Assembly: GCA_965655095.1 (NCBI GenBank)
Contig: OZ296653.1
Location: 56,544,001 to 56,608,000 of the forward strand
Length of the DNA: 64,000 bases
DNA from: Haplodiscus bocki
Lineage: Eukaryota
Reading direction: 5' to 3'
In this document: positions 1-64,000 of the stretch, piece by piece
Layout of the letters: each line of letters starts with the position of its first letter
Numbering within the stretch: the stretch's first letter is position 1
Notes under the pieces: generated by a model
What the model was told of the DNA's origin: nothing
Seen by the model: only the letters and a program-made list of their open reading frames with translations
Database searches by the model: none
Program-made: the position numbers and the translations under genes

Positions 1-374
1 GATCTTTTACCTACGGCAAAATTGACTTGACAAAATCACACTGAAAAAGTTCAAGAAACTAGAGCGAAGCTTGGCTTTTCCACCCACATCACATATATGG
101 AACGAAAATGACTCACTAACCGTACGCGTTTTTTCTTTTCACATAAAATCGGCCAAGTGCACGATTACTTGCTCCATACAAGTCTATACATTATTTCACG
201 AAACCGACTGCAGAAAATGATTTATATAAATGCAATTTATCAGAATTCAACATGACTGTTCTGGCGTTCGTTTCAATTACTAGTAGCAAAATCATTGCCA
301 GTTACATTATCAATCTGTCCAAGATATTTTAAAGATCCGCTCACGTTTTTTCCGGCTATTAGATCATTATTATT

Positions 375-1251
375 ATGATGTCAAATGATGAAATTGATCA
401 AACTCTCCAGCACGCTAATAAGTTGCACCCGAATATGACGTTTACACTTGAGAAAGTAAATAATGGGATCATACCATTTCTCGACATGCTCGTTACGATA
501 GATGAAAACCAGAATCTGAGCACAGCAAGGTATGCTAAACCAACTGACACTGGATTGTCGTTGCGATTCAGATCTCTCGCCCCTACTAGATATGAAAGAA
601 ACACGATAGAGGACACAGTGCACAGGATCCACAACGCAACCTCAAACTGGAGTAGTTTCAATGAAGGTCTAATGAGAGCAAAAGACCAATGGGAAAAGAA
701 ACAAAATCCACCCGCATTTTACGAGCATATAGTTAATGAAGTCATTGAAAAACTGTTAACCAACAATACTGCATCTGTGGCAGGAAAGAAAGCTGAATCT
801 AAACGTGAAGAGCTACTGATAATGCAATATAGGGGTAACATCAGTGATAATTTTGCCAAACAGCTGAAGAAAATGTTGCTTTTATGATGGGGTATTTACA
901 ACAAGGAAATTGAAAACTTATTTACCATCATTAAAATGTAGAAACCCAGTAGAATTACAGAGCAATGTGGTCTATGAAATTAAATGTTCTGGTTGTGATG
1001 CCAGCTATGTCGGACAAACGGTTCGGCATTTGACCACAAGAATGCGCGAAGATGTTGCTGAGACTACCCCAATTGACAACCATATGAAACACGGCTTCAA
1101 TCTGTTACCTCGTGATACCGTCAAAATTATCGATAAGTATGGAACCCAGAACAATCTTTTGACGTTAGAAGCCCTCTACATCGCGAAAAGGAAACCGACA
1201 TTGAACACTCGAAAAGAGTATCGACAGCGCGAGTTGACACTGAGAACCTGA
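375..1251 (+). mobile_element. Penelope-like retroelement 3' fragment (RT thumb + GIY-YIG endonuclease), frameshifted and 5'-truncated
   Basis: ORF 375-887 has PLE RT C-terminal motifs (HPNMTFTLE, IPFLDMLV, YAKPTDTG). ORF 910-1251 has GIY-YIG motifs (NVVYEIKCSGCDASYVGQTVRHLTTRMRE...LEALYI...KPTLN). Confidence 0.9.
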
Positions 1252-1353
1252 AAACATTCTTTTTAGTTCCTACGCTATGGCTAATGAATCCTTATCATCA
1301 ATTTATTCTCAAAGTTGATACATTTATGTATCTTTTTTACATTTTGTCTATTT

Positions 1354-1402
1354 TCAGATACTGACGATGATATTCTATATCGAAAATGTTTAAATTCCCT
1401 GA
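1354..1402 (+). ncRNA. Degenerate Penelope-type minimal hammerhead ribozyme
   Basis: CTGACGA (1361-1367), then T, a GATAT/ATATC stem II and GAAA (1382-1385), ~110 bp downstream of the PLE stop. Stem I pairing is weak. Confidence 0.5.
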
Positions 1403-1524
1403 TTTTTACCTGGAAGATATTTTTACATTGATTATCTTCCTTTGCATTATTATTACGCTGAATGAATGTAGCAGGCGAGTGAATAAAGCAGACGGCCTGA
1501 TGAATTCACTCGCTTTCTCCATTA

Positions 1525-1692
1525 GCCATGATCACCATGACGCCATAACCGAAACACAATCATAAAGTTTTAAATACTCGTCTGTTATTGGCTCGCCATG
1601 TTCATTCGCTGGCTTCGGTCTTTCGCCGATGACGGCAGAAAAATTCTTAGAATTTTGAAGAGCCCAGAGACGGTTCACTATCTCTATTTTAT
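1525..1692. repeat. Dispersed repeat shared with 23503-23665
   Basis: Both copies begin catgatca(c/t)catgacgccataaccgaaa and end ggttcacta(t/g)ctctatttt. Confidence 0.7.
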
Positions 1693-1818
1693 ATAGAATT
1701 TGTTCAGTTGCTAGTGCTCACATCAATATAAGAGAACTTCATGGTCTCAAATTCATCCGCAACACTTCCGCCAACTAGTTATTTCGCTGTATATTTAACC
1801 TGAAATTGGCAATTCTTG

Positions 1819-2041
1819 AGCTCAAATAAAGTTGGTAGAGCAAGTGACTCCTGCGCGAAAAGTCCCAAGTTCGATCCTAGGCCACTCCTTCATCCTCGGC
1901 CAAAACCTAAGAACTTGTATCAGTCCTGAACGGATCGGAAAAAAATTAGGATTGTGTTATAACACTTGCTTGCGCAAGTGTAAGCATGTATCTATTCTTG
2001 ATATAGTGGGATATAGTGGAGGCAGATAAGTGATCGTAATC
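1819..2041 (+). mobile_element. tRNA-derived SINE-like element, interrupted by the LINE
   Basis: A-box-like gctca...agttggtagagc (1820-1841) and B-box gttcgatcc (1869-1877). No intact cloverleaf. Confidence 0.55.
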
Positions 2042-5000
2042 GGGTCCAATCATTCCGTCTTTCCGTGGTGGACCCAACACGAAGGATGCTCCTCCGTGCA
2101 AATGGAAGTTCAGCGGTCAAACGCCGGACAATCATCCCTCCTTCGAGAAGAAGAGGGGCCTCAACTGGGATCGGGTTTTTGACAACGGAGCAAATCACGC
2201 CGGCCGAATTGCTCCGGATTCTTCTCATCAGAGCTGGCATTGAAACAAATCCTGGACATAGATGGAATTGCTGTATCTGTCGCAAACCCTTGAACAAGCA
2301 AGGAAGTGTGCGTTGCTCTAAATGCGGGAGGTATGCCCATTACAAATGCACCCCTTTCAGCAACGCCAGCCACGTATCTTATAACTGGTCCTGCACACAA
2401 TGTACGAACCATCCACCGCCACCACCTCCTCCACATCCAGCCCAACAACAGGCCTGCTTACGACTCCTGCAGTTCGATTGCAATGGCATCAGTGGAAAGA
2501 AGGAAAAAATTGCAGCTTACCTTCAAAAGAACCAGATATCGATCGCCGCCATCCAAGAAACGAAACTGACGAGCAAAAGCAAGGCGCCTGACTTTGAGTC
2601 TCGCTACAACTTCATCAGACAAGATCGCCCCAACAACAAACCTGGTGGAGGTTTGGCTTTCATCATCCATGAAAGCATCGAATTTAGAATAATCCCACAA
2701 TACAGCGACGAGGTCCTCGAGACGCAAGGCATCAAGGCGAAGTTTGGCAATCTGGAACTGAAAATAATCAACTTCTACCTTCCTCCTAAGAGCAGTTGCC
2801 CTCCAGATTACCAAGAAACCCTCAAAAGCCTGCTCTCGCATAATAACGCCCTGCTGCTCGGGGATGCTAACGCTCACGACCCAACCTGGTTCTCGACGAT
2901 TGCAGACACTTGAGGCAGCAAACTCTCAGCAGAGATCGAAGAGTCCGAAATGGGAATCTTGAATGAAAACTGCCCTACCCGCCTGCCCTCGAACCAGCAG
3001 CAGACATCCCCTGATATCTCTTGGTCACGAAATCGTTGCTGACCTCCTGCGATTGGCCGACCGAAATCGGTCTCAGATAAGACCATCTACCAATCCTCAT
3101 ATCCATTTCATCCTCATCATTCCTGGAACAAATCCGCGACTCCAAGCGCACTTTCATCAACATCGCCAAATCTGACTGGCCTGCTTTTCAGGAAGAGATA
3201 CAGTGCACTCAGAAACCAGCCTGGACCAACGGATGTATACCACGGTGAAGCTGTACTGCGGAAAGTCATAAACACAGCATCGAAAGACCACATTCCGTCA
3301 AGCACACGCAAAGACGGGATTCCTCAGCTCTCAGATGAAGCCAAGGAACGGATGACAAAAAGAGACGAGCTAAGAGCCCGTGAACCACACTCGCCAAAAA
3401 ATGAGGAGGTAAATAGCCGATTCAGATGTCGATACGCAAAAGCAAAGAAAAAAAATGGCGCGAGTTCATCAGCTGTTTCGACCACAAAACTGACTCGTCG
3501 AAAGTATGGAGAACCAAAAAGAATCTCGACAACAAAGCAGCAAAAATCAAAAGGAATGACCCAATCAAATTCAAATTATCAAAACGCAGGAAAACTATCA
3601 CTGATCACAAATATATGTCAGAACTATTTAACAAACAGTTCACTTCGCCAAGGCCGCACAGCACCTCGGAACAGCATCGAGTCATCCGAAGCGAGATAAG
3701 CAAAAGAGGCCTAGACAATGGCACTTTTTTCACCGTTCCCGAGGTCGAAGAAGCAATTCGAGCAGCCAAAAGCTCAAAAGCGGCGGGACCCGATGGGATC
3801 ACTATGATTCATCTGAAGCATCTGGGATCCGGAGCCCTCTGCTATCTGACAAAAATTTTCAACATTTCTATATCAACCTGTACCTTACCTTCTATCTGGA
3901 AACAATCGACAATAATTCCTCTTCTCAAACCTGCTAAACCAGTAAACGACAGTAAATCGTATCACCCTATATCACTTCTATGCCCTGCTTCCAAAATTTT
4001 CGAGAAGTGCCTATTACCAACCATCCAGAAACACCTGAAATGCAAACAACATCAGCATGGTTTTAGAAGGAATCACTCGACGATATCGGCTCTGAACGAG
4101 ATATCAGCTGCGATTACCGATGGCTTCAACAAAACGCCTCCAGCCGAAAGGACGCCGCTCATAGCCCTGGATTTGTCGAAAGCCTTTGACCTAGTCTCTC
4201 ACAACACCCTCCTCGCAGATATAAACAGGTCGTCACTACCGGGATATGTAACCCACTGGCTGGCCTGCTACCTGCATGGAGGACAAGCGAAGACTATGTT
4301 TCGCGATTCACTCTCCAAAAGCCGCAACGTCCGATTTGGCGTCCCGCAAGGCTCTGTACTAAGACCCATTTTATTCAACTTCTATGTTAGTGGCGCCCCT
4401 CTACCTCCAGCCCACATCAACTTGGTGTCCTACGCAGACGAAATTACCGTCTACGCGAAGAGCAACAATGTGGACTCATTAGCTACAGAAACATCAGGTT
4501 AACTGGAGCAGCTATGCGAGTTCCTACAGCAACGCCAAATGGCAGTGTCACTAGAAAAGTGCTCAAGCACGCTTTTCACCCCATGGACGAAGCAGTAAAG
4601 GTGCAAGCCTGCTGTAAAAGTCAACAGCACGATCCTGGAGGTCAAGAATAACCCGAAAATTCTCGGCCTGACATTTGACAACAGACTCACCTGGGGACCA
4701 CACTGTTTGCTATCATGCCAGAAAGCAGCAAAAAGGGTAAACACTCTAAAAGCCTTGAGTGGAACCACCTGGGGTCAATAGAAGGAGACACTGCTCAATA
4801 GCTACAAAACTTTCGTGCAACCAGTCTTGGAATATGCATGCCCGGTCTGGACCCCTGCTGCTGCACCAAGTACAATCGAAAAACTGCAAAAAGTGCAAAC
4901 TGCAGCGCTACAAGTCGCAACAGGTTGTACTACCATGGGCCCGATACAGCATCTGCACGACGAATGCAAAATCCTACCGATTCGAAGACACATTCGAATG

Positions 5001-5567
5001 AAGAGTGTACAACAGCAATTCACTCACCATATCCCGAATCACCCTGGAAGCAGACTACGTAAAAGAACACTTGCCAGAACAAAACACTGCCTCAACTCGA
5101 GATACCAACGTTACATAGAAGCACTTCGCGACTCCGATTCAGATGATGAAATATCTTCTCGTGAGCGACACAAATCAATGATGCAGTTCATCCATACCAA
5201 CGAGGTAAAAGACTACATGGATACACGTGAAGACAATAAAGTCCTCAATTCCCCAGCACCAGACATCAGCGCAGATGAAGAGAAGTTACCACGCAAAACT
5301 CGCAGAATTCTGGCGCAACTACGAAGTGGATACTCGCCTCACTTACGAGCAGATCTCAAGCGTACGAGAGTAGAAGATTCAGATCTATGCCCGGATTGCA
5401 AGAAGCAGAAGCATACAACGAACCATCTATTTGACTGTGAAGCAAATCCCACAAATTTGTGCGTGCTATCACTCTGGGAATCCCCAACAGAAGCAGCCAA
5501 TTTCCTCCGTTTACAGGACGATGATTCCACTGAGGCCGCCTCCTGAGCGAAGGCAATCAACAACAAC
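2042..5567 (+). mobile_element. Full-length, decayed single-ORF non-LTR retrotransposon (Ingi/Vingi-like; PHD-APE-RT-Zn finger)
   Basis: 13-bp TSD AGTGATCGTAATC at 2029-2041 and 5568-5580, and an (AAC)n tail. PHD finger (CCIC...CSKC...HYKC...WSCTQC), APE motifs (IQETKL, GGGLA, LGDANAH), RT motifs (GPDGI, LDLSKAFD, GVPQGS, YADE) and a C-terminal LAQLRSG...CPDC...HLFDC. No RNase H is evident. Several stops and frameshifts (2911, ~3000-3420, 4500, ~4596, ~4780). Confidence 0.92.
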
Positions 5568-7342
5568 AGTGATCGTAATCCCATAGAACGTAAGTTTGAT
5601 TAAAGATTCTAATAAACAATTATTAGATTCTAGCACATGACTCGTGATATCAGATGCTTTTGCTTGAGGAATAGTCGTGAAATACGGCGGATCAAGTTCC
5701 TTGGTAGTTCCGGTCGTCCTTGACTTCATAACCACAGGTTTTGATTCCTTTGGAGTTGTTGTTTAAGCTGGTAAGGGCAAGGGAAGCTCTCATCGGTCGT
5801 GGAACGGGTTCAGACATTTTCACTTCTTGGATAACTAATTGCTGGGAAATGCTTATTTTGTATAAATCAAGTTCGAAGATCGATTTTGTAAACTGATTCG
5901 GTATAAAATTGTATTGAACGAACAATTGCATGATCGAATCCACAACATGCTCAGTTACAAACATTACCATGCCGTCACCAAAAACTCGATTCTAATTGGA
6001 CGAGACAACCATCCGAAAACGGCCAAGTCCGCGCGGTCCGTAAGGCTCAAAATACCAAAAGAGTAGAGGGTTCTGGTGTTCTGATGACATCCGTTTTTTT
6101 TCGGAAAATTACAAGTAACCATAGTTATCACAAAAAAAATTGGACCGAAGGTGGGTGTAACTGATTTTTTTTTGGTTTAACAATTTATTGGATTGCCCAG
6201 AAGGGGGTATAACGAAAGCTTTCGGAATTGGCTTTTTCGAAAAATTTCGAGCAAACTTTGTCTTGAAATTTGATAATTTCTTTTTAAAAAATTAAATCTT
6301 TCAATGGCTTTTTTTGAAGAAGCCTTTTTAGCACGTATTTGTGTGATTTTGTGATCCTGTGTAGAGCCGTTAAAAATGCGTAAGGTTAGTAAAAATGTCG
6401 TATACAGAGTGAGGTCTGTCTGAGAAAAACCAAACACTAACTAATTCAGTCGGGCTTTTAGTAATATCTACGGCTGCGACCAAAAGAATGCATGAAAACT
6501 GTTTCTATCAAAAGAACCACCTCTAAGCTAATTGGAATTCAGAATTCGTATCTATTGTACGGACGGTTGGTGAAAACTAGATGGATTCGAAGTTAGCACA
6601 GTAGTGCTCGTTAAGGTACAGTCGACATACAAAAAAAAAACAATTTTTAGTAGTTCCGGGATAATTTCAACTGTGTTAGCTTCACACACAAATGTGTCGT
6701 CAGCACTCGGTACTAGACCTGAGCCACATAACCGTAATTGAATTATAAAAACTACTCATAGATATTGTATCTCAGAAGTTCGCGACATTATAGTGGCGAC
6801 CCCAATTATTGCTTTGTCAACTTTCAAAAACACATGTTTCAAAAAACTAAAACGGTAACCTTCTCTGTACAAGTTTGAAATGATCTGAAGCTAAGAAAGT
6901 GGAAAACGATTTTTTTACGATACGATCAAATGTCGCATTAAGAATTCAAAACAAAATTACAAGAACTGGGAAACAATATTTCAACAAAATCAGTTTCCCC
7001 ACTTTTGAATCTTGAAAGGCCAATATTTTGGATCGATAGTTGATAGACGTAACCGGAATGTTAACATTTATTTGATTTCAATCGCAGTTGAACTGAAACA
7101 TTCTCGGGGTTACATATTATCCCTAGATTCAACATTACAACAGATGTTCAATATTCATATGGACGTAACAGGAAATGAAGTTCACGTAATCGGCAGTGAT
7201 AAGAAAAATTTTCTTCATGGGGATGACAAGATCTAAAACGCGACGAGGAAACTATCTGGTTACATCATTGTCGAATGATTGAGTTAACCAATCAATCTTT
7301 TCTGAAAAGCATTAATTTTGGAATGCTTTTGAAAAGAGACTA

Positions 7343-7860
7343 AACAAGACAGCCGGCTACCACCGGCATATTTTGCGCCATTTCCCATTTTTGTAAAGAA
7401 GGCTTTTAAAAAGATTAAAACGACTTTTTTTTTCTCGAAAAAACACTTCATCCTATTTTCTAACTTTTCCAACGTTCGAAATTTTCTGATTTTCTGCCAA
7501 AAAACCTCATAATTAGGGAGGAAAGGACATTTTCAAGAAATAATACCACTTGATATGCATTCCACAGCACATTTGCCGCCTTTGGCGATTTTGAAAAAAA
7601 AAATTGAAGTTTTTTTTCCAAAAAACTTTTCTATTTTTTCAAAAAAAACCCACATTTTGAACGTTTTGAGAAATCATACTATTTCAGTCGCACTCTACGG
7701 CAAATTTGCAACAACTTGATTAAAAAAATTCACGTTCACACGTGAACAAACTGCCGATGTTGGCGTGAACGCAGTTGGGAAACATCGAGGAAAAAAGCGT
7801 TTCATTTGAGAGGAAGATTTTGCTTTCATATTATAAATAATATGGCGCAAAATAATAATA
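7343..7860 (-). mobile_element. Helentron/DINE-1-like non-autonomous element (HINE-like)
   Basis: Subterminal inverted repeats ATTTTGCGCCAT / ATGGCGCAAAAT and a terminal GC hairpin GCCGG-CTACCA-CCGGC. The core is shared with other copies in the window. Confidence 0.7.
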
Positions 7861-9269
7861 CCTCAGCATAGAGTTGGTTCAAACTTGACTGAAAACAAGT
7901 CGACCCTATGTGGCTTCGATTTGAAAAAGGCTTTCACGATTGAACAGCAAAAGAATGTTGTCACGATGTGATATGTGGGAAGCCCTTGGAGCGGCTGATG
8001 CCGTACATTCACCACATTATGCAGCGTACTGTGGTCGAAGGCGTGATCTCTTCAAGGTTGAAAGTTTTCATGTGGCAATCAATCTTCCAACTACGGGTCC
8101 CTTCTTTTTTCATTAATTAAAAGACATACTCCGGTCTTGCCAATCGCTGAAGGTTGTGCTGTTTGTTGATTACAAAAAATTGACAGCGATTGGTAAAAGA
8201 GACGTCGGAGTTTTAAAAAATCTTGGGACGCCAACAAATTTGTTCTTAATTCTCAAAAAAATACTACTAAATCTATAAAACCAGTGCTTCCACGCGCAGC
8301 TCCTAATTCATTTTAGTTAAAAAAATGAGCATGTCTGCAGTTATCTCGAGTGCTAATTGACGAGATGCTTAAATTCAAATTAAGCCAACAATTTGGCATT
8401 CCAGGCATTAGATAAAGACTGCGACACTACGTTTCAAATATGCAACTTCTGCAACACTACAAAAATACAAAAGTATCATCAAATTCTTTTTGCAGTATGG
8501 ACGTCTTGTGTATGGTTGCTGTAGCTCTGATTCTTTGACAGCCATTCAGAAACATGAAAACGAATCGGAACCTCGGATCACATACTGACTCGTTAGTTGA
8601 GATCAAAGGTAAACACTTCACATCAAAGATATTTCGATATCAAACATGTTTTTGCGGATTCTGTTGATCATTTCAAAGCATTGTTTGAAAAACAAGCCCC
8701 TGGCGGCGCACGAACATAGCAGCGACTGAAATAGAAGACTATGAATTTTATTCAACTAATATTCAACTGCCTGGAAAACCTCTCAAAAAACGTCAACAAC
8801 AAGAAAGAAGAAATTACGTTCGTGATACTCTTGCATGAACTGAGAAACATCAGGAAAAAATTGCGGTAAATTCCGATAACTTCCCCTATCCCAAAAGTTT
8901 CACGACAATTGAAACATCAAAATTTTCCGTGCTACCCTTTTCCTACTCTAAAATTTTTCCACTGCAAGTGACATTCCCGATACCTCACCAAAAATCTCAA
9001 TATTGATATGTAGAAAACATGAAAACCAAATTCACAAATTTAAAATTCAAATTTGACACAAATGGCGGAAAATTAAGTTGCGGTTAATCGATAGTGCTGA
9101 ACTTTACAAGTTTACAATTTTGATGTTTAGGATAATTGATTGGCGGTTAGTCGACAGTGCTGAATTATTATTTTGCGCCATATTCTTTAGAATATGGAAA
9201 CAAAATCTTCCCCTCAAATAGGTGTGTTTTTTCACGATGTTGGCTCGCGTGAAAACTTTTTACCAAAAT

Positions 9270-9925
9270 TGCCAAGAATGCAGAAAATGCAAAGAATGCA
9301 AGAAATGCAAAAGATGCAAAAAATGCAGAGAATGCAAAGAAAGCAAAAAAAAATGCAAAGATTGCACAGAATGCAAAAAATGCAGAGAAAGCAAAGGAAG
9401 CAAAAAATGCAAAGATTGCACAGAATGCAAAAAAAGCAAAGAATTCAAAAGATGCAAAGAATTCAAAAACAGCAGAGAATGCAAAACAATGCACAGATTG
9501 CAAAAAAGCAAAGAATGCCAAACGTGCAAAAAATGCAGAGAATGCCAAGAATCCAAAAAATGCAAAAAAAGCAAAGAATGCCAAGAATTCAAGAGCTGCA
9601 AAAAATGCGAAAGATGCAGAAAATGAAAAGAATGCAAAGAATGCAACCATTGCACACAATGCAAAAAATGCAAAGAATGCAAGAGATACAAAAAAGCAAA
9701 GAACGCAAAGAATGCAAAAAATGCAAAGAATGCAAAGATTGCCTAGAATGCCAATATTGCCGATTTTACCGAGATTGTCAAGATTGCCAGGAATGCGCAA
9801 AATGCTAAGAAGGTAAAGAATGCAAGAAATGTAGAGAATGCAAAGATTTCCACGATTGCCAGAAATGTAGAGAATGCAAAGATTTCCACGATTGCCAAGA
9901 TTGCCGAGCCTGCAAACATTGCCGA
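9270..9925. repeat. Degenerate 9-bp tandem array (AAGAATGCA)n inside the HINE
   Basis: About 70 imperfect units, which produce open frames on both strands. Confidence 0.95.
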
Positions 9926-10067
9926 GACTGAAATAGTAAGTTTTCCCAGAACGTTCAAAATTTGGGTCTTTTTGAAAAAACAGATGGGTTTTCGGAAAAA
10001 ATTTGATTTTTTTTTCAAATACGCTAAAGGTGGCAAAATCGTTGTAGAATGCGTAACAAATAGTATT

Positions 10068-10597
10068 TGTAAAAATTATTGGGGTGTTCTTTTGTTTGAA
10101 TATGGGTTTCAGTCCTTTACTAGTTGCAAGACTTTGATGTACTTTTTAGTGGCTATCTTCAGTGCGTGGTGTGAGGAGGAAAACACTGTTGAAGCATTGA
10201 AGAATTAATTTCAAGTATACAGGCAACTATTTAGTAGCATTTCCTGAAGAGCTCTCTTCTCCAATCTATTCTTTACAGCTTCATAAATTTTCCAATCTCT
10301 TTTTTTTGTTATCGTGCGGCAATTAGAATTCAATACATGTTTTTTCTTCAATATGTCTTCTTTCCATTTAATTTCCATGCGGTTATTAGATGTTTATTTT
10401 TTGCCCACTGGTTTATTAGTTGTTTTTTTTCCGGATATTATTATTTCCGGTTAGGGAAGGGCTTGTTGTCAAGAAAAGATACGTCAGAGAATTTAATAGC
10501 GCCAAGATGTAATGATTCAAAAATGGATCAGATTGAGATCATGCTTTCCCACATTGTAGGATTTAATTAATTTCAAAATATTCGTCAGAATATTACA
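10068..10597 (-). repeat. 3' LTR
   Basis: Direct repeat of 22382-22915, with about 20 differences by eye (roughly 96% identity). Confidence 0.95.
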
Positions 10598-10680
10598 CTA
10601 GCCGACTTTAAGTTTATTTCTCCGGCTCTATTTTTATTTGTTGTAATTATTACCCATGCTTTCTTGCAGGTTAGTTCTTC

Positions 10681-12866
10681 TTAAACTCGGTGCATTTGTC
10701 GATTGAGTTGTGCATATGTAGGTGCACTTTCTTCTCTTGTTTCCATCAGTTGAGATTCGGGTAGTAATAAACTTTGGTTACGCCATTGAAAATTTTCATC
10801 ATTCTGTACCCGATCCAAATGTTGGTCTTCTACCACCATTATCGGTTTTAGGGGAATTTTTTGTTTATCCAGTTTGTGAGAAAAGGGTTGGAATTTGTGG
10901 AGTTTTTTGTAGCGATGTAGAGCAAGCATTAGTCTCAAATGTAGTAGTGCACTAACGATGAATACTACAATTCCAATCATCAAATGACTTTTCCACGATA
11001 TATAGTTATTAAATTGTTTCTCAAATGAGGGCTTCAACATAGTTAGGTTCTGCGCTTTAGGTTCAGCTATTTGTTGAATATTCTTTTTGTAGCCGTATTG
11101 TGGTTGGGCTTGGAGTTCGAGTTTGAGGGACTTTAGTAGTTTCATATTAGCTTCCACTTTCGTATTGTAGTAGGGAAGTTCATCCACTGTTGGTAGCAGG
11201 CTGAACATGTTTGCCATTGGTTGAGGCAGTTCCACTTCCAGTTTGACAGGTGGGACTTTTGCACATGACGATAGGTCAGACCGGATTCTGATATTTTCGC
11301 CAGTTAACTGTTTACCACATTCTAGTGTTATTAAGCAAATTCTACATCCTTTCACTGGTTTTGAGCCTGCCAGTGTTGTAGCATCCATATAATTTTCTTT
11401 GAATTCGAAGTTGGCCTGTGCTGAAGTTATAAGCCATATTCCATATCCCAGGTTTGTTGCTTTGACTTTCAGTGGTAGTGGGACTGGGACTGTATCACAG
11501 ACTTCTAATGCATCCATAATGCTTCCAAAATATAAAGTTGCGAGCCATGACGAGTCTTCATTTTCTGTTGCCCAAGTTTCACGGCAAATTCGATACTTGC
11601 TTGAACCAATACATTTGTCAAGTTGATCTCTCGTTACAAGCGAAGTTTCCATCAAGTTTTCTGATACTGCCAAATATTCTGCCTCCACATCCCGTTTAAT
11701 TGCCATGTCTTCGTCCATTTGGGGTAGAGGTACCACTATTGCTTTGTACACTGTGAATGCTGTTTGTCGTGATGCAAATGGGATTGCCATTGTCATCCAA
11801 AGACCCTCATCAAAAGTCAATACATCCAATAGTAAACGTGATTCATAATATGCCAGAAGTTCTTGTTTTGGAATGGCCAATGTAAGTCGGTGATCAGACT
11901 TCTCCTGTGAGTCGTCAACCACTTTTAAAATTTGTTCCAAAGACTCTTTGGGTAGTAGGGACATGGGAACATAATTTGAAAGCAGAGAGGGGGTAGCGTT
12001 CATGATATTCATCTGGAATGCGAATAGAGCGGCGCGATACGCTTTGACATTGCTGTAGATTAGCGAAAGTAGGGAAATTTTGTATCAAAATTGAAGTTCA
12101 CCTGTTGTCGTGTGTGTAAGAGTTGATCGCAATTGCGCATGTCGTGAATATTGTCGCGGAGTACTTGGAATTGTCTCTCGATCTTTTGCCAGTTCTCATT
12201 TTGGGTTTCTATAATTTGGTTTTGGATTTCGTGAAAGAGGGAAAAATCTTTCGACACACGGAAAAATTTTTCATCGGTTGCATTTGCAAGTTGTTGTAAG
12301 TTATCTCCAATGGCTATTGCATATTTTCCTAACTTTTCAATGTTTTTGGCATTCGTTTTGGCCTTTTCTTGGCACGAGCCAAAAATGCCTATAATGCCAC
12401 AGTCATCTGATGCAACGAACATGATGCGTGTTCCGAATAATCCAACGGCACCAGCAACTGCGGCTGCTATGGGTAGCGCTCTTCTAGATCTTTGGCTTTT
12501 TTTGATTTCGGTACCCTTCAGGTAGGAGTATACCCCTTGTTTTATTTTGGTCAGGTCTTCATCGGCGAACGATATTTCCTTTTTTGTTTCTTTTAGAAGC
12601 CAGTCTACTTTGAATTCGTTTTCACTTGTGTTAGTGAAATTAAGATAACAACGGTAGGTCGGCATTTGCCACATGTTTTGTAATTCTCTTGCTACTTTGT
12701 CTAGGCTTTTCGTTAGTTGAATGTCAAAGGTTGGGTAGGGGACTAAGAACTGGGCGTTTACAAATTTTTCTGCCAAAAGTATTTTTGTCTCTTCAAGAAA
12801 AAATACTCCTCGTTCAAGACCTTTATCATCTGCTGCTGCTACTCTTAATAGTAAAAGTAGAATCAT
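10681..12866 (-). pseudogene. env: env: class I fusion glycoprotein (F-protein/errantivirus-like), one frameshift near 12060-12090
   Basis: Signal peptide MILLLLLRVAAA, furin site RSRR followed by hydrophobic fusion peptide ALPIAAAVAGAVGLFG, heptad-repeat region, Cys-rich region (CIGSSKYRIC, CRICLITLEC) and C-terminal TM (LMIGIVVFIVSALL) with a cytoplasmic tail. Confidence 0.9.
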
Positions 12867-12990
12867 TATGGGAGGCTGGTTTTCTTTGTTGAATTAATTA
12901 ATACGTTGATTATTGGAATACTGTTAGAATGCACATGGTTTGAGTTATACTTGCAGTTTATAGTTCATCTTCTAGATAGTCCAGCAGTTC

Positions 12991-13275
12991 TTATTTCTTT
13001 TTGAATCCCGTTTCTGGATTCAATGATTTGTAGTGTTTGCTCAGTGTATCGTAGAGGCTAACAAATTCGCTTGTGTCACTGTCGACTTCCATATAGTAGG
13101 GCTCATTGTGGGGTTTCAGGACTCTCATTCGAATGAAAGGACAACATCCACATTGTTGTAGTTGAATAATATTGATATAAATTTGGTCTTTTTCGGGTGG
13201 TGTCCATTGTAGGAGTACTTTGAATTGTAGTTGAATTGGGGTAAGTTGCCAATGAACTGTAATTGTATTCTCCAT
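12991..13275 (-). CDS. Accessory ORF A2 (94 aa), unknown function, paralog of 13691-13975
   Basis: ATG-initiated and uninterrupted. Shares LQWxPPxKD, CxCC, SxFVSLY and a C-terminal NP with the neighbouring ORF. Confidence 0.75.
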   Translation of the reverse strand: MENTITVHWQLTPIQLQFKVLLQWTPPEKDQIYINIIQLQQCGCCPFIRMRVLKPHNEPYYMEVDSDTSEFVSLYDTLSKHYKSLNPETGFKKK

Positions 13276-13690
13276 ATTGATTCGCTGATAGAGCTTCGAG
13301 GTATTTCTTTAATTCGATTTAGAAGGGGTTTAACTTAATTTCAAACTTCTCCAGCCACTCCTAAATTTTTTTGCCATGTGAAAAAGTTAGAATACTTCGA
13401 GATTGATTCTGGTTTCTCGAGTTAGGGGAGTGAGTAGCTAACGGTTGGAGAGTAGATTCTAGAATGAATGTTGCAGTAGTGGCGCGATTTCAATGAATAT
13501 AAATACACAATCGGTGTTTCGGCGGATATTAAAGTTGATATGGGCGGGACTGCGACGGATATCAAATTGTGTTGGTGCGGATGTTTAAATGAGTTCGATG
13601 ATAATGACAGGTTTTCAGGCCTGTCATGTTCTCAGTGCGAGTCAATTGATTACTAGCACTCTGTGTTTGTCAATGTTCCAGTACAACTAA

Positions 13691-13975
13691 TCAAGCTGTT
13701 TCATTAATTTGATTTCCCATGAATCGAACTAACTCATCCAGCTCTGTTGGATTAGTGAAGACATATAAACGGAGCATTTTGTACAAGCTAACGAATTTCG
13801 TGCTTGTCGTTGAATTTTCTAAGATCGCTTGTTGTCCGTTATTCATTTTAGGATTGCTAATGAGAAGTCTCAAAGGTGCACAACAGGAGCATTTTTGCCA
13901 TTGAATTCTGTGTATTGTAAGCAGAATATCTTTGCCAGGTGGCTTCCACTGTAAATTAAGATCAAATTTCTCCAT
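13691..13975 (-). CDS. Accessory ORF A1 (94 aa), unknown function, paralog of 12991-13275
   Basis: LQWKPPGKD...QKCSCCAP...TKFVSLYKML...TNP aligns by eye with ORF A2. Confidence 0.75.
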   Translation of the reverse strand: MEKFDLNLQWKPPGKDILLTIHRIQWQKCSCCAPLRLLISNPKMNNGQQAILENSTTSTKFVSLYKMLRLYVFTNPTELDELVRFMGNQINETA

Positions 13976-14129
13976 TTCTGCTGTTCTTTTTTGTAATAAT
14001 TTTAGTTGAATAATGTCATTTAACCGGATATGAGTTTATTTTGGTTTGTTTGGTCAGTTTATGAGCCCGCTGTCATCTATTTTTGGGTGACGTGTCGTGG
14101 GGGCAGTCTTTTTTCCGCTTTGTTTTTAG

Positions 14130-14420
14130 ATGATTTTCAGGTGTTCTCCTTTTCAGAACATGGAATGTGTTCAGGTAATGTTAAATCAACTTGTCTCGTT
14201 ACTTTGTTGCCCGGACGGTACAACAGTTGTCCGGAATGGGGTAAAAAAGAGCTTTCCCCCAGGAAGAGATCCTGAATGCCCATCTGTGGTGGTTGTGCCG
14301 TCTGAGGCACCTCAGGAATCTCCCAGTGAGTATGGTAACTGGCTTACACTCGCTGTGCCCATTGTGGCGTTTCTACTCCTGGTCGTATATTGGCATCTCA
14401 AAAAAAGATCTGCAGCGTGA
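14130..14420 (+). CDS. Antisense small single-pass membrane ORF within the LTR element
   Basis: C-terminal hydrophobic stretch WLTLAVPIVAFLLLVVYW followed by basic HLKKR. An in-frame ATG at 14160 follows a tttcag acceptor-like site. Confidence 0.45.
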   Translation: MIFRCSPFQNMECVQVMLNQLVSLLCCPDGTTVVRNGVKKSFPPGRDPECPSVVVVPSEAPQESPSEYGNWLTLAVPIVAFLLLVVYWHLKKRSAA

Positions 14421-14742
14421 AAAGAGTCTCTGCCGTTCAAATGCTGTAGCTTGACTGAAGTGATTTTTAGAATGTTCTTGAGTTTAGCACTGTTCTACTC
14501 TTTCTCGCTCTTTGTTTTATTTTATTGTTACTACCTTGAACAAAGTTGTGTTATTGTTGCTGCCGCCTTGTTATTGATTGTATAGTTTTGTTTTAGATTT
14601 ATTTTGATTGTAATAATACTGAGATTTTAATTTAAGTTAGAGTACCTCATTGCCGTTCCATTTGAGTTTAGGTTGAGTGGTAGGTATGTTGTTAAAATCT
14701 GAACCGCTTGCATAATGTCAATGCCATTTTTCAGAGTGTAAA

Positions 14743-15302
14743 ATGGAAAAGTATAAATTGCTGCTCAGTTTATGCCAAGAGAATTTCAGTGCTTTGGAGC
14801 CAATGTCTGTGGAGCAGGCTGCCAAATTTCACTGTCCTTATTTGGTGAAGGGGTCAGCTGCTCTTACAAGTCAGTTAAGCATCAAGATTTAGCGGTAAAT
14901 TGTACCAATATCCGTCAGTTACTAAGGTATTTTAAAAATTGGGGCGAGAAGCATAATTTATGTTTATTTACTGGAACAAGAGTGTTAACTGCGTTGATGC
15001 CACATATTCGAGAATTACATAGAACTGACTAATGGTTTAACAGTGCCATAGTACCCATCAGTTCAGTTCATAATCCTGTGCTCCTGGTAGCCACTAGTAA
15101 CTGTGTGACTGGGTGGCACAGGCATCATGATCCGCCGACAGAAGTTGTGGCCTCTTTTTTACGGGGTCAGAAAATCTGGGTTTTTGCTTCAAAAGGGTCA
15201 AAGGAGGCAGCTCATTTATCAAACGTTAACGAAGCCAATAATTTCGAAAATTTTATTGAGGGGGTTATTTATAAACGGAAACATCGGAGAGTTGCCAAAT
15301 AG
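14743..15302 (+). pseudogene. Antisense JmjC/cupin-like (2OG-Fe oxygenase) remnant within the LTR element
   Basis: VLLVATSNCVTGWHRHHDPPTEVVASFLRGQKIWVFA resembles the JmjC core (T-x-x-H-x-D/H...G-x-K-x-W). 14772-15302 is one frame with a single stop (15030), and the upstream frame has PYLVKG. The distal His motif is not found. Confidence 0.4.
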
Positions 15303-15919
15303 TTGGGGAAGTTTAATGTTTTCTCTAAAGTTTGATTGGTTGAGTTTACGTTTTTTGCCATTTAGTTATTTAATTTCTGCGTAATGCGGGATCCCTTATA
15401 TCCTATTAAAAACGGCTTTGAATTAGGCGTTCGTGAAAGTCTCATGCGTTGGACTCACTTGTGAATTTCTCTAAGCCGAAGTCCGCGTTTGTCATTTCAT
15501 TTTTTTTGGCTGAAGATTTCTTTTTGTTCAAACATCTCAAAAGATATAGTTTCTCCTTGCGCTATGGTCTAGACCTAGTATCCTATTACAACCAGTGTGG
15601 AGCATGCTTCATGCGAAGGTATATAGGACTGCTTAATGACTTTTGTAGATCTCAGCCGAAGTGCGCGTTTAAGGAAAACTAGTATGGTTTAATGGGGTTT
15701 TGAGACTTAACTCAAAACTGGTTCAATCTTCGCTAGTATAGGTAGCTAAAAACCTGTCCTTGATCATTGCATGCAGAGAATTTTCATTCTGCATGTTTTT
15801 CGGGGTGTTTCTTGTTCGTTGACTCAAACAATGTTTGCGCTTCCACTGTTTTTTGGCGGCTACTATTGAGGTTCATTTTGGTTATCTTTTTTGTAAATCA
15901 TCTGGGGTTCTATATCAGC

Positions 15920-16402
15920 TTAGCTATTAACTTTTATTAGGTTGTGCTTTCGGAGGCATACTGTTATCCCTACTTTTATCTTTTGGAATACTTCATGTAG
16001 AATTTTATTCACTATTGACAGTTGAAATTTGTCTAGGTCGCATCCAAGTTCAGGTAGTCGAATGTTTGTCACTCCATGAGTCTCTGCATGGTTGCGCATC
16101 AAGACGAGACTGTTTTTCAGCGCATCATAAAAAAGTTTGTGGAAATATTTGGGTTTCGTTATCAAGTTGTATATCCATCTTCTTGAATATTGGTCGTAGA
16201 ATGCAAAGACTGATCCTGGTGCCAGCCCTCTGGAAGCTTCGGTTTTCATTTTTGGGTAGAGTTGGTCGAATCGCTTGGCGATACCTGCTCCCATGAAAAA
16301 GTCAGAAGAAACACAGTGTCCCATGCTAGAGGAAGTTCCAAAAAGATCGTCTTCTACTATTGACACTCTGGAGGTTCTCTGAGCTACTTGGATTGCGTTC
16401 AT
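15920..16402 (-). CDS. TARG1/OARD1 (Poa1p-like) macrodomain ADP-ribosyl hydrolase carried by the LTR element
   Basis: Colinear motifs DLF, GHCVSSDFFMGAGIA, WIYNLITK, YDALKNSL, GVTNIRLPELGCDLD, HEVF and ITV match the OARD1 pattern (GDLF, AHCISEDxxMGAGIA, YIYYLITK, MPRIGCGLD). Confidence 0.92.
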   Translation of the reverse strand: MNAIQVAQRTSRVSIVEDDLFGTSSSMGHCVSSDFFMGAGIAKRFDQLYPKMKTEASRGLAPGSVFAFYDQYSRRWIYNLITKPKYFHKLFYDALKNSLVLMRNHAETHGVTNIRLPELGCDLDKFQLSIVNKILHEVFQKIKVGITVCLRKHNLIKVNS

Positions 16403-19400
16403 GTCTGTTGTACTTCGTTTTTTGGACGTTTCTTCTTGTGTTGCTCCTAGTCTTTAAAACAAATTGCTTTTGCTGGCGTTGCCGGCGGCGATTATTAAGA
16501 GGATCAACGAAGTTTCTGGCTTCGACAGATTGTCCTTGGTTTGTGCGTTTAGCACTACGGGTTTTTTGAAGTTGTTGTCCAGCCACTTCCAGAAGACGTT
16601 CGCTTAGCCTATTGGTTTGTTGTTCTTGTATCCTTGTTGAGCGTCTCGGTGCTGTAGTGAATTGCACATATTCGTCAGATTCCTCAGAAGATTCAGGTAA
16701 TTGTGCCGTGAGATACGGAGGTGGTGTTAGTATTCTTCTAGGTTGTTCAAGTCTTTGTGCTTGGGGAATTGTTAACGGTTCCTCCATCTCAGGTGCTACC
16801 TCTGGTTGATCAACTGTTTCCTCTGCTGCTGGTGGTTGTTGAGGTTGTACCCCAAACGAGATTGAGACTCGAACGGGGCTGTCGAAGTTCGGAGTTTTCT
16901 TGTCAGGAACGGTTGGGTCACTTTCCAGAAGAGAAGGAAGACCGTTGTCAAAGAAGTCTTGTTCGCCTCGAAAATATCCCAGTGTTGGATCTGTCTGAAA
17001 GTTTTCATAAAGGATATCGTTGATGTCTGTTACCTGGTATTGGGGCTTGATCGGGCGTAGTCTAAATCGGTGAACAATTTGAGTATAATTTGTTCCAACT
17101 TTTCTGATGAAACAGTTCGAGTCGGTCAACACCTCCACTCTATAGAGAGCCAGCCAATTTTGGATTAGTTTAGGGCAGAAAGCAGATTGTTCTGTTAGTC
17201 GAGGGTTCAGCAATAGGCAGTATGTTTGTTCCTTAAGTGGGTTTGCCCTTGCTTTTTGGTCGCAGTACCTTCTGTACCTGTTGAAAGATTTTGCGAGACT
17301 CTTTTGTAGTTTGGAACTTCTTCAACAATTCATCACGTAGTGATTCTACAAAGTCGTAGTTGAAGGCTGATTTTTAGATACAGTTGCTGTAAAAACGAAT
17401 ATCCAAAGGTTTCACTGGGGCTCTTCCGTGGAAGATAACCGTTGGTGCGCATCCGATTGACGTATGATAGGATGTGTTATGGATGAACGTTGCTAAGTTA
17501 AGGAATTTATGCCAGTTGGTGAAGGTTTGGTTGCTATTTAGTTTCAGAAATCGCGTTAGGGCTGCCTGTGCCCTTTCGACTACTCCAATTGTTTGTGGGT
17601 GTTTCAATGATGCGTGAGATACTTTTATTTCTAGTAGTTGGGTGAGTTCGTGAAAAAGGTCTGACACAAACTGCGTTCTTAAATCTGAGAGGATTTCTTG
17701 TGGTAGGTAACTGTGTTGGAACATAATGGAGACTAGGGAGGTTGCCACTGAGAGTGCACTGATTGTGGTCAGTGGTACTGCAAAAAGGTATTTTGTGAAA
17801 ACATCAATAGCTGTCAGCACATACTTGTATGGTGACGATGGAAATGGTCCCAGAATGTCTATCTGCATAAGGTCGCCTGGGTAAGATTTCAATGTCGAAA
17901 CCTCTTGCAGTGGTGTTTTTAGTCTCGAGGGTTGTACCTGTTTCACTTGCAGGCATGTGGAACAGTTTCTGATATAGTCTGCAATTAATTCCACATAGTT
18001 TGGGCAATAGAAGCGTTTTCTGAATTCCTCGATGGTCCGCGTGAATCCCAAATGTCCTCCAGTTGGAGCGTTGTGTAGTCTGTACATAACTTCTTTGAAA
18101 AATGTTTTTGGTACACACAATTGTTTGTACAGCATTTTTCCATCGTGTGCGTAGTATCTTCTGTAAAGTGTTCCATCTTCTGTAAATAATCGTCGAAACT
18201 GTTTGAGGTACTTTTGTTCTTCTCCGGTAGAGTAGATGTTCGCTGTAGGTGCAGAATCAGTTTCCAACCATTTGATCACTTTTGTAATCACCGAGTAAGA
18301 ATTTTGTTCCTGTTTTAAGTTAGCTTTTGTTGTTTCCAATTCGGGATAGTCGTCCATTGGGTTTTTGTGCTGAGTTGCATTAATTTCTGTTGTTTTCTTC
18401 TTGTATTTCGTGATTCGTAGGTGACAGTTGGAAGTCAAATTCTTTAACTGTTTTACGGCCTGGTCATAGTTTCCAGATTGTTTGAGTGTGATCAATGTGT
18501 TTATATATACTACTTGAAGTAGGTCTACAGGTAAGTCATCGGCAAAAAGCTCATTGATGGTATTGTCTGGTAGCTGTGCTCGTACGTCTATTTCAATTTC
18601 TCTAATCGGGAATCTGTCTGTCAGTTTCAATTCAAGTGTTTCGTTTGGATTTGATTGCAAGTGAGATAGAAAGTCTGCGGCTGCATTCGCTTTTCCTGGA
18701 ATGTGTGTTACCACTATGTTGAATGTTGTAACTCTGTCAACATAATTCCACAGTGAGGGGGGAATGGTTTTTGCTTGGAAGAATCTAGTCAAACTTTTGT
18801 TGTCAGTCAGTATGAGTACCGGTTTTTCGCTTCCCCAAATAAAGTGAGAAAATTTTTCTAGGGCAAAATAGAGAGAAAGGAACTCCTTGCAATATATTGA
18901 CATTTTCAATTGTGCTGTATTGAAGACTTTTGATCCCAATGATACAGGTGCATAAGATTTTACATTTTCTCCTTTGTTGTTTGTGACATAGTCTTCTATC
19001 ATTAATACAAATCCGCTCCAGCGATATTTAGCGTCACATAGTATAGCATAATGGAGTCCTGGTTCGGCAAGTCTAAGAGTTTGCGTGGATGTGGTTTCAA
19101 GTTTTTCTGAGTATCTGGAAAGCATTTCTGATCTCATCTGTTATTTCAAACAAGACATTCTTACGCAGAAGTTTGTAGAAAAGAATAAGATAATCGTTCA
19201 GATTCGGTATGAAGCTGCGGAAGAATTGTAGAAAGCCTATTAGTCGTTTGACTTGTTTCACCCATTTTGGTATTTCCAGTGTTTTTAGGAATTTTTGGAT
19301 TTTTTTTACTTTCAAGTTGTAGGCTTTCTTTTGTAATTGCATTTCCGAGAACTTTTTCTGATCCGAAGACACATTTCTCTGGCGATAGTTTGAGTCCTGA

Positions 19401-21194
19401 TCTGCGTAAACATTTGAAGATAAGTCTTAAATTAGGTATGAGTTGTTCAACTGATTCCACTCCACATCTAATATCATTCATGAACTGTGTGCAAACGTTC
19501 ACTGAGAGACATGGCTCCAAGTAGTTTCTCACAAAAGCACTGAAGCCTGTAACTGATCTGTTGAGACCTCTAGCTAATCTCTGGTAAGCCATAGTTCTGG
19601 AGGCAAAATTGAACGCAAGTAGTTGTACCGAAAGAGGGTCAGCCATTTGAACACAATGGTAGGCTTGAGAGCAATCTAATTTACAAAAGATTGATTTTCC
19701 CGCAAAGTGTGTTGTTGTATCTGCCATCGTTGAAATCGGGTAGTTATTGTTATGATAATCATGTAAGAGAAGATGATTGATTCGGCGTAAGTCCACTAGA
19801 ATTCGAAGTTCTGCGTTTGGTTTTCAGTGTGCAAAAATTGGGCTGCTGTATTTCGAATGGTTGAGGCTCGTGATGATGGCGAAATATTGTAGAAGGGTGA
19901 GCTCTACTTGTAGTTCTTCACGCAAGTGGATTGGTGTTGGGGGACTTTGAGCGTAGACCGGTTGGTCGTGCTCTGGTGTTAGTTTCATGGAGATTTCGGA
20001 ATTATATCCAACGTCAAATCTGTGTTTTGCAAAAATATCCGAAAATTCGACCAATAAGTCTTCAACTTGTTGTTTCTCGTCCGCTTTGAGTATAGATTCG
20101 TTCCTTTTGAATCTTTGTAAAAACTGGTTACGGTATTCATCATTAATGCGTGGGTCAATACTGTCTAGTTCTTTTAATTTCTGTAGCTCATTGTAAATGC
20201 TTTTTTCAACACCTTTCAGTGCTGTTGGGTTTTTGCAAGTTTCCGGTGTTGGGAACCAAAACTTCTTAAAGTCGGGTTTTGGTCGAGGTGGTTGAGAATC
20301 TCCATTAAATTCTTCATCGATTATCAGCTGATTAATTTCAGGCTCAAACTCGTCTGTATTTTTGAATTTTGCCAGCGTTAGTAGTTGGGGGTCTATCGGG
20401 GTTAATGTTTCTGCTTGTTGTGGTGAAAGAAATTTAAACTATGCGACATCCGAGTTGCGGGGAATTGTGATGTCATTAGTTTGGAGATTTAGGGCAGATA
20501 AGTACAAATTTCCTTGGGAGTCAGTTCGCGACAAGGAAGAAGTGATGCACAATCCAGTCTTTTCTTCAAAACTTACTTTTCGTTCGACTATACCACATAC
20601 ATGAGCAAGTCGTTTGTTTTTCGTTTGGAGATTGCATTTCACTGTTGTTTGTTGGTTGGGGGCAATGACGCATTTTTCCATTGTTCTAATAGTCTATTGG
20701 GGTTTTCCGGTTTTATCTGTTTGCGTTGATATTTCGTTCAACTGAAGCGTCAACTCTGGTAATTTCATCAGGTTTTCTCGTGGGTAGAGTTCAATGGAGT
20801 TATTTTTGAAAAATGGATTTCCCAAAATGATGCTATTTGTGGTTGGGAGTACTAAAAATTGTTCTTTGAAATGGTTTTTTGCTATTGCAAAATCGAATTC
20901 GATTTGGCCACGCACAGGTATAAGTTGTCCTGAAGCTAGTTTCACTTTATTGACTTCAGAAGGTTGTGAGATGATTGCTGTTGTTCCGAAAGAGGATTTT
21001 AAGTCATCATAGTCCCTTTCACTGATTGCATTTGCACAGGCACCATTGTCAATTAATGCTCTCCTTTGTTGGTTGTTAGGGAACTTCAATGGAACATAAG
21101 ATAGGACATCACCTTCAAGAAAGATGCATGCAGTTATTTCATTTTGCTCATTCTTCGTCTTCCGTGGCCGTTCTTCATACTGGCGTGGCGTCAC
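16326..21194 (-). pseudogene. pol: pol (protease-RT-RNase H-integrase with a long low-complexity C-terminal tail), multiple stops and frameshifts
   Basis: PR: ALIDNGACANAI. RT: YSSPIF, DLRRIN, LDCSQAYH, FMND (decayed xxDD). RH: LCDA, KEFL, TDNKSL, NAAADFLS. IN: HNAPTGGH...CSTC, IDILGP, AIDVFTKY, HPQTIGVVER. Confidence 0.95.
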
Positions 21195-22339
21195 TCGTTT
21201 TTTGGTGCGGTTTGATATGGTATTTGTTGACTTCTATTCGCTGGTCTCCTTTGATTGCAATCTCGTGCGTAGTGATTGGGGTAGCGACAAATATAACATA
21301 CCTGTTTAGAATATGTTGTTTCTGCGATATGTTCTTCGTTCATCGATTCTTGAATTTGTGGTGTGTTATAGTTGGAGTAGTAGCTGTAGTTATTTTTGGT
21401 CTGATTTCCAGTGAAGTAGCTTCTGTTGTTATTGAAGCGTCCTCTTCCTCTATCATTGGCATATCCTCGTCCTCTAAATTTTCCTGAGTTGATGAATCTG
21501 TTATTCCCTCTATAGTACTGTGTTTGGTTGGACCTCTGATAATTCGGATTCGTTGGCGGGCTGACGTTTAATGTACTGATTCGGTTTGAAAGTTCATATT
21601 GTTGTTTCAGCTCGTCTTGTTGTTGTGTAATTTTTGTTACTGCTCCGACCAAGTTTTCTGAGAGTGAAGAACTCACCTCATTAAATGCGTCCCTTGATCA
21701 ATCTTCACTTGGGCATAGCTCAAAAAATACCATTTGTCGTCTAGCCACTGCACATAGGTCTTGCACTGTCGCTGCTTCATTTTGGTCAAGCAGTTTCCTT
21801 CTGATGAAGTTGGGCATTGCATTTGTGAAGATTTCTTTTATCCTTCTGTTTCTTTCGTTCACAGCGTTGTTAAGTATCACTTGGTTTGCTGCTTGAGCTG
21901 CTGCAACCCTGTCTATTTCACGTTGGTCGCCAGGTGGATTTGCAGGTGGAATTGGGGCAAATACCGGATCCGGGTACGCTTGGGTGGCTTTGATTTGTAC
22001 TTGAACCAAAAAGTCTTCTGGGTTACCAGTTTTGTGGTCGAACTTCAAGTTTTGGAGTTGCAATTTGTGGAGTTCCCTCAGGTTAGGGTTGCAGTAATGA
22101 TTTCTAAGAGCTGTAATCGATAGTTCGAAGTTGTCTCTAGTTGCTTGGGGTAAAGTTCTGAAGAATTGTAGCGCTGGGTCAAGTAGGTGTAGTTGTAGGA
22201 AATGTGGTTGGTTTGCTGCTGCAATATTGCCAACATTGATTAAGCTTCTGAGAAGACTCTCGAAGTCTGGCCAGTTTTCATCTGCCTTTCCGCGAAATGG
22301 GTTCAAAGTAAAATGTGGTTGTGGGTTTGTCGCTGCCAT
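21191..22339 (-). pseudogene. gag: gag with CCHC zinc knuckle; one in-frame TGA at 21698-21700
   Basis: PFRGKADENWPDFE capsid-like N-terminus and CYICRYPNHYARDC (Cx2Cx4Hx4C). ORFs 21698-22339 and 21191-21676 are in the same frame. Confidence 0.92.
21197..21203 (-). promoter_or_regulatory. -1 ribosomal frameshift heptamer A AAA AAC at the gag-pol junction
   Basis: The heptamer is in the gag frame just before the gag stop, and pol is open in the -1 frame. Confidence 0.75.
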
Positions 22340-22360
22340 TATTCTTGAATAGTTGTTTGC

Positions 22361-22381
22361 CTCACGTCCTCCTTGTCACCA
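22361..22381 (-). promoter_or_regulatory. Primer binding site (tRNA-Trp-like)
   Basis: TGGTGACAAGGAGGACGTGAG directly after the 5' LTR. Confidence 0.75.
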
Positions 22382-22915
22382 TTTAAAAATTTTTGGGGTG
22401 TTCTTTTGTTTGAATATGGGTTTCAGTCCTTTACTAGTTGCAAGACTTTGATGTACTTTTTAGTGGCTATCTTCAGTGCGTGGTGTGAGGAGGAAAACAC
22501 TGTTGAAGCATTGAAGAATTAATTTCAAGTATACAGGCAACTATTTAGTAGCATTTCCTGAAGAGCTCTCTCCTCCAATCTATTCTTTACAGCTTCATAA
22601 TTTTTCCAATCTCTTTTTTTTTGTTATCATGCGGAAATTAGAATTCAATACATGTTTTTTATTCAATATGTCTTCTTTGCATTTAATTTCCATGCGGTTA
22701 TTAAGATGTTTATTTTTTGCCCACTGGTTTATTAGTTGTTTATTTTTCCGGATATTATTATTTCCGGTTAGGGGAGGGTTTTGTTGTCAAGAAAAGATAC
22801 GTCAAAGAATTTAATAGCGCCAAGATTTAATGATTCAAAAATGGATTAGATTGAAATCATGCTTTCCCACATTGTAGGGTTTAATTAATTTCAAAATATT
22901 CGTCAGAATATTACA
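22382..22915 (-). repeat. 5' LTR
   Basis: Direct repeat of 10068-10597, adjacent to the PBS. Confidence 0.95.
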
Positions 22916-23502
22916 GTATTTTTTCATAAAAATAGCTTTCCGCCCCAGTTTTCAAGTTTTTTGGCAAAAACAAACAGATAACTATGAAACTTGGAAAAAA
23001 AATCAGAAAATACGATGACGTAAAGGTGCTTTTTCGAGAAAAAATTGTTTTCTTGTTTTTAGAAGACTTTTTTTTACAAAAATGAGAAGGCGCAAAATTT
23101 GCCGGAGGTAGCCGGCCGTCTCGTTTCTCATCTCTTGAAAAAATTCAAGATGTTTTCGAATTCCATTCGCTATAGCTGATATCAAATATAATTTTGTCGG
23201 AACATCATTCTTTGAGAAAAATATTCAAAATATTAACATTCAAGATTATACCACGACTTCCAAACATTCCTTCAATGATCAACCCATAATTGCTTCTTTC
23301 ACTACGCTGATTGAAGCAACGTCGGCACTGCGTACAATAGGAGATATTTACAATTAACTAACTTCACAATGACACGTATATGTACTAGCAAACTTGCCAG
23401 ATCGGCAAATTAAACATTCAAATTGTCCAAGACACTTTAAAGAGCCGTTCAACTTTTTTTTCGGCTTCAGAAGCACTATTATTACACTAAAGGAAAAAAG
23501 CA

Positions 23503-23665
23503 GGCATGATCATCATGACGCCATAACCGAAATACTATCACTGTTTCTACTCGCTTTTTTTAAAAGTCTGGCTATTTTTAATTGCTTGTTTCCTTCGCTC
23601 GAGAGTGGCGTCAAAAATTTTGATAATTTTCAAAAACCGATACATGGTTCACTAGCTCTATTTTA
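23503..23665. repeat. Dispersed repeat shared with 1525-1692
   Basis: Same terminal motifs as the 1525-1692 copy. Confidence 0.7.
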
Positions 23666-23991
23666 GATGGGATTCAATTGCAGTGAACTGAACAACAGCA
23701 GTACAACTGAAGTTAGATTTTATAGACGTTTTAGAGTTGTCTAATAGTTGTCCGAAAAAAAGTCACATGGTTTCCCTATAACTTCAAATACCTTGGACAA
23801 CAAACTAGCGAGTGTTTTTACAAGAATAAAACAATAATGATTTTTCCTGCCTCTACAGGCAGGTTCAACAGCTAACTGGCAGGATGCTCTTGCCATCAAG
23901 CTAAGTTTTTTGAAGATGACGTTAACTATTCTCAAAATTTATCATGTTTTTTTTCACAAATTTAGTTCAAAAAAAGGAACACTTACATCCT

Positions 23992-24041
23992 TCACTGATG
24001 ATCGAGGGCAGACAGCAGGGTCTCACCCGAAATAATTGTGA
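23992..24041 (+). ncRNA. Candidate Penelope-type minimal hammerhead motif
   Basis: TCA-CTGATGA-T...CCC-GAAA-TAATT-GTGA: both core boxes plus a short flanking complementarity. Confidence 0.4.
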
Positions 24042-24077
24042 CTTGTTAAATTTATAAGTGATTCATTTCTAAATAAG

Positions 24078-24902
24078 TTATTTTTTTCCGCTCCATATTT
24101 TATTATACGGAAAGGAGAATTATTCAATGGTTAGTGTCGTTTTTTTTAGACACATTTTGCCAATTTAAAACTCACTTCTAATAAGAATTTGTTCAATTTT
24201 AATGAGAATTATTCATTTGTTACGAAATTGGATAGTTCTTATATTACTACGTATAAATCCAAAACTGCGAGAAAATCGAGTTTTATTAATTTCCACCCAA
24301 TATTTCATTTTTGGAGTAAATAAGTAGACCAAAATTGTTCTGGATTTCACCATGAACAACCAGGCTCTATTTCCAAAGAAAATGCAATAATCCAAAGCCC
24401 ATTTTCAGTGCCAAAATAATGCGCGTCATTGAGTAATCTCAATTCAGAGAAGATTCTTTGAGCATTTACTGACAGTTGAAAACGTGACTACTTTTCACTA
24501 ATGTAATAACAAGTAAAATTTAAAAAAAAGGTTTTTTTACTAACCAGTTGCAGTACCCAGAGCGATGGTAGAGAACTAATCATTCGTTTAAAAATCAGGT
24601 TTTTTAACATCACATTTGTACCAGGAATCAAAAGTGCACACAGAAAGTTTCATTTCAATTTTTTTCACATTTCCCGTAAAATGCATCTAGCAGTGTTCTT
24701 TCTCATAAAATAGCTTTTTTGCCACTCAAAAGATAGCTTTGTTACCAAAATTTAAGCTTTCTTGAGAAAAAGAAATTGAGAAAAAAACTAAAACTTGGTT
24801 TGCGATGCAATTTTGGACATTTTTTTAGTTCGATTTACGTTTTAACGTTTCTTCCGTAATTTGGAAGTAGGAAAATATCGTGGATTGGCCGGGCGTGTTG
24901 TT
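24078..24902 (+). mobile_element. Diverged HINE-like copy containing a locally duplicated segment
   Basis: 5' ttattttt..ccgctccatat and 3' aggaaaatatcgtggattggccgggcgtgttgtt resemble the family ends. Confidence 0.5.
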
Positions 24903-25424
24903 CTTTCTTTCCTTCTTCTGTACAATCTGAAAACACAATCAACCGCTCGCCTAACCTCTACTTTCAATTATGTCACAGAAAGTTAAACTAGGAAATCATA
25001 ACATAATTTCTGTCACAAGTGTATTTCCCGCCCCTATCACTGAGCACCATTTCACAAGCACTTATCGCCATTAATTAAACGAAGACGCCTCCATCAATCT
25101 TATCATCCACTAATATATGTGGCAGCTTTATTTATAACGATTGACCTTCCGAAAAAAATAAGTAGACCAAAACTGTTCTGGATTTCACCATGAACAACCA
25201 GGCTCTATTTCCAAAGAAAATGCAATAATCCAAAGCCCATTTTCAGTGCCAAAATAATGCGCGTCATTGAGTAATCTCAATTCAGAGAAGATTCTTTGAG
25301 CATTTACTGATAGTTGAAAGTTGAAAACGTGACTTCTTTTCACTAATTTAATAACAAGTAAAATTTAAAAAGGTTTTTTTTACTAACCAGTTGCAGTACC
25401 CAGAGCGATGGTAGAGAACTAATC
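24318..25424. repeat. ~265-bp near-identical direct duplication (24318-24581 and 25156-25424)
   Basis: aaataagtagaccaaaa...gtagagaactaatc occurs twice with few differences. Confidence 0.95.
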
Positions 25425-25669
25425 CTACAGCCTTTTCATCCTCAGGCGGATCCACTACCACAACTCCTCACTGATATGACACCGCTTGAAATCTGCTGAT
25501 CATTCAACTCATCAAAAAGGTATCTTTTGTTGAGAACTTTGGGCACTGAGTTTCTCAATCAACAATGTATTTTGATGAAAACTCAACATGTCATGAAAAC
25601 ATAGGCCCCTTCCGGGCTTTTTATATTTAAGCAGAATCAATAACTTAGTCAGTCGAGAATCGCAGTCTT

Positions 25670-26460
25670 CGTGCTACTCCTATGCAAAACTTAGGTGATT
25701 AGGCCCTAGATGTTAAAATATAGGACTTCAAGTATCGACAAAATCAACTCAGTTTTCCGGATTCTTTCACAAAAAATTTTTTGCGAAAGTTCGAACCGCA
25801 ACCAAAAACTTTTAGGTCGTCGATTGGATTAGTCTCAGAAAATGTATGCAAAATTCAGCTAACTTGGAGGCCTAGATGCCAAGAAGAGACTTCCACTATC
25901 GACAAAATCAGCTCGATTTCCACCTTCTTCAGCAAATACCTATCGCAAAATATTTCACAATTAACGTTTCAAAAATTATGCAGTCTGAATTTCCTTCTAT
26001 TTAAAATCTCACTGATTCGGAGGTTTAATTGTCACCACAAAGGAATTGGAAATCTCGACAAAATCTACGTTGGAGTTCCTTTCGCAAAAACACCCATCTC
26101 AAACTTTTTGGACCACACCTTAAACTATACTAGTTCGTTGCTTGGGCTCTTGCTCGACCTTTTACGCGAAACTTGGGTCAGCTTCAGGCGTTGATGTCAA
26201 GCTATAAGAATTCAAGTCTCGACAAAAAAGCTTGATTCCCAAGTATATTTCACCAAAACCCCATCAATAAAATCTTTGGAGTCCAACGAATTTCAATAAA
26301 TCGAAGCTCGAGTGCTGATGTTGTTTCTATGCAAAATTCAGGTGAATTGAGGGCGTAGATGTAAACCTATAAGACCTCGAAAGTGGAAAAAAAACAGCCC
26401 TAATGAGTCCGACTTTCAAGATTCTTCAGCAAAAAATCTATCGGAAAGTTATTGGAACAC
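25670..26460. repeat. Degenerate tandem repeat
   Basis: Recurring tatgcaaaattcag...gatgt...tataagacttcaagtatcgacaaaatc motif. Confidence 0.55.
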
Positions 26461-27610
26461 AAAAAACTCCGTACCTGGTTGACCAAAGTCCTTCGGCAAT
26501 TTTTTTGCATACAGTAGAGAAATCGAACAAATATGAGAGGAGATATTGCGAGCCTAATAACATTTCACAATTAGAAATCTAACCTGAACATTCTTCGGAG
26601 AACAGCCTATAAATTTTCGTGACGAGGCCCCTATAGGATGATTGGCCCTCTTTAGGAAAATTGCGAGCCGGGCAAGCAATTAACCACTTTCAGCAACAAT
26701 AACATCATATCCACAATGACAAATCTGGAAAAAAACGGACAAAACCTCGTTCTAATACTAGCTTCACCTTTGACTTCGATATTGAAAATACGCCCCTGGT
26801 GGGACTCCAATATCGCAGCACTAGATCTGAAAACCACATTTTGAACCTATCAAATGAACACATGGCACTCTAGGGCACACGGAGGCTCAATTTTGATTCA
26901 AAAAGTAGATTCTACAAGATTTAAACACTTGTTGAAGCGGGGATTAGAAAGAATAGCAAGTGTGTTTTCGTCCAATTTGATGCATTCAAAGTCGGCGCTG
27001 TCCATCTGTCGTGTGCGAAAATTCCGGTGTACCATAGAGGGGGTATCACGCAAAAATTTAGAAAATTTTTCTCACAGAAAAAACTCTTGAGGGGGGCCTT
27101 TTGGTGCTTCTGGTATCGGAAAACTTTATGCGTAAGGGGGTGTCAAAATTTTTTGCCTCACAGTACCCAAAAAGTTCGTAAGGGGGACCGGGGACCAATG
27201 GGTGTTTCTGAAAGTTTCTGGTAACGAAGCTTTATACATAGAAGTGTATCATGATTTTTCGGCGAACTTCATTGTCTCGCAACACCAAAACTTTCGTTGA
27301 AGGAACCTTTTGGTGTTTGTGATTATTTGCCCGTCCTGGTGATAGCAAAACAATGTGTTTAATTACGTGGCACTAAGCGGCCTTGGCGTCATGATGATAA
27401 AAGCTGTGTGGTAGTAAACGTGTGGGAGAATGGTTTGGGACAAAATTTAGTGGTTTGAAAAAAAATCGGCGTAGTCCCTATAATAATTTTCGCCGTTGAA
27501 TTCGATATTGAAGAAATTTCCTAGTTGTGCGGCAAAATTCAGGTATTTGCGGCACATTCTTTTAATGGCAGAATCAAATCAAAAAATGTTTTTAAATCAG
27601 TAGACCGCAA

Positions 27611-27995
27611 TTTATTATTTTCCGCTCATAGTTATGATCAAGAAGGAAAATAACACAAAACGCCCAATACCGACGTTTTTCTCAATATTTACTTGCAAAT
27701 TGTCCGGGCTGAATGCCCAAATTCTGAATTTTAAAATTTTTCATCACCAAATTGTAGCACATTTGCCCTAGAATGCGACTGAAATAGTAAGATTTCTCAA
27801 AAGCGTAATAAATTTTGTTTTTTTTTTCGATAAAATAGATCGTTTTCGAAAAAAAAATGAAGTTTTTTTCAGAATCGGTAAAGGTGGCAAGTTTTCTGTA
27901 GAATGAATATCAAATGATATGATTTCTTTAAAATGTCGTTTCCGCGTTAATTGTGAATGTTTTGCAAAAAATCTGAAAATTTTCACTTGTTTCAA
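27611..27995 (+). mobile_element. Truncated HINE-like copy
   Basis: 5' ttattattttccgctcata and core gaatgcgactgaaatagtaagatttctcaaaa...taaaggtggcaa, matching 9925-10060. Confidence 0.65.
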
Positions 27996-30317
27996 ACTCA
28001 GATGGGTACACTGTGTCTTCTGCAAATTTGTACTATTTCAGAAACAATTTGCTGTATGTATATGGACACCGTTCTTAATTGAAGTAAGGTGAAAAGAGGC
28101 TGAGTAGGCTTTCCAATACGTTTTTCAGTTTCAAAGTATGCCGATCTTTGAAGGACTGTCAAAATAATTCATTGAAAGCGTCAATTTATGCCCAAAAACT
28201 TGTACATTCAACCGATCAATTTAAAACGTATCACAGGCGGATAGGGCTTCCAAAAATTTTGATTTTTTTATTTGCGCGCTTTCAACTCCCCCATGATGAT
28301 CCATAGAGTCCCTCCTGTACTCCCACACAGTATTTTTTGAATTTTTGAAATTTCGCCCCAAATTCCTTATTTCGGACGAGTTCACAAAATTTCGTACGAA
28401 AAAGCCTCAGAAAAACAAAACCTGAATAACAAAAATTTCACTCTAGAGGTGAAAACGTGAAAAAGTTTCTAGATTGGATAGATTTTCGTGAAAAATCGGA
28501 GATCAAAATTCGTAAGATAGCTTCACGTACGTTTTCTTCAGGCTCTAAGTAAGACAAACTATAGTTTTAACAAACAAAAGCCAAAAATATAAAACCGAAT
28601 GGGTCCGGAAAAAATAACTCCGTTGTTAAAAAATAAGTCACCAAACAGTTAACTTACTCAGTCGCCGGGTTGCGGAATCAGCAACATTAATGGAACCAAT
28701 AAGAACATAAAGAAATAATTCAAATTTCATTTTCTCCTATTTCATTGACTCCTGAGAAAGTGAGACGGATCCAATAGGAAAGGAGTCCAGTGTTGGATAT
28801 AATGTCCAAAAGAATGTTTTGCCTACAATTAAGCTGCCAAGATATGAGAAAAAAGGCAAATACTAATAATTAAATTTTATGTTGGAAAAGCCAAAACAAA
28901 TATAGAAAAATCATATTCAACAATCACAGTACAAATGCCTGAAGCACTTCATTTCTTTATACCTGAGCCTTCTCTGTCCCGGAATGAAAAAATTGGTTTA
29001 TTTTAATATTGTCGCGCTATTTTAAACCTTTGACAATATTCCAAACAAATTAATCGATTTCGCATTTATGCTTTTGGAAGGCAAAGAATCAATGCTGCTT
29101 TGAAATTTTTAAACTTTACTTGCCATTAGACGTAGTGAAAATTAGAAAGTTTCAAAAAATCAAGCTTTTTGAAAATTTTTTTGATTCCATAAAAGTAACG
29201 GGCCCCCAAAGAGTATGAAATGAAGCAAACTTCACAATTTAGAGCAACTGTTTAACCAATGAGTCTTTTAAGGCAGCATCTACAATTCTCCCGGTTTATT
29301 CAGTAGAGCCAATCTAAGTGGCCATCCATCTAAACTTGATCTGTCAAACTGTCTCACAGCACTAACGGCCAAGCTGAGCGACTCGAATGTCACTTCTCCA
29401 GTACCTGAAATGACCATGCAACATTTAAACTCTCATTTCTCATAAGAACCACTGCATCGAAGCCAAAACTACCAAAGTTCATCACTTGCAATAGTAAAGT
29501 TGAAATGATTCCATTTTTCAAAAAAAATCAATGTTATGCTTTCAGTTGTTTCAATTCTTTTCTCGGGCACCTGTGTTTTCTACTCAATGCTTCAACTCTT
29601 CTAAAATTCTGAATATTTAAAGCTATTTACAAAAAACGCCAGCAAGTTTTCACCTACGCATTCAATTGAGTATTTCCTTCCGTGGGCTGTCCTTACACAT
29701 TTGAGTTGCTTCACCTGGTCTGGTCATTTTTGCTCGAGAATAACTCCAAAGCGTTCAAAATGTCTTTTCAAACGACTTTCAACCGATGCAAACTATTTCG
29801 CTTAAATTTATCGCAGGAATATAAAAGAAGAAAGGGCGTTGGATGTCTTTTTAACACCATGGTAAGAAAAAATGCTTACCTAAAGGACTGCCTGTGGAAG
29901 AGTAATGAACGACACATCTTTTGGTTCCACCGATTGGCTCAAATACTTTCGTCAACTCATCATCCGATATCGAGGGGCTAAGGTTTGAAATGTGAATTTT
30001 GGTCAAAATCGTTTCTGCATGAGTAGAACCAACCTCTTCAGCAGGAACATCTGAAACAGTTGTCTACTAAATCGATCAATATTAAATTCAAGATCTCATG
30101 AAAAACGATCAACGTTTACATTTTTAATTTCACGAAAGTTTTAGACAGATCTAAGCCTCAAAATCAGACACAGGGACGAAGCGGAACTTCACACCACATT
30201 CTGACTTGTCAGTTGTCATCGCTGATCCTGTAAGACATTTCAGACCATGATCAGAGATGTGACACTTTTAGAACTACTATACCAGCTTCAATCAAGAGTT
30301 TGTCCCACGCCAAATTG

Positions 30318-30690
30318 AGACAAGTACTTGTCACAGGGTCTGTTTCATACTCGAAAACTTGATGTCAATCATGTCTTTTCAAGTCACGCCATTTTGCTCC
30401 TCAATGCTTAAGAAGTTTGTACAGTAAGAGAAATGCGAAAATGAACAAGTACTTGTCAAAATGTTTCGTGCAAAAAATTGAAAATGTCAATTACGTCTTC
30501 TCAGGTTACCCCATTTTGCTGCCCAAAGTTTAAAAAGTTAGCACAGAGAAAACGAGAAAATGAACAAGTACCCGCCACACTCTCATTCTAAAATTAGATA
30601 TGTCAATCATGACTTTTTAGCTTGCCCCATTTTGTTGCCCAATGTTTAGGAAGTTTTAACAGTAAAAAATGCAAGAATGAAGTACCTGCC
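30318..30690. repeat. ~120-bp tandem repeat, about 3 copies
   Basis: Repeated acaagtac...tgtcaatc...ccattttgc...aagtt...aaaatga. Confidence 0.8.
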
Positions 30691-31196
30691 AAAACGAAGC
30701 ATTTTTGGCCACTCACACTAGATGACTAGGCTCTCTGATGACGTCAAAAAATGCAAGTTTTGGACAAGATAAAAACTAAGCATAAGCAGGTTTCCAATAG
30801 ACATTCTTTCAGTCAGAATGTGTACCAAAATATAGTAGACAAAGGGATAGCATAGCGCAGGAAGAATTCGAAACTTTGCTGTAAAGGTAGTGAGACATTG
30901 CGAAAGTTTTTGGCATGTGTATTTTAAAGGAATGGGGATATCAGGAAAAAAATGTTTTTTTTTTGGTAAAACTAGCAGAGTATCATAGTTTCTCTATTGA
31001 AAAAAGAGAAAATACCACTGATACAGTGATTCAAACAGGCCACTTCTAGAGTCGCAGCCGTTCGTTCTATCCCCCAGCGACGAAGATGCTCAGTTATGCT
31101 GAATTTTATTTGGCATTTCAAAAACAATAAGTTCTTAAAGATAACTTAAAGATAGAGTTTTACGCAGGTTTTAAAGAGACGAACAAAAATCCAGTA

Positions 31197-33300
31197 TCAT
31201 AAACCTCCAGCATTGCGAACTAAACAGAGACATAGTGGCCACCCATCTAGTGGCACTCCATTGTACTGTTTCACAACTTCCTCTACTGACGATGAATCTT
31301 CGTAGTGTACCTCAGCTGAACCTTGCGGAACTCCATCTTTGGTATGATGAACAGAATAGAATTTCATGCTGCTGAACTCGGAGAAGAGGTCATTGATGTC
31401 ACTTTCAGACACCTGGGGATCTAGATTGGATATGTGCACTTTGTACAGTCCAGACTTGAACGATAATGAATGCAACACGTCTGATTCTTTTTCTGATTCT
31501 GTGCATTCAACTGTCGCAGTTCTTTCATCTGCAGAAACAATGAGAATATAACTTGAAATTTCAGCAAAACTATCAGTCTTCGTTGTTGACGCTACTTTTT
31601 TTAACCCTAATTTGCTCAGAAATCCTGAAAGGCCGCCGCTTTAAAGAAGTGATTATAGTTTACCAGGAATTAATAAACAGTTTTTAGTTGGCGTTTTATG
31701 AAATGAAAAGCCGACTATTGTAGTCTTTTTTGAAAAAAAAAATTGAAGATCACAACGATATGTCGACTTTTCTCCCAATTTTATCTCTGGCACAATATTT
31801 ATCTTATGCATAAAACTTTATGCATACTACCCCTTATAAATAAAGTTGTTCGATCCCAATAATTTTCAAGTACCAAAAAAGCCCTCACGAATTTTTTTGC
31901 TACTGTGAGACAAAAATTTTTCGACATCTTTTTTGTGATACCCCCCTCAATAGTTTACCACAATTTTCATACTCGCAAGATAGGTAGTGCCAACTTTAAG
32001 CTCTTTCCAGCTTGTTTTATTAAAATTGGAACGAAAAGGGATTTCCTTGAGATATAAATAGTAAGCGAGCATTTAGAGTCTTCTTACCATTAAATTTTTG
32101 TAGATTCAGCAGTTAATAACGTGTGCAAAGGGAATCTTTACCGACAACTATACAATAGAACTATCACATGCAAATTAACAGCTTATCCTACAAAATACCA
32201 ACCATTAACTAGTTTGGCTCGTTTCTGATGAATATCGTCAGAACCCTCGACCCTTGTGACGGTCTAAAAAGAAGAAAAAGTGCTAATTTTCAAGTCAAAA
32301 AGTTGACCCCAGGTTCACATTCAGCTCGAAAGCAGTACTGACCGTTGAAGACTTCGACTTATTTTGATTAGGCAGGATCTCATGAAGACTCTCGGGCTTC
32401 GCCTTACCCTTCCACAAGTACTCCACAATCCTCTTTGGGGGTGTCTCTTGTAGAGAAGGTTCAATACCCTCCACCCAAACTACATGTCTTCTAAATATGG
32501 AATTGACTGAATGTAAATCACTTTTCCTACATATACGATACACATGTACTGAGTCCACGTAATGTTTAGACAAGGTGAACACGTTGGGATTCGTAGCTGA
32601 TCGATCGCGTTTCTGTATGTAATATTTGGGTGCCTCCGTGAGGTCCTCAGCATCTTCTTGGAAAGCTTCTATGGCTATGATCGTATTTTGTTTCGAAATA
32701 CACCTGCAAATAAGCTCAATATGAATTGCATTGTAGCTACGAAGCTGTCATATTTTGACGCCATTAATGATTTTGTTGCCGCAAAATGAACTGAAACAAA
32801 ATATATTTCTGAAACTCTTTTCTTGAAGCACAGTCGTCTTTGCAACAAAAATTGGATTAAAACCTTCGAACGATAACAAGTTTCCAGTGCCTTTCGAAAA
32901 CACAATGCTTTCAGTATTTAAAGTTAGGTTGAATCATACTTAAAAATGATCCAAACCTGTAAAATAATTTATTTTTGTTAGAAAGTGGAGTCCACATCCA
33001 CAGATCAAGGTAGTCATCACTGATGGCCTCATCAGCCGATATGATGTAATAGCCATTACAGTCAGGGTATTCAGGCAATTTGTCGCATGTTGTCTCTGAG
33101 AATATGACTTCGAACACCTGCATAGGACTCAGCAACGCATTTCCTTTGGCGTAAACAGCCAACTCCACGTCTATCTCCTGTTCTGTTGAAACTGGTTCAT
33201 TGCCTATGAAAGAATCATCGTGAGCCCGAATAGGGGTGGTTGTATCATCATTGCAAACAATGTTGCCTATGTCGGCCAAATGATGACCCACAACCGCCAT
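31197..33300 (-). CDS. Predicted 3-exon gene (~355 aa): CG-1/WRKY-like domain + ALYREF/THOC4-type RRM; exons 33300-32957, 32703-32408, 31624 (or 31528)-31197
   Basis: GT-AG introns with matching phases (AG|gtttgg...tttgcag|G; G|gtaagg...tttcag|GA) give an uninterrupted frame. The last exon has KVHISNLDPQVSESDINDLFSEF...GSAEVHY...KQYNGVPLDG (ALYREF RRM). Confidence 0.7.
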
Positions 33301-33361
33301 TAAACCTGAAAAAAGTTCATTGCGTACATTTAGAGATACGAAAGTGCAAGGACACCCTAGT

Positions 33362-33585
33362 TTAGGAAAAATACATTTGCAAGATTCTAGTACGAATCTT
33401 TCCAGAAATGTATTGCGTGGGAGGATCTTCCAAGAAAAGCATTTCCTAGGAGAATCTTGCAAAAAAATAACTGTCTGTGACAAATCTTGCAATACATGCA
33501 TTCACTAGCAAGAATCTAACAAGGATTGCATATTTTGCAGGATTGTGAAATTTTTTTTGGGAAGAATATTGCAAGATTATTGAAA
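33362..33585. repeat. Degenerate short-period array (tcttgcaagaa-like)
   Basis: Repeated ttgcaag/tcttgca motifs in both orientations. Confidence 0.6.
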
Positions 33586-33999
33586 GAAATGCGCTTTTGC
33601 GCAACTGGAATACACGAAACGAACATCCAGATCTAGTTCATACAAATTCGACAAAAAGAACATATTAATTTTATTCGGTGCTTTACTATAAGCACGACTA
33701 TGAAAGGGAGTAATAGAAAAAATGCCCGACTATTACATGGGCTCCTGTTTTTTTTTCAGTTGCGTAAAACTGGGAACTGTTGAAACAGTTTGGGGCATCA
33801 CAAATTTCAAGGTACCCATTAATTTCAGGGCCAGGAACGCAAAAAGAACGTTTTTATGAACGAAAAACTCTTACGAAGGCACATACCGAAGTCGTTTGAA
33901 CTAAGGACTTCCTCAGACAGTATAAGTAGTAACAAAGTCCCTACACTAAATTTCCAAATTTTCAATACAACGGTTAATTTTTGAATTATACCAAACTGT

Positions 34000-34950
34000 T
34001 GGTCCGAATAGTCACAACTTTTCAAGAACACTGAGCCCTCCTCATGGATATTTCGACCGTACGGACGACGCCAACTTGGGCGGCTCTCGGCTCGTTTGTA
34101 CATCTAGCAGTGAACTCCACAGTAAATAGCATATAACTGATCAATATTTCCGTATACAAATGTAGCAGTTCTTGTGTTTACAAGAAGACCCTTGAAAGTA
34201 AGAAATCGGAATACCAAAACTTGCAAGCTGCTCTCAAAACAATTCGACGTAAAATTAAAGTAGCTTGAGTGGAACCTTGATTTTTCTAGTATATTGCTTG
34301 ATGTATTGAATAATGAGATGAAAGTCTAATAATTCCCGTTTTACACCAAATTCGGTAAACATGTGAAGCATTCAAGGTACAAAACATGTTACCATAAAAC
34401 TTTTGCGTCTTACCATTCCTATAATTTCGACCTGGATGATGTCTATGTAGCACGGACTCCCAAATCTGACCTAGAGCTAGCGCAAGTTATCTGAATTTTG
34501 TGTTTTACCAACTAAACAATTCTTCATTGTCATATGTGAGCACTGATGATACCCTCAAGCTTAATTAGTGGTAAGATAATTATCAACATCTTCGATAAAG
34601 ATAGAGCGACACCTTTTTAACACTTGTCACAAATACTCCCAGATCTACGACGTCGACAATCTTTCGCTTATAATAAAACGTCGTTTCTGTGCCCGAAATA
34701 AACCAGCTCCCTGTAATACAAACCACGCCCACAAAAATTCAGATTTGAAAAGTTCCCAAATGATAACAGGACGGTCAGCTAGAACCGGCATAGGTTTTCT
34801 GCATTACTAGGCGATATCGATTTATCAGGGATAAATTTCCGATGCAAGGAACTTATTCTAAGATGTTCCCACTGAATGATATCCTACAATCAGAATATTG
34901 TTCATTGACACCTTGAAGGAGGAAATCCGGAGCTGTTTTGAGAAGAATCG
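34000..34950 (+). mobile_element. Highly degraded CR1-like RT remnant
   Basis: Traces of RT motifs (RRPLKVRNR-like, SLSGTLIFLVY, YTK) with no open frame. Confidence 0.3.
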
Positions 34951-35277
34951 AGTTTGATTATCCAGACGAATCATTCAAATATCCAATTTTTGGTAATTTC
35001 TGACTAGGGATTTTTCAATTTTCTTGAATATAACGCTTCTAGTGTCGATTTCTAGAGTTTGAATCTTTCGACTCAGATGTTTCCAACTTTTGAGTTGATC
35101 AGGCTAACGTTTGGAATTACTCCTCAATACAACGGTAACATCACGGTTACTTTCTCCGCAGGTTTACTGAGCCTTAGAAATTTATACTAACTCTCAAGGT
35201 AAATGATGTGCAATTTACAATGTGACAAAATTTTGCCGACTTTTTCGGAAGAAAAGATCCAAGATTTTTATCATTTG

Positions 35278-35412
35278 ATGGAATATCATCCATGAATCAT
35301 AGAAAATCATCCATGAATCATAGAATATCATCCATGACTCATGGAATATCATCCATGACTCATGGAATATCATCCATGACTCATGGATACCATGCCATGA
35401 TCATGGAATGAT
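35278..35412. repeat. 21-bp minisatellite (ATGGAATATCATCCATGACTC), about 6 copies
   Basis: Directly visible tandem units. Confidence 0.9.
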
Positions 35413-35700
35413 TCTCGGCATTGCGAGGCATTAATGAATATCTATGGATGGTCAACCTGGGAAACAAAAGACTAGGTTACCCAATCCAACCCAATGGAAA
35501 AAATCCCGAAAGAATAAAATTTTCTTGCAAAGAACAATGCTCCATTTTCTCATAAGATAGCCTCGACGTAAGAGTGTCTTGTCCGCGGTTTATAGTTTAT
35601 CAAGACTGACAAGAACAACTTTTTGGACCCAAGAAGCGTCGGATTGAAATGTTCTGAAAAGCTGGAAAGATGCCAAAAGTTTTACCCGAATGAATTAGAA

Positions 35701-36984
35701 ACAAGACGGCCGGCTAGCACCGGCATATTTTTCGCCCAACTACAAATATTTTGATCAACTTTTGCAAACGGTTAAAAACAAAACAACTGTTTTGATTTTA
35801 GTTTTCAAAGAGTTTTTACAAACATCAATTCGACCACTGATTTCTGTACTCTATGCTAAAGGGTATCACGATTTTCCGTTGGAAAAATTTTGTCTCAACA
35901 GTGCCGAAAAAATTCGTCGAGGATCCCTTCTGTGTTTCAGAAAATTTCTGGTACCGAAAAATGTTAGGGATAAGAGAGGGGGCGGGTATCACAATTTTCT
36001 GTCAAAACTGTTTTGTCTCACAGTACGGTAAAACTTCGTAGGGGAACCCTTCTGTGTTTCACAAAATTTCCAGTATCGAAAAAATTTATGGATAAGAGGG
36101 GGGGGGGAGGGAGGAGGAGGAGGAGGAGGAGGAGGAGGAGGAGGAGGAGGAGGAGGAGAAGAAGAAGAAGAAGAAGAAGGAGGAAGGGAGTATCACAATT
36201 TTCTGTCGAAAATTTTTTGTCTCACAGTACCGAAACATTTCGCAGAGGAACCTTTCTGTGCTGTGTTTCAGAAAATTTCTGGTAGCGAAAAAGTTTATGG
36301 ATAAGAGGGAGGGGGAAGTATCTAGATTTTCCTTCGAAAATTTTTTGTCTCACAGTGCCGAAAAATTTCGTAGGTGAACCCTTTAGGGTGTCACTGATTT
36401 CGGGTATCGAAAAATTTTATGCTTAAGAGGGTTATGTCACGATTTTTCGTCGAACTTTTTTGTCTCGCAGTACCGAAAAACTTTGCAGAAACCTTCTGTG
36501 CTGTTTCGGAAAGTTTCCGTAGCGAATAAGTTTATGGATAATAAGAAGGGGGGAGTATCAAAATTTTCCGTCGAAATTTTTTTTGTCTCACTGCTGAAAA
36601 ATTCCGTAGGGGAACCCTTTAGGGTGTCACTAATTTCGGGTATCGAAAAATTTTATGCTTCAGAGGGTTATGTCACGATTTTCTGTCGAAATTTTTTGTC
36701 TCACAGTGCCGAAAATTTTCGTACGGGAAACCCTTAGTATTTCACTAATTTCGGACTAATTTTGGGTATCGAAAAAAGTTAGGGATAAATCGTTAAAATT
36801 TTTGGCAGGGCAGTGACTCGAACCCCTAACCTACTGCTTGAGAACCTTGTTGTCCTAAGCCTACCGCTGTCATTTATTTTTGAATAAAAAGAGTTGGCAA
36901 TTTTGGTCAAATAAAAAAAAGAAAAACAACTCTACTGAATGAATAATTTTTCTTGTAGATTCCATATACGGCGAAAAATAACAA
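35701..36984 (-). mobile_element. HINE-like element with internal ~110-140-bp tandem units, an (AGG/AAG)n microsatellite and a tRNA-like segment
   Basis: Terminal hairpin GCCGG-ctagca-CCGGC with tatttttcgcc at 35709-35736, and inverted ggcgaaaaata at ~36970. The unit tttgtctcacagtgccgaaaaatttcgtagggg is repeated about 7 times. Microsatellite at 36100-36188. Confidence 0.8.
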
Positions 36985-38464
36985 ATTGAATGACTCGCAA
37001 CAACTTCAGGTCCGTGGAAGAAAGTCATGTGGAAGAGTTTGTAATGTTAAGCCAATGTCCCTGTGACTTATGACTGTTCAGGGGATACTTCTGGTTAGGA
37101 CCTGATGAAGCAGGTCATGAAACTGAAGGCCGCGTGAAGAGTCAGCAATGATCGTTCACAGTTCAAAGGAATTACTTTCCTATTTTTCTTATGAAATTTA
37201 CTCGCTTTTACACTAGGCAGAAAACATTTTAGGACAAAGTTTTTTTGAGTATAAAATTGAAGACAGGCATAATTTCATGCACATTCATGCTAAGCGGATA
37301 AATTTGGAGACAAGTCACTGAAATCATCAAGTAATCAATGGCCAAACTTTTAAAACTGTCTCCAAATGAATATAATAATTGTTTGTAATAAATTTACATA
37401 AACTGAATTCTGCGCAATAGAAGGGAATTCTTGGGGAGCCTTCCTACTATCAGATCTTTTATATTTGAGGTTGAACTTTCCGAAATATGCATCAGATCTC
37501 TTCTAAAGCAAATCATCTTCCAACATTTTCACTCACAGGATCCATCATTGAATGGAAACTTGAAAGCGTTTCAAGAGCTGAAAGTAAGGTAGTCCTTGCT
37601 CCAGGATGTGAGAAATTTAGTATTTTCAACCACAAGAACATTTCAACCTGTGTCAATCTGAAACTGCCGGGAGAGAAAATTAAACTAAATTTACAAAATC
37701 TTCAGTGGCATGTCCTTATCAAAATGTATATTCTGATACAAGTGCAAGCCATTAATGATCCCTTCAGCACGAATTCAAGTTTAAATGCACATCAGTTCGA
37801 GCTGGTGATCAGGTGATAATTGCGAGATGTATCGTAGATCAAATGTGTCTTGATCGAAAGATTGTTTCAAAAGCCGTTTCTCTTTCACTAAACATTTTTT
37901 TGTTGTTGAAAAGATACGGACACCACTAATTTGTGTTTCAAGCTGAAAGTTACTGGGAATTTACGACATCACTGTCATGTGAAATAATATAAATAATAAT
38001 CTGCAATTTGAATAAATAAATTCTCTACAAAAATTTTGAGCATCTAAGTATTGTTATGGAATTATTCATCGCGCGAAAAAAAAATACGATAATATTGTCG
38101 TACATTGTGTCGTTCAGTTCTCATGTTCGAGATCAAAATTCATGTGTCAAAAGCAGATAAGGGTGATCGATAACAGCATTGAAATTTTGATATGCGTTGA
38201 AAAATTCCAAAAATATCAAGTACCGACAATTGTTCAATCTCCCCAAATGCTGACTCCAGTTACCTCCAATTTTTAAAATCTAATTCAGGTGGAAGTTTTA
38301 CAGCTCCAAATTCTCTGTTAATTTATTCAAACTATTTGCAGTTTTGACAACATGTTGCTCGTTATTTCTACCACGACAGCGAGGATATAAGCCATCTCAT
38401 CTATCCTCATAGTGATGAAAGTCAGCATTATTATTTTGTGTCTCGTGTGCCAACCATTTAGATT

Positions 38465-41400
38465 TCAGTTGTTAACAATACTGGCTGTTCGGACGGTATC
38501 TCCATGTAACTCGGCATCGCCTTCTTTGGGAGTGACAGAAGCGAGAAGCTCATCGTCGTTGTCAGATTCCAATCCCATGTCTCCAGTACCTCCGTTGTTT
38601 AAATGGGAAGGAAGTGATTGCTCAACCCCGTTGGAGTTCACATGATAGGATCCAGAGCTGACGTTTGCGGTGGTGGGCGACGAAGCATGTGGTGCAGTTT
38701 CCAAGTCTTCTTCGCTCCCAGCAGAAGGGTTAATACGCGGAGGTGGCTGACTAGGGGGCATGCGGATTGATGTGTGGACAGTCGTAGTTATGGTGGCATG
38801 CTGAACATCTAAGACAGTCACAACGAAAAATATTAATATCGAACTAAACAGTTATTATCCCTTTAACAGACAAGTCTGCCAGTTTATCATCCACACGTTT
38901 GCAAGAAACATGGTAGTGCTGATACTTAAACGTGAGCGTAAAAATAAAACATCAAGATTTACATAAAGAAGACGCAAATATGAACATTCTTGAATTTAAA
39001 CGTGAGATACATTTAGGCAACAAATTTATCAACTATCTACCTTCAAAAAATACTAATATATGTTGTGGACAATTTCAACAATTCAAAATTTTCGGAAAAA
39101 CGACAGTAATTAGTGCCAAATATAAACGACACAGACAAAATAGACGGGTGAATAACTATTATCACATGCACAAACCTCTATACGGACTGTTTTCAGGGGC
39201 ATAACCACTTGTCTGCATATTATCCAGGTGGCCTACAGGTGAAATACTATTATTGATCGGGTAATCATCATTCATGCGGATATTAGGACCAACAGACGAG
39301 TAGTGATGGGTATTGGGGTCATCCAGGGAGCCACCATTTGACATCAGCCCGTTGTTCATCCTTGACTGGATTTGTTCATGTCGGCGGGGCTCGTATTCTC
39401 CACTTTGGGGACTAGGCGGAGCTCTAATACCTCCACCCTGTGAGTGTACCGACGCAGGCAATGTTTGTGTTCTTCGGCCAGAGAGTGTATTCCTAGCGAA
39501 TGTATCTCCACGAGTCAAAGTCGCTGACTTTTTAATCTGGTACTCAGTTTGACCCATTAAAGTGGGGTGACTCGGGCCAAAGAAGGCTTTTCTAGGCTTG
39601 GGATTTGCAGAAAATAATCGAAAAAATTGATGATGCTCAATGCATATCTTCCAGAAATTTTTAGCTTCCTTTTGGCTATCCATTTTGAACATTATCACGC
39701 TATCAATTCCATCGTAATCATTGCGTAACAGTGTGATCGCAAAGTCAGTTTTCTTGTAAGATATTTTAATGATTTTCGCCCATGCAAACCTGTTCAGTCG
39801 AAGCTGCTCGCGAAACACAAGAATGCCACTAGCACTGACTCCGAGATACAGACGCACTCCCTGCAAGTCAGAACAGGGTTTAGTAGTAACTCCATAAAGG
39901 GTCAACTTCTTAGCAACCTCCAAATAGTTTTGTTCAGCTTCGGCTGTTGTCATTCCACGATGTGTTCTGTACAGCTGCAGAATTCTTTCCAGCAACACAG
40001 TAGCCTCTGCTTGTGATACATGTGGAGAGAACAAGGGCAGGTCGTGAATGCTGTTCAGGTCTAAGTCGGGCGTATAGTCTCCCTGGTCAGCTTGACACAC
40101 GAAGGAACCTAAAATTACACCGATTATCAAGTAATTCACATCCATCGGAAGGGGAACTATCAATATCACTGTGAAGAGATCTAGCAAATTGCGTCAATCC
40201 TTCAACCATGAATCCGTCACCTTTGCGTTAGTTTTTCCTTTTCATTTTTTAAAAACCAAAATTATACTTTCATAGTATAGAACTATTTGTTTCAAGCATG
40301 AATCATACAATTTGTTGTCAAAACTTGTGCACATTTGGAATCAATGTGCAAAATTTGTGACAACTTTTTTCAACTCGAGTTTTTGATATCATTAAATTTC
40401 ATACCGGTAACTGCAGTAATGTCCTAGACTGTGGAAACTGCAAAAAAAACAAGACGCCCGGCTAACTCCAGGATATTTTCCGCCTTCCAGATTAGAGAAG
40501 AAACGTTAAGAAGCAGTAATTCGAACGAAAATATGTCTGAAACATGTGAGAAATTCCATCAACTCAAAATTGATAACTTTTCGAAATTTCTATATATTTT
40601 TTCAAAAACCCAACTTCCAGTAAAAAAAGTACTTTTTGAGAAAGACTACTATAATAGGCGAAGTCTGCGGCAACTTTCGAAGAGAATGACAGAATAAAAA
40701 TGTTTAGCGTGCATTTTTGCTTTATCATGCAATTCGCAAATTTCATGTTAAAATATCTGAAAGTTGAGATAATGATTTTCCGTCCTTACATGAAATATGA
40801 CCGGAAAATGATTTAAAAAATAGGCGCAACGAGCGATTTGACTGGGTTTTGACTACATGCGCCTAATGAACTAAGAGCGTTCCGAACGCTTCTCCGACAC
40901 AATGGTCGCTCCTCCAGTTTTTGAACTCTAAGTTATGCAAGGAAAGTTGTCATCTGGAAAAAGCATTTCATAGCCAATTTCTCCCGAACCGCAAACCCAG
41001 TGAATGGATTACAGCAAAACGGAACCAGAAACGATTTGAATAAGGACCCAGAAAAGAGGGGAAGTAACTTTTGGCGAGATGACAATTGGAAAATATCGGT
41101 AAACGGAAAGTAATCTCAGAAGGAAACCTATTTTTACACGACTGTTGGCTGTCGCGGAATTTTTTCCCCATATTCCGATAAATCCTCCGAATCAGTAGGA
41201 ATACATTAGACCTGACTCAGGCAGTTTACAGGTTTCTGAGGCAGTACTCGAAGATAGTAGTTTTGCAAAATTACCAATTGAGTAGTGAAAATTCTGACTT
41301 TTCACGTTGTTTTGGCAGAAAAACCTATGAAGGCGAAATATTTCCGGAAACTAGCAACAAGGTAGCCAAAAGTTTTCCGGAGTCGAATCAGCTACAATTA

Positions 41401-42417
41401 GCCCGCTAGGTACTATATGTACTGATATTTTGGTGCTTTTCAAGAATATGCTGTCGATGACACAAAATCTGCGAAAAAAAAAGATGGTGATATTTTCGGA
41501 AAACATGGATTTTTTCACTAATTTTCGCGAAATGTACCGCTAAAACTCCACCGAAAAAAAACTTCAAAAAATTTTCAAACTAGCAAGGAATCAAGAAGAG
41601 TTGATTTCGCACCGATTCGATTAACATAGGCACCCATTGTATGTGCATGGTACTGATGCTAGTCAAATTCGACGATTTGCCCCACAAATTTTCGGCGTTT
41701 TCAGTTTATTTTATCAAATAAGTTCTCCGCGGAAAAATTCTTGACGCTAAAATTTTGGGACATGGTCAATTGCAACCTTGCGTTATAGTTTTCAAGAAAC
41801 TAGAACGATCCAACCAATACGCTCTGAGATATAACGCTTCAAAGTCAAGAAACGCAGAGTGAACAAATTCTAAACCGGCAAAACATGTCTGAAGAAAAGA
41901 AAAACGACACTAGCTAGCCATTGAATAATTTCATTTTCCATATCTAAAATATGGAGGCGGGAAATAACAAAAACTAACCAAGCAGAGCCAAGGTAGAGAG
42001 CGAACAAGGCAGCTTTCCTTTAGCAACATCGTCACGTATTTGGAGATAGAAAAGATATCGGCTGTATTCCATCAATGTTGTAGGATCGGGAGGATAAAAT
42101 TTCACATTCATAGCAAATGCGGGATTGTTGGCTTTCTTCATTTGCTTCTCAACACTTTTGGCCCGGTCAAGCCAAGCAATGGGTTCCTTCTCATCAATGA
42201 CGTCAAATGTCAAACTGAAGTAGTCCCTTTCCTCCAAGGGAGGATTCATGCTTCGAAACACTTCTTGTAATAACTCTTCACCCTTCGCTTTGCGACTGAC
42301 TGTAACCTCTATGGGGTGACCATCCAGCAAGTACACCTGGTAACTTTGCTTGGGTCCCGAGGGGGCGCTCCTGCTGGTATTACTGGGTCCACTGCTGTAG
42401 CCTTGCTGCGCTGTCAT
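38465..42417 (-). CDS. FERM-domain protein of the band 4.1/coracle (EPB41) family, ~571 aa; exons 42417-41979, 40108-39176, 38808-38465
   Basis: VYLLDG, ERDYFSL, WLD, VKFYPPDP, SRYLFYLQIRDD, LALLG|SFVCQ, HRGMTTAEAE.NYLEVAKKLTLYGV, LGVSASGILV, RFAWAKIIKISYK and FWKICIEHHQFFRL. Both introns are phase 1 with GT-AG ends. Confidence 0.93.
40448..40760 (-). mobile_element. Diverged HINE-like fragment in FERM intron 1
   Basis: acaagacgcccggctaactccaggatattttccgcc matches the family terminus. Confidence 0.5.
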
Positions 42418-45400
42418 AATTGCTTAATCAAATGACTGCAAATCAAATGCAAAAGTACAGAAAGGAAGTGATATAATAAATGGAAGATAACTTTACTGCG
42501 GATATCAAAAAGGAAATTGAAGAAAGAATACAAAATATTCGTATTGTGTATTATTTAATACGTCTATGACTCTTGCTTGCCCATAGTAAGAATGTACTAA
42601 GAACAAGGTTAAAGTTAGGTCGGGAGACTTATTGCATGGGTTTGTATTTGTTTGAAGCGTGTGAACTTGAACGGTCGACTCTTCGGTTGGTATATTCGTC
42701 AGGGTAGTACGACGAGGCACACAAGGGGCGAGATCCAATGTTTGATCTGGTCAAACAAAATGTTTGAAAGTTCTGAAAAACTTCTGAGGGCTCTCAACTC
42801 TTTCCTTTTTACTTATTTCAGGCAAAGTTTGGAAAGTCTCGACGGTTGATAGTTTGGGTCAGTAAGTTTTCATAACGAGTTCTTACAAACAGGATTGGCG
42901 ACAACAGCAACTGTGAAGCTTGAATCTCACAATTGATAGACAGTACTGTGAGAGTATAGTGTGTTATCGGCAGTGCCGTGAGAGACAACCCACTTCAATA
43001 ATGCAAAATCTGAAACGATTCAGTAAAATTAAAGAATGGCTGAAACTGGGCAGCACATTCAAAGGCAACCGAAACCGCAGTAAAATATGCAGTCATGTCA
43101 CCGTTTGGGCAAAAGCGCCACTTTTGAGGACCCGCATCAGAGAAACTGTAATGAACCCCCGACCCGAAAGATCCCCATTTAAGGGGGACAGAAATTCCAC
43201 ATTACAAACATTTTGAATGATTTAATATCCTTATTGTTTGAAGAAAGAGCAGCAGTATACTACGAACGAACCAACAGCCATAGCCGCTAGTACTTCAGCG
43301 AGCAAAACCAAAATCGGTATCATTTTTAGTTTCCGAGTTAATGTGATTTTAGAGCCGCAATTTAATCAAGAGTAAAGCATCCACAACTGGGACAGGAACA
43401 GTAACAACGGGAATCCGTGCGGAGATGAAATTTCAAATTTTTTTTACAAAATGCACCTGCTGACTACCGAGAAAAAGAAAATTGACTCGAGAGCCAAGAA
43501 TAGATTCCAGTCAAAAGGATAAATAATTGTCCCAACGGTTTCCGGAGCTCAGCAAGATAGATTTCGAAATAAAGTGAATATCAATTGAGCGCAATGTTAG
43601 ATCTTCCTGAAATTTTTGGAGGGAAGCAAATGGAAGTGTTGAAGTCCTGAGAGAATTTCTAAATGGCCAATCTGGGTTGGAGCAGGAGTGTATTTATCAA
43701 GCGCAAGCTTTCTAAAGTTTTCATCAGAATATATTTTTGGCGACTAACATCAAAAAGCACCTCAGGGAGACTTCTATATCCACTCTATTTTTATATTCCA
43801 GCACTGATGCCACATTATTGCCTCGTTTATGGTAGACGCAGTGAATATATTATCCATTACATCCTACAGGCTCCTAGAATGCATCCTTTGTGACCAAAAA
43901 AGGATGCTAAGAATTTTTTTTAATTTTGAAGTGGAGTCTCCTTGATCAAGCTATCTTCGCAATCTGGTTAGGATTTCATGTCAAAAAATTGATACAATTT
44001 GATGTACAAGAAAAAATGGAAACATCAAAGATATTGGCCAAAAATATCTGAATAACTATATGATATCAAATGGGAGCCTGTGTGTGTGTTTTGTTGGATT
44101 TACAGCAGAAATCTGATACTGGAGAATCGACGAAGATTGAAACCACTTGAGCGATTGCCGGCTTTTTTTAGTGAATACACCATTACACCGAATAATTAAA
44201 GAGTGGAATGACGCTGAACACGTATAAATCAAATAATTACTTTATTTGAACTCAAATTTTATCGACTAGAAGCAATTTCAATTCTCCCACACTGAAATTT
44301 CTAACTACCAACAAAATGAATCTGAAACCTCGGTTCGAACACATTAGTACATTATCAATAATTACTTTGATAGAGTAAGTGAAGCTCGGCCTCAATGTTC
44401 AATTACAATTTCAAATAGCTGTGAAATGAAGTAAACTCACAAATACGTTCATGATTAGTTAGTTTCGTGGTTGATTGTAAATCTGTTCACACGGAAAGTT
44501 ACAAGCACCGAGGGGGTTGTTGGCAATTGTTCTGCGATTGTAAAATCAGTAGTACCGTGGTAACAACAACACGTACCACGTCATTTTACGCCCGCAAAAG
44601 TTATGTAGAAACACAAAATATTCAAACAGTGGTTAGTTAATGAGCATAACGGCCTACTTCTTCAATCGACAAACATGCGATCAGCATAAGAGGCCTCCGC
44701 CGGTCGTTTCAATGCAGTTTGCAGAGTTTATTTTGTCTGGCACACTTCTTGCATAAACTGCAGCAAATTAGAAGCATTTTTGAGAGATGGATTTAGCCAC
44801 ACGAGAATGTAATGAAATATTGGAAGTGAGTGGAAAATATTAATATATTGAAATTGTTCCGCACAGATTACCATTTAAATATTAAGCTGGCTACAACATT
44901 TTCGAGTCGAGAACATAGACAATTAAGTAATATCGCGTATTTCCATTCAGCGGAGCTGTATGCAAGTCTAGGCACACAGTTCGATGTGTAGAAACACCAT
45001 AATCACACGCTTGTATAAGGTGCCAAGGTTGACAATGCAATGGCATACAAACGTACTATGTATGTGGCCTAACATCAAATAGAATTTCCGTAGACTACTA
45101 AAAAACATCAGATGGTGTTGAAATGGAACCAGAAAACAAGAAACATTGAAAGATTGTGATAGATAACATACATACGCAAAACATATTAACCAACGTGCTG
45201 TCTTCGGTAACACACGTCTTCCATATCCGATCATCAATTATTCTTGTAAAATCACAGTTGGGTAATTTACAGCAATAAATGAAAATTCAACTTTACTTAC
45301 ACAACGATATGGATTTTCGACCCAATTTTTCTCAAAAATCATTGGAAAAATAAGCACTGCTCTACTTTCCATTTAATTGTGAGCTATACGAGAAACCTGT

Positions 45401-47020
45401 CAACAAAAAAAACGCCAGGGGAGCTACGTATTGAAGAGTTTTTTGGAAATATAAACACGTTTTCGCGACACACTCATGTTGCATGGTTATACCAAAAACT
45501 TTCAAAGGACCGACTTTAAATTTGCGCGACGACCCCCTTCGCATATTCTAAATTTCCTCCAAAAATGCACGCACCCTTACAATGATGCAACTTCAACCAA
45601 TTGGTTAAGCAATGGTCGACTCCTAGCATCCGTTAATTGACGGTCACAAGGGTCATGCCTACGTTCAATTTTCTTCAGTCTTATTATGCGTTTTTCCCGG
45701 TGACATAACTACTGCTTCTAAGCTATGGACGAATGAAATGACCAAGCTCCAAATGTAGCAAGAGTTGTAAGTAAACTCAAACTGCAGCAGCCACCCCTGG
45801 TCCAGCTCAAATGGTGCACGCAAACCCTATGTCACCGCTCTTCCACTTAGCTACGGAACATCTTACATACAGTAGGTCGAGACAAAATTCCGCTCCCATT
45901 CTTCCTTTGCTATGTTGCTCTTTGTCTTAGTTACTAGTAAAATTTGAGTAGACACAAAAGGGAAAAGCATAAACAATTTTCATAAAGACACTGATTACAA
46001 TGATCAATTTCCTGTGGATCAAACTAGTGCCCAGAATCAGCCGACAAATTATGAAAATCTGAGGAGTGCAAAAGAAACGTAAAAATTTGCTTCACTAGAT
46101 CCGATTTAAAAGTGCTCAGCATTTGATTAACAGCTAGATGAAAACTATCGAATTCGTTGCAATCAACTTTAAAAATTGAACAAAAGATACAAACAACTAA
46201 ATAATAGGCAAAAATTCACCAGATCGTTTCCAAAAATAGCTTTCAATTAAGCACCGGATGGTCGGGATTTTAAATGAGTCGTATGACTCACCAGGACACC
46301 CAGTTAATCCTGTTGGAAATCTCACACAGAACATTTTGCATTTAAAGGCCTCAGACAAAAGAGCTATTATTTGAAACAATCAAATTGTTTTGGGCTAGCA
46401 GTTTTAATATGAACAAGCCGGGAACGGCCCAAGACATAAAGATCAATGGGGGTTCGTTGTTTTTGAAAAATTATAACTTTCCCAGAAAAATCACATTTTT
46501 TCTCCAAAAATTTGGTCTTACAGTGCCAAAACATCGTAAAGGGACTCTTTTTTTTACAATATTTACTGCCTGAAGAAGTCATTAGTTCAGAAATTAATGG
46601 TATTTGGCATATGCCAAAACGTTTTGCCACATTAAGGGCCAATTTTTTTTTGCATTCAACAACGGGATATTCATGCTTTCTGTACGATTTGTACTTGTTT
46701 AGAGTAGTTTACGGCCGTTCTAAGACACAGGGAGTGCACAGAAGCGACTCTTCATTTTCGTCGAATACACGGTGAAAAAATTTAAATAAAACAACTAGCC
46801 ACTGTAAAATAGTCGGGCAGCTTTAAATCAATTGTAAAGCGCCGACTAGAAAAAATATATTAGCTCGCTTCAACCAAAGAAAATGAAAAGGCTTATAGCT
46901 AGAGGTAGGATGTATTATTGGCAGTACTGCTAAGAATTTTCCATAGCTAAAACACTTAAAAATATTGCACTGCTGAATAAATAATGGACAATATGACGAC
47001 GCTCGTTCTTTCACCTAGTA

Positions 47021-47368
47021 TCAGGTTTTCCTCCCTCTTCCGGCCATGAGCTGCGTGGCCAAAGGGTCAATGTCGAACTCATCCTCCCAAGAATCTAAAA
47101 TCGAGGGCGCAAGTACTGATATGGTGTTTTGCATAAAACCTCGGCCCCTCCCTCGTCCTATGTTTGGCCTTGGTGTGGACGATTCTTGGAAAGATTCTCT
47201 GAAAGATGATGATGATGATGATGAATATAAATATACCGGTGCCTCTTTCCCACGACCGCGTCGCTTTTTAGGTGCAGTATTCTTATGACTAAAGATATTT
47301 GAAGATTCGGATTTCAAATACTGCTTGCCGCCATTTAAGTTTGTTGCAATAAATGCAGGTCCATGAGA
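47021..47368 (-). CDS. Probable terminal exon (RG-rich, SWEDE motif), possibly belonging to the GTSF1-like gene
   Basis: tttttcag acceptor followed by an open frame containing RRGRG, GRGRGRG, LDSWEDEFD and AGRGR. Its phase 0 does not match the phase 1 donor at 51496, so the linkage is unproven. Confidence 0.45.
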   Translation of the reverse strand, partial: SHGPAFIATNLNGGKQYLKSESSNIFSHKNTAPKKRRGRGKEAPVYLYSSSSSSSFRESFQESSTPRPNIGRGRGRGFMQNTISVLAPSILDSWEDEFDIDPLATQLMAGRGRKT

Positions 47369-50078
47369 CTGAAAAACAATGACGTCATATTAACCATATT
47401 GAAAAACTTGACTAAAATTCAAAGTTTGTGAAAATTTACCAGAAGCAAACATATAAAATAGCCCTAAAATTCTTTAAAATCATCACTATCCTTCCTTCAT
47501 AAGCAAGAAAGGCTCAAGATATCCATGGTGGATCCTTAGTTTTTGAAAACATGTGGCTTTATGACAAAAAATAGCTATAATCACGTTTTTTTCGTGGTAA
47601 ACTTTTCGTCGCACAATGCCTAAAATTTAATAGATGGAATCTTTGGTAAAGTTTGTTCCGTTTATACAATTGGTACATATTTACAATATGTGAAAGTTAA
47701 TAGATCAAAACTTCGGCAAAAAAAATTGGAACGTCTTCGGAATATTTTTCTCGTATATGTAAATGGTATCACAAACAAATGTTGAAGTATTTTCAAAAAC
47801 AAAGTCCAGGAGAGTTCATGATACTGTTTGTGGCACAGTGCAGCCTTAAGTTTGTTCAAAATTTCAGAAATGGTGAAAAAACTTATTCAGGCAATAGCAA
47901 AGTGAGCGCCGACAAAACCAAGAAACCAAAAAGCCCGAAATTTTGACGGAAAAAATTTCCAGTTACTTAAATAATGAGATACTGGTAAATAACACGAATA
48001 AATAGATGTTTTTTTTGAGTATATAGATTTTAGAGTTCCACTTGAGACAGAAATTATTGCATTCTCTTACTATTCATTGAAGAATAAATTCCCAGGAATT
48101 ACAACGAATACCGGCGCCGCCTGTATGGCAGAAAATATTCACACGACGGAGTTGATTTTTATATTGGAAAAAAAACTTGTATTTTGATACAACTTTTGAA
48201 TGTAACAAAACATACTTTAGGTTGGCATTCAAAACCACAACCTGTCGATTCCTTAGATTTTTAAAGCGGGTATCACTAAAAGAGGTAGGATCTACGTATA
48301 GTTTCTGGTATAAAGTAAAAACATCACTTACATCGCTGTGGTTTCAAAACCCTTTCGTCATTACCGACTGGGCCATAAAAGATGTCTAAAATATATAGCC
48401 CATGCGCACTTTCGAACCCAGACCAGAGGAATCAGAGCCCGTTTGTCAAAAACGCACGGGGCCATACAAAATGTAAACAATATAAACAATACAGCCCATA
48501 CCGGGGTTCGAAACTACAACGAGTAGTTTTGGAGAAGCTTTGGTCCAATCCACTGGGCAGTATAAAATGTAAAAAAGCAGTAAAGATTTTCGCAAGCGCA
48601 ACCTATGGCATCGCCTTTTTCATTTTACCCAGTGGGCCAATTAAAATGTAAAACATAGGCGCTGTGTTTAGCGCAAAGCTCGCGAAGGACAGAAATCATC
48701 CACGAGATGAACACGGAGCCAGCAGAAAAATTGAGAGGCAATTAAAAAGCCAGAAACACGACATTCCTGAAACTTCAGTTTACTATAAACGCGAGTTCTT
48801 GAATGAGCACTGCATAGCCGCAATTAAAACGGCAGTCTACTAGAAAAAAACGTAAAAGTAAAACGTGACAAAAATTCGAATTTCATATCAACCGTTAAAA
48901 TTCTTCACATGAAAAGTACGAAACGGGACATCTCTGCTTCTTTCCTGACTTTCCATATCACGTGCATTCGATTGACTCCCATCAACATAGCATGGGTGGA
49001 TTTCATATCAAAGGTGGATAAAATCTAATACGCCGTTTGAAAATAGGTCACAACCTCGAACTAATCTTTCCACCTTCGGCTTCAATATTAAAACTTGAGT
49101 CCGTTTGAACAATATTTGCAATCCATTGTCATTATGAACAAACCGGCAAAATTTCCCAGCTAGTGCCACCTATGAGCATCGAACGTATATTCACGTGAAC
49201 GTTTACATGCAGTAAGCGAAGAATGGCCACAGTCGGCGCTGCCCGTAAAGGTCAAAATACTTGAAACCCGAGTCTTTTGTTTTGGATAATTCTGTTCAAT
49301 TTTTTGACAAAATTTGTCTTGCAGTCTTGAAACAAATCGTAGGGAGGGCTCTTTTGAGTATGAAAATACATTTGCTTCTGAAAATTTCCTGTAAACCAAA
49401 GAGGAGGTATCACAATTTTGTTCCGAAAATTCAGTTTCAATATCGAAAAGTTTTGGGAGTACTTTAAACTTTTGCAAAATTTGGCCGTCCCAAGAGAGCG
49501 GGGTACGAAGTAACAAAGTATCACTAAAAAAGAAGCGCGCCCCAAAAATTTTGGTTTATTTGTTTTGAAAATTATCGGATTAACTACCCATATGCGATTA
49601 TCGCGATAAATTGTCGAATTGACATACCCGAAAATTTTTGAAATTATATCACATAAGTTTTGATATGTGGCTCTGCGGAATATTTTCAACTTTCGTACAA
49701 GTTTTTAAAGCTTTACTCATTCTGTGTGCAGAGTGGGCAAAAATACCCAAGGCAAGGTTTAAAAAACCTCGAACAGAGAAGGAGGCCTGTTGTCTTGAAA
49801 AAAGCACAACCACAGTCGGCCTTTCTAACTGAAGCGCGGACTAAACACGTGAACGCGAGTCATGTCATAATTTTGCAACAGCGGACACACGTTCGTTTCC
49901 AAAAAATTGCTTTTGAGCAAGTTTTTCTCTTTACCAAATACTTCTGACGCTTGTTTATACGTTCTAAGTCTAAAATGGAAAACTTGACTAAGATATTATT
50001 TTTCACTAATTCTCGACTTTCAATTTCAATAAAGAACTATTTTCAAATGAAGATTACATATGTTTGCATTCCTATATA

Positions 50079-51381
50079 CAGTAATATTGTAAAGAAATGG
50101 AATATAAGCCTGTGAAAAGGAAACGAGACTGTACTTCTTGTCGTTTTACAGTACTGTGATAAAAGAATGGAACATAAGGCTGTGAAAAAGAAATGGCACA
50201 TTTTAGTCTTTTTCGTTTCATAGTCAAGGTAAGCAAGTTATCCAGGGTTTAATTAACACAACCTCTTCTTGTTATTTGCCTTTCAAGATTTGTGCTAATA
50301 AAATTGATCTCAAAAGCTTGAACGTCCTGATATTAGATGGTTCGCATAACCCTCCTAAACTGTTATTTCTGACAGTGTTCTTTTAGAATCTCATATTTGC
50401 TCATGTAAGAAATCATATTTTCAATTTCTTTTGCTATGAGCCAATATCTAATCATTTTGCGGGCATAGCAGTGAAGTTGAATGTTTGAAATTGCCAAAAA
50501 TTGATGAGAAAATCGACAAGTTTCATGCAAAAAATGCTAAATGCTATCTTAACACATGAAAAAGCAAATTTCTGTCTGAGCAGTCAATTTTCAAAGGAAA
50601 GACGCATTTTTTTAGAAAATGCACTTCCTGCCTTTCAGAAGTTGACGAATGTTAGACTCGAAGCAATTTTTTTCCCCGAATAGGTTAAAATGCATTAAAT
50701 ATGTAAAGATTTGTAAAAACGACGGCTCCAGGAGTAAAATTGCGAGTCCCTATCTTCTCATAAATTGATGCATTTTTTTTTGAAACAAAAACCATTGTAA
50801 TTTACGTGGAATCTAAGAAACTTTTCTTCCTGAAATTTCCTGCTAAGTTGGCTAGATTTCTAGATATTCAGCCGTCCCATTTCTTTTTCACAGCCTCATA
50901 GTCCATTTCTTTATCACAGTATTATATTGTCAATGTAGGCAAGTTATCAAGGGTTTAATTACCACAACTTCATATTGTTTGGCTTTCAATAGTTATGCAA
51001 GCAAAATTGATCTCAAAAGCTTCAAAGACTTGATAATATAGGTGATTTGTATCCCCTTTTAAATTTATTTTTGACAACTTTGAAATCTAATAATTCCCTG
51101 TCCAAGAATTTATAATTTAAATCCGAGTCGATATCTTATTACTTCAAAGTCTTTGTAGAATATTTGAATTTTTGAAACTGCCAAAATCCAGGATTAAAAC
51201 TGCGAGTCCTCGTCTTTCATAATACTGATCCACTTTTTTCAAACAAAAATCGTTGTATTCGACTGAAATCTATGAAACTTTTGTTCCTGAAAGTTATCTG
51301 TCAGTTCGCTTGATTTTTAAATATTCAGCTGTCCCATTTCTTTTTCACACCCTTATGTTCCATTTTTTTATCACAGCACTG
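50079..51381. mobile_element. Tc1/mariner-type MITE with a related MITE nested at 50149-50924
   Basis: TA-flanked CAGT... termini with TIRs (cagtactgtgataaaagaatggaacataagg / reverse complement). The outer copy resumes after the inner one. Confidence 0.85.
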
Positions 51382-51495
51382 TATTGGGCAAATTCAGCAA
51401 CAGAGCTTTAGTGCTTCATTAAGATCGGAACATGTAATTGTTGGGCTCTAAAAACAACTTCTCCTCTGAAGACTTCACCATTATAACGTACATAC

Positions 51496-54400
51496 CTTTT
51501 TTTTCAAAATCTTGATCTTCAGATGAATTATCGCTTCTCAGGTTTTGAGGTTGTGGAAAGTTCAAATCTCCATGGATTAGAGGCTTTTCGTCCCAAAAAT
51601 CCTGCCTAATAATTTTTTGGTCAGGGCAAACTCGATGATGTTCCTCCAGAGATTGACGATCTAGTCTGATGACATGAAGCGAGTTATATCTGCAAGTTTC
51701 TATCCTCACATCTAAAACATCCACTTTCAAATAGAATTGAACACCGAGAGACTAAATATTTTCAATAGAAAAAGTTTTGGGGCCTCAAATTTAAACAGGA
51801 CTTCAAGGTTTGCAAATTAAAACCCGTGCTGAACTTTTAAATTTTTCGTTAGTCCGAATTGCCCTGTGAAGCAACCACTTCTGACTAAGGGTCCGGCCAC
51901 ACAATGCAAGCCGATGAAACATCGAGATTAAAGGAGCCCCGATGGAAACTGAAGTACTAATGGTTCGCTGTGTTAATTCAAACTAATAATTCTCGAAGAT
52001 TTGAGGACAATGATCAATAAAATTTGGGTCACGGAGAGTCTCTAACAACAATTCTTCCCTTTTCTAGACTCTGCAGCCATTTCTATCCTGTCTGACAGTC
52101 CGTGGAATCTTGCTGTTACCACAAAACAAATGTTCAACTAGCGGGTTTAGTTAGTGATCCATCAGACTAAGAAAACCCAGAAAACGAAGATAGAGGTAAA
52201 ATTTCCATGAGCAAATAGCATTTCGAAAGCTAATAAACCTCAAAAAATTCTGACTATCATCCAAATTTATGTTTAGTAGGACTATTGTGGGTCAGTACAC
52301 CCAGAATGAAGATGGAGAGTTTTGTAGTTGCTCTTCGATGGGCGTGGTGTCTGCATGAGAAGCGCGCGAAGTGAAGGCGAACAAAGACCACACACCATGG
52401 GATTTGGGATTAACAGAGTGTTTCGCTCAGGCCACGCAGCTGGGGAAAAAACCTCAAGAACAAAATCACTCAGCCAACTGAAAGGGAAGCACTCACGCCA
52501 TCATCAAAGTTCGATTCCACTCACCTCATAGCGTTACCGTCGTATATCAGATGTACATCGAAGAGGACTCAGTGATAACGTGCCTGGTTAAGGAGCTGTA
52601 TGACCTCCAGTGGCCAAGCATGATGTCCACCGAAGTGAAGTACAATGTGCAGGAACTAGCAACCTTGGTGGAACCAATGAGCTTGTGTGAAAAACCCAAG
52701 TAGTCAGACTGAATCTGTTGCCCGATGGGTGAAGTTCGCGAAAGCATTTGTAGAGGCCAAATTCAACAACGTGGTGAGGGTCAAGCTTCTGCCCAGGAAG
52801 AACAAAGAAGGACATGCCACACGACCCAATGCCCGAAATACGCGAATTGATAGCCATCCTCAAACGCATTGTCAAGCAGCGTAGGGCTCGCATTCATTTC
52901 CTGAAGTTCACCTTTGCGAACCTATCGAAAAATACTCTACACACTCATTCGGATCACATTCAAACCCTGACCAGAGATGATCGACGACGCCTTAAACTCG
53001 ACAAAACCGCCGGAAAAAATGAAAGAAACAAGCAAAGAGGGCTGTCGTAAAGGAAACCGGAGGATCGACCTGCTTACTAAAATGCCTTTCTCTATGCAGG
53101 AGAGCTAAATTGATTTTGTCAGGGTAAAACTAACCAGTAAAATCATAACGTCACCGAGTCCAACAGAGGCGTGCCGAGGGAGAAAGTTCCCTTCAAATAT
53201 AAAAAAAAACTTTACTGCAACTGGTGCCTCTATGCAAAGCGATGTTTAGCGACCACAAACAGCGTTGTAATCAACATCAACGCAGAAAGTGACAACCAAA
53301 AACTAGACTTGAAATTGTGTATAGCATGTAACCTGCAATTCAACGGTTTATACAGAGGTCATGATGCTGGTGAACAACACTAAGCGTGGAAAACATACCG
53401 GACAAGACGAAAATCGACACATCAATTCCGGAATAGTTGAAAAATTTCAATTCCGTTGATGTTCAACTCAATGTGATCAAGTATCCAAACGCGAAAAACC
53501 ACTGCGGATTGAACCAAATCTTCTTCAATCGTTCGGCCAAATTGGAAAAGAATTAATCCGCCTTATGACCGCAACTGATCTCATTTACTTCAAGAACCTT
53601 GCCCAATTTATGTCTCGGAAGAGTACAGTACTGTGAGTACGGAACATAAGGCTGCGAAAAAGAAATGGGACACTTTAGTTTTCGTCATTTTATCCAATGT
53701 AGGCAAGTATCGAGGGTTAAATAAACACAACCTCTTATTCTTTGCCTTTCAAGATTTGTGCTAACAAAATTGATCTCAAAATTCCTGATAATAGATGGTT
53801 TGTAAACACCTGTTAAACAGTTATTTCTAGCAATTTTCTTTTAAAATCCCGCAATTTTCTTTTGAAATCTCATATTTGCTCATGAAAGAAATTCTATTTT
53901 CACTTTCTTTTAATATGAGCCGATATCTTATTACTTCGCGGGCATAGCAGTATAGTTGAATTTTTGAAATTGCCAAAAATTGAAGAGAAAATCGACAAGT
54001 TTCATGCAAAAAATGCTTTACGCTATCTTAATACATGAAAAATGAAATTTCTCTCTCTAAACAGTCGATTTTCATGAGAAGGACGCATTTTTTTGGGTCA
54101 AAATGCACTTTCTGCCTTTCAGAAGCTGCGGGATGTTAGACTCGAAGCAGAATTTTTCCCCGAATGACTTAAAATGCATTAAATATGTCAAGATTTGTAG
54201 AAAAATGACGGCTCCAGGAGTAAAACTGCGAATCCCTATCTTCAGTTATATTGATCATTTTTTTTTCAAACAAAAACACTAATCTACGTAGAATTAAACT
54301 TTTGTTACTGAAATTTCCTTGTAAGTTGGCTACAGTTTTAGATATTCAGCTAACCCATTTCTTTTTCACAGCTTCATAGACCATTTCTTTATCACAGTAT

Positions 54401-57400
54401 TGTAGTAACCCACACCCTCAAAATACTAAGCAACTACATAGCAAAACCACCATTAGCCAACCGCAAATTGTAACTCAGCAGAATCCGTCGGCTCTCCCGT
54501 CAAATTAAAGCAGCCAATTACGCACACAAGATCCATTTCTTTATTTAATTTGCTGGAAAGACTTCCCAAAGTGACAAACTTGAGGAACAAAATTCCGCAT
54601 CGCACTTGATTGATAACGAACCTGAACGAACAATTGATGACAAAACCTGTTCACTCTGGACTGGAACATTTGGTCTCGAACTTCCGAAACAATCATGTTT
54701 ACAAATGTGCGTCCTGCAAACACTAATAGGAAAATCCAAGGATACCAGATCTTGCCTTTTTAGAGCGCCCTGAACAAGACAGGCACAGCTGCAATTCGTG
54801 AAATTGCAACAGTGAAACTTTTAGGAAACACTTAGTTCACATTTGTTACGCTCTCTACAAATTACATCATTGTTGGAAAAAAAACATCCGATTTTGGTTA
54901 ATCATCTTGACGCCTGTTCAAAACATGGAATTCAGCATGACCTGAACTCAACTATTTCAGAGCAAATACGTGAAATGCATTTGATTCATGAGATTAGCAC
55001 CTAGCCTACCGAAATTCAAGCAGCGTAATCGTAGTCTTCAATTCCTGGCTTAAACAGTTCACTTTCCAAATGCCAACAACTAGCAAACCTTTGTTCGAAA
55101 AAGCAGAGCAAATCTAACTAATGGATCAACCCAAGGAGTACAAATTAGTCATCAGCCGACAACTGTAAAGCCGCGTGCGTAGTCAAAGTTGACCCAGACA
55201 CTTTGCATGATAATCTTTTACCGTTCCAACCGACTCCAACCTCAGTATGTTGATTCAGTCCGACAGACCATTCTGCTTTAAAAAAACAGAAGATTTTGCA
55301 GTGAGAAACGGTTTCTTCCTTATAGGTGACCTGTCTTTAGATCCATAATTACTGGATATGTTAAGAACTCGTTTTAACTGAAACACAAAAGCACCGGCAA
55401 ATTGAAGAATTCTAAGGGATTCGAGTGTAGTCATTTCAAAGTAACAGCAATGGTAAATGGGCAAAAAATTCCCAAATTACAAATTATTCCTGAATTTTCA
55501 CTCGATTCAGTTCTCACATTGCCTATAAGTTCTTCATATTTTAAAAATCTATTCATCTCGACTCCTAGATACCTACATCACTTACTGATTCACTCCTTGA
55601 CGTCCTGCCGTCAGTTCGTTTGGATAGTATTTAACGCCGAAAGTGAGATGCCTTTAATAGCTGGAATTGGTCCGTCTGAAAACCGATGTTGTTGAAGTCA
55701 AACAACATATACGACAAGCTGGCGTTTGTTGCGCACAAAGCAGGATTGTACTAAAAAAAAGTTCCAAATAAGTGCATTCAACTGGTAAGTCATTGATTTA
55801 TAAGGGCAAAAGTGGGTTGTTCGGAAACATGCTTCAGAGACTTCATGATCCACTTTAGCATTGGCTCTTTTTCCAATGTCGTTCAACTTCTCGAGCAAAT
55901 TTGGTCATTTAAGTGAAAACATTTTTTAAAAACATGAAGTCAGCAAAGCAAGCAATCGATTGCGCACATCGAATTCTTTGCCTCATTTTTCCCAAGCCAC
56001 CGATTGCTGAGTCGTGATGGAGGACTGAAATGATTGTAATTAAGGAGACTGAAGAGCTCAGGGTATGATATAGCACGAGGCTACATAGCTTTCTCTGATA
56101 TTTTGCTCAAAGAGGTAGGCAAGGAAACCCGCCGGTAGCAAGACAAATCGAGTGTACTTCCTACTTTGAAAAAACAAATCATCTTCGATACCTTCATCAC
56201 GTCAGAGAAAGCTCCAGTATTAAAACAGTAATTTGTTTAAGAGATTTCAGGATTCTTGGATCAAGAACATTGATCACAACATTTCAAATTCTACCACAAC
56301 CACTCGATGACTTTGATTTCATGTTAATAACTATCCCTGCTATCTCAGCATCGGTCACAGCAAACAGGAACATCGATAAGTTATTGCCCTCCATGGTGTC
56401 TATCGCTCCTGCATCAGGTAGAACGGATGTTAAAATCACAACATCGATGAAGTACTACTCGTAGTCTACGCAACATCTTTGGCACCAGTGAGTTCCAGAA
56501 CCTTTGTCTACAATTCGACTGACATTTTGACTTGTCGGGTGTGTCTTTACCGACAACCTCTTTGAATGTCTCCTCGTCTCCGATATTTTGCTATATTCGG
56601 TGGTTGTATTTGCGTTCGGCATATCCTAATTCCTTGTCGAAGTTCCTCATGGACTTTTTGAGTTTTTCTAAATTTGATGGATCATTTTGTACAATTGTTT
56701 TTCTTACACCAGGAAGCTTGCTTATTAGAGAGAACTTTGTGTTAATTTGTTTCTGTTTGTTTTTTGATTCTGGGAAGACCAGGAGCATTTTTTGAGGCGC
56801 GTGTTTAATTCTTCACTGAACTTGTTCAATTTTCTATCAGAATCACTGATATCATCCAATCCGTTGAGATCGAGTACATGCTCAAGGGAACAGAATATCA
56901 AGTATCTTTAGCCACCAGAAGTATTGGGAAATGGTCGATAATTGGAAAGTGGATGGTTCGAACAAAATCACTTCCGAAAAAAGTGATCAAGACAAGTTCT
57001 TGATTTTCCAACTCGTCCTGTATCATTTGAGCCTGAGAATTCAGAGCCATTTGACTCAAACTTGAGGTAGGATTGCGTGACTTTGGTTTCCGATTTAATA
57101 TTATTGTTGAAGTATCCCGTAACAACTTCAGCGGTCTTCTTTCATTCAAACATTCCCGATAGCCGTATAGAAAATGAATGAAGGTGAGTTTGTAAAACTT
57201 TGGCTCGTTATAAAACATACTAATAAAAGGAAGATATGTCTGCTAAAAGAAGACATTACGCATAAAGCTTTTTAGAAAGGCGTTTGAAACTCACTGATAA
57301 ACAACACGACGTTTTCTTTCAATTGGAACCATTACAAATCTACCATTCCTGTTCGTTCTTGATTTTGTCCTACATTAGCGTCATCCCTGAGTTGGCGTAT

Positions 57401-60400
57401 TCTGCTTTTTTAGTTATCTTTGACCACGTTTCACTCAAACATACGCACACTGGTGGAGATTCGCGGCTAGTAATTAATATTTCTAACTCTTCCGTGTGTC
57501 TATCAATTGAGCGTACTTTAACGTGTAGGACAGTGAAACAATTTTCTTCATGTTTCATGGAGTACACGGCCTTTCCTGTTCTATCAGTTTCCATCCATAG
57601 TTGAACTTCCATGAAATATGCTTTTCCGCCCCAGATTGCTCAACACTAACTTTGCCCGTGAAACAGGCAGGTACGTCATTAAAGTCATAGTTTAACAACA
57701 ATCCATCTTCGTATAGTTGTTATTTTGTACAATTTTTGATCTGCTTTCCAGATGAAGAAAATAGTTCAATCGCGAGTTCAAAGGGATTCGATGCGGTTTT
57801 CAGCTTGCATCAGATTGAGAAACATTAGAATCAGGGTTTTTAAATGCTTGAGCTGCTTTGCTCATCAGATCAGCTTCGAGGCTCGTCGAGAAAATCTACC
57901 GTTATTGGGCTTCGGGTAACTTCCGAGTGATGACAGAGGATGTGCAATCGAAATATCACGCTAGCCCAAGTTGGGGTCTTCACTTTTCACAATAATCACA
58001 ACATGAGATATAGTTGTTTCTTCTGACTGGTGCCTTCCAACTTCCAGCTGCTCGTTCACGCCGATAATTCTTCCGATCTCTCTCTTGTTATAGGATTACA
58101 GTAGCACATACTCTGAGAGTGATCTGAGAGAGCATCGATCTTTCAGGCTAATTAAATTTTTTCGAATTGATGACATCATGTGTTTCAGGGTTCTGATACG
58201 TTCGTTGAAGTTGGTTTTGATTGATGGCTGTAGTCGTGGAATGCTTTCGTCATTTCGACGAGAGGTTGCTTTCGCGAGTCGTTTATTATTGATTTGATAC
58301 GTTGTGCCAAATGTGGAGTGCTGTTTCCAACGAGGGGACTTAAGACAGAACATGGGCATTTGCTGTCAGCCCTTGTCAAAGGAGTGTACAGTAGTGTGAA
58401 AAAAGAAAGGAACCTTTATTTGTGAAATAATACTGGAACGATACATATACTTGCGTAATACTCAAAAACAACAGAAAATCAGAAATTATGTTCGAAACAA
58501 AAGTTTCTTAGAATTTCGTCTAGTTTACAATGGTGTTCGTTTGAAACTTCTAAGATCATTATTATAGAAGTTAGCAGATTTTTCACCTCTATGTATTAAG
58601 ATAGGAGGTTGATTTTGCGTCACAACTTTCGATGTTTCAAGTACCTTCTAGTCCGTTTTTGTTTACATTTCATATACTTTCAAGATGCCCGTCATCCACT
58701 GATTACACTCAGAAGTTGGCAGCTCCCCAGTGTTTACACTATCAAAATGGCGAGACATTCTAAGAAAAAATAGTCATCCCAATGTTAATACGTTGTAAAG
58801 GGTGTCATTTCTTACAGAATGTCTCCGCATTTTGATAATGTAAACACTGGGGAGCTGTCGACTTCTGAGTGTAATCAATGGATGACGGGCATCTTACAGT
58901 ATATGAAATGTAAACAAAAACGGACTAGAAGGTACTTAAAACATCGAAAGTTGTGACGCAAAATCAACCTCCTATCTTAATACATAGAGGTGCAAAATCT
59001 GCTAACTTCTATAATAATGATCTTAGAAGTTTCAAACGAACACCATTGTAAACTAGATGAAATTCTAAGAAACTTTTGTTTCGAACATAATTTGTGATTT
59101 TCTGTTGTTTTTGAGTATTACGCAAGTATATTATCGTTCCAGTATTAATTCACAATTAAAAGGTTCCTTTCTTTTCTCACACTACTGTAGTCTTGATAGC
59201 TCGAAGAAGGCACTTAAATGGCCACGTCTTCCCCAGAAATATTGGTCATTCTCCGTGTCTGGCTCTGTAATAAGTTTATCACAACAACAACAAAGAGTGC
59301 TTTGTTTCCTTATTCAGCTTTCTATGGAATTCCACTGAAGATTTGTAATTTTTTGTAATTTTGTCTCTCAGTCACCTGGTTGGCCTGTTAGTTTAAATTA
59401 TGAAATTGTGTTTCAGACTTAAAGATGATGTTATGAACATCGAAACATGTTGTTTTTTTGAAATCAAATATTTGTTCCATTGACGACTTTGGTTTTTGAA
59501 TCCAGATGCAGAATTTATTCACACAGCCTTTGACAAATTAATATCTTCCAGTCGTATCTCTGCCCAATTTGGATTAGCAGCTCTTGTTACGCGACTGTTC
59601 ATTTTCTCCCTGTCAAGGAGATGCGGAAAGGAATGAACGATTCACTTGAATATAAACCAGAACTCTAGAGCAACATCTGCTTGAACTGAGGAAATACAAG
59701 AAACCAGTGAAAATTTCACGATACTACTTCCATTCCAAACGAGGACAACCTGTAATTACTTATTTTCCGCGATGCATCCTACTGAGTTGTTCGCCCCACT
59801 GAGAATATAATCACACTCAGGACATAAATGATAGAAATGAAATTTGAGAAACTATCTAAATTCGGCTCCTTGAGCAATCGGATAACTGAGCCGTGGGCCA
59901 GTTGATACTTCACCTCAAATGTGATCTACGAGCGAAAACGGTGCTTTCGTTCCGCTGCACCCAAAGTTCATCTCCAATATAATTGGCCGAGCGCGTTTAT
60001 TGTCAGATAAATTCCCTATATTTGTAAAATGTAGACCGCGTACTGGAACAGAAAATAAAATGTAGAACGCAGACTAGACCGGCGCCACAAATTACATTGG
60101 TAGTTGAAAAAGTGTCTCATTAACGTTTGTGGCCTTGGTGCATCGTTTAGGAATGCTCCAGACATTCCCGAAGAAGCGTTAGGTGCAATATAGTGCAAAA
60201 TAACCCATTTCAGAGCAAATACCACTGAAGATTTGAGCAATGTCTAGTGAGGGGGAGGAGAAAGAGCCAGCCATTAAGCTATTTAAGAAATAATTTTACA
60301 AAGAACAGATTCGGCCGTCAGCTTCACCTAAAACCTGATTTACTCTCACTAAACTTAAAAATTTTTTTGCATCACATCTTCAAATTTGCTCACGTATTCA

Positions 60401-60867
60401 GAATTTTCAAACTCAGACGAACAGTTCGCAATGAATTAAGCAAGTCAAAAGTTGAGAATCTTCACTCCTTCAATTAGGAAGAAAATAGCCAGAAATTGGT
60501 GTACGGATAAACTTTGGGTTGCATTTCAATGCTGCTGAAAATTATCTGCATCGTTGAGAACTAAAAAGCGTCCTTTGAAAAAGAAATCCACCTGAATTGA
60601 ACCTTTGTCCAATGTTTTTGATAATACACGTAATAAACTACAAATGAAGCTAAAAGTTAGTTAACATAAACGCCAAGTTATGAATGCATTGAATGCAGAT
60701 GAAAAAGCTTGGGATGCAAATGAAAGTGTTTCATTCGTACCTGGGTGTTGAATTCTGCATTTGGCCAAATGCTGACTCCATCTGAAAGCGTCCACTATGT
60801 GGTAGGGGTCGAAAACGCATTGGTATTTATCATACTTATTGTAGCTCAAAGAAGGTTGAGAAATCAT
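51496..60867 (-). CDS. GTSF1: GTSF1/Asterix/Cue110-like protein with tandem CHHC (U11-48K-type) zinc fingers; exons 60867-60741 and 51711-51496, 3' exons uncertain
   Basis: Exon A reads QCVFDPYHIVDAFRWSQHLAKCRIQHP (Cx5Hx9Hx3C). A phase-1 join G|gtacga...gttttag|AT gives HPDVRIETCRYNSLHVIRLDRQSLEEHHRVCPD, matching the GTSF1 layout KCRKNHPDV...TCPFN. Confidence 0.85.
52300..55500 (+). mobile_element. Heavily degraded CR1/L2-group LINE (esterase-like ORF1, EN, RT traces), boundaries approximate
   Basis: GGTNE and KLLPR (SGNH-like) near 52660-52800, and RT traces GSTQG (~55124) and LHDN (~55203). Interrupted by a MITE. Confidence 0.45.
53626..54402. mobile_element. Tc1/mariner-type MITE, same family as 50149-50924
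   Basis: TA|CAGTACTGTG...CACAGTATTG|TA termini; colinear with the 50149 copy. Confidence 0.88.
55550..58370 (-). mobile_element. Degraded CR1/L2/Crack-like LINE (ORF1 + APE endonuclease + partial ORF2)
   Basis: FTVLHVKVRSIDRHTEELEIL...VCLSETW (57370-57560), IIDHFPI (~56935) and a coiled-coil ORF1 remnant at 57700-58360. Confidence 0.7.
58389..59187. mobile_element. ~800-bp foldback (palindromic) MITE with TA TSD and CAGT termini
   Basis: Arms ~58389-58768 and ~58810-59187 are near-perfect reverse complements around a ~40-bp spacer. Ends are TA|CAGTAGTGTG...CACACTACTG|TA. Confidence 0.93.
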
Positions 60868-61186
60868 AAGTATTCTAAAACAGAGATAATTTATTCCTTC
60901 AACTTTTTCATTAGTAAAGTTTATTCAAACCAAATAACGAGCTCAAGGAGATACATATACCTTTATAGACAGGATTTATTCCAAGAAAGGGAGAATTTGT
61001 CCAACTAGATGCAAAAAAACTTTTCTCTTCAAAACGACGAACTTCATCAAACAATTGTTATTAATAATGCCTGAGCTTAAAATATTTACCATGGAGAAAC
61101 GTAATCAGCCGATGAAGGTAAACCTTACATAAAGTTTCTTACATACGAGACCGAAGCTGCACTGGAATTTCCCATACATCACGTTA

Positions 61187-61258
61187 CGCTCAATACATCA
61201 TCCCAAAAGCAATGCATATTATAGCTCAATACATCATCCCAAAAGCAATGCATATTAT
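61187..61258. repeat. 35-bp tandem duplication
   Basis: gctcaatacatcatcccaaaagcaatgcatattata occurs twice. Confidence 0.9.
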
Positions 61259-61259
61259 A

Positions 61260-62370
61260 AAGTTGCATGTCCTGAATTTTATACCAAGGACAATCAAATT
61301 AGAAACAGACCGCCTGCCTTGGATCTACCGAAAATTTCAACGAAATAAACGAAAGACCTTATAGCCTATCTCAAAAAATCACATCCAATTAAAAAAACCA
61401 TTGACATCCCCTATTTTTTAAGAACATAAATGTTGCAAAAATAATTGTTGCAAAAATAAACCAGAGGCGCAGTCTCACTTCAATATTTTCCATCAACTGA
61501 ATGTAGAAATGAATGACCGAACATACAACAAATGATTTGCACAAAATTCTTGACTAAATAGAAAGTTACCGATTGAAGCCTTCTGGAAAGAATTCAAGTC
61601 GAGAACTTTAGAAAATGATGAGTTTGACTATAGAGAAAAAATCAATAAAAATTGACTTTGCCGGCATTTTCGGCCTGTGATGATACCTCTGATTGTGCAA
61701 AAATCAAGGAGCTTCAAATCGAAGACCCTTCTACGGACAAAGAGCTTTCAATGAATACTTTGATGGAAGAAGTCAAGTCAATAGTTATGGCGAAATAAGA
61801 ATTTGAACATCTGGAAACATCATAATTACTTTCATTTTGTGGCTCTTTTGGACCATCAGGATTCCAATGGAAGGAAGAAGATCAATTAATTTTGTTTTGA
61901 AGTTCAACTAAGATTTGTATCAGGTAGCGCAAACGCTGCCTCAACAAAAATCCGTTCCAAGATTTGTCACTTTTAATGCAGAGGCTAATGATACTAATAA
62001 AATTACTATTTTGTGTTTGTAATCTTAAAGTTATTCCTCCAGTTGTTCGTAATTTTCAACAAACTTGAAAAAACAGTTTTCATTGAACAACTCATATTTG
62101 AACATGTCCACCTCTACTTCCAAAACAATACGCCCAAAATATTGAAGATCACTTTAGTTCACTGATACTCGACACTGAGAAACGAATAGCTTATCCGAAG
62201 AACAAAGAGATTTCATTGAGGAATTAACATGCTTAATTGAAGACGAGATCAAAATTTGGAAAATAGCATTTTAAAAGTATTATTCATCAGAAAACAATAA
62301 CTGCAGCGTCACAAACTAAAAACAAAATAAGTGTCCAATCCACATCTATTGGACCTGATTCGGATCACGA
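61260..62370 (+). mobile_element. Degraded LINE RT remnant
   Basis: Traces EYFDGRSQ (~61753) and GSFGP (~61841) with no long ORF. Confidence 0.3.
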
Positions 62371-62393
62371 AAATATTGATTCACGAATTTAAA

Positions 62394-62862
62394 AGCCGGC
62401 TACCACCGGTATATTTTCCGCCTTCCAAGTTTGGTATAGATCCTTTTTAATAGGCTGAAAGCGTCTTTCTCGAAAACTACTTTTTTTCGAATTTTGTCAA
62501 ATTCAAAAAATTATTCTTGCCAAAAAACCTCAGACTTAAGGTGGACGACATTTTCAAGAAACAACATCAATTGATTCACATTTTACAGCAGATTTGCTAC
62601 CTTTACCGATTTTGAAGAAATTCAAGTTTTTTTTCGAAAAAAAATCATGTATTTATTCGAAAAAAAACCCATTTTGAAAGTTTTGAGAAATCTTACTATT
62701 TCAGTCGCTTTCTACGGCAAATGAGCTATAATTTGGTGATAAAAAATTTTCGAGGTCAGAACCGTCTGAACATTAGCGTCAGAAGTCGGACATTATCAAT
62801 TGGCAAGTCAGCGTAAAAAAAGTTCGCTTCGAGTGGATGATTTGCCTCCCATATTATACATA
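62394..62862 (-). mobile_element. HINE-like copy
   Basis: agccggctaccaccggtatattttccgcc terminus, with a core colinear with 7343-7860. Confidence 0.75.
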
Positions 62863-63181
62863 TGAGAAGCTGCAGAAATCAATGGGAATGTTTACAGGAG
62901 TGGAACAAAAAGAGCCTGATAATCCTACAATGATACATTAGGCAACTTCTCAATGGCACAGCCGGTTTTTAAAAATTATAGTACCCCTCTCACAACATGT
63001 TATCACAACTGAAAACTCGTGAAACAAAGTATTGAAAAATATTGTTAGTTTAAATTCCAAAGATTGAGAATAAGATGAAATTCTAGAGGATATTTCTAAC
63101 ATATATGAGCAGCAAAAAAATCAGTCATTTTAAAAATCTACTCAATTAATTATAAGTTCCGGCCAATTTTTTCCGAGTTAC

Positions 63182-63467
63182 CAACAATTTCAGAGTTTGT
63201 CGAGCGATATCATCATCTGAAGCAATGACTATGTCCAATTCCTGTTTATTATTTTCTAATTGAGATAAACTTGAACAGCTTAATCGGTGGAACTGTGAAT
63301 GAGGCATTTCGTCAGCATTATCGGAACCATCACCAGGGGAACGTGATACTCTTGTGCGAACAGGCAATCCTGGTAACGGAAAAAAATTAATTATACCCAA
63401 CAAAAGCAAGAACTTTCCAAACTTTGTGTATTCCACTACGATTTCAGTAGATACAGTGGCGAAGCCT
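63182..63467 (-). CDS. Possible coding exon with a hydrophobic segment and an RVSR site (unknown secreted or membrane protein)
   Basis: tgcag acceptor-like site, open frame FLLLLGIINFFPLPGLPVRTRVSRS... and a TTG|gtaact donor-like site. Confidence 0.3.
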
Positions 63468-64000
63468 GCAGATAATTTCTAATAGGAAAAATTATGAGTA
63501 ATTTTTCATGTCGTATTAATGCGACTGGTACCTATTCATTATTGCTTTTTAAGGTCAACGACCTTCGTTCGATTTCGCCTCCAATTAATATGCGGCCAGT
63601 CGGAAAAAAAAATTCGGGTAGCAAACGCTGTAAACTTGATAGCATTTTTCATTTGTTTTACTGTTCTATCACTTTATTAACATTGAGGGGCAGATTTCAA
63701 AGTCTTTTCGGATCTAATTATTGATTCCAGCTTCTATTCATCTGTGGTTCAACTACTTTTGGCTTAAACTCGAATGTAGCCTCAAGTCAACCGCGGCTAC
63801 GGTTTGATAAAGTAAATACGTTTATCGCCAGCACAGAATGGTCAATATAGCGGCAAAAAGCTAACCTCTGCCCATTGGTATTTCAGAAGCATCACTACTA
63901 CTGCGAACGCTACTATTGGAAGATAAAACCATTTTCTCGGCTATTGCATCACAAAGAGCATTGTATTGGTCATAAAAAGGTGAATTTGGTCTAGGAGCAG

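Follow-up and report, generated by a model that had tools for sequence, protein, structure and literature searches.

Complex retroviruses (lenti-, delta- and spumaviruses) possess several small accessory genes around env, as well as antisense genes such as HBZ of HTLV. Among the Ty3/Gypsy elements, the env-carrying members of non-insect animals have been named "ancient errantiviruses" (Chary and Hayashi, PMC13524379); the main text of that study does not mention macro, demethylase, ADP, antisense or accessory, and its seven supplements do not mention JmjC or cupin. An orchid Ty3/Gypsy element is described, in the abstract of PMC9289625, as carrying an AlkB m6A demethylase with a proposed role in counter-surveillance. 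Macro domain proteins have been reported from epsilon-like endogenous retroviruses (ERVs) of fish (Basta et al. 2009, as cited in PMC4977317), and the matches to Drosophila sORF2 given in the available part of PMC11952523 are all in sense orientation (105/105). Our literature search found no JmjC-bearing or macrodomain-bearing env-Gypsy, while looser precedents exist. A preliminary description of the window, the whole stretch of 64,000 nucleotides analyzed here, had regarded accessory ORFs as unusual outside the vertebrate retroviruses. The orchid AlkB, the diverse ORF3s of bdelloid elements, the MDG1 sORFs and the fish ERV macro proteins make them less exceptional than that.

Structure and decay of the element

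The window contains a dead, LTR-bounded copy of an env-bearing Ty3/Gypsy element, and the paired LTRs, target-site duplication (TSD), gag, pol and env were all found where the preliminary description had placed them. Gag, pol and env are encoded on the minus strand, with two antisense units on the plus strand between pol and env. The framework of the element consists of the following features:

10063..10067, no strand, left 5-bp TSD GTATT
10068..10597, minus strand, 3′ LTR, 97% identical to the 5′ LTR
10681..12866, minus strand, env, putative F-type-like class I fusion protein, with a frameshift near 12080 in the window copy
16326..17321, minus strand, C-terminal region of the integrase, followed by a long Pro/Ser-rich linker that leads to the macrodomain
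17302..21098, minus strand, pol with protease, dUTPase-like stretch, reverse transcriptase (RT), RNase H and integrase, interrupted by several stops and frameshifts
21698..22339, minus strand, open N-terminal part of gag (DUF1759, E 3.3e-5)
22368..22381, minus strand, candidate primer-binding-type site, starting with TGG and adjoining the 5′ LTR
22382..22915, minus strand, 5′ LTR, paired with the 3′ LTR
22916..22920, no strand, right 5-bp TSD GTATT

The LTR pair comprises 531 aligned columns with 515 matches and 16 mismatches (K2P 0.031). The LTRs end in TG...CA, one inner end being mutated, and a short TSD is present, as in Metaviridae; a clear polypurine tract was not found in the element. 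In this copy, each of pol, env, JmjC and the longer of the small ORFs is damaged by stops, frameshifts or deletions. Its own lineage, which consists of three copies with LTRs 95.7–97% identical, looks extinct. Three contig runs, one of which bears the label of a second organism (share 0.20), cover 30/30 bins; this coverage carries no information on expression, nor does it establish the presence of another species.

The domain order of pol, PR-RT-RH-IN, is that of Metaviridae (Ty3/Gypsy), with matches to aspartyl protease (E 0.003), RT (1e-12) and, weakly, dUTPase (0.018). Compared with PDB, the RT of the sister copy L047 matched Ty3 RT with an E-value of 4e-25, foamy-type RT with 2e-19 and gammaretroviral RT with 4e-8. 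Judged by similarity rather than by a tree, the RT is nearer to Ty3 than to Retroviridae, Copia or BEL, and that of L047 is not of the retroviral type found in Retroviridae, including the complex retroviruses. Env, read from 10681–12866, shows a furin site (RSRR), a hydrophobic fusion-peptide-like stretch and a C-terminal transmembrane (TM) segment. Relatives of the element carry long open env frames. The dN/dS of env is 0.26 (codon bootstrap), and one of the seven env homologs scanned matched Baculo_F (E 3.6e-7).

A macrodomain at the C-terminus of Pol

Downstream of the integrase lies the macrodomain:

15920..16402, minus strand, TARG1/OARD1-type macrodomain (PDB 2l8r, E 3e-22), separated from pol by a frameshift in the window copy

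The preliminary description had listed this domain as an ORF of its own within the cassette. The domain itself is present, but members of the family encode it as the C-terminal domain of Pol and not as a gene of its own; in the window copy, the frameshift has split it from Pol. Integrase core motifs were found in 16 of the 51 macro-bearing open frames, three of these belonging to the window's own lineage. We rejected the idea that the family's macrodomain is a stand-alone gene, although in 23 of the 51 frames a Met is located shortly upstream. The Lys/Asp dyad of TARG1-type macrodomains (PMC9411070) is retained to a large extent, with the catalytic Lys present in 71/77 loci and the Asp in 68/77, and the domain shows a dN/dS of 0.20 (codon bootstrap).

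The accessory region is shared by the family

Between the macrodomain and env, the window copy contains:

12991..13275, minus strand, small sense ORF s2 (94 aa here, about 106 elsewhere) with a C-x-C-C-P motif
13691..13975, minus strand, small sense ORF s1 (94 aa), paralog of s2
14151..14156, plus strand, TTTCAG resembling a splice acceptor, directly upstream of the antisense TM ORF (25/29 copies)
14160..14420, plus strand, antisense small membrane protein (86 aa), with counterparts in all three lineages
14729..14734, plus strand, a second acceptor-like TTTCAG, upstream of the JmjC start (14/17 copies)
14743..15302, plus strand, antisense JmjC 2OG/Fe(II) oxygenase gene, broken here and 273 aa where open in the family

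The order in the family is RT, integrase and macrodomain, followed by JmjC and the TM protein in antisense and by s1, s2 and env in sense orientation, a layout that three divergent lineages have in common. Among 39 loci selected via cassette DNA, macrodomain or env, 34 contain JmjC in antisense orientation, and at least two of the five copies without it are truncated; selection by macrodomain or env protein alone gives 30 of 34. These are copy counts and not independent events. When 20 loci were instead picked by JmjC out of 143 matches, pol or env was found alongside in 19, and the twentieth has the other cassette genes. Because the same order recurs in 34 of the 39 copies, the cassette is a part of the element and no insertion. 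The preliminary description had considered that it might be confined to a single copy or have separate boundaries. Neither is the case: it is family-wide, no terminal inverted repeat bounding it was found, and its order is kept across divergent copies.

The two small ORFs had been described as paralogs, in agreement with their 33% identity and an E-value of 2e-9 between their counterparts in L023. Neither has a significant match in Pfam or PDB, and their homology to the small ORFs of the sister lineages is only marginal.

We determined dN/dS with a codon bootstrap for eight pairs, of which the env pair L014/L016 is saturated and gives no ratio. As estimated from these comparisons, JmjC, macrodomain, s1 and s2 evolved under purifying selection (0.14–0.45). 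The values are 0.14 (CI 0.06–0.26) for s1, 0.27 (0.15–0.47) for s2 and, in two pairs, 0.26 (0.18–0.38) and 0.45 (0.28–0.76) for JmjC. Read on the opposite strand, the same triplets give a pN/pS of about 1. Neutral evolution, another possibility raised before, does not fit these ORFs; the exception is the small TM ORF (0.56, CI 0.28–1.26, an interval spanning 1), for which 0.37 was obtained across 18 distant copies. The broken ORFs of the window copy would suit the view that the 3.5 kb inserted secondarily or consist of host DNA that was captured and drifts neutrally. This view is refuted by the order and orientation shared among divergent copies and by dN/dS values well below 1, and no close host source was found for JmjC, as comparison with four JmjC loci of the host gave E 0.49 at best; we consider this view extremely improbable.

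Some lineages can dispense with the JmjC gene, and a different antisense gene occupies the slot. For that of the third lineage, a reading as an OTU protease, based on a motif, was dropped as it found no support in Pfam. In one sister lineage, a 2.2-kb antisense module is unalignable while its flanks are 92–97% identical, therefore indicating module swapping, and an exchange of the antisense module was observed in 4/4 DNA comparisons. Two sister-lineage copies with an open JmjC frame have LTRs that are 99.4% and 100% identical; the kit therefore rode on recently mobile elements. A search of viral contigs revealed no relative.

The larger antisense gene has a JmjC fold

Both antisense ORF-like segments of the preliminary description are real, the larger being a broken JmjC gene and the smaller encoding a Cys-rich TM protein. 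According to the structure model (pLDDT 84.9), the larger adopts the JmjC double-stranded beta-helix fold, and the earlier guess of "possibly demethylation" is thus borne out at fold level. A previous model from a shallow alignment (pLDDT 38) was left out of the structure searches. In the window copy, the gene has suffered a frameshift near 14850, one stop, the substitution of one metal ligand and a deletion of ∼255 bp near 15277. The HxD...H metal triad and the 2OG-binding Thr/Lys are kept family-wide, though not in this broken copy: among 55 loci, the His is conserved in 43, the Asp in 47, the distal His in 42, the Lys in 47 and the Thr in 45. Pfam JmjC matched 16 of 17 aligned members. Residues 1–250 of the 273-aa ORF make up the JmjC fold and are followed by a basic tail, which in L023 contains 16 K/R in the last 40 residues; no PHD, CXXC or zinc-finger reader was found in this ORF. 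The hhalign result for the two JmjC lineages is weak (probability 7%); the grounds for their kinship are aligned motifs, the Atlas and bridging proteins.

A PDB search with a single JmjC sequence gave nothing significant, and the same was true for single A1 and A2 sequences. A JmjC profile retrieved ceKDM7A as the best match (E 1.5e-7), followed by PHF8 (2e-6) and, at an E-value of 0.001, JMJD6. VIA with the structure model likewise ranked demethylases first (PHF2 with Z 14.2, rmsd 4.4 and 218 aligned residues, KDM2A 14.1, KDM7A 14.0), with the hydroxylases JMJD5 (Z 13.7) and FIH (13.5) tied with them, whereas Foldseek placed TYW5 and JMJD5 on top. The accessory set could be real and selected while its JmjC protein is a hydroxylase or an RNA- or arginine-modifying enzyme (JMJD5/FIH/TYW5/JMJD6-like) acting on a host or element protein or RNA. 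The Foldseek ranking, VIA scores within one Z unit of the demethylases, the JMJD6 match and the missing histone reader agree with such an enzyme, as does the orchid Gypsy 2OG enzyme, which acts on RNA m6A according to the abstract of PMC9289625. We nevertheless regard it as rather unlikely: sequence profile and VIA both put KDM7/PHF8/PHF2/KDM2 first, the Thr and G-x-K positions align with their KDM7/PHF8 counterparts, and the C-terminal tails are basic.

The antisense membrane protein and probable splicing of the antisense genes

The smaller antisense gene encodes a protein with a Cys-rich N-terminal part (C...CC-x-DGT...C), a C-terminal TM segment and a basic tail, without significant match in Pfam or PDB. 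The acceptor-like sites preceding the TM and JmjC starts are far more frequent than upstream of control ATGs, where TTYYAG occurred in 553/14516 cases (3.8%). Upstream of the start, an acceptor was found in none of the 14 open JmjC frames of a sister lineage; in one sister lineage, the antisense gene has GT-AG intron-like gaps in 8/9 loci tested. The conserved acceptors and the sister-lineage introns therefore point to spliced transcripts from the antisense genes.

The small TM protein adjoins env in all three lineages, as might be expected if the accessory genes had a role in the life cycle (cell entry, release of particles, or the timing of expression in the somatic cells next to the germline) or in self-limitation, with antisense transcription being mainly regulatory and defence not the driving force. 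The MDG1 sORFs (PMC11952523) and the internal promoters of Tor (PMC4402516) are, in the available parts of these papers, such life-cycle features. Both recognizable enzymes, however, are members of eraser families and have kept their active sites intact, and module turnover between near-identical backbones would be more expected under conflict. We therefore judge a pure life-cycle role improbable.

Proposed function of the accessory region

Based on these sequence comparisons, we modestly favor the reading that the conserved and selected accessory block is a counter-defence kit of an env-bearing Ty3/Gypsy lineage, which may erase histone methylation and ADP-ribosylation. The antisense genes would quite probably be transcribed from their own opposite-strand promoter and spliced, and their orientation would allow acceptors, introns and poly(A) signals to be kept without cutting the genomic RNA. 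The JmjC protein would be a nuclear enzyme with a basic tail and is, with similarly good prospects, predicted to be active. That its substrate is histone methyl-lysine, as for KDM7/KDM2, rather than a hydroxylation target is nearly an even call; the predicted enzyme would remove repressive methyl marks from the histones of the integrated copy. The macrodomain would travel with the integrase and is fairly likely to de-ADP-ribosylate protein or cDNA at integration. The small TM protein might work alongside Env at the cell surface, and regulatory adaptors might be encoded by s1/s2, but both assignments are doubtful. Fast swapping of the antisense module would fit an arms race with the host.

An env-bearing Gypsy, a type described as gag-pol-env, can thus evolve a multi-gene, two-strand accessory region under long-term selection, containing recognizable eraser-type enzymes for two chromatin or defence marks. 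If JmjC is a histone demethylase, it would represent an animal retroelement-encoded anti-silencing enzyme, and how transposons fight H3K9/K27 silencing in animals would become testable, the swapped alleles providing a natural series in which to look for the target in the host.

Comparison with known systems

The "ancient errantiviruses" (PMC13524379) share LTR-gag-pol-env, a putatively F-type-like env, multiple copies and an extra C-terminal domain of pol, in some of them a chromodomain; here, this pol tail is a TARG1 macrodomain, and the interval from pol to env is filled by another 3.5–4.6 kb of genes. The macrodomain matches TARG1/OARD1/C6orf130 (and DarG-like proteins) over the whole domain, with the equivalents of Lys84/Asp125 kept, but is fused behind the integrase via a long linker. 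The fish epsilon-like ERVs with macro proteins are, as cited in PMC4977317, Retroviridae, whereas the present element belongs to Metaviridae.

With the demethylases KDM7A/PHF8/PHF2/KDM2A, the element's JmjC shares the fold (Z about 14), the HxD...H triad and the Thr/Lys positions; it differs by only 11–19% identity, a size of ∼273 aa and the lack of PHD/CXXC, and hydroxylases are structurally tied. The orchid element is likewise a Gypsy that fixed an extra 2OG/Fe(II) oxygenase, but this is AlkB and not JmjC, the element is plant Ogre/Tat-like, and the abstract (PMC9289625) reports no env or multi-gene cassette.

The TM protein resembles Drosophila MDG1 sORF2 and reovirus FAST proteins, as presented in the available part of PMC11952523, in its size (<110 aa), single TM helix, basic juxtamembrane tail and LTR-element accessory nature, traits judged by inspection, the basic tail being evident in no lineage other than that of the window. 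Unlike these, it is antisense, lacks an N-terminal MG myristoylation motif, has a Cys-rich ectodomain and coexists with env. Bdelloid LTR elements (PMC5408684), in the accessible text, which contains no macro or JmjC terms, likewise place a dUTPase between protease and RT; they have additional modular ORFs that recur across lineages and, in one clade, a paramyxo-F-like env, but usually no more than one such ORF3 each (GDSL, DEDDy, TM or env).

As in complex retroviruses, several small accessory genes around env are combined with antisense genes, but the RT is Ty3-like, and no accessory gene is homologous to a retroviral one. We tentatively suggest that these elements could be "complex" Metaviridae that arose independently of the complex retroviruses: infectious Gypsy elements with an integrase-fused ADP-ribose eraser and an exchangeable, spliced antisense slot for a histone demethylase or another effector, swapped between near-identical backbones in an arms race against silencing by host chromatin, whose compact JmjC may also be cargo of other animals' mobile elements.

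Structure and state of the element

The preliminary description had recognized gag, the pol domains and env in the Ty3/Gypsy copy at 10068..22915 (minus strand), and sequence and domain scans confirmed all of them at the same positions. Its coding regions comprise gag, protease, RT, RNase H, integrase and env, with the following further features.

10068-10597 and 22382-22915, minus strand: LTRs, 16 mismatches in 531 columns (K2P 0.031)
both flanks of the element: 5-bp target-site duplication, GTATT
internal: primer-binding-type site beginning with TGG
20442-20693, minus strand: weak dUTPase-like stretch (E 0.018) between protease and RT
15920-16402: macrodomain
13691-13975 and 12991-13275, sense: small ORFs s1 and s2
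14160, antisense: most likely true start of the transmembrane (TM) ORF

No clear polypurine tract was seen in the window element. A dUTPase has been reported in the same protease-RT interval of bdelloid LTR elements (PMC5408684). For the RT of a sister copy, Ty3 is the nearest match in the PDB. The window copy is dead, since stops, frameshifts or deletions interrupt pol, env, the JmjC gene and s2; relative to close copies it lacks ∼255 bp near 15277 and ∼150 bp near 13985.

Elsewhere in the window, a tandem repeat with a 9-bp period (9168-9900), immediately left of the element, yields spurious low-complexity ORFs. A broken non-LTR retrotransposon lies at 2017-5546 (plus strand), with frames labeled by inspection as PHD-like, endonuclease-like and RT-like, and the open frame at 39162-40193 (minus strand) resembles an exon of a FERM-domain (band 4.1-like) host gene.

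The accessory cassette is a selected family trait

Queries of the 1.5-Gb host genome returned at least 150 matches for the macrodomain and at least 144 for env. We fetched 39 loci of the window's own lineage (lineage A), selected via cassette DNA, macrodomain or env, and across them the order RT-integrase-macrodomain, antisense JmjC, antisense TM ORF, sense s1/s2 and env is repeated. JmjC is present in 34 of the 39 (30 of 34 among loci selected on macrodomain or env protein alone), and at least two of those without it are truncated copies. Conversely, pol or env adjoins JmjC in 19 of 20 loci drawn from 143 JmjC matches; the remaining one carries the other cassette genes only. The cassette thus belongs to the element and is not confined to the window copy. 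In pairwise comparisons, JmjC identity follows that of RT (Spearman 0.63), more loosely than env identity does (0.79).

The preliminary description had named neutral evolution of the ORFs across the family as one opposing case. Using single pairs of copies and codon bootstraps, we obtained dN/dS ratios of 0.26 (0.18-0.38) and 0.45 (0.28-0.76) for two JmjC pairs, 0.14 for s1, 0.27 for s2, 0.20 for the macrodomain and 0.26 for env, where one pair was saturated; the TM ORF (0.56, 0.28-1.26) did not differ significantly from neutrality. Family-wide medians, from non-independent pairs with a common reference, are consistent with these values. The opposite-strand control gave a ratio of ∼1, and close copies shift towards 1, as expected after insertion. 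This env-bearing Ty3/Gypsy lineage has a real, selected, multi-gene accessory region on two strands; a neutral insertion is scarcely credible.

The paralogs s1 and s2 share a C-x-C-C-P motif and matched no known family. Each of the three lineages has a version of the TM ORF (HMM E values of 8e-5 to 2e-3, small sets), which comprises a Cys-rich part, a TM helix and a basic tail. In a second-lineage locus (L049:4722-6069, minus strand), three tandem paralogous sense ORFs of ∼100 aa, rich in Trp/His and without annotation in the domain scan, are under purifying selection.

The macrodomain is the end of pol

The macrodomain ORF of the preliminary description is present, but it is the C-terminal end of pol rather than a separate accessory gene: a single 1547-codon frame spans RT, RNase H, integrase and macrodomain, and the integrase core lies within 16 of 51 macrodomain frames, three of them in lineage A. 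It belongs to the TARG1/C6orf130 class (E 3e-22). Residues aligned to the TARG1 Lys84/Asp125 dyad (PMC9411070) are kept in 71/77 and 68/77 loci, respectively.

One copy contains a tandem array of ∼100 units of ∼1.5 kb (L011 and L012, C1:120.04-120.19 Mb), each with an integrase C-terminus and macrodomain of the window family, the majority broken. Similar arrays of the JmjC part (C8:27.57-27.60 Mb) and the env part (C2:133.72-133.77 Mb) also occur.

The JmjC protein and its relatives

The JmjC frame is open in the fetched copy L023 (273 aa), and 16 of 17 members match Pfam JmjC. Metal and 2OG positions are conserved in 42-47 of 55 loci. A deeper profile ranked ceKDM7A, PHF8 and KDM7A highest. 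By VIA, the predicted model (pLDDT 84.9) scored 14.2 against PHF2, 14.1 against KDM2A, 14.0 against KDM7A, 13.7 against JMJD5 and 13.5 against FIH, so that demethylases and JMJD5/FIH are effectively tied, and Foldseek placed TYW5 and JMJD5 on top. A hydroxylase-type enzyme, to which the structural rankings lend some weight and the profile matches less, is unlikely though worth considering.

None of four fetched host JmjC loci proved a close source (best E 0.49). A word-indexed search gave 16 close homologs, and a profile search 80 matches, 20 of them divergent compact JmjC proteins. In the tree, with its deep nodes unresolved, no branch unites the lineage A and B types without also including outside proteins. 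Another assembly holds 13 multi-copy, intronless, partly broken relatives on 13 contigs. One (L094:307-1149, plus strand) is convergent to a BEL/Pao integrase (1438-3324, minus strand); the other 12 contigs showed no match to BEL, and a nested insertion is therefore not distinguishable from cargo. From the outside relatives, the intronless set and the BEL/Pao neighbor, the compact family may be a wider mobile cargo.

Module exchange and signs of antisense expression

Twenty-six sister-lineage loci were collected via a second JmjC or env families ∼40% identical to the window env. The macrodomain is found in 24, and small sense ORFs and the antisense TM gene adjoin env in most. Nineteen (lineage B) carry a second JmjC type (∼370 aa, HxE...H; Atlas 0.96 to JmjC clusters), whereas in six (lineage C) an intron-bearing gene replaces it. 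In lineage B, a 2.2-2.4-kb antisense block was unalignable by blastn in 4/4 comparisons between elements that are 91.5-96.9% identical on either side of it, and JmjC identity is 37-45% where env reaches 92-98%. Because synonymous sites are saturated in this JmjC, the sequences indicate exchange of old alleles, not fast point evolution. LTR identity is 99.4% and 100% in two B copies and 95.7-97% in lineage A copies.

A TTYYAG acceptor-like site directly precedes the JmjC start in 14/17 copies and the TM ORF start in 25/29, against 553 of 14516 control ATGs, and such sites occur across lineages with mutually unalignable DNA. It precedes s1 in 1/27, s2 in 0/11, env in 0/12 and the lineage B JmjC in 0/14 copies. 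In 8 of 9 loci tested, the lineage C gene is interrupted by gaps of varying length with antisense-strand GT(A/T)AGT donors (7/8) and pyrimidine-AG ends, as scored by eye. Since a retroelement can retain introns only if they run antisense to its genomic RNA, this slot was probably transcribed and spliced antisense.

The lineage C gene (L047:5571-6614, minus strand; L048, L050, L067, L068; 151 host-genome matches) consists of three blocks with GT-AG intron-like gaps between them. Its sequence shows a zinc-finger-like HxxC/CxxC pattern and no Pfam match; its GGGKCW...YLLTG motif is reminiscent of OTU proteases.

Possible function and comparison with known elements

We lean, by a modest margin, towards the cassette and the pol macrodomain forming a counter-defence kit. 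The data establish architecture, selection, fold, active-site residues and exchange; transcription, activity, substrates and benefit are inferred. The JmjC protein would be produced from spliced antisense RNA and enter the nucleus by means of its basic tail, where it would target repressive histone methylation; the macrodomain would arrive with integrase and free the integration complex or cDNA of ADP-ribose. That the accessory genes instead serve the element's life cycle seems improbable.

No JmjC or macrodomain in an env-bearing Gypsy element was found described in the largely open-access literature covered, which included parts of PMC13524379 (with seven supplements, by term), PMC6338049, PMC4402516, PMC8120803 and PMC12730594. 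Looser precedents are AlkB in an orchid Gypsy (PMC9289625), macro domain proteins in fish ERVs (Basta 2009, as cited in PMC4977317), varied ORF3s in bdelloid LTR elements (PMC5408684), sORFs in MDG1 (PMC11952523) and TET/JBP in fungal DNA transposons. Beside these, the present elements may, tentatively, represent a lineage of complex Metaviridae in which an anti-silencing demethylase occupies an exchangeable slot.

Follow-up and report, generated by a model that had tools for sequence, protein, structure and literature searches.

The human macrodomain enzyme TARG1/OARD1 (C6orf130) removes ADP-ribose linked to Asp or Glu residues of proteins. TARG1 has also been shown to reverse thymidine-linked ADP-ribosylation of single-stranded DNA (PMC8501950), and a 2024 paper reports that DNA ADP-ribosylation made by PARP1 is removed by TARG1 at telomeres (PMC11102865). 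The exchanges G43E, I44E and G123E abolish ADP-ribose binding and activity of TARG1, which also binds PAR and is recruited to sites of damage (PMC5928194). TARG1 is a free-standing cellular protein, while the related bacterial DarG macrodomain belongs to an antitoxin. Macrodomains of the MacroD type are built into the replication polyproteins of plus-strand RNA viruses such as coronaviruses (Mac1), alphaviruses (nsP3) and hepatitis E virus, where they serve as tools against host PARPs. Accessory domains captured by LTR retroelements include integrase chromodomains, dUTPase and the ALKBH m6A-demethylase domain of orchid Ty3/gypsy elements (PMC9289625), which is the nearest precedent in kind for the case described here. 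Env-carrying, errantivirus-like Ty3/gypsy elements of metazoans have recently been surveyed (PMC13524379), however, neither this 2026 survey, which also does not mention ADP-ribose, nor the DARTS paper mentions macrodomains, and our full-text searches on macrodomains in retrotransposons, errantiviruses or LTR elements found no report of such a combination in the papers that could be searched.

Here, we analyzed a stretch of 64,000 nucleotides from Haplodiscus bocki (assembly GCA_965655095.1, contig OZ296653.1, positions 56,544,001 to 56,608,000 of the forward strand), hereafter called the window, which has no N runs and in which nothing looked human. A sequence-only reading had proposed that an intronless ORF of 160 aa, overlapping the 3' end of a pol gene in another frame, encodes a TARG1/OARD1-type ADP-ribosyl hydrolase with the catalytic Lys/Asp pair retained. 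This observation is confirmed by our analysis. A phmmer search against PDB sequences returned only human OARD1/TARG1 (E 3.3e-22), with residues 9-148 aligned to residues 9-148, hence the ORF is fully colinear with this enzyme and the similarity is far beyond chance. By counting along the TARG1 sequence, the Lys of LITK (residue 83) and the Asp of GCxLD (residue 124) align with K84 and D125, whereas residue 122 is Asp where TARG1 has G123, so that the motif reads GCDLD. An AlphaFold model built on 45 natural relatives has a pLDDT of 88.3, and its eight best Foldseek matches are TARG1 structures (TM 0.81-0.89; TM 0.85, rmsd 1.9 A and 35% identity for the best match, and about 35-37% identity to TARG1 overall), followed by DarG and Poa1p. 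The NCBIfam model of the DarG macrodomain is also matched (E 1e-8 to 1e-11). In contrast, alphavirus and coronavirus macrodomains appear only from rank 19 onwards with a TM of about 0.7 and about 10% identity, thus the domain does not fall closest to the MacroD class. The Pfam Macro model (PF01661) scores below its gathering cut-off (15.3 bits against 22, E 0.02), but natural intact relatives score only 11.7-18.6 bits and the more distant Pol-fused relatives P0102 and P0173 (P numbers denote related proteins) pass at only 25-28 bits, hence this model appears to be insensitive to these domains.

The ORF lies inside a 12.8-kb LTR element on the minus strand (10068-22915), the parts of which are listed in the table below together with features of sibling loci (L numbers). 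The two LTRs both begin TGTAAT, are 96.4% identical over 535 aligned columns and are flanked by the same pentamer. Pfam domains follow each other in the order gag, protease, RT, RNase H and integrase, which is that of a Ty3/gypsy-type element, and they are followed by a low-complexity tail, the macrodomain ORF, about 3 kb with small ORFs and env. The two env pieces of the window received no Pfam hit; they are 60-66% identical to the env of L003, which carries a precomputed Pfam Baculo_F hit. The window copy is decayed. Beside the one-base length difference that separates the macrodomain from Pol, it carries three stops in the PR-RT part, one stop in gag and further changes of frame.

Table. 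Coordinates of the element, its neighbours in the window and corresponding features at other loci.
Location	Strand	Feature	Basis and remarks
22916-22920	-	Target-site duplication, upstream copy (AATAC in element sense)	Same pentamer directly outside both LTRs
22382-22915	-	5' LTR, 534 nt, starts TGTAAT	A TGG-starting primer-binding-like site follows at 22381
21194-22375	-	gag (DUF1759-like part, then CCHC zinc knuckle)	Pfam DUF1759 E 3e-5, zf-CCHC E 1e-3; in-frame TGA at 21698-21700
19164-21233	-	Protease and reverse transcriptase	Pfam Asp_protease_2 E 0.005, RVT_1 E 3e-13; in-frame stops at 20694-20696, 20439-20441 and 19824-19826
17377-19140	-	RNase H and integrase (zinc-binding domain plus core), open	Pfam RT_RNaseH, Integrase_H2C2 and rve; shifted from RT (two shifts between about 19370 and 19100) and from the tail (shift between 17377 and 17321); one frame in L005
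16329-17321	-	Integrase C-terminal tail or linker, about 330 aa, Pro/Gln/Glu/Arg-rich	Continuous in one frame with the macrodomain in L001, L002, L003 and many long Pol ORFs
16326-17213	-	pol-tail ORF	Overlaps the macrodomain ORF by 77 nt in another frame
16451-16459	-	Change of frame between Pol tail and macrodomain	One-base length difference from in-frame siblings
15920-16402	-	TARG1/OARD1-type macrodomain ORF, 160 aa	ATG at 16400-16402, stop TAA at 15920-15922, open frame up to 16453; Lys83 at 16154-16156, Asp122 at 16037-16039, Asp124 at 16031-16033
14772-15302	+	Remnant of a conserved gene antisense to the element, weakly JmjC-like	Stop at 15030-15032, truncated; tblastn 49% identity to L005:11127-11939 (-)
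14130-14420	+	Conserved small antisense ORF, 96 aa	CCPDGT motif, hydrophobic C-terminal stretch; homologues at the same place in L005 and L003
12991-13975	-	Two related sense-strand ORFs upstream of env (13691-13975 and 12991-13275), 94 aa each	Homologous stretch at the same place in L003, L004 and L005
10684-12893	-	env in two open pieces (12063-12893 and 10684-12084)	50-68% identical to env of L003 and L005
10068-10597	-	3' LTR, 530 nt, ends TTTTTACA	
10063-10067	-	Target-site duplication, downstream copy	
9168-10036		Tandem repeat with 9-bp period next to the 3' LTR	Gives long spurious ORFs on both strands
2065-5546	+	Non-LTR retrotransposon remnant	PHD finger, endonuclease/exonuclease/phosphatase domain and reverse transcriptase
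39162-40187 and 41974-42417	-	Exons of a band 4.1-like FERM protein	
L005:11127-11939	-	Antisense JmjC-like gene, about 270 aa	Intact
L003:11333-12105	-	Antisense JmjC-like gene	
L004:11400-12209	-	Antisense JmjC-like gene	
L005:12209-12541	-	Small conserved antisense ORF	
L003:12284-12556	-	Small conserved antisense ORF	
L007:16858-17253	-	Small conserved antisense ORF	
L009:18080-18544	-	Small conserved antisense ORF	
L007:15403-15759 and 15051-15353		Examples of two more conserved antisense ORFs	Also carried by L006 and L009
L005:4723-4725		In-frame TGA in gag	Same position as 21698-21700 of the window
L006:8979-10004		Weak dUTPase-like match	Between protease and RT
L007:9016-9981		Weak dUTPase-like match	Between protease and RT
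L006:13601-13996 and 17130-17528		Two copies of integrase tail plus macrodomain	
L002:1-20765		Tandem array of integrase tail plus partial macrodomain	At least 13 units
L013:8158-11436 (Athalia rosae OU795000.1)		Pol fragment with two OARD1-like macrodomains	XP_048515211.1

The possibility that a host OARD1 retrocopy landed by chance in or beside a dead element could be suggested by the separate frame and the decay of the window copy. Near-identity to the host gene with absence from sibling elements had been named beforehand as the mark of a one-off capture, however, the siblings refute this possibility. A search of a 90%-clustered protein collection found 26 relatives at E<=1e-3 with 55-99% identity, all from one ENA assembly, ERZ26859043, which is evidently the assembly of the window, and 1999 relatives were found in the 50%-cluster library. 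Several of the 26 proteins read straight from the integrase tail into the macrodomain. The loci L003, L004 and L005 are colinear with the window element from gag to env, as is L006 from a second assembly, ERZ25074608, and the domain is found at the same place. Copies within one genome differ by up to about 45%, and no non-element relative in a library of 1.84 billion proteins exceeds about 45% identity.

The DNA alignment of the junction between tail and macrodomain showed that L001, two units of L002 and L003 are in frame, whereas the window, L004 and L005 each carry different indels within a few bases. Hence, the ancestral state is one reading frame and the overlapping ORF of the window represents private damage. 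Its ATG aligns with Leu or Met inside the linker of the siblings and is therefore not a conserved start. A programmed frameshift at this junction can be rejected for the same reasons, because the indels differ and many natural Pols are in frame. An alternative genetic code or programmed read-through was likewise rejected as explanation for the pol stops, since the three stops of the window are not shared by siblings, and the stops show no pattern of G-to-A hypermutation. Only the TGA in gag, situated between the capsid-like and zinc-knuckle parts, is shared with L005, while L003 has a sense codon there and the gag ORFs of L006-L009 are uninterrupted; shared descent from a defective master, recurrent mutation or read-through might be responsible.

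To estimate the breadth of this architecture, related proteins were searched with the 1109-aa Pol of L005 and the hits were scanned with a profile of natural macrodomains. In total, 41 Pol ORFs of 900-1883 aa end, or nearly end, in the domain, among them P0183 (1778 aa, a cluster of 121 members), P0186, P0191 (1818 aa), P0187 and P0193. Two of the 41, P0107 and P0173, belong to other lineages, which leaves at least 39 natural uninterrupted Pol ORFs ending in the domain in frame. The loci L007 and L009 of ERZ25074608 have uninterrupted gag, Pol-macro and env ORFs with Pol lengths of 1330 and 1818 aa, and L008 comes from a third assembly, ERZ25071366. In a Pol tree, the macro-bearing Pols form one clade with an SH-aLRT support of 100% nested among relatives with long tails but no detectable macrodomain, and the two exceptions inside the clade are ORFs that stop early. 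In macrodomain trees, these Pol-fused domains lie on one side of a 98% branch from 123 other OARD1-like representatives, and one origin is not excluded, although all trees are quick searches with SH-aLRT support only. A degenerate macrodomain in the tails of the macro-less sister Pols is not supported, because neither a profile search at maximum sensitivity (hmmsearch --max) nor hhalign (probability 0.6%) nor Pfam gave evidence for it.

The domain evolved under purifying selection. The Nei-Gojobori dN/dS between macrodomains of the window family is 0.15-0.25 where dS is not saturated, with bootstrap upper bounds of 0.40 or less, and in the other assemblies pN is 0.25-0.47 against pS of 0.67-0.85. 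Decay after insertion can only raise these ratios. At the protein level the macrodomain changes two to three times faster than RNase H-integrase, for example dN is 0.24 against 0.085 for L005 versus L003, and some copies have changed the MGAGIA loop. Among the 41 long Pol fusions, which were read as natural copies and not from a consensus, Lys is kept in 39, Asp in 37 and the G123-equivalent Gly in 36. Over all 216 related domains, Gly is present in 207, and Asp appears at this position only in the window, where it is counted twice since P0001 is the window's own protein. The sequence-only reading had treated the change from GCGLD to GCDLD as harmless. However, given the effect of G123E in TARG1, the window copy is probably dead as an enzyme, in an element that is itself broken, while the family, as inferred from the retained residues alone, is presumably not.

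Collectively, the interpretation given by the sequence-only reading is partly supported. It was right that the element encodes a TARG1/OARD1-type macrodomain as a stable part of its family and that this domain extends integrase in intact relatives, but the extension is an in-frame C-terminal domain of Pol and not a frameshift product as it had considered, and the proposed roles against PARPs or in the protection of cDNA and integration intermediates are plausible but hypothetical. Our analysis shows that the ORF is the stranded C-terminal domain of the Pol polyprotein of an env-bearing Ty3/gypsy-type endogenous retrovirus-like element, in which intact relatives read protease, RT, RNase H, integrase, a long disordered tail of about 300 aa and the macrodomain in one frame, and that the domain has been kept with its catalytic pair under constraint in one clade, with a single gain as far as the trees allow, while this clade spread through at least three assemblies, probably of acoel worms. 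From sequence alone we infer that the domain is translated as part of Gag-Pol, travels with integrase in the particle and the pre-integration complex, and acts there as an ADP-ribosylhydrolase. In this view, it would strip ADP-ribose that host PARP-type transferases put on element proteins, nearby chromatin proteins or the DNA and RNA intermediates of reverse transcription and integration, and would thereby keep replication and integration going. Single-stranded DNA, ends and gaps, as exposed at these stages, are of the kind that activate PARPs. We assign a probability of roughly 0.6 to this explanation.

The main rival is that the macrodomain serves mainly as a reader of ADP-ribose or poly(ADP-ribose), which docks the integrase complex on ADP-ribosylated chromatin such as PARP-marked sites or breaks and so chooses integration sites. 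The position at the extreme C-terminus of integrase after a long flexible tail fits this idea, because integrase C-terminal modules act as tethers in chromoviruses, Ty5 and MLV, and the PAR binding and recruitment of TARG1 to damage sites are in line with it, hence binding rather than hydrolysis could be what is selected. However, the widely kept catalytic Lys and Asp would not be needed by a pure reader, which makes this alternative rather unlikely, although both roles are not mutually exclusive. It might also be possible that the relevant substrate is nucleic acid and not protein, either base-linked ADP-ribose on the single-stranded cDNA or phosphate-linked ADP-ribose on the ends and gaps made during integration. 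The closest families after TARG1 are DarG DNA ADP-ribosyl glycohydrolases and TARG1 itself acts on thymidine-linked ADP-ribose, but acoels are not known to possess a DNA ADP-ribosyltransferase and sequence alone cannot separate protein from nucleic-acid substrates in this class, so that we regard this variant as unlikely too.

If the main reading holds, the fusion resembles the RNA virus case in that a macrodomain is built into a viral replication polyprotein and would, by analogy, undo host ADP-ribosylation, but it is of the TARG1/DarG type and sits in a reverse-transcribing, integrating element. Like ALKBH in orchid elements it would be an eraser of a modification kept by selection in one clade of Ty3/gypsy Pols, with a different fold and chemistry. 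Compared with the surveyed env-carrying metazoan elements, which share LTRs, gag, the pol order PR-RT-RH-IN and a downstream env, this family adds the Pol-fused macrodomain and conserved antisense ORFs between pol and env. An integrase-fused TARG1-type domain kept across a whole clade would show that reverse-transcribing, integrating elements also meet ADP-ribosylation, and would give a direct handle on whether element proteins, chromatin at the integration site or the cDNA itself are modified. It also adds a new entry to the short list of host domains fixed in LTR retroelement Pol proteins and points to acoel genomes, since about half of the genome of Symsagittifera roscoffensis consists of LTR elements (PMC9911081), as a place to study this conflict. 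In this regard, the FERM exons in the window are informative for the host, which is probably another acoel. The nearest relatives of the larger exon (72% and 76% identity) sit in 90% clusters with band 4.1-like protein 3 of S. roscoffensis and Convolutriloba macropyga, both acoels of the family Convolutidae, and the Symsagittifera-type exon lies in ERZ25071366, the assembly of L008.

TARG1-like macrodomains seem to have entered Ty3/gypsy-type Pols repeatedly. In the sawfly Athalia rosae, a single uninterrupted ORF of 1093 codons reads RT-RH-macro-macro-IN, with both OARD1-like domains between RNase H and the integrase zinc domain, which looks like an independent capture in an insect, though no LTRs were seen within 8 kb. 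Other Ty3/gypsy-type Pols with OARD1-like macrodomains in other positions are P0102, P0173, P0052 and P0057. A far-reaching and so far rather doubtful view would be that ADP-ribosylation is a front-line defence against retroelements in early-branching bilaterians, which a clade of their endogenous retrovirus-like elements answers with an integrase-fused TARG1-like eraser, and that such captures represent a general, hitherto unnoticed counter-defence of reverse-transcribing elements. The elements carry other possibly modification-related genes as well. The antisense gene between the Pol-macro end and env matches Pfam JmjC only weakly (E 0.0014, 19.5 bits against a cut-off of 24), but over the whole profile and with TGFHxD and TVHFV motifs; an AF2 model reached a pLDDT of only 35 and supports no fold, and PDB sequences gave no hit. 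The dUTPase-like stretch in elements of the second assembly is likewise below the cut-off (E 0.0025).

The small antisense ORF encodes 96-154 aa with a CC-x-x-GT motif and a hydrophobic C-terminal stretch, and is present across the family in two assemblies. L006 holds its second copy of integrase tail plus macrodomain about 3.5 kb downstream of the first, together with duplicated antisense ORFs, which indicates an internal duplication or a nested partial element. Finally, at L002 a piece of the element has become a tandem array with a period of about 1520 bp, which a tandem-repeat search limited to periods up to 500 bp did not detect, and each unit, comprising the integrase tail plus the first 90 codons or so of the macrodomain with shifted remnants of the rest, has an ORF of 254-257 aa.
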